The position numbers and the translations under genes are program-made. A stretch of 49,436 nt of DNA from Aduncisulcus paluster (taxonomy: Eukaryota), in assembly GCA_024181965.1 (NCBI GenBank), contig BQXS01010965.1, positions 1-49,436 of the forward strand, given 5' to 3'. Under the pieces are notes generated by a model. The model ran no database searches. It was not told where the DNA came from and saw only the letters and a list, made by a program, of their open reading frames with translations. Of this stretch, positions 1-49,436 are shown one piece after another; position 1 is the stretch's first letter, and each line of letters begins with the position of its first letter.

Positions 1-280
1 GTGAAAATGCACCAAATTCATCAACTGATCCAAATAATCTCAAAGCTCGACACAAGAAAGAACACAAAGCAATGAAGAAGAGAGACGCAATCATACGAAG
101 GGGGACAAGAATAAATCCCAGGAGTAATTTAAATAAATGATACGGATAGAATACCTTCTTAGTTACGACTTCATGAAAAAAAGGGGCAAAAATTAACTTT
201 TCGCGTTCCCGGAAAGATTTTCTAGATTTCCATCCTGTCTTTTCAACAGGGGGGATATATCCAACACCAGTGGCAAACAT
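1..280 (-). CDS. 5' end of a probable lysophospholipid acyltransferase (LPCAT/LPEAT-like); runs off the window
   Basis: Not in the ORF track because it has no stop in the window. Manual translation from ATG at 280: MFATGVGYIPPVEKTGWKSRKSFREREKLIFAPFFHEVVTKKVFYPYHLFKLLLGFILVPLRMIASLFFIALCSFLCRALRLFG. The PF.HE...hydrophobic-PLR-TM pattern resembles LPCAT/LPEAT N-termini. The catalytic domain is not visible. Confidence 0.5.
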   Translation of the reverse strand, partial: MFATGVGYIPPVEKTGWKSRKSFREREKLIFAPFFHEVVTKKVFYPYHLFKLLLGFILVPLRMIASLFFIALCSFLCRALRLFGSVDEFGAFS

Positions 281-502
281 TGATCGATATATATCCAGAA
301 TGAATAATAAAATAATATGGGTCTGTTGGAAACAAAGCAAATTCTCGATTGGTTCAAAAAAGCTCCATTTGGGTTCCTTATTCAGAAAAGAATAAGGAAA
401 GAAGGATAAAAACAGCCATTAATATATATTTGTTTTTTTTTGAAGGATTTATATCACTCCTATACGAATTTGTTTTAAAACTCCTTGTTTCTGTGAGATT
501 GA

Positions 503-1672
503 ATGTCATCACACCATATTGATATTGATGTTTTGAAACAACGAATGAAATCTCTCCAAATTGGGATTAAAGACGCTCTATTAAGTCCAAATTACTCTCT
601 CTCTTCTCAATTATTAATCACCCCACATGAAGCTTCAAAACTTAAGCAAGCTCTTGCCACAGAACATTATGATGAATTATATCATCCAGCATCCACAATT
701 ATTCCTCATAAAATACCAATCCAATCCCCCATTCTCCTTCGTCTTTTGAATGGTGGATTAGCAGTCGGAAAAATAACTGAACTTGTTGGAGTTGCTGGAA
801 GTGGAAAATCGAATTTAGCAGCGTATATTGCATCTTCTGTTGTTCTTAGTGGAGGAGCTGCCGTTGTTATAACCACTGAGGGAGCTGCCGCCTTTCCATT
901 TCAGAGGATGCGACCAGCCGTATCTCATGCCGAACCAGCGCTTCTTCCACCAGATAGTGTATCTCGTGTATCCTTTATTCAGGCTCTGAACGAACGTGAT
1001 CTTACCACAGCAGCAGAGCATACAGAAAGTTGGTTGGCTCAACAAACAGCTCCACGGAGAATTGTTGTTGTTGACTCAATTGCTGCCCCATATCGTTCTG
1101 AATATGGTCGAGATGCATACACTAGAGCCGTAGCCATGTCTCAGTTCTTAACTCCTCTCCTATCATCAATCCAGAAACATAATGCGGCATTATTAGTGTG
1201 TAATCAAGTAAGAGATGTTATTCACGATGAGCATAAAGATATTCGATTTGCTGCGTGTCCATACACACCACTTATTAGTTACTCTTCATCCCTTCCCTTC
1301 ATTACAACATCCGAGCAAACCCTACCTCATATTTTCCATCTCTCTGATTGTTTAAGTATCTGTACAACTCGAAGAGGAGCATCTCAGAGTGAAACATGGG
1401 CCAAGCGAAGCGAGGGTCCTCAGGGTACAGAAAATCCCCAAACGACCATAGAATCTCATTTTTCAGACACTTCAAGTGTTGGAACGGTTACTCCCGTTCT
1501 TGGAATATCGTGGCAAAAGAGGGTGAGTGCTAGAATTTGGGTGTATCGCCCCCAAAGATCATCCGGAAGGAGAGTTGAAGTTATGTACAATCAGCATGGT
1601 CCAAAAGCTAGGGTAGATTTTACTTTACATGGCTCAGATATATCATTTAACAACCTAGAGGTCGAAGTATAG
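503..1672 (+). CDS. RAD51 paralogue (XRCC3/RAD51B/C-like RecA-fold ATPase)
   Basis: LLNGGL..GKITELVGVAGSGKS (Walker A), ITTEG..FP.QR, IVVVDSIAAPYR (Walker B), LLVCNQV, and C-terminal P.LG.SW...V..RI typical of RAD51 paralogues. Confidence 0.85.
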   Translation: MSSHHIDIDVLKQRMKSLQIGIKDALLSPNYSLSSQLLITPHEASKLKQALATEHYDELYHPASTIIPHKIPIQSPILLRLLNGGLAVGKITELVGVAGSGKSNLAAYIASSVVLSGGAAVVITTEGAAAFPFQRMRPAVSHAEPALLPPDSVSRVSFIQALNERDLTTAAEHTESWLAQQTAPRRIVVVDSIAAPYRSEYGRDAYTRAVAMSQFLTPLLSSIQKHNAALLVCNQVRDVIHDEHKDIRFAACPYTPLISYSSSLPFITTSEQTLPHIFHLSDCLSICTTRRGASQSETWAKRSEGPQGTENPQTTIESHFSDTSSVGTVTPVLGISWQKRVSARIWVYRPQRSSGRRVEVMYNQHGPKARVDFTLHGSDISFNNLEVEV

Positions 1673-2035
1673 ATATCATGCAGTCTGAATTAAGCTATTC
1701 CAGCAATCAAAAATAGATCTAATAGTGAATCTTTCCAAAATATCATAGGATGATTAAATGGGCAAATAATACGATAAATATTTTAATCCAATTGTTGATT
1801 AATGGAAGCAAGATTATCCGATAAGAAGAGAAATACTTCGAGAATAATCGCGGTGGATTCAAAGCTAGATAAGCATAATTCCCAAATGAATGCACATTTC
1901 AGTATTGAATGTCAACAATTGACTCAAACGTATGCACTGGGGTCCTCCTTTGAGGGACAATCAATATACTCATTATGAGTGAGAGGGGACCTCATTGGAA
2001 AGCCTTTGTTGAAAAGCCCTTGTTGAGAGTAAAGC

Positions 2036-2453
2036 TCATAAACCTTGTCCTTCCAATTCAATTTGAAGCTCGACAACAATTTGCCAATCGGCCTCAAATT
2101 TTGGATCTTGGACGACTCTTCGAAATATTTGAAGAGCTTCCATTTTATCACCACAGTGTATCAGAGCATAACCGAGAAGTTCTTCACCTATGACTTCACA
2201 ATCACTCCTATCAATATATAATGATAAGATAATAGCGGCTTTCTTATATTTGCTAGCTTTATATAGAGTTTTCCCGAACTACAATATGATTGTTAATTAT
2301 CTGAAGAAAACAACAAATCAATAAAACATAAAAACATACTTCGAGTAATTCTTTTGTTGTAGGAATGGACCCAATACGTTTTTTCAGCCATTCAAGAACC
2401 TGCTGTTGTGATAAGGATTCAGAGAACGTAAAGTCATCAGCCTTGAGAGTCAT
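2036..2453 (-). CDS. Small spliced TPR-like helical protein (118 aa)
   Basis: Exon 1 is 2453-2340 (MTLK...KELLE). Intron 2339-2279 is GTATGT...TTAAC..TTGTAG (61 nt, phase 0). Exon 2 (2278-2036) reads FGKTLYKASKYKKAAIILSLYIDRSDCEVIGEELLGYALIHCGDKMEALQIFRRVVQDPKFEADWQIVVELQIELEGQGL*, with TPR-like LG..L...G...EA...F spacing. Confidence 0.7.
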
Positions 2454-2639
2454 TTCTTAAAAATAATGTAAATTATGAAAAGAGATAGTAATAAATAAGG
2501 ATAATCTATTTATCCTTCAAAAGTTACCTTGGAAAGTCAAAAACCGAAACTTTCAATTTGAATTCGGTAATGGGGTTGTGTTCGCCGTCAGCCGAAACAG
2601 GAATCTAAGAGCAGAAGGTTTTGGTCACAAAAACATTAA

Positions 2640-3290
2640 ATGGACGAATTTGCTTCGTATTTTGATTCTTATGAACATTCTTCCCATAAACTAGCGGACC
2701 TCCTTCGTGATTTGCCTTATGCTCCCGACAAAGTCACAATATCGGAAAAAATTGAAATAGGTAAAAAAATATTGTCGGACATGGATAAATGGATATCATG
2801 TATGACGCATGGAATGATTGGGATTCCAATGAGCCAACGTGAAGAAGCTGAGAGGAAAATACGTCAGTGTAAATCTAATATCTCTCAACTTAGAAGCCAA
2901 TTAAACAAGATTGAATTGAAGGGATCTTCCACGACTGAATTTGATGGAGGTATTGCTGAGGAAGCCTTTCTTTCCCCAATTGACAGAGAAGGCCAACTTG
3001 GTCAGTCTGTCCTCAGAAGAACAGATCAACATTTGGATGAAGCTGAAAGATTAATATCAGAAGTTGAAGATCTTGGTGGTGCAGTCATGGCTGATATGCA
3101 TGATCAACGCCAAAAAATGTATGGTATTAGAGAAAAGAATAGAAATGTCGATCAACAGGTTGATAAGGGTAAAAAATTGAGAATGACAATGGCACAACGT
3201 ATGAAATGTCAGAAAATAGCTCTCTATGTCATTTTAGCTCTTTGTATCTGTGCTGTAATTGGCTTGATCGTTTGGCTAGCATCAAAGTAA
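2640..3290 (+). CDS. VTI1: Qb-SNARE, VTI1 family
   Basis: N-terminal helical bundle (F.SY...), SNARE motif L.RT...L..A.R...E.E..G..V..D...QR, and C-terminal TM helix ALYVILALCICAVIGLIVWLA. Confidence 0.85.
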   Translation: MDEFASYFDSYEHSSHKLADLLRDLPYAPDKVTISEKIEIGKKILSDMDKWISCMTHGMIGIPMSQREEAERKIRQCKSNISQLRSQLNKIELKGSSTTEFDGGIAEEAFLSPIDREGQLGQSVLRRTDQHLDEAERLISEVEDLGGAVMADMHDQRQKMYGIREKNRNVDQQVDKGKKLRMTMAQRMKCQKIALYVILALCICAVIGLIVWLASK

Positions 3291-3552
3291 TAATCCAACT
3301 CTCCCCCAATTTCGTTGCACATAACATCTAGGCGTATTTTTATCAAAAATCTTTGTATTTTGGTGGAAGATTCAAGATGTGTGTGTAATCTGGATTAGAT
3401 ATATATATTTTAAAAAACTACTTTTGTTTCAAATTGTTGGCAGTATTTTTCATAATAATTATGCTCTTTTTCGTTATAATAAAAAATTGCTTCCTACTTT
3501 TTTCTTCAAACGGCTTTTTTTTTCGCATTACGACTTTCCTGCGGTAACCAGA

Positions 3553-6492
3553 ATGCCACCAGGGTATGAATTCGATTTTGATAATGATGAATTGGATTCT
3601 TCTTCCTCAGATTCCATATTGGGGATGATTCGAGACACAAAATCGACAATGTCGCCTGGGGTTGTGAATTTAAAAGGAAATGTTGATATAGCACACTTAG
3701 AAAAACAAATTCCAAAATATGACTCTTATGATAACTTGAGGGAGTACCAACAAAATGGTGTTCAATGGATGTGGAATCTTTTTACAGGAAATTATTCCGA
3801 GCGTAATGATAAAATAAGAGGAGTGTTTCGTGATGAAATCACTTTCATTCCGAGCAAAGTAGATAAATTAGATTACAGAGGTGGTATTTTGGCAGATGAT
3901 ATGGGACTAGGAAAAACCATTCAAGTGAGTTATTTTCTCCGAGCTGCATTCAAGACCAAAGGGGCTAAGAATTGTCTAATAATCTGTCCAAAGAGTATTA
4001 TGGGCAATTGGCAAAAAGAATTGTTGATATGGTGTCCTGAAGCCCATAGTCATTTGTTCCATCAAGAATCTTTTAAAGGATCTGGTGGCTTACAATCTCT
4101 TTTGGATTTGGCCAAAACAGAGAGAAACACCGTCTTATTGACAACGTATGCAACGATGTACCGACATGTCCTCCCTGAAAAACCAGGTACTGCCGATCTG
4201 ACTTCTATTGATTGGGATATAATTGTTGCTGACGAGGCGACTGCTGTGAAGAACAGAAGCACAAAATCATTTAGGAACTTAATTAAAATTGATGGCGATT
4301 TTAAACTAGCTCTAAGTGGAACACCTGTCCAGAATAGAATTCTTGAGATTTGGCCACTTGTCAATTGGATTAGCAAAGGTACTCGTCTAAGCAATGAAAG
4401 TAAGTTCAAAATGATGATATCAGACCCCATCACAGTGTCAAGGATGAAGGATGCCACAGAAATGGAACTGAAGGCCGGTCAATTTGCCCGTGAACAACTA
4501 CAATATATTATAGATCCAATATTACTGCGAAGAGAGAAATCTATTCTTAAGATGACAGCAAAGAAGATTGATTTCGTTGTATGGCTTCCTCCTACAGAAC
4601 GACAGACTGCCCTCTATAACGCTATGGTTCAATCCCCAAATGTTAATGCCAAGCTTGAGGAAGCAGAGTCAGCCGTTGATATCCTCCCGCTCATCATGAT
4701 CTTTAGAAAGGCAGCCCATTCTCTGACTCTCCTCAAGAAAAGCGACTGCTCCATGATAGCTCAATATATGTTGAATTATGGAAAGTCTCCCGAAGATCTC
4801 AAACTCCCAAAGATTGCCGGAATACCATCAAAATATACCCCGTCGTCGGTTTCAAAGGCGGCAGATATGATATTTAATTGTCTCCAAGAAGAGGATGAAC
4901 ATGGATGTAAAATAGATTTCATTATGAATCTTCTGAATGATTTTTTTTATGGATATGACGATGAAAAGCTTGAAAAATCAAAGAAAAAGTCTACCATGAC
5001 AAAGATGAGTCCCATTCCCATTTCAAAAGACTTTAAGGATCCCTCAGTGATTAGTCATACTCCTCTACGACCCATGTCATCCTCTGAAGGAGTGAAGACA
5101 TCCCAACCACTCTCCAGACATGAAAATATCCCCTCCTCTTCCCACTCTTCAGGGTCTTCCTCTCCTCAATATGATATTGTTGATGTGGAGACAATCGACA
5201 GCTCTCCTGCCATCCCAAAGACACCCCGTTCAACGTTTCCCAATAGTTCCATTGATCAGGCCTTACTTAAGGAGAAGAGGAGATTCAGCTCTGAGTACGA
5301 AGATATTCCCATTGATATTCATGATGTGGGAGATAAATCAGGGTTCTACTCCTCTGCCCGTTCATTTTCAGACCCAGTTTCCATGCCCCCGGATAGAAAT
5401 GTATCAACTTCGAGTGGGTTTACTGTTAGTGGATGCGGGGAGATCCCAGTCCATAAAGTAATCATTTTCAGCCGTTTTCTTAAGATCCTTGACAAGCTTG
5501 AATATCAAATCTCCCATTTGTATGGTTATGTCAGGATCGACGGATCCACTCCACCCGAAACCAGGCAAGACCTGGTCGATCATTTTAATGAAAACCCAAC
5601 TTGCTTCGTGTTTTTATGTTCCACGGAAGTTGGTGGCTATGGACTCACGCTCACGGCCGCAGATAGAGTTATTCTCACTGAAAGTGCCTGGAATCCAATG
5701 TCTGAGCAACAGGCCATAGATAGAGCCTATAGATTCGGACAGACGAAAGATGTTGTTGCATATAGGCTTATTACATGTGGGACAATTGAGGAGCGAATGT
5801 TTATTTATCAAATGTTTAAGGTTGGTTTGAGTGATGCTGTGCTTGAAAAGGGGAGCAGTATGCACAGGTTCTTTGAAAAGGAGGAATTGGGTGTGCATCT
5901 ATTCAAGACAATTGAGGATAGACATACATGCAGAGTAGCCAATCTTATTAGTGAAGTCTGTGAGCCCGTGTGTGAAACATTATTGCAACTTGATAAAGAG
6001 AAAGAGGAAGAGGCAGAGAAAGACTCCCTGCATTCCAAGGGTAGTGGAAGTCGCTTCTCTCTCTATCAGCATGCAACACATTTGCTTGAAAATACAAATG
6101 CTCTCGACCTTTCCCTATTCTCTTCAATCCAAAATGCCCGCGAAGACCTCGTTCAGTGGATTGATATGGAACAAGGAGAGGTTCGAAAAGAGTGGGAAAT
6201 GGAATGGAAGAGAAGAGCGACGACAGCCAATTCCATTGGTCCAGAGTTAACAGATACGAGAAGTGTTGATCTATCAATGCTGTCTGGGGATGCCATATCT
6301 GCACTATCCGGATCAGCTTCTCTCACATCGCCGGAAGTCAGAATTGGACCTTCCCCAGGACCAATCAGACTTGGAAGATTACCATCGTATGAATTTCTTT
6401 CTCAACTCGAACATTTACCAAGAAATCAGAGAATTGAGCTGATGAGACAAAGGAGTAGAGAGTTGGCACGCTTGAAGAGAAAGGGGGGGTAA
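3553..6492 (+). CDS. SNF2-family DNA translocase, ERCC6L/PICH/RAD26-like
   Basis: Motifs LREYQ..GV.W, GGILADDMGLGKTIQ, DEA, LSGTPVQN, KVIIFS, RIDGS, GGYGLTLTAADRV and QAIDRAYRFGQ. The first ATG is at 3553; the track's GTG start at 3379 lies in AT-rich intergenic DNA. Confidence 0.85.
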   Translation: MPPGYEFDFDNDELDSSSSDSILGMIRDTKSTMSPGVVNLKGNVDIAHLEKQIPKYDSYDNLREYQQNGVQWMWNLFTGNYSERNDKIRGVFRDEITFIPSKVDKLDYRGGILADDMGLGKTIQVSYFLRAAFKTKGAKNCLIICPKSIMGNWQKELLIWCPEAHSHLFHQESFKGSGGLQSLLDLAKTERNTVLLTTYATMYRHVLPEKPGTADLTSIDWDIIVADEATAVKNRSTKSFRNLIKIDGDFKLALSGTPVQNRILEIWPLVNWISKGTRLSNESKFKMMISDPITVSRMKDATEMELKAGQFAREQLQYIIDPILLRREKSILKMTAKKIDFVVWLPPTERQTALYNAMVQSPNVNAKLEEAESAVDILPLIMIFRKAAHSLTLLKKSDCSMIAQYMLNYGKSPEDLKLPKIAGIPSKYTPSSVSKAADMIFNCLQEEDEHGCKIDFIMNLLNDFFYGYDDEKLEKSKKKSTMTKMSPIPISKDFKDPSVISHTPLRPMSSSEGVKTSQPLSRHENIPSSSHSSGSSSPQYDIVDVETIDSSPAIPKTPRSTFPNSSIDQALLKEKRRFSSEYEDIPIDIHDVGDKSGFYSSARSFSDPVSMPPDRNVSTSSGFTVSGCGEIPVHKVIIFSRFLKILDKLEYQISHLYGYVRIDGSTPPETRQDLVDHFNENPTCFVFLCSTEVGGYGLTLTAADRVILTESAWNPMSEQQAIDRAYRFGQTKDVVAYRLITCGTIEERMFIYQMFKVGLSDAVLEKGSSMHRFFEKEELGVHLFKTIEDRHTCRVANLISEVCEPVCETLLQLDKEKEEEAEKDSLHSKGSGSRFSLYQHATHLLENTNALDLSLFSSIQNAREDLVQWIDMEQGEVRKEWEMEWKRRATTANSIGPELTDTRSVDLSMLSGDAISALSGSASLTSPEVRIGPSPGPIRLGRLPSYEFLSQLEHLPRNQRIELMRQRSRELARLKRKGG

Positions 6493-6748
6493 AGTGTAGG
6501 ATTTGGATCAGATTACCGCATCTTCGTGGATTGTTTGTAATTTTTCAATTAACTTATCGATCCGCTCCTTCTAGGAGATACTGTGAGTATTTTGAAAGTA
6601 TGCAGGCTGTCTCTTTAGATTTTCAGGTCATTTTAAGGAACGAAATAAGATTATTTTATATTATAAATTTTAAATTATATCATAGATGATAATGAATATT
6701 CCCTTGAAGTAAAAAAAATAACAAATTCACTTTTTGTTCACATTTCGA

Positions 6749-9700
6749 ATGAGTGATGATAATGATACAACAATTAATGAAGCTTTTCCAACAATAGGGA
6801 TCGAATTTCCCTCAAATATCAAATATTTATTCTCATATCCTCTTGTTGGAACTTCATTCGGTACTCTCGAAGAATCTAGTGCTGTTCTTTCACAATCTCA
6901 ATCGAAAAGTTATTTAATTATTGTAGTATCGTCATTATTAAATATTTATGCACTTACTTATAATCCAAGAAGTGAATCGCCAAATGTAAAGCATTGTGGG
7001 AATATTGGAGACCAATTAAATGGAGCTAAACCCTCAATTTCCATGGAAGCCCCATTAAAAGTAATTTCTGAGACTTCAACGAAAGTATCTCATGGATCTT
7101 CCCTGCATTCTTCTCCTCTTCCTTCTATCAAAGGGAAGCCAAAACCTCCCACCATCATTTCCAAAGATATGAAGTGGAAAATTCGCTTTACATGTGCTTC
7201 ATGTCTTCCTTCTGCTTCATTACTAATATTTGGTCTGTCAAATGGATGGACCATTGTCTATAGCTATAAAGATGACCGAATTGTTAAAATAGTTAGTCTT
7301 CAAGGTTTAAATGATGCATCTATGCCATCAGGACCTTATCAAGATACAGCTTCATCATCATCAGCCGTATCATCATATCATATGCCAAAATCCATACGAA
7401 CGTCTCCCTCCGTGACATCTGTGGCTTCTTTTGTGTCCCAAGATGGAACTTCAATGTTATTAATTGGTTATAGTTCAGGTACCCTCGTATCTATTGATGT
7501 GGCAGCACCTACACCGTTTGATCTACTCTTTCGTCTTCGTCCATTTTCATCCTCTGTAATTTCTATGTATCCAATTCAAAAATTCTCTGAAGCAAGTGTT
7601 ATGGCCGCTCTAAAGCTTGGTGTGGGAAATGAGAAACATTCAAGAGCTATGGGTGACAGTTCCACCAAACTCCCGTATACCTCAATTGACTCCGTTGGTT
7701 ATGTTGTGGTTGCATCTTCAATGCGATTATGCATAATACCGATGAGCGAAGGACGTGTAGTCTCGACTTTTGCCCCTCAGCAAGGAACTATTGGGTGTTT
7801 TAGTATTGTTCCTCAAGTCGACAAAAAAGAGATCGCTCCGGTTTCTTCTGCTTTTTTAACTTCGGTTGCAACCGAATCAACCCCCACAGTTACTAAAACT
7901 GGAGATCGCGTAAAGAAATTGTCCTCAACTTCTTTGGGAGTTGATACTTGTTCCACTCAATCACTCTACGATTCTGCCATGACCGTCGTTATTGGACACA
8001 CTAATGGGAATCTAACCCTGTGTAAGATGTTCCATTGTCATATAGGATCGTGTGAATACACCCCCCCTCATACAAGGCTTGGTGGTAGAGTTACTTCCAT
8101 CGAGAGTTGTGTGTCATATATGAACGATCAGGAATATGCAATTATAATGAGTGTGACGGACACTGATGTTGCGCCTCTTGTCCATAGAATGTGTATTAGA
8201 CTGAAGTCTGTTGGAGACTGGGATATCCAGGGAAAGACGACAGAAATCGATCGTGGCCTTAGAAGCAGAGAGAAAGTCTGGGGGAAAAGACAACACTTTG
8301 TTCCATTTTCAGCCGTTTCAGCATCTGTTCCAACGGTTTCGTCTTTATTCCCTCTTCCTTCTCTTCGTCTCCTTCTCCCCCCGCTAAGCTTCCAATTTCA
8401 TCCTGCAGAGAAATATCTGCGATCGACCGAAGGATCTATTCCATTGTCACCATCAACCATTGGTCCTGCCCCATCTGTGTTTATTTATTCCAGTTTGAAC
8501 AACGTGAGTCTTGTTCGGGGGGTTGGAGAGGACATTTCTGAAAGGGGGGTTGATAAAAATTCAACGGGGCATAGAAACCAGAGGGAAAAAGAGAGGAAAG
8601 GAAGTACCATTGATCTGAAAGCAAGAGATGGGCTTCGTCATGAGGGATCAGATTTGAGTGCTCGGAAGAAAGTCCTTCCCACGGTTCAAAAGAATATGGC
8701 TCTGGAGGAAAGCATCGATGAGGCAATAGATACAACTCATATTCATAAAACTCCATCAACTCCTATTTCTCAAAGTCTAATTTTGGATACAATTCCATCT
8801 CTTCAACCTCCAGATGAAGCCACCCCTACTTCTGAAGAGAAAAAGGACCTTGATTTGGTTGAAATTCCAAAGTATGAAAGCCCTCCTGATATTTCTTCAT
8901 ATGTTCAACCAGCTGGTACTTTCCCACCAACTCCCCATTTTGCTCCTGGTTCCAAACTCCCTGATAACATCCCTGCCGACTCTGTTCTTTCTGCAACAAA
9001 CACTTCAATAACACCATCGAAGAAGCAATCAAAGGTTGAGGCTGTATCTCATGCTTTGACTCAATTGCTAGAAACTAAGGCTGATGATGTTTCAGACCGT
9101 CAGTCTTTCTATAGAGGGATTCGAGGGCATCGAACCACTGATTTGTCCGATATTGCTTTCTCTCCGTTCGTTGTTCCTGGCGATTCGAGGAGAATGAGTT
9201 ATCTCCGTGAATCTGAGGGCAGAGTTCTGTTATCTCCAAAAGAGAGTGCATATTCAAGTTTTTATGCACAAGGGAAATATCCAACCTTCTCCCCTAATTA
9301 TAAACCATTGAATCAGCCTGTTCGCAGTTCAAATCCTTTCCGGCGTTCCTCTTTCCTCGATTCAAACGTTCACATTCCCCCATCTGCCATCGCTCATATT
9401 TTCTTGAAGGATTCTCAAGCCTCCTTTAATTCCACCAATCTCCAGAGAGTGTCACGATATCGGTTTCAAAGCCAGGATGATGCTCATAGGGAATATCAGC
9501 TTGCTTTGAGTGCTCTTATGTCTCATCAAACACAAGCTCTCAAAAGGATGCAAAACAAGAGATTGAAAAGGAAAATGGCGGCTTTGGGACTTGAACTCGG
9601 AACCATTGGATCTCCTTCCAAGGTTCGCCGGATTATGGAAGAGCGTGAAAGAAGAGATAAAACTCGGATTCAAGTCCGTGGAGGCGATCATGGACAAGGT

Positions 9701-12700
9701 TTGCAAGTCCTTGTCTCCCCTTCTAAGAGTCCAAGAAAGATTCGTGATACACCCAGTATAAAACCGAGTAAGTCGTACTCACTCCCCTCTCCAACCATTA
9801 TTTCAATGGATAATGAAGAGAAGACTAAAGCCTCAAAGTTAAAGAAGCAATTAGATAGAGAAGAAGAAGATATTTCTGTCGTGGAGCCTTCCGATGTGAA
9901 AGGATCGTGGAAATCAACAGATCCATCGGCATTTCCTTTCCCTTTTGATTCCATTGATGGATTCAATCCGAAAGATCCTAGTTCCCTGCCATTGCTCTCA
10001 TCTCCTGCTCTCTTGTCGCTGTTTTCATCCTATTCTCATCAACCTTCATCAGCTCTCTCGCCACGTGGTATGCTATTTCGTCAACGACCGGGGTCCAGGC
10101 GGGCACAGTTTAAGCAGAAGGCCCAGATGCGAAGACTTGTTGACAAGATGAAGTATCTTAACGCAATGTACATGATCAATCACAGCCACTATGGGCATCG
10201 AGGCATCGCCAAGGATATCTATGGTCGTCCTCAGAAAAGCAGCGGGCTGAATAATGCTCATAGCCAGTCTCAATTATCCTCAGAAAGCTCCTCTTCTGTT
10301 CATAGTGGATCATCTGGTATTTTTTCAATTTTTGCACAGGGCTTGGCTCCAGGTTATAAACCTTTTAGCAATTATTCTAATCCCAATGCTGCTGAAAGAA
10401 GTAGAATGGACGTTTTGAATGGACCAAGACACGACATTAGAGGTTCACAGCGGAGTGCTGAGGATGAAAGCTTCGAAATGGTTGGATCCAGCGGTAAAGA
10501 TAGTTCAAGCGAACTGAAACGAAAGAGCACGCCTGGTGGGATGTATGGAAGACACTCGAGCGGCGCTTTCCCACTTTCACATCAACCTTCTCTTCTCTCC
10601 CAATCTGAGGAAGGGTCATCAACCAATGAACAAGAACCCGACTGGATGCTGAATGGGATGCATGTTCCCAAAGATCTTGTCAAGGGGTTGTCTCTTGATT
10701 GGAAACAAGATGATTTCGAGTTTTTACTGCTCCCTTCTCACCCACATATGCGTGTTAGAGAAAGCAAAATGCCTTTGTGGGCTCGTGTTGCCCTTGCTAA
10801 TCGAGACAAGGATCCTGACGCTGCTCTTGACGCTGATTTTGAATCCTTAGCTTCTGCAGCCGCTCTTCAAGGTGATATTAATGCCGAAAGTGAGAAACTT
10901 TTCCACCAATTTCGTTCATTAATGGTTAGGATGGGATCCAGAGCTGATGTTCCCGATGATTATTATGATACAAGTGCCTCTGGAAGTGAAAGGATGGGAG
11001 ATGGGAAGAGAACAATGACAAAGCACAAGAGCAAAGGTTGGGTTGGTCGATTCGGAGGATGGGGAGGAAGAGAAGAAGAGTGGAGAATGAAATGGCGTTC
11101 TATGTTACAGCAATCGATCGTTGAAGGCAAGATTGATCCAACCAAGATTACAGATCTTATGAAACAGATGAGACGAGAGGAAAGTGAACTTCGTCTCCAA
11201 AGGAAACTCTCTCAGAAACGTTTAAGAGGCGGGGAACAAACAGGATCGGGAGATGACTCTGATCAAATTGATGAATATGATTTGGATATTGAGGGTCTCT
11301 CTGAGGATGACGGTCAACCCATTGTCACCCCGCGTAAAGGTGTGTCATTCGCAATGTTTGATGTTGTCCATCGATACACACCTCCCCCAGGATCTGTGAT
11401 GTCCTCTCTTGACTCTGATGTTTCTCTTAGTGACCCTAGTTCGATCAGTGATGATCTCTCTGCTGAGGGTGGATATAGTGATGAAGATTATGGGAATCAG
11501 GTGGACAAGGATTTGATTGCTAAGTATTCACAAATGGTTGATTTGAATGATCTCTTGAATGATGATGAAACCAAATTCTTCAATCTTAAAGGCGATGATG
11601 AATTGGCCGTGTCTCCTCCTCGATTCTCCGATGAAGAGGACAGGATGAGTTATAGCGATCCTCTGAGTTGTATAGGAGGGTGTGGAAGTGAGGACGAAGA
11701 AGATGATGAGCTGTGGCAGAAACAGAAAGAGATCCAGCGCCAACTTCGGGAGGAAATGTACCGTGCAACCGCCGATATGATCGAAGGATGGGAACCACCC
11801 TCAGATCGACGAGATATAAAGAAGATCGATAACAATCTCATTAGCAACTCTGAACATTCCTATGACTCTTATGACGAATATGGATCAAGCGATGTTCCTT
11901 CGCATCAGAACATCGGTAATGATATCAAGAATCATCCGAGTCCCATTTCTTCCCCTAAAAAGCATCGTCATGAGTCCAACCACAGAAAACCTTCATCAAA
12001 AAACGAATCAGCGAGTCAGGCAGACTCAAATATTGGATCTTCACATGAAGAATCTGATGTATCATGCTCAAACGAAGAATCCCACTCTAAGATTGAGGAC
12101 CGTGGTATTAAATCGGATAGAAAGCCAAAGATTACTGAAGATCGGGCTGATGATCAATCTGAATATGAATATTATTCCGAAGAAGAAGACTCAAGTTTTG
12201 ACAGAGACCACGGGAAAAGAAGATACATTCGACCTGGTGATGAGGAATGGGAGAGTATTGACGAGGAAACTCTTGAATTATTGGAAGAAAGCGAGGAAAT
12301 ATTCGAAAGTGGGACGAATAGCGATGAGTTTTCATTCACATCCATTGATCGTAGTAGTCCTTCACGGTCAGATGAAAGTATGGTATCAAGGATGCTGAGG
12401 ATTCAGAGGAATAATATTCGTCGGAAGGAAAGAGGGAGTAGTGACAGTTTTGCCATGGATAATTCAGACAACAAGTNNNNNNNNNNNNNNNNNNNNCGAA
12501 GAAGAAGACTCAAGTTTTGACAGAGACCACGGGAAAAGAAGATACATTCGACCTGGTGATGAGGAATGGGAGAGTATTGACGAGGAAACTCTTGAATTAT
12601 TGGAAGAAAGCGAGGAAATATTCGAAAGTGGGACGAATAGCGATGAGTTTTCATTCACATCCATTGATCGTAGTAGTCCTTCACGGTCAGATGAAAGTAT

Positions 12701-15700
12701 GGTATCAAGGATGCTGAGGATTCAGAGGAATAATATTCGTCGGAAGGAAAGAGGGAGTAGTGACAGTTTTGCCATGGATAATTCAGACAACAAGTTCTCA
12801 TCGAGAGACGATGATCTTCTTGCAGATCTAGATGAAGAAATTAGAATGAGAGCGAATGGAGAGCTTGTTAGCGATGAAGAATCTTCATCTCCTGTTCGAT
12901 TCCTCTCAAAAACTCAGATCGGACCAGATACAGGTCTGATTGGAATGTTCGAGAATAGTCTGAGTGAAAAAGATGAGATTAGATTCTATAATCGTTCAGT
13001 TTCTCCACGGCCTGGCTCTGAAGATCCCCCTACTGGATCCTCTGATGGATTTATGTTGTCTGAGAAGTCAGATCTGCCATCTTTTCCTGATTTATATGAT
13101 CCCAATGCTCCCAGACCTGCATCCCCTGGAACCCGCTCTAAGCAACGATTTGAGGAGATTCAAAGGATGAAGGATGAGAAATACGAGCTCATGCGTGACG
13201 TGTGTGAGTTTTCAAGTATTCCAGAATCGCAATTGGGAGAGATTCAATTTTACAATCTGGATATCTCTGATCCCTACTCTGATGAAATGTCCTTGCTTCC
13301 CGGATCAATGACTGGTTCTGATATTTATAGTAACCACAATTGTCTCGACCTCGAGCTGTCAGATCCTCCTCCCTGGGTTGGAGAAGGGAGTGAGTACGAC
13401 TTACTCTCTTTCTCTGATGATGAAGGGAGTTCTGCCCGAGAGAGGGATATTGAACGTCAGACAGCTCTGGGGCATCTCATTCAAGGTGATGCCAAGCCAT
13501 CGAGAAGTTCCAAGAACTTATTGAAGACCTTACTTGGACAGAGTGACGATGATGATGATAAGAATGACTCAGATGTTAGTAGTTCGACAGCTAGAAGATC
13601 GAAGCAGGATTCAGTCCTTGATACTGATAAAGATGCTGACCTTTTACACCAATATAACGATTTATTTGATCGGAATGATGAACTATCCTCAGAATATGAA
13701 TACGAATATGAAGAAATAACAGCGAGTGTGAGTGAAATGGGGAACAAATCGCCCACTCAAAATAACTCTGACGCAGATGAAAGTCCTGTGAGAAAACATC
13801 GAAGAAAACATAAGACAAGAAGAAAGAAACGGGTCAAAAACAAAGCAAAGAGCAAGGAAAAGGCTGCTAAATCTAAATCCATGATTCCTCCGCTGCCGAA
13901 ATGGCTTGTATTAATCATTGTTAAGGGGAAAAGGAAGATAGAATCTAAGAAATGGAGGGGAGTGAGCCAGGAGAAATGGCACAAGTTCGTTGGTTGGAGA
14001 AGGGAGTGAGTACGACTTACTCTCTTTCTCTGATGATGAAGGGAGTTCTGCCCGAGAGAGGGATATTGAACGTCAGACAGCTCTGGGGCATCTCATTCAA
14101 GGTGATGCCAAGCCATCGAGAAGTTCCAAGAACTTATTGAAGACCTTACTTGGACAGAGTGACGATGATGATGATAAGAATGACTCAGATGTTAGTAGTT
14201 CGACAGCTAGAAGATCGAAGCAGGATTCAGTCCTTGATACTGATAAAGATGCTGACCTTTTACACCAATATAACGATTTATTTGATCGGAATGATGAACT
14301 ATCCTCAGAATATGAATACGAATATGAAGAAATAACAGCGAGTGTGAGTGAAATGGGGAACAAATCGCCCACTCAAAATAACTCTGACGCAGATGAAAGT
14401 CCTGTGAGAAAACATCGAAGAAAACATAAGACAAGAAGAAAGAAACGGGTCAAAAACAAAGCAAAGAGCAAGGAAAAGGCTGCTAAATCTAAATCCATGA
14501 TTCCTCCGCTGCCGAAATGGCTTGTATTAATCATTGTTAAGGGGAAAAGGAAGATAGAATCTAAGAAATGGAGGGGAGTGAGCCAGGAGAAATGGCACAA
14601 GTTCGTTGTTCGTAAATCTGGAAGGAGCTGGAGTATCAACTCGAGGAATAGAAAGGTTCGAGAAGAGAAACGGTGGAGAAAAATTGAAGAAAACAAGAAA
14701 ACAAGAGATGAAAATCCAGATATGGTTGTTTCTGGCATCGAATTACTTGGAGGAAAAGGATTTCCATCCATTGTTCCAATAGATTCTTCTCTCTGCGGGT
14801 TGATTTCTCGGTTTAACAGGTATAAATTGCAACAAAAAACGAATCAAATTGAGATGGATTTTATACCTGACAACAAAAAACTTGTGAACAAACATCAAGC
14901 AAAAATTATGTCTCGTCTCGAACAATTTTCTTTGTCTGGATGTGATTCTGTTCATGACGAAGATCCAATGGTTGCTAACATCCCTTGTTTATTCCCGACT
15001 GTGTTCACAACTCATTCGGTTCCCCTCGGATCCAGGGTTCCATCCGCAATCAAACGTCTCCTTAATGATAATTCCTCGCTTCCTTCCGTGTTTGTGTCTC
15101 CATTCACAACATTTAGATTGGAGCCCCTGTTATTTCATGCACACACTCTTGAACCACCGTCATATCTCACGAGGACTCAGTACCACGAATATAAGAAAAT
15201 GGAAAACGATGGGTTCAGTGTAATGACGGTTGGAGAACGGCGAGAGTTGAAGAAGGGAACTGTCACGGGATTGGGTGGAATTGATCCAAAGCCTTCGACT
15301 GCTGCTGTGTCAAGGAAGTCATCTAAGTGGAATGCCTTCCGCCAAGGTCTTGGAACCAGTGGTAATTCAAGTTTTGATAGTGATAACATGCCAAGCAGTC
15401 GGTCTACCATTACGTCACGATCTTCCACAAGCAGGGCTGGATTGGAGCCCTCAACATCCAAGTCCAGTGCCTCCTCCCTACTTCGCATAGTGGAGACTCC
15501 GTCTTCCATCTCTCACATATTTGATCACCACTCTTTCTTGGATAATAATGTGCTTCGGTTGGGAAGAGTAACGAGGAAATGTCTCAGTCTGGATATTGGT
15601 AGTGATCATATATCTTCTGATAGCTTACTTCAACACTCTCCAGTCTTTTTCAATGGCATTGGTGTTGATGGAACATTGGATGAATCTGGTCACAATGTTG

Positions 15701-18700
15701 CTGGTCGTGAAAGAGTTCCTCTGGGGTCACGGATGCACTCAAGAAGAGGAAGCGATGGTGGAATATTCTGCCAGTTTCTTGTTGAGCAGGTCATCTTTGA
15801 GGAGAGAGAGAGAAAAGAGCGAAAACAAGAGAAAGTACTTGGGATGAACGCAGTGCCAATGAACAATGGGTATGAACATGAAGAGAAAGAACCTAATGAC
15901 CAATTGACATCATTTCAGAAGATTCCAGAACCTTTTCTTTCAAGCGAAGAACTTGACAAGAATCTCCTGCCTCTCCCTGTCGTTGCGTCGTATCCATTGG
16001 ACACTTTATTTGGAATCCTTGCCGATCACTCTCACGATGAAAAAGACGAAGACAGCGATGAGACTTCAACCACAAGTGTTACAATGTCTCAGGAGGTCCA
16101 TCTTGCCGCGCCAAGTTACAATGCCCATTCCTTCCAGGATCAGGACAACCCATTGTCAAGCAGGGATGAAAAATCTTTACGAGCAGTTATCTCTTCTGCG
16201 AGACCCTCGGGTGTGGATGATCTTCCGACTCAAAACGCAGGACAAGTTCCTCTTGCTCCGATTTTAAAGCTCCGTCTGGAACTTACCTTGATGTACGACG
16301 AACATATCTTTGATGAAGTTATCGCAAAGAAAGTGTTTAAGGTTATCGCAAAGAATCCAGGTCCCCCTGTCAAGAAGAACTTGCCCATAACAGGCAGAGG
16401 GGTGACTTTTGTGAAGGATAGGAGTAGTACATCCAGACCGCAAATCATTGAAAAAGAGGAGCTTTGGACACATGTCATTAATTTGTCATTCTATCGTATT
16501 GTTCAAGAGCGATCTAATCCCATTTCTAATTATATTCCATTTATTCCCCTTCGAAACCGAAATCAAAATGGATCTTCTGATTCAATGGATCCCTCAAGAC
16601 GTCGTTCTTCTGTTTCAAGGCCTTCCAATGATTTATTCTCAAAATTATCCGAAAATAGAATCGGTATTGAAGAACCTATTCTCGTTTGCGTTGGTGATTT
16701 CTCCGACTCCCCTCCTTCACCTGCTTCCTTTCCCTGTATTCCCCATGTGTGTCGTATTGAGCGAGGTCAGATTGGATTTGTGGACATGATTGCAAGGGAA
16801 ACATGGATGAGTGATCCAGGTATTTGTCTTATGAATCCCCTCAAGGAAATTGTGAGTGAAGTTGTGAACAATGTTCTGGTCAAAAGGAAACGAAAGAAGG
16901 CTGAATTGGAAGATATTGGGATCCCTGATGGTCCGAATGCTCCTCTTGTATTAATTGAGGAAGAAAAAGACATGGAAAGTATTTCAGAGGAAGAAACGAA
17001 GAAATCAGTTGATCATGACTCGAATAATAGGGATATAAATGAGGATAAAATGGACTCTAAGAGAGATGGAACTACGTCCAAGGTTCATTCATTCAACTTA
17101 TCTATTCCTGTTCCTTCCTCTTCCCATCTTATCGCAGAAAGAAATATGTCGGCCAGGAAAGAGGGTCATCGAACAACATCTCGGGCTGCATTCAAACGAA
17201 TCATTGGATTCCCTGTTGATGACATTCAGGCCTCATCCAGCGATAATATTCGTTCTGTGTCAGAGGTTGTGAAACAAATGTTACGGTCACCTGAAGAACT
17301 CGACGCAAATTCCGTTGAATCGTACTTGGAATTTACTTCTTCAGAACACATGCAAATGTTAATTTCTCTGATCGAAAAGCTCCAAGGAATGACCTGGAGA
17401 GATGTGTGGGCCATTGGTCAACAGGTAGAACAACAAACTTCTCAGAAAGGGATTAAAAGGACTGATATTTCAAGATCAGCAAGAACAAAGTCTGGATCAT
17501 CCCAATTGCAGAGGGATTTCAGTAAGTTCCAGGAATGGGAGAAAATGAGTGAGGGAATACTGGTTCTTCCGCCTCAAATATCTTTGTCTGGACAGCCTGA
17601 AGCTCCTTTATTCCTCCTCCAGGTCACATTTTTACTGTTTCTCTCCAAATTCGTGGAAGCTCAGTATTCATTGCCAAACCGAGGAATGTTCCTGTTTGAA
17701 GATTCTAAATTTAGCTCATCTTTCTCCTCTATTTATAGTTTGGATTCATCAATTCCATTTAATGGACCATTATTGCTTGGAATGCCCTCTCTTGAGACGA
17801 TCAATGCATCCACATCTAAACTAATATTATCTCAAATTCGTGTTGAAAGTGTTGTGAGTTCCTTTAGAAAGAAGCTTGAGGAACAAGCCAGGCGATTTGA
17901 GGTAGAACGTCTTCGTGCGCGATCGAGATATTTACTCTCTAAATGTGGATATCTCAATGATAAAGAATTTGGATATCTCATGACAAGTTATAAATGGATG
18001 ATTCGTAGCGTATTTAGTACCATTTCTTTGAGGAAACATCTATTCTTATCCCAAGAAAGAGAGATTCAATTACAACAAAAGGCTCAAAAGGAAGGGCATG
18101 TTTTACCTCAAATCTTCTCTCAGCGTTCAGTTGATAAACTCTCGCTTCAAATTGCTGCACTATGGCAACTCCCATCCTTTTTGTTTATCTGTGAATGCAT
18201 CACTGGAAATGGAAGGAGTGGAAATGGAGGAAGTATTCCAGACACCTCTGAGCTGAAGAAGAAGAGGAACGAGGAATGGAGAATCCAAATGGCATTCGAT
18301 GCAAAGCATGGCAGTGCTAGAAAAGACACTGACAAAATTCCACCCCAATCCCTTGCCTCTCCATCAGGTCTGCCAGATAGAAGGGCTTCTGAAGCTGATA
18401 TTGTCTCCTTGCAGGAAAGCACGCCGAGGACACTCTGCAAGACTCTACGAGAGAAGGAAATCGATCGTATTACTGCTCGAATGGGATGTTTGTTGACAAT
18501 CCAGAACGATTATCTCACTTCACAAGCGGAAGTACCTTTGGCGAGTTCACTTGCTTCATTCTCACCCTCTTCAATTCCAATCCATACTTCGCATGCCCTC
18601 ACTTTCCTTGGACTTGTCGTGCGTGGGGCAAGACAGTTCGGTGAGAGGGGTACGATTAGTCCTCTTGACCTTGCAGTTGCCAACGGATATACTGTGCCTC

Positions 18701-21700
18701 AGGACCACCAAGAAATGGACGCAAAGAAAAGGAAAGAGGCAAAGAAACGTCGCAAAGAGCGTAAAAAAATTCTCAAGATGAAGAATGGCCCTAAATCATC
18801 CTCTTCAAAACCGACAACCAAGAAAGAATTTAGTTGCCCTGTCAATCCTTCAATAGATTCATATGTATTGACTGTTATCACTGAAGATGACTCTCAAGAT
18901 GATGGTGAGGGAACTAAGACGGCGGAGAAAGGAGAAACGTCAAAAGGGGAGGATTCTGATAAACATTCCGAGGAAGATGAAGAGGAAGAGGAAGAGGAAG
19001 AAGAGGATGAGATCAACCAAGATCTTATTTCAGAAGACAAGAACAATTCTGATGATTTAATTGATAATATTAATTCTCCATTGGAATCAGAGTCTTCTGA
19101 TTTTGTTGATAAGACAAAGAAAAAACCCCGTGTACCAACCATTCCTCTCCCTCCTTCACTTCCCTTGGGTTCCGTTCGACCAAGAGCAATGTCTGTTCTC
19201 ATCCAGGGCTCTATCTCGAAACGAACTACCCCTTCTCAGAATTTATTCCCGTCCGAGAAATATAAATATTCACCTCCACCTCCTCCAAAACACCATCTTT
19301 TATCCTCATCTTATATGTCACTTGTCAAGCGAACTCATGATTTGATGTTATGTGAGCTTGAACTTCGAATATTCCTTGCCAAAGTATTGGCTGAGAATGT
19401 CCGTCAACACATACATAAGGCCCCTGCAGATCTTGAGTATGTTCCAATCGAGGACGATAAGGAAAATGACCTGGTGAAGCCCTCGGATCAACAAAGCCAT
19501 AAACCTCTTTCTAAGGAACTTGTAAATGCGTTGGAGACCAAGAAATCGAGGAAGAGCAAACGCCGTATTTCTTGGAAATTCTCTGGAACTGTGAACCGTC
19601 AAAGTCGTTCACATTCGAGGTCGGGGTCAGTAACCTCTGTAACGAGCGACACTAATGAACCTAAACCAAAAATGACTCCTGTTTATTCCTCCATCGATTT
19701 CATCTTTCCCAAGACTTTACCCTCGATGGAAGAGAATTTCGTAGAGTTCTGTGTGTCCAAGATATCTGAAAACCAGCATCGGCAGTTGTATTACCTTCCC
19801 TTTCGGTACGGGACCTCCATCACAGGTACCATGAACATGTCCACGATGGAACATGAGGAAATTGATGAATTGGATGATATTTATAACGAAGAGAAGTATG
19901 ATAAGGAAAAGAAACGTTTCCAGGGTAAGAATATGGTTGAACTGGAGGAAGAAATTGCATGGGCTGCATGGGAGGAGAAGAAAAGGAAGAGATCTGAACG
20001 ACTCTCTGCAAGAAAAAGGAGGAAAAGCGTCGACAGTTCCCCAAGATCTCCTCATTCACCAAGTAGCAGTAGCAACAGTAACATTCCTCTTTCTCCTTCG
20101 ATCAGCCCTGCTCAAGTTGATGACCTTCCTCATATTCCCTTGTTGGTGCAGACATCTCCTCAAGGGGTTGAAGAGATTGCTCCTCTTCCTCTTGCTGCAG
20201 AGTTTGATGATGGATTGGGCGATGATCCGATGTTAACTCCACCCTCGAAGATCCCATCAATTTCTACACTGCCATTTGATGTTCAACAAAAAAGAATCAT
20301 CGGTGACGCCATGGCCAACGGCAGGATGGGTGCTTTTAGTGCTTATCTGGATGATTTTAGACTTCATCACAGTTCTATTCTGTTAAATAAGATAATTCTT
20401 GAAGAAATGAGGGCCGAGGAAAGGAAAGCTGAGGAAGAGATGGAGTTAAAAATTCTACAAAGTGTGACTAAGGCTGCTAAAGTTGGAATTAATCCCCTTT
20501 TAATCTCTCAAGGTCTTTTTGTCACCCAGGGAATTGATATCACAGATATTGAAAAGGAGCAAACAACCTCCATTGATGATCTTAACCTTGGGGGCTACAG
20601 CCTTGTGATATCTGATTCCCCTGTGGAAATGGGAGAGGAGAATGAAGAACCCGAAACTCCACGAAACACAAATCCCAAATCCTCTGAAATTACCGTGTTA
20701 TCCGAGTTTACTCCGAATGTGAGTGCTCTTCTTCATGATATTTCGACCAATCCCCTTGATGATACATTGACTGATGGCACCCCCTGTCACTCAAGGACTG
20801 TGTTTGGAACAGAAGAATCATTCTTCTCCGGTAAGACAGAAAGAGATGTTGATGAATTGAGTCTTTTAGCTACTCCCATTGTTTTGAGTGCTGGAGGAAT
20901 CTTGTCTGGTGTTGGGACTGAATGTAGAGCTAATCGGAAGGCATTCAAGGATGTTGATGAGTTTGTTGCAAAGGCATCCGATAGTGGATATCGACTCGAT
21001 CCATCCCATCCACTGTTCCACAATGATGGCCATGTCTTTGTGAAGCTTGAACAAGCAGAATTGCAACGTAAAAGGCAAGAAGAGGAGAGATTATTGTTGG
21101 AATTGGAAGCTCAGAAAGAGAAAGATCGCTTCAAGCAATCTCTTCAACTCTCTTCGGCTTCACTTTCATCAATTGAACTTCCAATTTCAAGAGATATCCT
21201 ATCTGCTCGGGTTGTATCTAAATCAAAGAATATCGGTGATAAAAACTCCCTTATCTCGATGTCGGCTTCATTAGCTATAAAAAGCAGTCGAGGTCCATCA
21301 GAATCGGTCAAAAGCACTCCTCGACTTGATTTAACATCTACAACTCCCGTCCGAGTCAAGGCTAGAACCTCTTCTTCATCGAAATTTATTAATGGATTGA
21401 GTGGAGAAAAGGTATCTGTTCATCGGGGTACATTTGGGGAGAGAACCACGCCTCTCAGAGGACTTTCTATGAAGGATTTACTTGATCCCATCACTCCATC
21501 CAAACCGATTGGTTCAGAAAAGACGGATAATGCAATAATTTCAGATGGAATCGATCATAAGACTCCCAAGGTGCTTGATAATGGTACAGATCAGTCTATT
21601 TCTGGTCACAAGAGTCCAAGAGATGATGCGATTGATTCCGGATCTTTTGTAACTCAACCTTCGTTCGGTTTTTCACTCCGAACATCGAAACGATCTCATG

Positions 21701-22200
21701 CCCGTAAACTTCAGTCGTTACGTTCGAGAACTCAATCAATCCGTAATCAAGTTGGTAGATTTGGGAGAAAAGTCAGAGAGATGAGCGATGTGATTGGCGG
21801 AGATCCCATGTCAAGAAAAAGCTCAACGATAGAGAAACCATCAATTGCAAAACATGGGCGTTCTTCTTCTGCATTATCCACATCGTCTTCAGTGTCTGAA
21901 GCAAGCAAGAGGGCAAAAAGTAAGTTAGAACTCGGACCAAAAAAACAAATGGCTGCAATCGAAGATGGTATTCGAAAGAAACTCACACAGGATCCTTTGC
22001 AAGGGAGATATCAGTATTTATTGGATAACAAGGATCGAAGCTCCATTATTTTGGCTGGAAGTACACGTCAAGATGGTGTGCATAGTAGTTTGGCGACGTA
22101 TAAAAGAGAAAAAGCTCCCAGTATTGATGCTCTTGGAATGTCTAGGCGAACCAAGCCTAGCGGACCTCCTGGATTGTTGCTACGAAGTCCCGTGAAATAG
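6749..22200 (+). CDS. Giant hypothetical protein (~4,838 aa after collapsing two duplications); N-terminal beta-propeller-like region, then long Ser/acidic/coiled-coil tracts
   Basis: The ORFs 6734-12520, 12441-14009 and 13990-22200 join into one frame when 319 nt (gap plus duplicate) and 616 nt (tandem duplicate) are removed: 15452-935=14517 nt = 4839 codons. WD40-like LIFGLSNG, LLIGYSSG and VVIGHTNG motifs occur in the first ~500 aa. Confidence 0.75.
12178..12795. repeat. 299-bp direct duplication flanking 20-N gap (unmerged contig overlap)
   Basis: 12178-12476 is repeated at 12497-12795 around Ns at 12477-12496. Confidence 0.9.
13377..14608. repeat. 616-bp exact-looking tandem duplication causing a frameshift in the giant ORF
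   Basis: 13377-13992 is repeated at 13993-14608. The ORF track shows identical peptides offset by 616 nt. Confidence 0.9.
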
Positions 22201-22436
22201 AGATTCATTAATGGAAATTTTGATATTTTCTTAGAATAAAGTTGAATATATTGATTTTGGTTGTGATCTATGCCTTTATATTACCGCTATTATGAGATTA
22301 TTATTGATTTAAAAGATTAAATTTCCTTATTTGAGTCAATATACCGACGGGATTATGAAATTAGGTTTTGATTCCAATTAAAAACATATCACAGATTTTA
22401 TTACTCTTATATCCTTTCATATCGATAAATATTTTA

Positions 22437-23438
22437 ATGATACTCCATACTTTAAAAGATTTGACTCCCTTCCAATTCATTTCGGAAGCCAATGACCTTG
22501 TAGACATGATACCTTTTCGTTCTTCAACAACCAAATTTTCTTCCAAAGCAATTAAGGAGGAAGATGTAAAATCTATCTGTCAATTTATTGTAAATTGCCC
22601 TTTTCATGATATGTATGCTATTTTGCTTCGAACGAAAGGTGCTGATATATTTACTGACAAAAAGATTCAAAAAAGTGTGTGGATTAAGGATTCTGCTGAA
22701 ACAATTGTTATTCTTGTTGGTAAACGACATTCTCCCAATTTTATTGCTTCTTGTGGTCTTTTCGGTGAAATGTTATTTTTATACATAGCTAATTTGGGAT
22801 TATCGACGTGTTACACTATTAGTACGAAATTTGATCTTTTATCTGTTCAAAGAGCCCTATATATGTTTAATAGCGATGAAGATATCATTGTGACTTGCAT
22901 GCCTGTAGGATATTCAAGAGATACAGCAGCAGTTGGAAATTTGGATATTAGTTCCTCATCTGCCCCCATTACATTGCGTAGACCAAATCCTCTTGCAGGA
23001 CGGAGGGTACTTGACGATATGCTTCATCCTGATTCTGTTTCTCCCTCTAAATGGGGTTCTCATACAAAATTTCTCCTTATTTTAGCGCGAAAAGCTCCAT
23101 CATATAAGAATTTGCAACCATATTTTTTCAAGGTCTCTCATATGACAGTCCCTCTTTACTCAACAGCTTCTGCCAGGGAAACATATGGGGACGGAATGGA
23201 ACCAATCAGTATTATTGAACTCTATGTTAAATTAGAGCTTCACAAGACATTGGTTAAGAAATCTTCTAAACCTGTTGCAAAAGGATCCGTTCTTCCTGAT
23301 CCAAGACTTGATGCTGGAATTTGTGCAAGTCACATGTTGCTCGGAGCCTGTACATTCCCAGAAGGTGTTCTTAAAGAGATTGAAATGGGTGATGGAATCA
23401 TCGAACCTCTCCTTAGAATTGTTGTTCGCGAAAAATGA
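22437..23438 (+). CDS. Nitroreductase-family flavoprotein (two-domain, TM1586-like)
   Basis: N-terminal I..RSS..KF....I FMN-binding motif, G..GE...L....LGLSTC, then ARKAPS..N.QP..F and LDAGI...H in the second half. First ATG is at 22437. Confidence 0.75.
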   Translation: MILHTLKDLTPFQFISEANDLVDMIPFRSSTTKFSSKAIKEEDVKSICQFIVNCPFHDMYAILLRTKGADIFTDKKIQKSVWIKDSAETIVILVGKRHSPNFIASCGLFGEMLFLYIANLGLSTCYTISTKFDLLSVQRALYMFNSDEDIIVTCMPVGYSRDTAAVGNLDISSSSAPITLRRPNPLAGRRVLDDMLHPDSVSPSKWGSHTKFLLILARKAPSYKNLQPYFFKVSHMTVPLYSTASARETYGDGMEPISIIELYVKLELHKTLVKKSSKPVAKGSVLPDPRLDAGICASHMLLGACTFPEGVLKEIEMGDGIIEPLLRIVVREK

Positions 23439-23648
23439 TGACTCATCATTTCAGAAGATTATTTGTTTAATAAACATACAATTACCTTCATTTAATTCCA
23501 TTAATTGATGTAATCACATGTTTTTAAGCTGTATCACAACATTTATTTTAAAAATCTGTGATTTCTCTGCAATCAGGAATATTTGGACATCTTTTTTGGG
23601 TGTTATTGTGTTAATTCCAAGTGTTTATTATTTTATCATTGTTATTTA

Positions 23649-25052
23649 ATGGAAATGCATGGTTCTGGGCGTGCCAGCGATATTCATTCCATTCTCGGGA
23701 ATTTTGAATTGATTATCGAAGACTCAACGCATCAACGTAAAGATATTCCATTATCTAGTGAGCGAATTGATCCCGAAAACATTGGAGTTTTAGGTGATGA
23801 TGATGAAATCAGTCTAAATTCTCCTGATGATATTAAATCGATATCTACCACTCAAAAAGTGGAATCTTCGATAGCTTCTTCAATTTTTAACTTGTCAAAT
23901 TGTATTATTGGATCAGGAGTGCTTGCTTTACCATATGCTTTTAAGTTGAGTGGAATGGGATTGGGCTTGATATTTTTGGCCATAATTGCTGTAACAGCTA
24001 TGTATACATATGATGTATTAGTGCGTTCTAGTGAATATACTGGGGCAAAATCCTATCGGGGTGTTGCGACTGAGCTTTTTTCGAGGAAAATCGGATATTT
24101 CTGTGAGATTGTAGTTGCTTTGTTCACAATTTGTGGCCTTTCTTCATATCCGCTCATTATTGGGGATTATGCGACCTCTATTGTGAATGAATTTGTCAGT
24201 ACTCCCGGATGGTATTCATCCCGAGCTTTTCTCCTCATTACTATTGCAATTTTAGTCTTTTTACCGCTCTCTTTGGCCAAAACAATAGATTTCCTCAAGT
24301 TTTCCTCCCTATTTGCTATTATTTGTGTTGTTATGTGTGTATGTATTGTCATTATGTACCTTTTTCGCGCCATCGATGGTTCTGTTCCATTTGGTGAAGG
24401 TGAAATCGTCTGGGTTGAGCGAGGAATAGGAGTTGTTCGTGCCATCCCTCTCATGAGCATGTCATATACTTCCCACTTTCTCATTCTAAATATATATTCT
24501 GAATTGTCTGAACGGAGTGTTCCGCGAATGAGGAAAGTTCTCGTTAATTCAGCCATTATCGTGACTTCAATGTATCTTACGATGAGTGTCGCAGGATATA
24601 GCACATTCAGACAGTCCACAAACTCTAATGTATTGAATAGTTTTCCTGATTCTGATGTCTCAGCCATGATTGGAAAGGTAGGACTGCTGATCACACTCTG
24701 TTTCTCTTTTCCACTGCTACAATTCAGTCTCAGATATTCCATTGTGGAGATCTTTTGGGGAAGCGAGACAAGAATATCTTGGACAACAAAAAGAATAATA
24801 ACCCTCGGATTGGTATTTCTTGCAACTATAATTGGCATATTTGTTGCTGATCTTGGGGTATTATTCTCATTTGCAGGCAGTGTTTTCGGAACTACAATTG
24901 TCTTCACACTTCCTGGGTTATTTTTGATAAAAATGAGTCAAAACGACGCAAATGGAAGGAGAATTGGGATTTTCCTTGTGATATTCGGCATAACATTCGG
25001 AATAATAGGTTTATTTGTCACTATTTATGATGTGATTACTGGAAATACATAG
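23649..25052 (+). CDS. Amino-acid transporter, AAAP/SLC38 (Aa_trans) family
   Basis: SSIFNLSNCIIGSGVLALPYAF signature, about 11 hydrophobic segments, and GY.TF.....NVL motif. First ATG is at 23649. Confidence 0.92.
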   Translation: MEMHGSGRASDIHSILGNFELIIEDSTHQRKDIPLSSERIDPENIGVLGDDDEISLNSPDDIKSISTTQKVESSIASSIFNLSNCIIGSGVLALPYAFKLSGMGLGLIFLAIIAVTAMYTYDVLVRSSEYTGAKSYRGVATELFSRKIGYFCEIVVALFTICGLSSYPLIIGDYATSIVNEFVSTPGWYSSRAFLLITIAILVFLPLSLAKTIDFLKFSSLFAIICVVMCVCIVIMYLFRAIDGSVPFGEGEIVWVERGIGVVRAIPLMSMSYTSHFLILNIYSELSERSVPRMRKVLVNSAIIVTSMYLTMSVAGYSTFRQSTNSNVLNSFPDSDVSAMIGKVGLLITLCFSFPLLQFSLRYSIVEIFWGSETRISWTTKRIITLGLVFLATIIGIFVADLGVLFSFAGSVFGTTIVFTLPGLFLIKMSQNDANGRRIGIFLVIFGITFGIIGLFVTIYDVITGNT

Positions 25053-25186
25053 ATATTTACCTTATTATTGGTAAATATCTGAGGATTGTTGGAATCATAC
25101 TCGAATTTATTTATGATCTTAATTCCCTGTTTTTTACTTTTTTGTTCGCGGGAATGGAGATTCAGAGGACTCGATTACAAATATTC

Positions 25187-25208
25187 ATATATATATATAT
25201 ATATATAT
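25187..25208. repeat. (AT)11 microsatellite
   Basis: atatatatatatatatatatat in intergenic DNA. Confidence 0.85.
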
Positions 25209-25413
25209 CCATACAGAATTCGGGAATTAAATGAAGGAATTTATTGTGGATTTACTGGAGGGTTTTTTACAGGAATTTATTCGGAATAAATATAATTTGT
25301 GTGATTTAAAACCATAATTCTCTTTGAAAAACGAATTTATCTGGAGATCAGACAAATATTCAATTTTTTTTCAAAATTTCGGTCGTTGCTCCAGTCTAAA
25401 AATTAAAGTGCAG

Positions 25414-25491
25414 AGAAATGGATCTCTCGAAAGAAGTATGTTAATTTTGAATTGTTTGGCCATGGATTTGGTTACGAATAATGGATGTAGC
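25414..25491 (+). repeat. Copy A of 78-nt dispersed repeat (kinase start exon + intron 5' end)
   Basis: Aligns ungapped to 33907-33984 with 8 mismatches. Confidence 0.85.
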
Positions 25492-27935
25492 ACTTTGCTA
25501 CCGATTATTTAATATCTAACAAATTATTTATAATAATATTATAATTTTTCAATTCAGATAGTAATAGAAACTCCTAGGTTCATTCATGAAGGAAAATTTT
25601 GTGCCATTCCCATTGCTAGGGATGACACCAGAATTTTTATCCCTAACTACAGCCATATCAAGTCTTGGGATGAAACAAAGGATGAAGATTCTGGATATGA
25701 TCAGAGTTTTAATGCCAAGAAGATATTGAGAGGAGATAGTCCATTAACATGTACATATTTATTCGTGCCATTTTCTAGACCTTCCTTCATGGAAGGAATT
25801 TATATCTCAATTTGCCAATTTGTAATTCAACTCATTCCTTCTTTTCTTATTGTTACTGTTAAAAATAATGTTGGAGAAGAAACCACCAAAAAATTTGTAT
25901 TTTCCAAGCTAGAGTTTGATTCAAATTGGTTTTTCCTTCCAATTAATCTTCCTGATATTATTTCTTGTGAACTTCGTGGGAGAGGAAGAGAAAATGATAA
26001 TTTTGAAATGGAATCTCTCGCGTTCCTTCGAAGAGAAACATCTGAAGAATATATTAGACGAAAAGCACTAGAATCTACTCAATCTCGAGCGTGGAGTGAT
26101 GCTGTATGTTATAAATCCTCTTTATTTGTTTTAATCTCTCCTTTTTTATTGTTTTTTTTTGGTCTTATATCTATCTTCAGAAAGTATATAATTCTATTTT
26201 CCTTGAGAGAGGTGGACGAACGACATGTCCAATATCCCGTGATGATCCATGTATTGTGCAACCTTCATTCTTGGAATTAAAAGGGAAAGATGTTGCCCAT
26301 AGTAAGGATTCTGAGAATTATGATCGTTCCTCTCGCATGCAATCTATGATGAAAGGTTACAGTAGTATTTCGCTCTCTCATATGCATATTCCATTCACAA
26401 AACCCAGTCAGCTTACTGGAGCATTTATCTCTGTCTATCGAAATGGTAGTCCTCCTTTCTTCCTTTTCTCTTTCACTCATTCAGATGGAAAGAAGACACA
26501 TAAAAAGTTTAAATATGTGAGACCCGCAAGGGATGAATGGCATTTCTTTCCTATTGATTTGGAAGAGGTTGTTTTGTGTGAAATTGAAGGGAAAGGAAGG
26601 TGGGATAATACGAATAGTCTCACATATTGGATCAATTCTCTCGTTTTCATCCAAGGTGGGCTTCCCAAGAATATTGTAATAAGAGATCCAAAATACAAAT
26701 CAATGACTCTAACTTCTCCTGCCAATGTTACCTCTCGATGCATTATCGGAAGAGGTGGATTTGGGGAGGTTCTTCTTGTTGATGTTGAAGGGATTCCTTT
26801 CCCTTGTATTCTTAAAAAGATGCTTGAAGTTGGGGAGAAAAAACTTATTAAAAAGTGTCGAAATGAATTCATAACTCAAGTCAAATTGTTTAACAATCCC
26901 AGATGTTTCAATCGCATTCCTCGGCCCATGTATATTCTTGATCTTCTTGATATTCATTATCGAGGAGTGTATGGATTTGTTATGGAATATTGTATTGGAG
27001 GAAGTGTAAGGACCTTTTCGAACTCATGGTGTGCTGATGGAAAGTATTGTGAAATTGAAGAAGATGAAGATGAAATTATTGAAGAAGATGACATTAATCC
27101 CATGACACTGAACCCCGTGAAAGTTGCTGCCCTGTGTGTTGGAATGATTGAATGTCTCGATGATGTATTCACGGCTAAACCAAGTCTTGTTCATCGAGAC
27201 ATCAAACCTGACAACTTCCTTGTTCGTGTTGATTCCAAGATTGGAGACTGTACGGTTGTTCTTGGAGATTTGGGCTTTGTTAAGATTAAGGATACGATAT
27301 CTTCTTCAATTTCTGAGAGTTTCTCATTTGCTACACCCAAATCTGGCATTCGAAAATCAAAAGGACATATTAATGGGACCCTCGTATATAATCCATTCGA
27401 ATCGCTGATGTATTCTGAACAAAGTCAAAAGAGTGATGCTTATTCCCTTGGATTGTCTATGTTTACTCTTTTTAATGGTTCAGATCCCTTTGTAAAGTCT
27501 CCTCCGCTGAGAGATATTCAAGATACTGTGGTTTATGTTGAAACTTTGATCAAACTTCTAGAAAGAAGGACTGTTGTGCCAATCATTTCTCGTCTTTCTC
27601 TATTCCGTTCCTTATTAACTATTGATGGTGGAAAGTATATACCTGTTTATTCATGTTTGAATGCGGTATTTGAAGATCTTACTCGTTTTGATGTTGACGA
27701 ACGAATAGATGTTCATGAAGCTCGAGAAAGGGTACAAGATATCAAACATTTCCTTCCAAAATTAGGAGAGGGTTGGGAATGTCCAAGTATTGAAAAGATA
27801 ATTGAATTTAACCTTGAGAAAAATGATGGAAATTGTGGGAGTATTGATGTATTGGATGCCGATAGATCAGGAGGTTATACACATTTTGCCTCTCAATCCG
27901 ATTCTCAATCTTCCTTTCAGTCGGAACGAGAGTGA
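25418..27935 (+). CDS. Ser/Thr protein kinase with two N-terminal lineage-specific repeat domains (3 exons, 772 aa)
   Basis: Exons are 25418-25435 (MDLSKE), 25558-26103 and 26181-27935. Introns 25436-25557 and 26104-26180 are GTATGT...CAG and phase 0. Kinase motifs: IGRGGFGEV, ILKK, HRDIKPDN, DLG, GTLVY, SDAYSLG. Repeat unit: PI.RDD....P......K..D...YD.S......G......PF......G..I....W.F.PI.L.....CE..G.G....SL.F. Confidence 0.85.
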
Positions 27936-28821
27936 ACATTTACAAAAATTTATTGAAATATTCTTCATAATTTATATTTATTTTATTCATATTTCCAATT
28001 CAAAAATGAACAAATTAACACCAACACAATCCCTGATCCAGTCATTTCTGTGGTCTTTCTGAAAGAGTAAACAACCATCTTGCAAATTGTCAACTTCACA
28101 AACACCCATTCACAACAGTTTATTGATCAGAGACCTGAAACCAACAATATGGGAAGGAGATGAAAATACATCATCCCATTCTCGTGCTCGGAAGGCTTCG
28201 AAGTGTGAATCCCTCTTTTGCTTCTCTTTCTCCAACTCTCGACGAATCTCAAGCTTCTGTTTTGTTTTCTTCCCTTATGATGGAAATCAAAGACAAAGAA
28301 CCAATAACACAAAGAAATGTCGAAGATAATAAGAATATTTCCAAAAACTTGATTATTTCGATTATTTTAGACAAAAATACAAAAATACAATCTATTTTTA
28401 GAAATTCTATTTTTAGAACACACAAATTGTAATAGTCTTAAAATCGAATATTATCCTATAATATCACCATAAAAATGTATTATTAGGAAGATATACGGTG
28501 AATGATAACTCAAGAAATGTCCAACAAAACCAAGGGAGATATGAGGAGATATTCTCACCATTCTAAAGCATATGATGCTGAATAATAACATTTTTCTCGA
28601 TTTAAAATATGTTTATATTCCCAAATAAACCCGCTTATTGAATGGATAAGCAGTGAATTTCGAGCTTGTTTTCATGCTTTATCCTCGACCAAAAGCACAG
28701 TGAAAAAGATGAATTAGGAATCATAAGGGAGTATTTATTGAAAATACGAATTGACACAATAAGAGATTAAGTAATAACACTGACACTATTCGTAGATCGT
28801 GGAAGAATATACAATAACTCA

Positions 28822-29037
28822 TTAGAACCCGCCACCTTGAGGACCGCCATGACCACCTTGAGGACCACCGTGGCCATGCTGGGAACCACCTGAAGGTCCA
28901 CCATGAGAGGGACCACCATGAGAGGGACCACCATGAGAGGGACCGCCATGAGAGGGACCACCATGGGAAGAACCGCCGTGTTGGGGACCACCGCGGCCAT
29001 GTTGTTGAGGACCATGAGAACCGTGAGAAGGATGCAT
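28822..29037 (-). CDS. Gly/His/Pro-rich tandem-repeat micro-protein (71 aa, HGGPS/Q repeats)
   Basis: ATG at 29037, TAA at 28824-28822. GC-rich island in AT-rich DNA. The 15-bp units (ccatgagagggacca on +) vary at synonymous positions (GGT/GGC), supporting coding. Confidence 0.7.
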   Translation of the reverse strand: MHPSHGSHGPQQHGRGGPQHGGSSHGGPSHGGPSHGGPSHGGPSHGGPSGGSQHGHGGPQGGHGGPQGGGF

Positions 29038-29441
29038 TGTCTGAGTTGAAAGTTCATTGTAAACAACAAGGTTAAACAAATAACATGACAAGGATGAATA
29101 ATAAATTGTTTAAAGCAACATACTTTAGATTATATTGGAGCAAAAGAATGAATTTTCTGAGGTTGGAAAGATATTTCCATTTTTGGTCTCGACGGTTTTT
29201 ATTGAGTCATTGAGACTCACAAGGCATTAACACTGGGGAAAACGATAAAAAAAAGTTAAACAATGGATATCAAATTCGAATTTCATTTTTATTTTGTCAA
29301 TATTTCGATATTCGTTCAAGAAACAAAAACGACAAAACAGTTCAACTTTTTGACCGGTGAATCTCATCGCCCTTGCTAATATTTACAGATATTCGGATTA
29401 TCTGAGTTGTTTAATATTAATATTTATCGTTCCTTAATCAC

Positions 29442-32400
29442 ATGAAGTATGTTATCTTCGCTCTAGTCAAAACTTGATTATCCAGGGTCCAGTTCAGGGG
29501 GTTCCCTTTATATTATGTTAGCACAATTTATATTTTACCAAATTTCCCCCCTATAATCCAAATTTACATTTCTTTTCATCCGTTCCATCAATATATTGAC
29601 AATTTGATCTAATCAATATTTCCAATGTCAGAATAGCATCGTCCAGTTCATCTAATCCACTCACTTTGCATGAACTTGAGCAATTAAAAGAAGATATCGA
29701 AGCAACATCTTCACAGGCTGCAGTGACGGCACTGTTTAAACAATCTTTTGATGGCATCAAAGCTATCTTCGACAATCATTCGCTGCCCGCACCAAAGTCA
29801 GCAATCATCTCGAACAAAGCACTTTTTTCTCAATGTTTTAAATGTTTATCCACATTTATTACCCATTCTTCCCCCAAAATTTCAACTCGTTCATCAACAA
29901 AAGAAAACGTGTTTGAAAATAATGATAAATTTGTTATCACCCTTCATAAATCCTCCACAAAGAAATTATTTAAATCTTTTATTAGTGAGATGCTCCGAAT
30001 TGAAACCATTCTCTCAGAGTACAAGGGAGAAAGGGAAGATGATAGTATCATTTCAACCACAATTTCGTTATTTAAAATGGTGGTTATATTTGTTAAAAAT
30101 TTTAAACAATTGAGACCCCCCTCATTTCATATGTCCATCTATCCTCAAGTTTTGTCTCCCCTTCTCTCGAGAATATTGTGTATTGGTGAATCCATTACCT
30201 TTGAAGATGAGTTCGTGAAGGATATTCTTGGAACATGCATTCCAATTGCATATACAACAAAAGACTCCACAAAAAATTCACTATTATTACTTATCCGCCC
30301 TCATATCTCTCCATGGATGAAGAAATACCCCGCCAAGAAGTGTTTTACACATTGGATTACCATCTTGAAGTATTTAACTCTTGATAAAGATAATATCCAT
30401 CCCCATAAAGATCGTTCCTCACAACTATGGTTTATTTTTCATCCTATCTTGGATATTGTTAAGGATATTTCTTTCAAAGATTATCATTTCGATGACTCTG
30501 CTATTTTTCGATTTTTGTCCCTTTTTACTCATCTTTGGTGTGTCCCCACTCATATTCTTGACGTGTATGAAAATATCAAAGCGAGACTTGCCGAATGGTT
30601 CGAGTTGATTATAGAACAGTCCAATTTAAAGGAGAAGAAAGAGGGAATTAAATCCTGGTCCAAACTTATTTCAACACTGTCTTCTTCTCCATCCCTTTCA
30701 TCTTATTTGTCTCCAAAATATGATTCTACTATGGAGTGGTGCAGTCAAAATGGAGGGTTATCTGAAGATTATGATAGATTTCTGAGTAATTCTCATCCTT
30801 ATCCAAAGAAATGGATAAAGTTAATCAGATCCATCAAGATATGCCAAGATTATTCATCACTACTAGAAATGTACCACGAATTAAAAGATGAAATGCTTCA
30901 AGTTTTCATCTCATCCCTTTTGAATCAAAAGGTACAAGAAAATAAGATTGAGATTCGTCTGTGTTGCCAATGTCTCAGATGGTTTGTTAATGGATTTTAC
31001 CGCACATCGTGTTATAATACTGATATAAAAGATCTCATAGAATCTTTTATTTATCATCTATCAGAAATGAACAAAATATTAGAGGGATCTCTCGATGAGG
31101 AATATTGCGTGATATGCTCAGATTATTCTGCTAAATCTTTACAAATCAAAACAGATTTGGATTCTTTTTTCCCCAATATTGCCCCAACTTTTCGAAATAT
31201 TCTTGAGAGAGGGATAAGAATGGACTTGGCTGATTCCATTTCGATTCACCTTTTATTTACTCTCAAGGTTATTTCAGAATTATCTTCATCTTCAACTCAA
31301 TATTCTATTTTTATACTTATTCAGCCCTATATCATTGAATGGATGCGATCATACGTAAAACCAACATTTTATGGAGACTGGATGGNNNNNNNNNNNNNNN
31401 NNNNNAATATTAGAGGGATCTCTCGATGAGGAATATTGCGTGATATGCTCAGATTATTCTGCTAAATCTTTACAAATCAAAACAGATTTGGATTCTTTTT
31501 TCCCCAATATTGCCCCAACTTTTCGAAATATTCTTGAGAGAGGGATAAGAATGGACTTGGCTGATTCCATTTCGATTCACCTTTTATTTACTCTCAAGGT
31601 TATTTCAGAATTATCTTCATCTTCAACTCAATATTCTATTTTTATACTTATTCAGCCCTATATCATTGAATGGATGCGATCATACGTAAAACCAACATTT
31701 TATGGAGACTGGATGGTTATTCTTGCAAGAATTACGGGTTCACTCTTTGACCCTGACATCAAGAAAACAGAATGTTGTGAAATATGGCCAATTTTCAATT
31801 ATGTGATCGAAATTGTCAAGAAAAGATTTGTTGGAGATGAAATGGTTTCATATAATAATTATTATGTCTTGAGATTCTTCTCAAATTTGTGTTGTGATCC
31901 GCTCAATATTCTTTCAATATTTGATAATGTTCAAGGTTTATTGAATGGTTGGTTCAAAGTGTTCAAGCGAAGAAAATATGGAACCGGATTAAAATTCTGG
32001 TCCGAACTAATTTACATGTTCTCCACCGTTCCAAAATTAATTCCTCATTTATCACCTAAATTTGATATCAACATGGAATATATTGCTGAAAATAATCCTT
32101 TGATAAGTGATTATTTTTCAAAATATATCTCAAACATATTTGTATTTTTATCCTCTTCTTATTTTTCTGTCCTTACTCATTCCATTCCAATCATATCAAT
32201 TATTCCTTCTTTTGAAATATATAGACTACCTGACTCAACTGATCTTCTTACTACCCATGTTTGTTCTGGAGTAGAGTTGAAACAAATTTTGAAGGATGAA
32301 ACTCCGAAAATTTCTTATTATTGTGCCATTTTGGGAATAGAAATGAAGTGTAAATGTATTTTTCATGGGAAATTTTGTAAAATAGATATTAAAGAACTTG

Positions 32401-32618
32401 ATCCCGAGATTTCTCCGTCTTCCCTTCCAATTTCCCACTCTTCTGTTATCCAATACACTCCTCCTCAACATTTACTTGTAACAATGCAATTTTCTGAAGA
32501 AAGATCCTTTCGACAATATATGTATAATTTCATTGAACGGACGGGAGCAGGTGTTGAAGTGTTATTCGATGAAGAAATTCTTTCATATGAATGGTATAAT
32601 CAGGACGAACAGGAATAA
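29442..32618 (+). CDS. Hypothetical alpha-helical (ARM/HEAT-like) protein with a ~300-aa internal duplication (~886 aa)
   Basis: Micro-exon ATGAA at 29442-29446. Intron 29447-29631 is GTATGT...CTAAT...CAG, and its phase 2 matches. Exon 2 starts at 29632. Removing 331 nt of gap plus duplicate gives 2661 nt. Internal repeat: LIRPHI..WM..Y.....W..IL..LT...LSPKYD vs LIQPYI..WM..Y.....W..IL..IT...LSPKFD. Confidence 0.7.
31075..31716. repeat. 311-bp direct duplication flanking 20-N gap (assembly overlap)
   Basis: 31075-31385 is repeated at 31406-31716. Confidence 0.9.
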
Positions 32619-32681
32619 TAAAAAAAGATGAATGAAGTAGATTCTAACTCTACAAATCAATAAATATTTCACCTCGAACCT

Positions 32682-33518
32682 TTAGTGACATGCCCATACC
32701 ATTTGAACACAATCTCCATGCTCAGGACAGACCACAATTTGACAGGCGCCGAGATCACCGAACATATAGTCGAGACAATCATTGCTCTCCATATGATAGA
32801 CCAATTCGGAAGCAGCACCACAAACAGGGCATTCTCGAAAATCAACTCCTTGTATCCAATCAGCATATCCACAAATGCCATCACCAACATACTCAAATTT
32901 GGCCTCAAGACCTTCGAAGAGGTAGTCACTCCATTCATCTATCACATCATCAGAGGTAGTCTCAAAAAATTCAGTACTATTTGGATAACAGATACAAGGT
33001 GACCACTCAATGACTTTTCTGCACCTTATGCTTTCTACAGTGGTAGGATAAACGGATATAGCAGTTTCGGCTGGGGGAGTCACAAGACGACAAACATACT
33101 CTGGATCATCAGCCCCACCTTCACGTAATGATCCACGGCACTCATCTTCCAAGGAACATTTAAACAATTGAATAAGTGAGCCCGCAGAAAGGGAGGCAGG
33201 CCTGATATCTTCAGGAATATCACTAACACTTAGTTGAAAAAAGAAACAAAGGGGAATATTATCATGTGGACATACTGGATATGGGTGTTGTTCACTGATA
33301 TATGGCCTTTTACCACCATATTTAGAGCAGAGATGATCCGTGTCTTCTTCATCAGGGATATCTGGAGAAATCATTGCAGAATATTTGATTTTTTCAAATG
33401 GTTTTATGGCTTGGAATATTGATTGAAGTTCAGAGTCAGTAGGAGCTTCCTCACCTAAAATCTCTTCTAAGATGGGAAGAGTCAATCCATCAGGAAATTC
33501 AGGAACAATAGTTGGCAT
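32682..33518 (-). CDS. DUF1963 (YwqG-like) domain protein, bacterial type
   Basis: SKYGG.P......P.CP....L.FFFQL....IP...G.LIQLF.C, then G..DWIQG....CPVCG....LV...ES.D.L.YMFGD.G...I..CPEH......WAC, matching bacterial DUF1963 proteins as recalled. Confidence 0.75.
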   Translation of the reverse strand: MPTIVPEFPDGLTLPILEEILGEEAPTDSELQSIFQAIKPFEKIKYSAMISPDIPDEEDTDHLCSKYGGKRPYISEQHPYPVCPHDNIPLCFFFQLSVSDIPEDIRPASLSAGSLIQLFKCSLEDECRGSLREGGADDPEYVCRLVTPPAETAISVYPTTVESIRCRKVIEWSPCICYPNSTEFFETTSDDVIDEWSDYLFEGLEAKFEYVGDGICGYADWIQGVDFRECPVCGAASELVYHMESNDCLDYMFGDLGACQIVVCPEHGDCVQMVWACH

Positions 33519-33906
33519 ATATTGTAATAATTAATATTTTGAATGCAATGATAAAGAAGGTGGCTGCAAAAATGAACCATTAGAGCGAAATTGATTGTTG
33601 TTGACTTTTGCTGATTCATTCTGCATTTAAAATTAAGTTTCAATACATTTTCAAATGAAATATTTCATTTTTAATCCGATCTTACATTAAAATAGAACAT
33701 ATATGTGGCAAAGCTCCTAATTGCAAACAAAAGGCGATTTCCGTTCAATATGGGACTTAATCTACTCACTATGAGAGACATTTTAATTCATTGTTACTAC
33801 TAGGGTTTTCATGGATAATTTTTGTGTTGATATATGCACTGCTTCATTTCACAGCCAGAAATTCTGTCATTGCTCCACTTTATAAAGTTTTAAAATTTTT
33901 GCACAA

Positions 33907-33984
33907 AGAAATGGATCTTTCAAAGAAAGTATGTTAATTTTTAATTGTTTGGCCATGAATTTGGTTTAGAATAATGGATGTAGC
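33907..33984 (+). repeat. Copy B of 78-nt dispersed repeat: orphan ATG micro-exon (MDLSKK) + GTATGT donor upstream of viperin
   Basis: About 90% identical to 25414-25491. ATG at 33911, donor at 33929. Confidence 0.85.
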
Positions 33985-34188
33985 CAAATATTTCTACTTC
34001 ACCTTTCTTGCAAATAATTAACTATATTGTCCGGAAAATTTTTTCTTTTTTTATCAATTTGCCTATCTAGACTTTCTAATTCTTATTATATTAAGGTACG
34101 AGGATTAAGGTCCTCACTTAGCTGTGCCCCAAATTTCCAGGATAGATTTTTTTTTCTTCTCGTATTTTTTGCAACCCCCACTATTATT

Positions 34189-35289
34189 ATGTCAAAAATA
34201 AGTATAAATCCAACTTTGATTCCCATTCCCACCCAATTCCCTTCTTCCCAACCATCTCGAGACCTGCCTCTTGATATTTCTGATATTGAAGACTCAGTAA
34301 GTTCCATTATTGAGGAAGAATTGTATAAACTTCCTTGTCCCGCCATAAATTATCATGTGTGTCGAGTTTGTAATTACCGATGCAAGTTTTGTTTCCATCG
34401 GGCAGCCAAAAAGATCAGAGACTCCAAGTCAAGCTCATTGTATCCTCTCTCTGACAGTGAGATTTATCGCGGATTAGAGATCCTCAAAGCTGCCTCTGGA
34501 GAAAAATTAAATATTGCTGGAGGAGAACCCTCTCTTTGGAGTATTGAGAAGTTGGTCTTTGTCATTTCATCGGCTAAGAAGATTGGATTTAAATGCGTTA
34601 GCATTATCTCCAATGTATATAGCTTTAAAAAAGAAGATCTGCCAGTTCTTAAGGATGCAGGACTGGACATTCTTGGTATCTCTCTCCATTCAAGTTCTGA
34701 TGCCGGATGTGAGGAAATTGGGTATTATCATGCTAAATACGCAAGATCCCCAGTTGGAACTCGCGCCAGTGGAACTATCTCCCATATAAAAGAGATTTGT
34801 GCTGCTGCACATGAATGTGGTCTTCATTTGAAGATAAACACAACTCTCTGTGTTCCCAATGCTAAAACATTTAAATCTTTAGCTGAATTTGTGGTTAAGG
34901 ACCTTCAGCCATGTCGCTGGAAGATTTTCCAGGCCATTCCCCTTGGATCCAACGAGGAAGAAGGTGTCGAGAAGGCATTCGTCGATGAAGAGGAGAAGAT
35001 CTTATTCCTTACTGAGAAAGAATACAACAAGGCCGTGGATCCTGTTGTCGCTAAATACCCTGAATCTAAATTTGGCATCAAAATTATCAAAGAATCCTCA
35101 AAAATTATGAGGAATTCTTATGTTGTTCTTGATGAACTTATGAGACCGATTGATAGCTCTACAGGAGCAAAAATGCCCCAGCAATCCATTTTAGACGAAG
35201 GAGGCATTGAAAAAGCAATGAGAAAAGTTGTTTTCGATGGTGAGTCTTTTAAGGAAAGGAGTGGGAATTATTTCCAGGATTTGAAATAA
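34189..35289 (+). CDS. RSAD2: Viperin (RSAD2-like) radical SAM antiviral ddhNTP synthase homologue
   Basis: INYHVCRVCNYRCKFCFH (CxxxCxxC), KLNIAGGEP, VSIISN, LDILGIS, LKINT, RWKIFQ, ES...MRNSY.VLDE.MR, SILD.G and FD...F..R.G.Y, all collinear with vertebrate viperin motifs. First ATG is at 34189. Confidence 0.92.
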   Translation: MSKISINPTLIPIPTQFPSSQPSRDLPLDISDIEDSVSSIIEEELYKLPCPAINYHVCRVCNYRCKFCFHRAAKKIRDSKSSSLYPLSDSEIYRGLEILKAASGEKLNIAGGEPSLWSIEKLVFVISSAKKIGFKCVSIISNVYSFKKEDLPVLKDAGLDILGISLHSSSDAGCEEIGYYHAKYARSPVGTRASGTISHIKEICAAAHECGLHLKINTTLCVPNAKTFKSLAEFVVKDLQPCRWKIFQAIPLGSNEEEGVEKAFVDEEEKILFLTEKEYNKAVDPVVAKYPESKFGIKIIKESSKIMRNSYVVLDELMRPIDSSTGAKMPQQSILDEGGIEKAMRKVVFDGESFKERSGNYFQDLK

Positions 35290-35627
35290 TTCATAAGAAA
35301 TGAAACCTCTATTTCCTTCTATTATCATAATAGTATTATGATACGGATCAATTTAAAATACTATTTTATTAGATTATGTTCATTCTCTTGTTCATCTATA
35401 AAGATTCAGTTTGTCTAAAATTCAGACTTTTGATGGTATTCGCAATTCTTTTCTATCCTTTTGTTATTATGTTATGTCTTCTAATTTGAATATGTTTTGT
35501 CATGTTTTCTTCATCTTTCTAATAATGAACCTTAAGTTCAACAATAAACATCTCTTTCAAAAAGATCTGATCATCAGATAATAGTATAATATAGTATAGA
35601 AAAGCATATATCTACTCTTGGGCAAGG

Positions 35628-38066
35628 TCACCGAACACACTGTGGAACACCAGACCAATGGAGTTTTTTATCATCTTCCTGATTTGGAATATGTGTATCT
35701 TCCTCATCTTTCTCAGTAGTATCTATTTTTGGACAAAAATATCGGTGTCCTCCGAGACCATTTTTTCGAGGAATATGAATGATTGTCATTTTCCCCAGAT
35801 CAATATCATACGGAACTCTAACCTCAAAATGGGTATCTAAATCTGGCAATTCTATACGTTTTGCATCAAAATGTCCTCCTTTAGACGTTATTTCCTTCAC
35901 AGACATCACAGAATCGTTAGAAACAATATTTTTAACTTGAGATATTTTGGATTTTTCAACTAATTCCATTTCATCCTCTTCTTCATCCTTTGTAGAATCA
36001 ATATGAATGATCCGAGTATCTATTCCTTCATTCTTCATGGTACTTTTCGAAACAGGATAATCCCCAGAGAATTGTGAGACAGACTTAGGAGTCTTTTTCA
36101 CAGGATATGTATCAGATGGAACATCACCAAATCTTCGTTTCCCATAATCCCCCTGAAGAGATGTGGGGAGAGATGTTTGGTCATTTAAGTCAGGAGAGAT
36201 GTCATCGGAAATATCAACAATCTCAATCTGAGAGGATCCATCAGAGTCAGATGCAAGCGAAGAGATCGAATTCGAATGAATTGGGTGCTTTCTTTTGCCA
36301 TGGAGTGGATCTGTTATTCTTTCGATCTCTGAAGACATCTCCATTCCATCTCTGATATCCTTTTTAAGGTGTCTTCTTTTCATACAATGTGAAATAATTT
36401 CCTGATCAATCAATTCAGAAACACAAGAATGAAATGAAGGTGATATTTGAGCCGCATCTGGCTTTGAAAACGCATCTAGAATATTACCACGAGGAATTAT
36501 AGGTTTTGATGTAACTGTTGATGGAAGTTTCTGACTCAAAATATCGTGAACATCAACCCATTCAACTCCATCCATATGTGGTTCACTTTCATTCTGTGTA
36601 ATGTCTCTATCACAATCTTTCTCAATATCTATTTTGGGAATACTATATTTAGAGGGAGTATCTCCTTTCCTCTCCTCCTCATCTTCAATATCGATGATAA
36701 TAGCACTATCACAAGAAACATGTTCTGTTATTTTAGCTTTTGCTGTATAAAATTCAAGAAGAGATTGCTGAATTTTGGGATCAAACTCAGGGTTTCGTGA
36801 CAGTTCTGGTTCAAATTTAGACTCAGAATTTGAACAAGATATTCCAATTTCAGATTTCTTTTTCTTTTCATCTAACATTGACTTATTCTTCTTTGCTTCT
36901 TTATCGGCGAGTTTTTTGCGCCTTTGAGATTCTTTCCTCTTATTTTTTTGAACTATTTTCATAAGTTTCACGCTTTCTTCTTTGGACTCTATTGTTGTTC
37001 CCTTTTCTTTCAATCCTTCAGTAAATTCAGGCCCATCTATTTTTACCCAAATATTTTTGCATGTCCAGCAAGGATCAGGCCAATTATTTTTAGCTCTTTT
37101 TAGTATCTTTCCGCATCCTTTGCATCTCCATCTATGAACCCTATAATAATCTACTTCACCATGAAAATTATGATATACTGTTATTGTTGATCCTGTTAAT
37201 CTATTAATTTGATGCATTCTTGCCTGAAATAAAGATCCATGTGGATCTTCTTCTCGAATACCCAAAACAAAAAAATCAGCGTGAATCTACATTCAATATC
37301 ATAAGAATACAAAAGATATATTAAATAAATAAGAAATAACGGAATAAAGGATGGAGAAAACCCATAGATGAAAAAAATGAAAAATTCAAATGNNNNNNNN
37401 NNNNNNNNNNNNCCAGCAAGGATCAGGCCAATTATTTTTAGCTCTTTTTAGTATCTTTCCGCATCCTTTGCATCTCCATCTATGAACCCTATAATAATCT
37501 ACTTCACCATTAAAATTATGATATACTGTTATTGTTGATCCTGTTAATCTATTAATTTGATGCATTCTTGCCTGAAATAAAGATCCATGTGGATCTTCTT
37601 CTCGAATACCCAAAACAAAAAAATCAGCGTGAATCTACATTCAATATCATAAGAATACAAAAGATATATTAAATAAATAAGAAATAACGGAATAAAGGAT
37701 GGAGAAAACCCATAGATGAAAAAAATGAAAAATTCAAATGAAACATACCATTTCATGGAGTAAAGTATTAACTAAATCACTAAATGGTCTATATTTTAAT
37801 AATGGTTCAGATAACCTTATCTTAACTTCATAAGAAGTGAGAGATCCTCGATATTGACATATTCCAGCACATAAAGTCATTTTAGGTGACCAATCTACAG
37901 TAACAGCACCCAATCTAGATCCAAATAAGGCCTTTTGAAAATAAGAAAACATGCTATGAATGGATTGTCCTTGAAAAGAAGTCAGCGGGGGAAAATAAGA
38001 AGTTCCAGAGGATATATCCCTTCCAAAAGGCATTTTGTTATATTTAATGTTTATATTACGGATCAT
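35628..38066 (-). CDS. SPRTN: SprT-family DNA-dependent metalloprotease, Spartan/SPRTN-like (2 exons, ~650 aa)
   Basis: Exon 1 runs from 38066 (or 38033) to 37749, with WSPKMTLCAGIC, IRLSEPLLKYRP and TLLHEM. The intron 37748-37635 is GTATGT...TAG. Exon 2 begins IHADFFV...DPHG..F...M..IN..TG..ITVYHNF..EVD.YR.H.WRC. HEXXH is split by the intron. The exon 2 start is duplicated across the gap (intact copy 37286-35628). Confidence 0.9.
37065..37740. repeat. 328-bp direct duplication flanking 20-N gap, one SNP between copies
   Basis: 37065-37392 vs 37413-37740; G37163 vs T37511. Confidence 0.9.
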
Positions 38067-38310
38067 TGTTGGTATATCATCTTCAAAAAGTAGTATAGAG
38101 GATTATCAAATTCTATTCGAGCAACTATAAACTTGATCAGGGAAAATACATTGAAAATATATCAAACTCATATTGTATATTTATTTATCATCGATCAATA
38201 TACAATTTTTCTTCCTGATTACAGCCTGTCACCGAGTCACTCGTTTTCACGGTGAAAATAATCAATTTATTGATCGTAATTATCCAGCAAAAAACCTTCC
38301 TATTTCTGTA

Positions 38311-39870
38311 TTACGTGTATAGTTTTGCCAATCCGTTACTACATCCCGCAATAAACCAAGGTTGAATTGGGTGCCAACAGATATCTCTAACACTCGATGT
38401 AGCGCAAGATATCCGTTTAATTGGAATGATAAGGGGAGAACGTTCCATAGATTCGAATATCTTCCCATGGAACACATGCACACACCCGTCATCACCACCA
38501 GATATGAATAACGGATATCTTGAGTGGAAAGCAACATTCCTCACTCCTTCTGACGACTTCCCATCCTCAGATGTGTGAGGTTCCATGGTTTTATAAGGAG
38601 TATTCCCAAGTTCCATATCCATCCAGACACACTTTCCATCCAGACCTGACACAAGAATATGCTCACCGCTCATGTGGATATCCATGCCACTGCTCCACTT
38701 CACACCAGTGAGTAAATGAGCAATAATAGCCTGTTTTTCGAGATGGTACATCCGAACTCCAGTCTTAGTGCACACAAATATAACAGGCTTGTAAGGATGG
38801 AAAGCAGCACTGACAACGCTTCCTTTGTATGATTTGAATGGATAAAGAGAACGTTTGTTTGATATACGATGAACAGTAATGGCTGATGCAACTCCAGTTG
38901 GTGAAACTGTGAGACAATAGTCACCTCGACAATGCCATTTGACAAACGAGAGAGGTTTGGCATGCTTAACACGAATCATAATACCAACGGGATATTGCCG
39001 AGTACTGAGCTTTAATTTGCTTGAAGGAATAAATTCCCAACTCATTCCCTTTGGACAGTCGAATTCAAGCCCAGACAGAAGCTCGGTGGTATTCTTTTGG
39101 ATGGACACACAACCAAGACCAGGATGATACAAACAAAGCTCTTTTCCACAAGTCAAGGCAAGAACACACACATCACGACGTGGGGAAAAAGCAATGCAGG
39201 TAATGGCGGAGGACAAAACATGTTTTCTGATGCATCTTCCTGTACGAGTCTCCCATATTCTTACAATACCTTGCCTGGCAACTTTTACATGATCAACCTT
39301 ATCTCCACTTTCCTCTTCATCAACATAATCTTCAATAACACCTTCCAATTCCTTGTCTTCTTCAGGCATCTCATCTTCATCAATTGGGAGATCACGTTCT
39401 TTTCCATTTTCTTCAATCACATATTTACGAGAAATTTTACGAACATTTTTAGCAGTAGCCACCCACTGACCACATGGAGATATCCCTACGCACTCAATAG
39501 CAACACTTTTCTCTCTATCCTCTTCATCGGGAGCTTTGAATATAACAGCAACCCGACTTGGAAATGGTTTGAGTTCTTGAGTGGATGGTAATTGTGGGAG
39601 GAGATCTTCTGGATTAATTCGAGCTTTTCGCAATATTCTCTGACGAGGGGCCATATAAAGATCAATACAACGTAAAAAACGATCTCTCATAAAATTTTTA
39701 TAGCTTGGAATATGTCTGAGACAGTCTATTTGTTTCGGCATGAAGTCAATCGCCCTATCGAGAGGATCTGTTCTAAGCCATTCTTCTTGTTCTTTTTCAT
39801 CAAATAAATACTCCTTTGGGGGCCTATAACTCTCTTCATTACCTGGTAATGCCTCTGGGGGTGCCTCCAT
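38311..39870 (-). CDS. BOP1: Ribosome biogenesis protein BOP1/ERB1 (WD40), short N-terminus
   Basis: LPGNEESYRPPKEYL, LRHIPSY...DRF.RC.DLYMAPR, LLPQLP...ELKPFP, WH.RGDY, FH..YPLF.SG.DDG, P.IIP.K and WHP.QPW are BOP1 signatures. ATG at 39870 (alternative upstream ATG at 39969). Confidence 0.92.
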   Translation of the reverse strand: MEAPPEALPGNEESYRPPKEYLFDEKEQEEWLRTDPLDRAIDFMPKQIDCLRHIPSYKNFMRDRFLRCIDLYMAPRQRILRKARINPEDLLPQLPSTQELKPFPSRVAVIFKAPDEEDREKSVAIECVGISPCGQWVATAKNVRKISRKYVIEENGKERDLPIDEDEMPEEDKELEGVIEDYVDEEESGDKVDHVKVARQGIVRIWETRTGRCIRKHVLSSAITCIAFSPRRDVCVLALTCGKELCLYHPGLGCVSIQKNTTELLSGLEFDCPKGMSWEFIPSSKLKLSTRQYPVGIMIRVKHAKPLSFVKWHCRGDYCLTVSPTGVASAITVHRISNKRSLYPFKSYKGSVVSAAFHPYKPVIFVCTKTGVRMYHLEKQAIIAHLLTGVKWSSGMDIHMSGEHILVSGLDGKCVWMDMELGNTPYKTMEPHTSEDGKSSEGVRNVAFHSRYPLFISGGDDGCVHVFHGKIFESMERSPLIIPIKRISCATSSVRDICWHPIQPWFIAGCSNGLAKLYT

Positions 39871-40075
39871 ATTCGATAGGACAATCCAAAGTTGATTGAA
39901 AAAACGTTTATTCCTAACTGGCCTTCTGAAGCACTTGGTCTCCCAATTTATGGCATGACAATAATACATTCAATGAAACATATTATATTCATGCCAATGT
40001 TTCCCCTCTATTTATTCCAATTAAGCTATTCATGTTCGTGATTGGAAATTAGTTGTTTTGTGAGCAGATTACTCA

Positions 40076-42358
40076 ATGTCAAATCTTCCAATTCTTTCTT
40101 GGGGTTTAAACAATCCTGTTCCCATGTCTGTTTTGGCCATGATGAAAGCTTCTTCTTTTTCATGTCGCCAAGAGCCCACCCAAGCTCTTCCTGAGCCAAT
40201 TCTATTGACTTTCCCAGATATTTCAACAAAAATAGCCACCGAAATGGGTGTATTATTTTATATGGCCCTTAAAACAAAGAAGTTTTTGCCTTCTCAACCA
40301 TTGTCAGAAACTATGGACCAATGGACATATTTTGTTCAAAAAAACCTTATCCCCCATTCATACCTTGCTTCTCGTCCCACTCCAGCTCCAATGTTAGAGA
40401 GTGTTATTGCTGTTTTGGCCCGTATCCTTGACTCCTCCCCATTCTTGACCACTCCCACTCCCTCCATCATTGATTATTTTGTTTTTGGAGTCTGTACCGA
40501 AGTTCCCATGCTTCCTGAATTGTTAGAGAAACCCGAATTAAAGTCTTTTGCCAGTTGGTATTCAATGATGGACCAATCTCCTTCATTCAAGGCTGCTGTT
40601 GGTGTTTCCAAGGCTGCTGTTGCCTTAGCCAAGAAGAGACAAGCAGCAGAGAGCAAGATGAAGGCCCAAGCTGCTCGTGTCAAGAAAGAAGGTCGTGCCG
40701 CCAAGACTGGTCATAGCGGTGAGGGTCCTGTTCTTCCTCATGCCATTGAAGGTAAAGTCTGCACTCGTTTCCCCCCTGAACCTTCAGGATATCTTCATAT
40801 TGGTCATGTCAAAGCTGCTATGCTTAATCATTACTGTGCTCGTAAATACAAGGGACGTCTTCACTTCCGTTTCGATGATACTAACCCTGTCAAGGAGAAT
40901 ATCGAGTTTGTTGCCAACATTAAAAGAGATCTGAAGACCTTGGGCGTTGATTATGACACCACATCCTACACTTCTGACCACTTTGACGACTTTTTGGAGA
41001 GAGCTGAGTTTCTCATCAAGGAAGGAAAAGCCTTTGTTGATGACACTGATCGTGACACAATGCGTCAGGAGCGTATGGAATGCATTGATTCCAAGAATAG
41101 GACAAACTCTGTTGAGAAGAACTTTAAGATGTGGGAAGAGATGAAGAAAGGTTCAGAGTATGGTCAGACCTGTGTCCTCCGAGCCAAGAGTGGAATGGAT
41201 AATCCCAATGGATCGATGAGAGATTTCGCCATCTATCGTGTCTGTTTGATCCCTCACCATCGGACTGGTAGCAAATACAAAGTCTACCCCTGTTATGACT
41301 TCTCTTGCCCCATCATTGATAGCAAGGAGGGCATTACACACGCCATGAGGACCTCAGAGTTCCAAGATAGGGATGAACAGTATGCCTGGGTGTGTAAACA
41401 ACTGGGAATCCGTTGTCCCATGGTTCTTAGTTTTAGTCGTATGAATTTGGAGTACACTGTTATGTCTAAGAGATTACTGCAACAATTCGTTGATGCTGGT
41501 GCCGTTGATGGATGGACTGATCCTCGTTTCCCCACTGTCCAGGGAATCAGACGTCGTGGAATGACGACCGAAGCCCTTCGTAAATTTGTTGTTCTTGCTG
41601 GATTCAGTAAGAGTAAGAATTGCCAGTCTTGGGATAAACTATGGTCCCTGAACACTGCTTTCATTGATCCCAAATCTCCTCGTTTCATGGCCGTTGAAGA
41701 CCCTTCAGACAAATCGGCCGATGCCGAGTCCCCTGCACTTGTTAAGGTCTGGAAATCATTCTCCGATTCAATTCCCTGGTCTGGCCCAGAGTCCAAGGCT
41801 GTCCTCCTTCACAAGAAGGTTCCTACCCTCGGAACTCGTAAGTGTTTCTACGATCATCATCTCTTCGTCGCCCATGCTGATGCTCTTCTATTTAAAGAAG
41901 GTGAGAAACTCACTCTCAAGAACTGGGGTAATGTTGTTGTAAAGAAGATTGACAAGAGTTCCGATGGCTCCATTGTTATTGATGTTGAGGACATGCCCTC
42001 TGACACCAACTTTAGAGACACTCTGAAGTACACCTGGCTTGCTGCTGGTGATAGTGCTGGAAAGTATGCTTATGTCCATGGTGTTCTTCGCTATTTCTCT
42101 CCCCTTGTCTCCAAGAGAGAGCTCAAGCCTGAGGATATGGAAGAGATTGACAAGTACATCAACACTGACACATGCACAGAGAAACACGTGATCATCTCCC
42201 CTGAGGCCGCCACTTGTGAAGAGGGATCCACATTGCAGCTCGAGAGGACAGGATTCTTCTATGTCGATAAGAAGACAATCAATGAAGAAGGTGAGATTGA
42301 ACTCATTCTTCATCACATACCTGAAGGAAAGAAGAAGGAACAGGCTCTCGGAAGATAA
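40076..42358 (+). CDS. GUS1: Cytosolic glutamyl-tRNA synthetase (eukaryotic type, N-terminal GST-like domain)
   Basis: TRFPPEPSGYLHIGH (HIGH), RFDDTNP, YPCYDFSCPIID, THAMRT.EF.DR, VMSKR, WTDPRFPTVQG and QLER.GFF. C-ending codon bias suggests high expression. Confidence 0.95.
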   Translation: MSNLPILSWGLNNPVPMSVLAMMKASSFSCRQEPTQALPEPILLTFPDISTKIATEMGVLFYMALKTKKFLPSQPLSETMDQWTYFVQKNLIPHSYLASRPTPAPMLESVIAVLARILDSSPFLTTPTPSIIDYFVFGVCTEVPMLPELLEKPELKSFASWYSMMDQSPSFKAAVGVSKAAVALAKKRQAAESKMKAQAARVKKEGRAAKTGHSGEGPVLPHAIEGKVCTRFPPEPSGYLHIGHVKAAMLNHYCARKYKGRLHFRFDDTNPVKENIEFVANIKRDLKTLGVDYDTTSYTSDHFDDFLERAEFLIKEGKAFVDDTDRDTMRQERMECIDSKNRTNSVEKNFKMWEEMKKGSEYGQTCVLRAKSGMDNPNGSMRDFAIYRVCLIPHHRTGSKYKVYPCYDFSCPIIDSKEGITHAMRTSEFQDRDEQYAWVCKQLGIRCPMVLSFSRMNLEYTVMSKRLLQQFVDAGAVDGWTDPRFPTVQGIRRRGMTTEALRKFVVLAGFSKSKNCQSWDKLWSLNTAFIDPKSPRFMAVEDPSDKSADAESPALVKVWKSFSDSIPWSGPESKAVLLHKKVPTLGTRKCFYDHHLFVAHADALLFKEGEKLTLKNWGNVVVKKIDKSSDGSIVIDVEDMPSDTNFRDTLKYTWLAAGDSAGKYAYVHGVLRYFSPLVSKRELKPEDMEEIDKYINTDTCTEKHVIISPEAATCEEGSTLQLERTGFFYVDKKTINEEGEIELILHHIPEGKKKEQALGR

Positions 42359-42597
42359 AATGCCATGGTTCCCAAGAATTCTAAATGGAAATATGATATT
42401 TCTCTCTAGTGCGAAGTTATGATATTCTAGTAAATTTGCTAATATATTTCATATTACCCACTTCAAATATAACAGAAATAGAAACAATTGAATTGCTATA
42501 ACCATACCAAAAAATGAATTTTATAATAATTTGGATTTCTCGTCATTAGAAGATAGTTATAATATAATAGTCAATTATTTTAATATATATTTTATTC

Positions 42598-45157
42598 ATG
42601 GATAGTATAGTTATTCGAAAGAATTGTGAATCAAGAACTCTTGTCGCCCTGGATAAGTTGAATGTCCACGACACTGTACACGTTGGAAAAGCACAACTTA
42701 TTAGAATTAGTCGAGAAATACAAGGATTGAGACAACAACTTATAAAGTTTTTTGTATGTGAAGCTATTATTTCAAATCACAAATTTTTTGTTTTTTTTTT
42801 ATCTTCAAAATTCCCTTACTTGATATTATTTACACCAAAATTTAGAGATTATTATGTGCATTTACGAAGATAAAGCTTCCATCAGGACNNNNNNNNNNNN
42901 NNNNNNNNCGCCCTGGATAAGTTGAATGTCCACGACACTGTACACGTTGGAAAAGCACAACTTATTAGAATTAGTCGAGAAATACAAGGATTGAGACAAC
43001 AACTTATAAAGTTTTTTGTATGTGAAGCTATTATTTCAAATCACAAATTTTTTGTTTTTTTTTATCTTCAAAATTCCCTTACTTGATATTATTTACACCA
43101 AAATTTAGAGATTATTATGTGCATTTACGAAGATAAAGCTTCCATCAGGACAAGTAGCTCTGCTTCAAGTGATATCTGATGCCTGTGTCTTTCATGCCGA
43201 TAAAATGTGGGCGTCTGTACCTCATATCGCCACTCAAATTGCATATGCTGCAGCTCAAAAGAGGGACATGGTCGTAAAACAGGCTCAACATACATTCAAA
43301 CATTTGGCTTCCGATGTTCTTGCACACGCTGAAAAAGTTCCAGGGCTTTCAGCATCTTTAAAACCAATTATTTCAACTCCTTTAAAATATTTAACAACTG
43401 CTGTGCCAGAAAAACAACAAGCAGGAGCCTTATTGCTTGCAGCTGCATTTTCTGGTGCATCTTTAGCTTCTCAGAAGACAGTATTTTCGTCAATTATTCC
43501 AAAATTAACAAGTTCATATTCATATGTTGCTCCTCCATCACAAGCTTCAATTATGCAAGCACTTGGAACCATTTTACAAGATACCAAACAAGCTGGGTTT
43601 ATTGCAATATACGCTCATGATATTTTCCAACTCTGTACAAGTGGAGTCTTGAATACACAATGGAGTGTTCGAGCAGCCACAATTAAAGTACTTGAAGTCC
43701 TCTATGTTAGTCAATATCTGAGTCCTGATGAAAATCAGAATCTTGTACGAATTGTCAAGTCAGAGCTTCATGATCCACATTCATCTGTTCGCCTTGCAGC
43801 AAAGGAGGCCATTTCAACATGCTCAGGGGTAGATATGTCGAGAGCTGTTAATGCATTTGGCACTGAAGATGATGATGATTCAGATACACTTGAAGGGGAA
43901 GATGATGGGATGTTAATTCTTGGATCTGGAAAATCTAAATATGTATCTTCGAAAAAATCTTCTCACAAATATTCTTCAAAACTCAAACAAAAGAGACCCC
44001 AAAGTGCACCGTTTCGCTCATATCAATCTTCCATTCACTCTTTCGATCGTTTAGATCCTGATGAAGTTCTTGATAGAGATTCCACAGAAAAACAACTTCC
44101 CCTTGCATTTTCTGAACAGCAAGAAGCCAAAATCCATAGTGAGCGACTCTCTCGATTAGTATCAAACACTGAGAAACTTCGAGATCAAATTCATGGAACT
44201 GGCTCTGCTTCACGTCACACCAATGCAACTTTTCCCACAACAGATACATCTGAGCAATATTTCCAATCATCAAATCCCGCCCAAAAAAAGATGAAAAAAG
44301 TTCGAATTGTATCATCCTCACAAGAATTACCATCTTCAATGTTAACTGGAAGTCAAGATATTGGATCTTTGATCTCTTCATCCCAAAAATGGGAATCCGA
44401 TTTAAGATCTCAAGAACAGGCATTATTGCAACTCGATAAAACAAAGAGCCAAAAAGATAGGGCGATTTCTTCTTCTTTGAGAAGGATGGAAGACTCTCTG
44501 GCCAAGATGGAAAAAAGGTTTACTGAACGAATTGATGAAGTTGAGCGTCTATTTATTCAAAAAGTTGATACAATTGGTGCACGTGTCGAAGCCATTGAAA
44601 AACGGTTGTATACTGAAGTCACCATGAAACAGGCTTTCCCTGGTCTCCCTCTTCAACAAAGTTTTCAACCCATAGAAACATTTCAGCAAAAACTTCCACC
44701 ACCTCAGCTCTCAACACCTCAATACAGTAGCTATGAACAATCCAACTCAACTATTGTCCCAACTCATTCACATCCTCTGCCTATGCAATATGATCGAAGA
44801 GATGAACAAGATACTCCAGGCGTTGTTCAGGCAACAATTCTTTCAGCATTATCACAGAAAGCAGATGGTGCATTTCTCCCTGTTTTGAGGGTTATATCAG
44901 GGAAACGTGTTTTACATCTTCTTGACACGGCCGTGGCTGAACGATTATTACTATATGTTGCAGGTCACTTATCAAAAGGAGAGTTTGTGGATTCTTTTGT
45001 ACCTTTATTGGGTGAAGTAAGTATCGTCAAGCCTCACCTGGGTTCTTATGCAATCCAAACTCTAAAAGATTCGATAAAAGTTGCCATGAGTATATATCGT
45101 GATAACACGGGACTTCAACAGGCCCAAATTGATATCAATAATGCTTATCCATTGTAG
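42598..45157 (+). CDS. SPIRAL2/TORTIFOLIA1-like HEAT-repeat microtubule-associated protein (2 exons, 734 aa)
   Basis: Exon 1 is 42598-42753. The phase-0 intron is GTATGT...TTTAG (42754-42845). Exon 2 resumes at 43109 in the post-gap copy (RLLCAFTK...). N-terminus R.LVALDKL..HDT......L resembles TOR1/SPR2, followed by HEAT repeats (Q.GALLL, W.VR.A...L), a coiled coil and a helical C-terminal domain. Confidence 0.65.
42645..43151. repeat. ~244-bp direct duplication flanking 20-N gap (T10 vs T9 difference)
   Basis: 42645-42888 vs 42909-43151. Confidence 0.9.
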
Positions 45158-45389
45158 GCACAAATTTATTTTCCCTGTTTATTCAATCAGTAGCTATATT
45201 ATTCCATTTTTAAAATATATTAGATTAAAAAATAATAATATGCTAATCACAATTGAATAAACCCCTCCGAGTCAAAAAACCATGATTTATTGGATCTAAT
45301 CGCATGCTAACCTGAATATCTTATCATGTACTGACAAGTTACATCAAATTTAATTGAGATAACGAAATAAAAATAGCTAACTTAAAATA

Positions 45390-45462
45390 TGCTCCCACTG
45401 GGGCTCGAACCCAGGACCTCCGGTTCATAAGACCAGCGCACTACCGACTGTGCAATGAGAGC
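45390..45462 (-). tRNA. tRNA-Ile (anticodon UAU), intronless
   Basis: GCTCTCA TT GCAC AGTCGGTA GTGC G CTGGT CT-TAT-GA ACCGG AGGTC CTGGG TTCGAGC CCCAG TGGGAGC A forms a full 73-nt cloverleaf. No encoded CCA; a TTTT Pol III terminator follows. Confidence 0.95.
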
Positions 45463-45694
45463 TGCCAGTTTTATTTTGGGTTCTTCTGAAATTATTTTAA
45501 AATTCTTAGAATTGAGAATATAGAGCATATAATATAGATTCTAAAATTTTCTATCTATTGTCATCGTGATTTATTAATGTTACGAGCAAATTCATATGAA
45601 CTCCGGTACACATTTTTCCAAAATTAAATGGTTGTTAACCATATGAAAAATACTAAAAAGATATAAAAGAAATGGAAATACAATATTATCGTCA

Positions 45695-48600
45695 TTACAT
45701 GGCTTCCAATACAAAACGATGTCCCAAAGCATCACGAAGGGCATGCAAGAATCTATATCTATGTCTCCAGCTATCGAACATCAATTGCCAGGAGACAAGA
45801 CCAAGTGTGGGTGAATGGAAAAGCAAAAAACATATTGGCCTCTCCTTTTCAGTGATCTGAGCCTTTAAAAACTCTTCCACAAGGTGACATCTTTCGATAG
45901 AGAAGATTGGAGTTGTAACGGTCTTCCACTGAGCACATGAGGGGAATCGGGTGTAATCCACGGACATCAAGAAGATCCTTCTTTCACTCACCATCACAAC
46001 TCTATTCACGACCTCAATATCCTCAGGACCCTGGAAAGACTCATGTTCCAAGAAAATACTACGAACGGTTGGATGAGATGCAGAAATGGGAATATATACC
46101 ATTGAAAGGGAGACAATGTTAACTTTGGATGCAGAAAGAGAACCAGATACAGCAGAACCAGAAGCCATAGACATGACATCAAGTTCTTTGAAATATCCAG
46201 AAATAGCCCTGTCAACTTCACGATTGAAGGCAATGGTTTCAGTCTCAACATGGAAATGAGCAGATATATCCTTGCCTATTTCCTTCGAATAGAATAGATT
46301 AATGGCACTCCTGAATACACCCTCAATCTCTTCAGTGGTCGTAGCATCCCTGGTCAACACAATCAATGGAGGACAGGCTGTTCCAAATTCGAATCGAATG
46401 CCCTGGCCTCTGAGAATAACAACCATTTGAGAGAGTTGGGAAAGACTCCATGTATTGATCTTCTTCAAATAAGACTTCTCGTTGTAAGGTTTGAAGATAT
46501 CATTTCTGTGGGGGTCCTCGACTTGGTATATCTTATCGGTCGAGAGAATAATTCCACCATACCGAATTTCAGTGGAGTGGGGATCATCGTAGAAGTTTAC
46601 ACTCACACGCCAGAATCCAAGCAGCCGCTCAGTAATAGTCGAGAATAACTTTCGACAGAACATACCTTCCATATGTTCATTGAATCGAGAAGTGTAAGAC
46701 AAATATTTGCTTCGTTCTTTTTCGGGGATAGTTGTCGCAAGGGCATCTTCACGATCTACAGATACACCGTACTTGCTCACAGATTTGGCACCATTCAAAT
46801 TCTCTGCAACATTCCTCAGTGTGGCACGGTCAGCCACAGCCACAACGGCAGCAGCGGCAGCGATAGCCATTGGTCCTAATTCATCCTCACTCCATTCCTC
46901 TCTATCATCCATGGTGGAGAAACCAGTCAATTGGGACAGAGCAGATCCAAGAGCATTCTGAAGGGATTTCACAACGGTATTATCGAGCTTCTGATCCTCT
47001 TTCTCGGCTTCTTCAAGATATTTCTCCAAGTCTTCCTTTTCTTCCTGTTCACGTTGTTGGAGCTCCTTCTGTTTCTTCTCTTGCTCCTCTTCTTTCTTTC
47101 TCTTGGCAGCCTCATCGTCAGTGAAGACACGAACATTCTCAAGAACAGAATCATCATACTCTGAATCCTCCAATTCTGCATCAACATTGAAATCGAACAT
47201 TTCATCTTCTTCATCCTTTTTCCGCATCTCTTCCTCGAGCTGTTGTTTCACTCTCTCTTCAATCTCCCCTGCTTTTAATGTCTCAGTTTCTTCCCCAATA
47301 AGTTGTTTTTGGGCCTCTTTCTCAAGAATTTCCCTCATTTTCTCCTTCATTTGTTCTCTCTCGAGCCCAGCATCAACGAGAGTGAGAGAAACAGGCTGAG
47401 CCGTCTGAATGGCACGCTTCAAGCAAATGGGATCACTCACACAGACACCATCTCGCTTGCTGTTCAGCATATTTGTGGCCAGAGACAAAAGATTGAACTT
47501 AAAGTCTCGATCAGAGTCAGCCACATAAGGAAGAGAATGCGGACGTGATATAATGAACTTGTAACGTTCGGCATGGGATAAATGCTGCACGACAAGAGAG
47601 GAGGTTGCCCCAGCTTCGTATTCTTTCACAGCAGACTCATAGTCAGGATCTTCACCATAACTCTGCTTGAAGATAGACTCACACTCGATTTGGAATGTTA
47701 GGTCATGCCATTTCTTGGATTCCTGACTTGGGAGAGGAGGCTCAGGATAAGATGGGAGAAGCATCCGCTTCCGCTTACATATGACATCTCGCATTGTTAT
47801 CTCACTCACATTCAATTGTCTACGAAGTTCTTCGTTCAGTTTAAGCTGCTTCTCTTTCTCCTCTGCATCTTCGCGTTCAATCTTGGCCTTATGCTCTTCG
47901 TCACGCTTCTTCCATTCGATCAAGGCCTTCTCCTTCTGCACAGAGAGCATCAATTTCCTCTTTTCCTTCTCCTCCACCTCGATATCTTTCCACTCCTTCG
48001 CTTGTTTTTCCCGCATTCGCAACCATTTCCTCTTTGAACGGAACTCAAGACGACGGATCTCCTCTTCAACACGCTGCTTACGACCGTTTAGTCTCCCGTC
48101 CATCTCCTCTGTCTCAATCCACTCGGAGGGATCAATGATCCTCACCCCTGATATTTTGCAGGGAGAAGGAGAAGAGAAGAAGGAAGCAGAATGACACCCA
48201 ACACAGTGGGGCTTACGGTTCGGCAAGGAAATGAATGAAGAAGAACAGAGCATACAGAAACACTCTTGTTTGTGGGTGTCCTTGGGCGATTTGTGCTCAA
48301 GAGAAGAAGAAATACGATGGGGAATGATTATACGCTTGTCATCAAGTTGAGACATTAGCTCACCATCATCTGCATCTTTCCCTTCTTCTTCTCTATCAAG
48401 TCCTTGTTCACGGGCTCTAGCATTGGCGTGGATCTTATCTTGTCTCATTTTGTCTTCAATGTCACGCTCAGCTTCGAGTTTCTCGATTCGAAGATCCCCT
48501 CGCTGCGTGGTAGCTATGGGATATTTTGCTGCCAAATAAGGTTGGAGGATACTCAGAATCTCTCCAACACTGCTGGTTCCACCAACTTCATCCTTGACAC

Positions 48601-49420
48601 TAAAGAACAGGGTCGACACACAAAACGGAGTCATGTCAAGGATATCTTCAGCGTCAAGCCCCCAGAACATGTCAGAAGGATGAGGAGTCACATTGAAAGG
48701 AAGAGAAGCATCGATAACAACCTCTGGCTCAGATTCAGACTTATCTTCATCATCAGAGTTCTCAGGTTCTTCCTTCTGCTCTTCGACCGAGGGCTCAGGT
48801 GTTGGATCTGGACGTTCGAAAAGACCAGATGATTCTTCCTCTTCAGCTTGGACCTCTTCCTCTTCCTCTTCCTCTTCTTCAACCGACGCACGAATATCTG
48901 CTTCATACTGGGCATGCCTCTCTCTCTCTTCTCTCTTCCATTCCCGTTCTCTCTTCTGCTCTTCGTCCTGCTCTTTCCTCAGTCTCTCAAGTTGCCGTTC
49001 TTTCTCTTCCTCTCTCTCTCGCTGTTCGGCATCATCTTCTCCCTGTGTATCAAAATACTCCCCTCTTTCTTCTGCGTGTTTCCTTCGCATCTCTCTCTCT
49101 TCTTCGCGAACTTTCAGATTTCTTTCCATTTCTTTACGAAGAGTCTCACGAACCTCAAGACGACGTTCAGTCTGAGAACGTCTGAATTTCAGGTATCTTC
49201 TACGTGTTTCTTCCTGCAATTCCCACGAATAGGCACAATCAGGACATGTGAACCAGAACACAAGCTCCACTGCTCTGTAAATACCGTTATCGTCATCATA
49301 TTGGGGCAATAATATACAATCCAATGCGGATAACCATGTCTTCCTTTCTATCACCCCATTTAGATCTCGCTGAATGATGAGATCTTGCTCAGGAAGGATA
49401 TCTATTGTCACTTCTTCCAT
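45695..49420 (-). CDS. Large coiled-coil/acidic protein with Cys cluster and C-terminal PH-like domains (STK11IP/nischarin C-terminus-like); may extend beyond window
   Basis: 1241-aa ORF whose frame stays open to the window edge. Contains C.LCS..F.......C..C.S, IILSTDKIYQVE and LSQLSQMVVILRGQGIRFEF, which resemble STK11IP/nischarin C-terminal regions. The family call is tentative. Confidence 0.6.
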   Translation of the reverse strand: MEEVTIDILPEQDLIIQRDLNGVIERKTWLSALDCILLPQYDDDNGIYRAVELVFWFTCPDCAYSWELQEETRRRYLKFRRSQTERRLEVRETLRKEMERNLKVREEEREMRRKHAEERGEYFDTQGEDDAEQREREEEKERQLERLRKEQDEEQKREREWKREERERHAQYEADIRASVEEEEEEEEEVQAEEEESSGLFERPDPTPEPSVEEQKEEPENSDDEDKSESEPEVVIDASLPFNVTPHPSDMFWGLDAEDILDMTPFCVSTLFFSVKDEVGGTSSVGEILSILQPYLAAKYPIATTQRGDLRIEKLEAERDIEDKMRQDKIHANARAREQGLDREEEGKDADDGELMSQLDDKRIIIPHRISSSLEHKSPKDTHKQECFCMLCSSSFISLPNRKPHCVGCHSASFFSSPSPCKISGVRIIDPSEWIETEEMDGRLNGRKQRVEEEIRRLEFRSKRKWLRMREKQAKEWKDIEVEEKEKRKLMLSVQKEKALIEWKKRDEEHKAKIEREDAEEKEKQLKLNEELRRQLNVSEITMRDVICKRKRMLLPSYPEPPLPSQESKKWHDLTFQIECESIFKQSYGEDPDYESAVKEYEAGATSSLVVQHLSHAERYKFIISRPHSLPYVADSDRDFKFNLLSLATNMLNSKRDGVCVSDPICLKRAIQTAQPVSLTLVDAGLEREQMKEKMREILEKEAQKQLIGEETETLKAGEIEERVKQQLEEEMRKKDEEDEMFDFNVDAELEDSEYDDSVLENVRVFTDDEAAKRKKEEEQEKKQKELQQREQEEKEDLEKYLEEAEKEDQKLDNTVVKSLQNALGSALSQLTGFSTMDDREEWSEDELGPMAIAAAAAVVAVADRATLRNVAENLNGAKSVSKYGVSVDREDALATTIPEKERSKYLSYTSRFNEHMEGMFCRKLFSTITERLLGFWRVSVNFYDDPHSTEIRYGGIILSTDKIYQVEDPHRNDIFKPYNEKSYLKKINTWSLSQLSQMVVILRGQGIRFEFGTACPPLIVLTRDATTTEEIEGVFRSAINLFYSKEIGKDISAHFHVETETIAFNREVDRAISGYFKELDVMSMASGSAVSGSLSASKVNIVSLSMVYIPISASHPTVRSIFLEHESFQGPEDIEVVNRVVMVSERRIFLMSVDYTRFPSCAQWKTVTTPIFSIERCHLVEEFLKAQITEKERPICFLLFHSPTLGLVSWQLMFDSWRHRYRFLHALRDALGHRFVLEAM

Positions 49421-49436
49421 CTCTAGAAGTTGCAGA

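Follow-up and report, generated by a model that had tools for sequence, protein, structure and literature searches.

How does the first exon of a kinase gene come to stand, with its splice donor, in front of a gene for a viperin-like enzyme, and what might it do there? The question is raised by a 49,436-nt stretch of the genome of the free-living fornicate Aduncisulcus paluster (contig BQXS01010965.1; "the window" below means this whole stretch), in which a preliminary description, made from the letters alone, had noticed the repeated exon and had proposed that viperin may have borrowed it, possibly gaining a membrane anchor. The reading that we prefer, at a probability of about 0.6, is that the copied exon serves as a leader of the viperin-like gene and carries a tiny upstream reading frame, and that it is not a membrane anchor.

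The window is a compact, intron-poor eukaryotic stretch of 39% G+C, with housekeeping genes for a Rad51-like protein, a SNARE, an SNF2 helicase, an amino-acid transporter, BOP1 and a Glu/Gln-tRNA synthetase. An alternative genetic code is ruled out: ORFs end at TAA, TAG and TGA alike, as under the standard code. The A. paluster genome measures 29.4 Mb, with 39.1% G+C and 11,743 introns; it was assembled with MaSuRCA from Illumina reads, and its Braker2 gene models were guided by stranded RNA-seq (PMC9933649). Among the intron counts tabulated for the lineage are 8 in Giardia and 124,912 in Kipferlia (PMC9933649, Table 1).

Sequence data on the locus come from two runs of the same sample, X1 and X2, which are therefore not independent and which were used as assembled contigs only; such contigs drop rare isoforms and give no transcript starts, ends or strand. 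X1 behaves as DNA: its contigs have near-uniform depth (1127-1324 in five of six, 2303 in the other) and run unbroken over 32452-40000. The X2 contigs, by contrast, vary in depth from 8.6 to 834 between neighbouring genes, against 1127-2303 in X1, and for this reason X2 is read as RNA; the type "RNA?" of the run itself is a guess. X2 has a hole at 33635-33804, between the viperin-like gene and a divergent DUF1963 gene.

A 5' block shared by two unrelated genes

The features on which the argument turns are collected in Table 1. In a BLASTN search within the window, the core of the repeat (33904-33984 against 25411-25491) is 90.2% identical over 82 columns (E 1.8e-25), or 72 of 81 bases when gaps are left aside; the 78-nt match to the kinase 5' end that first drew attention to the locus is thus present where it had been placed. 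A gapped local alignment stretches the match to 33856-33984 against 25372-25491, with nine gap columns, and the two 100-nt stretches that precede the core are more alike than chance allows (z 4.3; none of 2000 shuffles reaches the score). At its other end, the homology stops sharply at 33984/25491: in shuffle tests, neither the 3' parts of the two introns nor the sequences after the two acceptors show similarity beyond chance (z 0.3, -0.47 and -0.93). The pair is the only diverged repeat that self-BLAST finds in the window; the other matches are four exact duplications on either side of N20 gaps, a tandem copy of 617 nt, also exact, and two inverted matches of 31-32 nt.

Table 1. Positions of the shared block, of the two genes that carry it and of related features in the window
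Feature	Position	Strand	Basis or remark
Copy A, 5' end of the kinase gene	25372-25491	+	BLASTN, local alignment
Kinase exon 1, MDLSKE, real start	25418-25435	+	Splice model, equal to public 772-aa protein P0009
Kinase intron 1, 122 nt, GTATGTTA...ttcag	25436-25557	+	Splice model
Kinase exons 2 and 3	25558-26103 and 26181-27935	+	Intron 2 at 26104-26180
Predicted leader before the mini-exon ATG, part of the presumed cover of the 124 letters	33805-33910	+	Depth arithmetic; further ATGs at 33811 and 33834
Copy B, upstream of the viperin-like gene: leader, ATG and five codons, GTATGT donor, first 56 nt of intron	33856-33984	+	Alignment, BLASTN, shuffle test
Mini-exon, coding part, ATG GAT CTT TCA AAG AAA (MDLSKK)	33911-33928	+	Start of the putative 8-codon upstream reading frame
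Putative leader intron, 142 nt, donor GTATGTTA, acceptor ...ctatctag	33929-34070	+	Acceptor from the left end of X2 record 12; donor predicted
ACT TTC TAA, end of the upstream frame after the predicted splice	34071-34079	+	Translation of the spliced frame
T-run, T9 in the window, T11 in contigs	34147-34155	+	TT inserted behind 34146 in one contig each of X1 and X2
Viperin-like radical SAM gene, 366 aa and stop	34189-35289	+	Pfam, NCBIfam, PDB, protein database
Intron of the SprT-like gene, 114 nt, GTATGT...TAG, splitting the HExxH zinc motif (HEM/IHA)	37635-37748	-	An X2 piece ends at its acceptor

Of the nine differing positions within the core, the leader has one, the 18-nt exon four and the 56 intron bases another four. 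Copy B retains its ATG (33911) and its GTATGT donor (33929), the latter intact as had been described. The earlier count of three synonymous differences among the four in the exon is also correct: those at 33919, 33922 and 33925 fall on third positions, and only 33926 changes the peptide (K in one copy, E in the other). Judged by a count of possible changes, this bias is weak evidence (p about 0.03-0.11); it could hint, faintly, that the peptide might matter in both copies.

In the kinase gene, the role of the exon is clear. The mini-exon is the true start and is joined in frame to exon 2, because exon 2 offers no other usable ATG; the splice model, with its stop codon at 27933-27935, gives a product of 772 aa that starts MDLSKEIVIETPRF and is identical to P0009. 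Is this start typical of the kinase family? A protein search returned the kinase's own public 772-aa A. paluster protein and 108 paralogues from the same species. A regular expression finds a MSSSTDAVIQTVEPEF-type start in 22 of the 108 paralogue models, the remainder being partial or having other N-termini, and none of the 108 begins with MDLS; going by these models, and for this last reason, the MDLSKE mini-exon is not a start exon of the family. An ancestral, decayed ATG at the edge of exon 2 was considered and dropped: tblastn there aligns either STDAVIQT to SIQIVIET or YSIAIQM to YNFSIQI, and these alignments conflict, are short (about 50% protein identity) and are too weak to polarise the copying.

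Several observations concern the kinase gene and its surroundings. Its stretches 25558-26103 and 26181-26600 encode two tandem N-terminal modules of about 170 aa (..CPIPRDxP..YDQSxxAQxMMKG..IPF..) with no Pfam match; the module is common to the paralogues and is fused to a nitroreductase domain in P0109, and a nitroreductase-like gene lies at 22365-23438, 2 kb upstream of the kinase. Summed contig depth in X1 over 26207-27408 and 28010-28610 reaches about 135,000, against about 1,270 in the single-copy flanks, and joints and loose ends are numerous there. Very many other loci share, at 85% or more, both the kinase domain and a region downstream of the gene at 28.0-28.6 kb, in which no ORF has a Pfam match. 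A (TA)n microsatellite at 25174-25219 separates the kinase gene from that of the amino-acid transporter, and contigs break there.

The gene behind copy B encodes a radical SAM protein (PF04055, E 4.6e-17) with a CxxxCxxC cluster motif (C-NYR-C-KF-C, within NYHVCRVCNYRCKFCF). Its best two NCBIfam families are both viperin models, each scoring under the cut-off (NF038283, 154.1 against 180; TIGR04278, 129.6 against 450), and the nine PDB matches, every one a chain of viperin, of a viperin-like protein or of a radical SAM core, have E values from 7.4e-29 to 2.9e-22 and span query residues from about 45 to 362, which takes in the C-terminal extension (NSY..LDE.MR). Viperins convert NTPs into ddh-nucleotides and act against viruses. 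Like the viperin/RSAD2 family, therefore, the protein has the cluster motif and near full-length similarity to solved viperins, C-terminal segment included; unlike that family, it stays under both NCBIfam cut-offs and has two insertions relative to its homologues. About 50 residues at its N-terminus are acidic and rich in Pro and Ser. The only 100%-identical protein in a large database is the 366-aa form starting at 34189, and no extended form is found there. The nearest named relative comes from Dysnectes, another fornicate. The presence of the gene is unsurprising, because PMC10732462 reports viperin-like proteins from 158 eukaryotic species in all major supergroups. A search of the literature on viperin in Metamonada found no work on the present locus, its lone match being judged irrelevant from its listing. 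A second protein, P0002 (364 aa, from an 8.7-kb contig), shares 53% identity with the viperin-like enzyme, differs from it in the N-terminal 130 aa or so, and is probably its orthologue from a relative whose G+C is higher; the C-terminus of P0002 looks mis-modelled.

Probable splicing upstream of the viperin-like gene

If the exon is copied with its donor, is the donor used? The evidence comes from one X2 contig, record 12 (3641 letters, depth 178.6), of which letters 125-3342 lie on 34071-37286, with 124 further letters upstream of 34071 and 299 beyond 37286. The left end, 34071, comes directly after a TAG at 34068-34070. The right end, 37286, is equivalent to 37634 across a 348-nt assembly duplication and is the exon edge of the intron in the SprT-like gene. 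Because record 12 stops at this predicted acceptor where X1's DNA contig runs on, X2 appears to hold spliced RNA. The record also crosses a 338-nt spacer into the SprT-like gene, which is convergent with the viperin-like gene; this needs either overlapping 3' ends or some DNA in X2.

Where do the 124 upstream letters belong? The X2 depth in the bin 33419-34019 is 99.8, and the sum 175.3 x 216/601 + 178.6 x 124/601 gives 99.85; contiguous placement of the letters predicts 84.7 in this bin and 178.6 in the next, where 168.4 is observed. By these depths, the 124 letters lie in the bin of the copied exon and are not contiguous with 34071. The bin holds a single GTATGT donor, the one at 33929. The best fit is that the 124 letters are 33805-33928 and that 33928 is spliced to 34071, the donor being given by depth arithmetic and consensus and the acceptor by the contig end. 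The predicted intron looks ordinary for this DNA: its donor 8-mer GTATGTTA is that of kinase introns 1 and 2 and fits the local consensus GTATGTT, and, as in all three reference introns, the final 45 nt contain no AG besides that of the acceptor and the stretch at -30 to -4 is rich in pyrimidine (81%).

The main rival to a leader exon is an inert relic: copy B would remain from a local duplication and do nothing, viperin would have its own promoter shortly before 34189, and record 12 would owe its left end to an assembly break or a chimera. The joint 33928^34071 is deduced from a contig end and from depth, and is absent among the joints listed (15 of 30; 2612 further pieces lie beyond the listing), so the record could be suspected on that score; but AG boundaries mark both of its ends (one is an acceptor predicted independently), and the 124 letters explain the bin depth to the decimal. 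Recombination debris is plausible next to a kinase family this large (108 paralogue models; depth about 135,000 against about 1,270), yet neither blastn nor tblastx finds a kinase remnant downstream of copy B, and shuffle tests agree, which also leaves without support the earlier suggestion that the block is what remains of a deleted kinase paralogue. A T-run 33-42 nt upstream of the viperin ATG resembles those before other starts, as would suit a promoter there; the donor of copy B, however, has stayed intact, and more of the core is preserved (72/81) than of the leader before it. On balance, an inert relic seems unlikely, though it is the strongest of the competing explanations.

Putative upstream reading frame, proposed membrane anchor and origin of the block

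What would the copied exon contribute to the viperin-like gene as a leader? With the splice 33928^34071, translation from the mini-exon ATG reads MDLSKKTF*, a frame of eight codons whether the T-run downstream has nine or eleven bases; unspliced RNA would read MDLSKKVC*. From the stop of the upstream frame to the viperin ATG at 34189 there are 109 nt (111 nt with T11). The mini-exon ATG stands in good context (AAAGAAATGG). For the frame to be part of the mRNA, the transcript has to include 33911; if the leader starts near 33805, the transcript would hold two extra upstream ATGs as well (33811 and 33834).

For leaders with upstream reading frames and 5' UTR introns, yeast GCN4 and mammalian ATF4 are the textbook cases. 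The spliced viperin leader would resemble them in that its ATG stands in good context and begins a frame of very few codons, which stops about 110 nt short of the main ATG. It would differ in that the kinase, an unrelated gene, shares both leader and peptide and has its real start at the same ATG, and the regulatory role of the viperin leader is putative.

Vertebrate viperin carries an N-terminal amphipathic helix that anchors it to the ER and to lipid droplets. An analogous segment had been proposed for the present gene, by way of an in-frame splice from the mini-exon (33928^34141 or ^34096) that would give MDLSKK followed by the membrane anchor FFFLLVFF, if only in a minor isoform. With the T9 of the window, both acceptors are indeed in frame, the frame being open from 34018, and to that extent the in-frame CAG acceptor seen at 34140 is real; with the T11 of both contigs, it and the acceptor before 34096 run into a stop, and the frame would be kept only from a TAG site followed by A, with its exon beginning at 34146. 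Moreover, the X2 contig enters the gene at 34071 and at neither 34096 nor 34141, so that neither proposed junction is borne out, and the 34071 acceptor joins no hydrophobic segment to the start codon. The two acceptors lie behind one or three skipped AGs, unlike those of the three reference introns. The "hydrophobic segment" itself is a translated T-run of uncertain length; several other genes of the window have similar T-runs 35-75 nt before their start codons. Some distant homologues (P0004-P0006) do have short hydrophobic N-termini, and minor isoforms can escape contigs; with MDLSKKTF* as the product of the 34071 splice, T11 breaking the longer frame and a 366-aa protein as the sole one on record, the extension is nevertheless very improbable. 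The difference between T9 and T11 is the only one between the X1 contig and the window over 32452-40000.

It is hardly credible, finally, that the block is a dispersed multi-copy element present at many genes, be it a spliced-leader RNA gene, an introner-like element or a transposon end: a short exon, a GT donor, a conserved 5' intron part of about 56 nt and a sharp end of homology (33984/25491) recall a spliced-leader RNA gene, and the kinase copy has AAUUUUGA, which we take to resemble an Sm site, but the window holds two copies only in its 49 kb, X1 depth over 33419-34019 is exactly that of a single contig (1270.6), the X1 excess at the kinase copy amounts to about 40 nt of single-copy depth, X2 shows no excess over the exon such as a leader joined to many mRNAs would produce, the conserved intron part has no Rfam match at threshold (best E 0.77, far under the gathering score) and folds no better than shuffles (z 0.09, -1.13, 0.35, -1.68), an exact scan of JGI metagenome contigs with a 24-base core pattern gave 0 matches, and the kinase is cis-spliced in its public model.

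The locus would then be explained as follows. A block of about 125 nt, which runs from a promoter-proximal leader through an ATG and the five codons after it to a GTATGT donor and the opening 56 nt of its intron, would have been duplicated between two unrelated genes that lie 8.5 kb apart on the same strand. In the kinase, translation starts in the mini-exon, which is joined to exon 2 without a shift of frame, as the public protein bears out. On the viperin side, the transcript would contain the same exon, with a splice from 33928 to the position after the first AG behind the T-rich tract (34070/34071); here, it would be a non-coding leader, and its ATG would open only the frame MDLSKKTF*, which ends before the viperin ATG at 34189. 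The upstream frame, or frames, would likely damp or condition viperin translation, and some 5' regulatory sequence may be common to the viperin-like gene and the kinase.

The idea of a borrowed first exon survives in part: the copied exon and donor are apparently used, as the X2 acceptor and the depth bin indicate, but the exon does not come from the kinase family's stock of starts (MDLS in 0 of 108 models), and the lender may have been either gene. The arrangement resembles exon shuffling, or 5' exon capture, in that a first exon with its donor and upstream sequence stands at two unrelated genes before apparently different second exons. It departs from the usual case in the small size of the piece, which is coding in the kinase and non-coding at viperin and for which either gene may have been the donor.

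A bolder version, tentative and in our view rather doubtful, is that the leader, the ATG mini-exon and the donor form a portable "start cassette" that was recently grafted onto an unrelated neighbour, a new intron being made from what had been upstream sequence. One candidate for such an event is the kinase, which would have exchanged the family-typical MSSST... start for MDLSKE; the other candidate is viperin, which would have acquired a leader intron with an upstream reading frame. If true, the locus would catch in the act both the gain of an intron and the turnover of a start codon through micro-duplication.

Why does the leader-exon reading matter? If it holds, one short sequence is a protein start in one gene and, in its neighbour, a non-coding leader with an upstream reading frame: a clean, small example of how an intron-poor protist can gain first exons and introns through micro-duplication. 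Translational control of the viperin-like gene, in a fornicate that is free-living, would then also be a possibility. No new kind of viperin emerges, and the locus is, in itself, an ordinary small 5' exon duplication.

Assembly duplications and neighbouring genes

Four N20 runs interrupt the window (12178-12795, 31075-31716, 37065-37740 and 42645-43151, flanks included), each flanked by exact or near-exact direct duplications of 299-328 nt. Contigs of both runs skip 31075-31405, and the X1 contig skips 37164-37511; the duplications are scaffolding artefacts. They falsely lengthen or split the models of the gene at 29600-32618, the SprT-like gene, a giant ORF and the gene at 43109. Annotators of this region should note that both the length of a homopolymer (T9 or T11) and the four N-gap duplications alter reading frames here.

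Two giant ORFs, 6722-12520 (1932 aa) and 13966-22200 (2744 aa), have no Pfam match at E 0.001. The BOP1-like ORF belongs to a divergent pair with the Glu/Gln-tRNA synthetase gene (38311-39969 on the minus strand and 40064-42358 on the plus strand) and starts about 100 nt from it; it matches only positions 156-259 of the BOP1 N-terminal domain profile, and either is short at its N-terminus or has unrecognised upstream exons. The exact tandem copy of 617 nt lies at 13376-14608.

Follow-up and report, generated by a model that had tools for sequence, protein, structure and literature searches.

An open reading frame at 34189..35289 (forward strand) of the analysed window, a stretch of 49,436 nucleotides, encodes a viperin-family radical SAM protein (P0001), as judged by sequence, fold and tree. 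P0001 and three homologues (P0002, P0003 and P0037) have a rebuilt SAM-carboxylate corner, in which an Asp has become His and an aromatic residue follows an invariant Gly. Taken together, the findings are likely to be explained by a native metamonad gene for a divergent, predicted ddhNTP synthase of the viperin family, with the SAM corner rebuilt and Fe-S loading through a CIA pentapeptide. Since viperins have already been published in all eukaryotic supergroups, one more protist viperin changes little; this kind of protein is known across eukaryotes, and what is new is the rare cofactor-site change of a small lineage.

P0001 is the 366-residue product of an uninterrupted frame running from ATG to TAA, and no in-frame ATG was found upstream of 34189, with or without a splice in the 5'UTR. 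Such a splice (joint 33928>34071) was present in a contig of sequencing run X2 and missing from run X1, a DNA run on the same sample. Run X2 is taken to be RNA by a guess, its contigs having the look of RNA, and on the strength of these contigs the gene is probably transcribed. In both runs, the T-run behind 34146 has 2 T more than in the window. The run X2 contigs do not cover 33668-33751, from which no conclusion follows. The gene is laid out as follows.

33805..33928, forward strand: 5'UTR exon 1; its first base is the first seen in the run X2 contig, not a mapped start
33911, forward strand: ATG of a short uORF (MDLSKKTF, then stop) within 5'UTR exon 1, seen in the spliced reading
33929..34070, forward strand: 5'UTR intron of 142 nt, GT..AG, from the run X2 joint
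34071..34188, forward strand: part of 5'UTR exon 2, containing the T-run behind 34146
34189..35289, forward strand: P0001 coding sequence, single exon, stop codon counted in, viperin-family radical SAM protein

The GC content of the coding sequence (0.398) is close to that of the window (0.391), and the neighbours are eukaryotic housekeeping genes, including a GluRS 40-45% identical to its best matches, which come from Carpediemonas, Chilomastix, Trimastix, Hexamita and Giardia muris. Because composition, neighbours and the GT..AG splice in the 5'UTR all agree, we consider it likely that the gene is native to the nuclear genome of a metamonad protist of fornicate-like type. The protist host assumed by the initial annotation is borne out: the organism is a eukaryote, the best named matches are metamonads, and the nearest named viperin comes from Dysnectes brevis.

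Searches with family profiles matched P0001 to Pfam Radical_SAM (E 3.2e-17), to the NCBIfam viperin model NF038283, viperin_w_prok (E 4.1e-45, 154.1 bits), and to PADLOC pVip (E 1.5e-42). The scores lie below the curated cut-offs, at 154.1 against 180 bits for NF038283 and 129.6 against 450 for TIGR04278. Named eukaryotic viperins used as controls reached 207-259 bits on NF038283 and passed (Dysnectes 225, diatom 259, Pelomyxa 207, Neocallimastix 246, fungus 249), and they also failed TIGR04278, at 208-392 bits. With 154 bits under a cut-off of 180 and a place in a long-branch clade, P0001 is a truly divergent member of the family. Sequence searches of the PDB returned viperins at E 7.4e-29 to 2.9e-22, the best being 7n7h; like the Pfam and NCBIfam matches, these are far beyond chance. 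The fold characteristic of viperins is a partial barrel that the C-terminal extension closes. The AF2 model (pLDDT 85.6, pTM 0.83) was most similar in Foldseek to 9dfw (E 7.7e-24), and the 16 viperin chains listed spanned E 8e-24 to 3e-17 with TMt 0.82-0.88.

That P0001 might instead be MoaA, or a radical SAM enzyme of some other non-viperin kind, has a negligible probability in our judgement. Matches to MoaA do exist (54.3 bits on its profile, under a cut-off of 284; Foldseek E 2e-10), but they are weak: the viperin models are 100 bits ahead, in the PDB viperin matches at E ∼1e-29 and MoaA at 0.03, and TMt is 0.87 for viperin and 0.62 for MoaA. MoaA, moreover, requires a second, C-terminal, Cys-ligated cluster. 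The last Cys of P0001 is C242, and the protein therefore has no C-terminal Cys set for such a cluster. In a tree of 76 rows, rooted on a single MoaA row with a branch of length 10, that row was the sole outgroup, so that the separation in the tree follows the rooting and the split between viperin and MoaA rests mainly on the gaps in score and fold. The earlier claim of viperin rather than MoaA is thus upheld by sequence scores, predicted fold and tree; the phylogeny and structure prediction that had been proposed along with it, once run, placed P0001 among viperins with a fold nearer to viperin than to MoaA.

Every scaffold and triphosphate-site motif previously listed, beginning with CxxxCxxC, could be located in P0001. 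In order, these are NYH (54-56), CNYRCKFC (61-68), K106, GGEP (111-114), SNV (141-143), SLHS (165-168), IGY (177-179), KIN (215-217), RWK (243-245), SY (310-311), PIDSSTGAK (320-328) and RSGNY (357-361), followed by the C-terminal FQDLK. Residue counts here and below refer to a MAFFT alignment of 120 viperin sequences, and mouse numbering was transferred by alignment to 5vsl.

34369..34392, forward strand: CNYRCKFC, the radical SAM [4Fe-4S] Cys residues C61, C65 and C68 (Cys in 119, 119 and 120 of 120 homologues)
34519..34530, forward strand: GGEP SAM motif, residues 111-114 (120/120), with K106 (mouse K120) just upstream
34831..34923, forward strand: K215/N217 and R243/W244/K245, triphosphate/SAM site (mouse K220, N222, R245, K247; 116-120 of 120)
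35257..35286, forward strand: RSGNY clamp (R357 in 117/120, Y361 in 87/120) and the five-residue tail FQDLK

The mouse ligands K120, K220, R245, K247, R347 and Y351 thus correspond to K106, K215, R243, K245, R357 and Y361, and mouse N77/H79 and Y302 are likewise kept, as N54/H56 and Y311. Among the 120 homologues, the residue of P0001 is shared by 119 at N54, 107 each at H56 and K106, all 120 at S165, N217 and K245, 116 at K215, 119 at R243 and Y311, 118 at E302, 117 at R357 and 87 at Y361. In the portion of a preprint available to us (bioRxiv 10.64898/2026.09.10.750538), human K119, K219, R244, R346 and Y350 are given as phosphate ligands and the RxxxY clamp as indispensable in the human and fungal enzymes. 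P0001 most probably works as a ddhNTP synthase on pyrimidine nucleotides. A [4Fe-4S] cluster on C61/C65/C68 would cleave SAM reductively, and the resulting 5'-deoxyadenosyl radical would take H4' from a bound NTP, most likely CTP and perhaps UTP too, held by K106, K215, R243, K245, R357 and Y361. The predicted product is the 3'-deoxy-3',4'-didehydro-NTP, which would end viral RNA synthesis.

The most unusual departures from the family lie at the SAM corner. Both substitutions noted earlier, SCDS to SLHS and SNG to SNV, are present in P0001; at position 143, 107 of the 120 sequences have Gly and P0001 has Val. Two segments make up the rebuilt corner.

34681..34692, forward strand: SLHS, residues 165-168; S165 is kept and the near-invariant Asp (115/120) is His167
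34717..34773, forward strand: IGY and lengthened loop, residues 177-195 including R186, corresponding to the IGR-GQGKK loop of vertebrates, from alignments and the AF2 model

Position 167 is Asp in 115 of 120 sequences and His in four, namely P0001, P0002, P0003 and P0037 only; a further 29 homologues, 29 of 29, have Asp or Glu at the Asp position of SxDS. The residue after G178 is Arg in 115 of 120 and Tyr or Phe in four. Regarding the change from IGR to IGY with an insertion of about 10 residues, the longer loop was confirmed (∼7-10 extra residues, in a region modelled by AF2 at pLDDT ∼96), but the residue that replaces the Arg differs among four alignments: the Arg column holds Y179 according to MAFFT on 120 sequences and hhalign, and R186 according to HMMER pairwise alignment and MAFFT on 12 sequences. 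P0001 has no Asp in SxDS (His167), and where Y179 fills the Arg column a displaced R186 may or may not stand in for the Arg. His in place of the Asp of SxDS and the remodelling of the IGR loop are the truly unusual features of P0001; the initial annotation had listed both and singled out neither.

In mouse viperin, S180 and R194 are described, in the part of the literature available to us, as binding SAH, R194 through a hydrogen bond, and the human Q195GKK loop is described in the accessible text of PMC13592299 as touching the reductase CYB5R3. The combination of His167 with a lost (Y179) or displaced (R186) Arg could alter the binding or cleavage of SAM; the role of mouse Asp182, the counterpart of His167, is one that we infer. 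A review of MoaA was considered as a guide to that role and dropped, as the D128 named in it belongs to MoaC.

The beta-8 loop is of an ordinary kind for the family.

35146..35172, forward strand: beta-8 loop PIDSSTGAK, residues 320-328; S323 is mouse C314 and K328 mouse K319, by alignment

An altered substrate had been suggested on account of this loop. As worded, the suggestion found no support, in that the Lys at mouse K319 is kept (Lys in 51/120), Ser occurs at mouse C314 in 23/120, and the DSSTGxK form is common to P0001 and a eukaryotic subclade. In the available text of Shomar et al., mouse C314 and K319 mark CTP pockets, Arg marks UTP pockets and Asn promiscuous ones, and the Lys319-type pocket is said to be exclusive to eukaryotes. 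By these rules, the pocket of P0001 would be closest to the CTP type. Beta-8 loops with Ser and Lys are common in the viperin family, and the loop of P0001 is hence unremarkable.

The absence of a C-terminal Trp, which had also been pointed out, is real; as a notable deviation it did not stand, the terminal signal being rare among homologues. Of 129 homologues whose tail could be recognised, 14 end in [LIVM][DES][WF] (with [LIM][DES][WF], 14 of 151 in a larger set), and 51 have tails of ≤8 residues. The N-terminal tail has two features of note here.

34189..34338, forward strand: N-terminal tail, residues 1-50, predicted disordered (pLDDT 44-54 over residues 1-40)
34282..34296, forward strand: DIEDS, residues 32-36, match to the CIA-targeting pentapeptide by consensus fit (pLDDT ∼50)

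No hydrophobic or amphipathic helix was evident in residues 1-50. The consensus D-[IVLM]-E-[DEN]-{charged/large polar} is presented in the available part of PMC12910081 as an alternative signal for the same pocket of the CIA complex. P0002 has DIEDG at the place aligned with DIEDS. Across homologues, the pentapeptide was found in the C-tail in 20 of 151 against 0.36 expected and in the core in 0 of 137; its occurrence in the N-tail, 2 of 168, is not above chance taken alone (shuffle mean 0.72). Since DIEDS fits the published alternative signal, the cluster of P0001 is probably loaded by the usual CIA complex through this candidate N-tail signal. The altered Fe-S loading route proposed earlier is therefore not favoured: the terminal tripeptide is absent, yet the N-tail offers a signal for the same complex.

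P0001, P0002, P0003 and P0037 form a long-branch clade with support of 97/94 in a tree of 44 rows and 94.8 in the tree of 76 rows; P0001 is 52-55% identical to P0002, which keeps the same motifs, and 32-37% identical to P0003. Both trees carry a warning of long branches meeting. We weighed an old transfer from a prokaryote into fornicates, a reading that concerns only the origin of the clade and is compatible with a ddhNTP function. It would agree with the free 76-row tree, which pairs the clade with the prokaryotic group as its sister (support 82), with the 44-row tree, where it lies outside both main groups as a third lineage between prokaryotes and eukaryotes, and with the several such transfers into eukaryotes described in the available text of Shomar et al. 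However, the tree constrained to join the clade to eukaryote-like rows was 27 lnL units above the free one (p-AU 0.825). The clade also has FCFH and DE..R, as do eukaryote-type homologues, where prokaryote-type rows have FCFA and DP.GR; on our reading of the alignments, these states would mark the eukaryotic and prokaryotic groups. Together with the N-tail, the Lys319-type pocket and the CIA pentapeptide of P0001, its native composition and the 5'UTR intron, this makes a prokaryotic transfer, in our estimation, quite unlikely.

Two further readings concern function. P0001 may have been neofunctionalised, still binding NTP and SAM while the rebuilt corner shifts its chemistry, reductant or role, which would be metabolic or regulatory rather than antiviral. 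This would account for the score below the equivalog cut-off (154 against 180), the substitutions at two sites where 115 of 120 homologues agree, a long branch that falls outside the main clade of eukaryotes, the absence of a nucleotide kinase partner from the 20 neighbouring ORFs scanned, and the additional inserts that P0001 has in common with P0002, near residues 71-85 and within the region 254-290. Against this, P0001 retains every phosphate ligand along with N54/H56, S310/Y311 and the RxxxY clamp, its beta-8 loop has a form frequent among eukaryotic viperins, and the Dysnectes protein, with the same His and aromatic change, is over the equivalog cut-off; we hold a new function to be rather unlikely. 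Still further from expectation, and very improbable, is a catalytically dead relic or pseudoenzyme with a binding role. The near-invariant Asp is indeed lost, and the SAM-binding Arg possibly as well, but the reading frame is unbroken, the cluster Cys residues are retained, as are GGEP and the active-site ligands, P0002 has the same motifs at 52-55% identity, and the model is confident across the changed region.

The reading that we prefer thus remains a native, divergent viperin that would make a pyrimidine ddhNTP. As a speculative extension, to which we give a low but appreciable chance, the clade may represent a deep, fornicate-specific lineage whose SAM/reductase corner was rebuilt (His for Asp, an inserted aromatic residue and a new loop where the Q195GKK loop would be) to suit the low-potential ferredoxin- or flavodoxin-type donors of anaerobic protists, and whose Fe-S signal moved to the N-tail. 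Eukaryotic viperins in general would then switch between two CIA signals, the terminal [LIM][DES][WF] tripeptide (14 of 151) and a DIEDL-type pentapeptide (20 of 151 C-tails).

Viperin belongs to the small set of immune enzymes that bacteria, archaea and animals have in common. A small metamonad lineage that tolerates replacement of an Asp found in 115 of the 120 homologues, along with a remodelled Arg loop, is a natural experiment on the SAM corner of this enzyme. Fornicates include Giardia, a host to dsRNA viruses, and P0001 is a candidate antiviral effector for these protists. Viperin tails bearing either published CIA signal also tie the evolution of an immune enzyme to Fe-S delivery. Judged by their listings, none of the papers retrieved on viperin in metamonads or in Giardia describes such a protein; the supplementary trees and tables published by Culbertson & Levin and by Shomar et al. 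may already include the Dysnectes protein and Ser/Lys pockets.

Compared with mouse and human RSAD2 (5VSL, 6Q2P, 6Q2Q), P0001 has the same fold (Foldseek E 1e-22, TMt 0.85-0.87) and equivalents of CxxxCxxC, GGEP, S180, the phosphate ligands, N77/H79, Y302, RxxxY and Lys319. It differs in overall sequence (∼28% identity), with His for Asp182, Ser for Cys314, SNV for SNG, a remodelled IGR and, at the position of the vertebrate Q195GKK reductase loop, a longer one; in place of an evident amphipathic N-terminal helix and the terminal LDW, it has the N-tail DIEDS. The closest relatives in the altered corner are the Dysnectes brevis protein P0003 (EukProt), P0002 and P0037, all with the His of SxHS and an aromatic residue after the invariant Gly. 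P0002 also resembles P0001 in its loop insertion and in the DIED motif of its N-tail; the P0002 and P0037 sequences are cut short at the C-terminus. Unlike P0001, P0003 combines Cys with Lys in its beta-8 loop, carries DIES in its C-tail and reaches 225 bits on NF038283.

The best solved matches of P0001 are the viperin-like enzymes of Trichoderma virens and Nematostella (9DFW, 7N7I, 7N7H), from which it differs by lacking the Asp of SxDS and a canonical IGR. Fungal enzymes have, in the available text of Shomar et al., an Arg for UTP, in contrast to the Lys-type loop of P0001. Prokaryotic viperins (pVips) resemble P0001 in their short C-tail and are 26-33% identical to it across 80 bacterial and archaeal loci (queried with a 12-row alignment), but FCFA and DP.GRF are their motifs, their beta-8 loop mostly carries Asn or His, and they form a separate group in both trees. 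MoaA (GTP 3',8-cyclase), the nearest non-viperin family, shares the radical SAM core and an NTP substrate and is set apart by the profile score, the TMt and the C-terminal Cys cluster that P0001 lacks. Finally, the DIEDS of P0001 has a counterpart in the DIEDI of CDKAL1 (D12-I16), which according to the available part of PMC12910081 likewise lies in the flexible N-terminal tail of a radical SAM protein.

P0001, the 366-residue viperin-family radical SAM protein, is encoded from ATG to TAA at positions 34189-35289 of the plus strand, with a GC content of 0.398 versus 0.391 for the window. All motifs listed in the initial annotation were found in the order and spacing stated: NYH (54-56), CNYRCKFC (61-68), K106, GGEP (111-114) and SNV (141-143) in the N-terminal part; SLHS (165-168), IGY (177-179), KIN (215-217) and RWK (243-245) in the middle; and SY (310-311), PIDSSTGAK (320-328), RSGNY (357-361) and the terminal FQDLK in the C-terminal part. 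Far above chance, the protein matched Pfam Radical_SAM (E = 3.2e-17) and viperins, the latter both in NCBIfam viperin_w_prok (E = 4.1e-45) and among solved structures, where nine distinct viperin sequences were found at E values of 7.4e-29 to 2.9e-22. The AF2 model, for which 120 homologues served as input, reached a pLDDT of 85.6 and a pTM of 0.83, with low confidence confined to residues 1-48, 71-80 and 254-264. Its top Foldseek matches (9DFW, 6Q2Q, 6Q2P, 7N7H, 7N7I and 5VSL; E = 8e-24 to 3e-19, TMt 0.82-0.88) bear out the proposed viperin assignment. An identity as MoaA was rejected, since MoaA reached only E = 0.03 among the solved structures and ranked below the viperins in Foldseek (E = 2e-10, TMt 0.62). 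MoaA also carries a second cluster, whereas the P0001 sequence has no Cys beyond C242 and therefore no second cluster of the MoaA type. In the 120-sequence alignment, P0001 keeps each of the residues by which solved viperins bind the NTP phosphates (K106, K215, R243, K245, R357 and Y361), together with the cluster cysteines, GGEP, S165, N54/H56 and S310/Y311; the phosphate ligands, and the RxxxY clamp as essential, are taken from passages of a 2026 preprint (bioRxiv 10.64898/2026.09.10.750538).

The SAM corner is different. The Asp of SxDS, D in 115/120 homologues, is His in P0001, and the position after the invariant Gly of IGR, R in 115/120, is Tyr. This pairing of His with Tyr or Phe was confined to P0001, its homologues P0002 and P0037, and P0003 from Dysnectes brevis. 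No fifth member with the pair turned up when 5.8 billion proteins were searched by profile, and 29 of 29 further homologues kept both D (E in one) and GR. In each of the four, an Arg follows 1-7 residues downstream (GFR, GYR, GY-YHAKYA-R and GF-YHASNE-R), so the change can be read at the sequence level as insertion of an aromatic residue between Gly and Arg, with an additional short loop in P0001 and P0002. Alignment methods were split two versus two over whether Y179 or R186 is the counterpart of mouse R194 (mouse numbers are from the alignment of P0001 to 5vsl). In mouse viperin, S180 and R194 hydrogen-bond SAH, according to a passage of a citing paper that credits Fenwick 2017. Asp182 lies on the strand two residues from S180 and would face the same corner and pair with R194; if it does pair with that Arg, the His/aromatic pair would represent a compensated rebuild of the SAM corner. 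The covariation itself carries no statistical weight, because it reflects one evolutionary event.

The four proteins are a distinct lineage within viperins. In a 76-row tree (short search, SH-aLRT support only, single MoaA outgroup) they grouped at 94.8 and were placed beside prokaryotes with a support of 82; a constrained tree holding them with 43 eukaryote-like rows had a log-likelihood 27 higher (p-AU 0.825). A careful 44-row tree with no outgroup gave a three-way split into the four (97/94), prokaryotes (91/81) and eukaryotes (94/88); both trees carry a long-branch warning. Rows were hand-picked from 155 + 29 proteins and 80 loci, excluding fragments and near-duplicates, and the eukaryote-like rows are mostly metagenome proteins, the named ones being Dysnectes, Seminavis, Pelomyxa, Rhodella, Daldinia, Kalaharituber and Neocallimastix.

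Other deviations proved common in the family. The beta-8 loop, taken earlier as deviant, is ordinary: Lys is kept at the mouse K319 position (K in 51/120 homologues), Ser at the C314 position recurs in 23/120, and the DSSTGxK form is common to P0001 and the eukaryotic subclade of P0010, P0017 and P0018. In the consulted portion of Shomar et al., Lys319 and Cys314 mark a CTP-selective pocket found in eukaryotes only, Asn marks promiscuous pockets and Arg UTP. By these pocket rules, the Lys of P0001 would lead us to expect a pyrimidine substrate, most likely CTP. The SNG-to-SNV change is mild, the Gly being missing in 13/120. P0001 does lack the C-terminal Trp, but short Trp-less tails are common in viperins: 51/129 homologues have tails of ≤8 residues and 14/129 end in [LIVM][DES][WF].

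A motif of the D-I-E-D-L type occurs in many homologue C-tails, and P0001 and P0002 carry DIED in their N-tails. As described in part of a 2026 EMBO J paper (PMC12910081), the pentapeptide D-[IVLM]-E-[DEN]-{charged or large polar} is a recognition signal for the CIA targeting complex, the signal of CDKAL1 being DIEDI near the N-terminus and using the same CIAO1-CIAO2B pocket as the RSAD2 C-terminal tripeptide. We found the pentapeptide in the C-tails of 20/151 homologues (P0006, P0011, P0013, P0015, P0020, P0023, P0027, P0030-P0032, P0041, P0050, P0056, P0057, P0059, P0061, P0068, P0090, P0145 and P0151; shuffles mean 0.36, maximum 3, n = 300) and in 0/137 cores (shuffle mean 4.4). N-tails held it in 2/168 (DIEDS in P0001, DIEDG in P0002; shuffle mean 0.72), a count that alone is not above chance; the two DIED lie at an aligned place with differing flanks. 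The terminal tripeptide [LIM][DES][WF] occurred in 14/151 homologues, and together with the C-tail pentapeptide only in P0090; the family seems to alternate between two Fe-S delivery signals. What had been proposed as an altered Fe-S loading route is thus better described as the same complex: with DIEDS fitting the consensus, P0001 would reach the usual CIA targeting complex through an alternative signal.

P0001 is divergent. On NF038283 (viperin_w_prok) it scored 154.1 bits, below the cut-off of 180 that was passed by proteins from Dysnectes (225), a diatom (259), Pelomyxa (207), Neocallimastix (246), a fungus (249) and two bacteria (261 and 310). Among 1.84 billion representatives, 8 homologues were found at E ≤1e-30 and 264 at ≤1e-10, the sole close one being P0002 (52-55% identity). 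Similarity to P0002 is gone after about residue 347, and the end of that protein is a stretch rich in Gly, Pro and Arg; a frame shift or a cut at this point in the source gene of P0002 is probable. The main rival reading, a neofunctionalised relative of viperin, has this divergence and the changed SAM corner on its side and the fully kept phosphate-binding residues against it, and we consider it improbable. The reading we favor, with reasonable confidence, is that of a predicted active ddhNTP synthase of the viperin family whose SAM corner has been rebuilt. The initial observation, an intact ORF with all motifs, was confirmed, but its interpretation was supported only in part, the beta-8 and Fe-S route points lacking support in the form proposed.

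Two public runs of one sample, X1 (DNA) and X2 (RNA by guess only), cover the locus. A contig of X2 begins at 33805 and connects 33928 with 34071, a joint absent from X1; such contigs are weaker evidence than raw stranded reads.

33929-34070, plus strand: intron in the 5'UTR of the viperin gene, 142 nt skipped, GT..AG ends, joint in X2 contigs only

We read this joint as a spliced 5'UTR intron and thus as a sign of transcription. After splicing there is no in-frame ATG upstream of 34189, and the CDS from that position therefore stands. The spliced leader contains a short uORF, MDLSKKTF*, across the exon junction (33911-33928 joined to 34071-34079, plus strand). Behind 34146, both runs have 2 extra T in a T-run of the 5'UTR compared with the window, leaving the CDS unaffected.

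The window represents a piece of eukaryotic chromosome with few introns and carries genes for a Rad51-like protein, a SNARE, an SNF2 helicase, BOP1, GluRS, a protein kinase, an amino-acid transporter, a nitroreductase-like protein and tRNA-Ile; apart from the viperin 5'UTR intron, its long ORFs look intron-free. Further features are:

6734-12520, 12441-14009 and 13990-22200, plus strand: very long ORFs of 1928, 522 and 2736 aa, no Pfam match at E 0.001
22368-23438, plus strand: TM1586-type nitroreductase-like protein, E = 1.3e-12
32682-33518, minus strand: DUF1963 (YwqG-like) protein, divergent neighbor of the viperin gene, E = 8e-8
35628-37265, minus strand: 545-aa ORF, no Pfam match, Cys-x2-Cys ... 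Cys-x2-Cys near its start
37734-38066, minus strand: 110-aa SprT-like domain ORF, E = 2.9e-15
45695-49420, minus strand: very long ORF of 1241 aa, no Pfam match at E 0.001

Being adjacent and slightly overlapping, the first three ORFs may be one giant gene. The SprT-like ORF lies directly upstream of the 545-aa ORF on the same strand, and the two may together form a single Spartan-like protease gene that an intron or frame change has split. X2 contigs extend to 33634, about 116 nt past the ATG of the DUF1963 gene. The TM1586-type nitroreductase family is commonly bacterial, and this gene could have been acquired laterally, as is typical of anaerobic protists. The best named GluRS matches were Carpediemonas (42%), Chilomastix (40%), Trimastix, Hexamita and Giardia muris, with many other eukaryotes scoring similarly, and the nearest named viperin is that of the fornicate Dysnectes brevis. 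Together these point to a metamonad as the most likely host, with no close sequenced relative in the collections searched; the label of an anaerobic-type protist is reasonable, if not proven.

No paper describing a viperin from a metamonad was found in our literature search, and the main texts of Culbertson & Levin and of Shomar et al. do not name metamonads, the supplements possibly listing the Dysnectes protein. As a kind, eukaryotic viperins are already known, since the consulted parts of Culbertson & Levin report 194 viperin-like proteins from 158 eukaryotic species across all supergroups, and those of Shomar et al. take the same view, with many enzymes tested. Viperin fusions reported in the latter agree with several eukaryote-type homologues of 500-650 aa with long N-terminal extensions (P0010, P0016-P0018, P0021, P0026 and P0313), one with a CYTH domain (PF01928). 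Neither the His/aromatic variant nor the N-tail signal seems to have been described in the literature searched. In human viperin, the Q195GKK loop reportedly contacts the reductase CYB5R3 (excerpt of PMC13592299); the lengthened loop of P0001 lies at that place.
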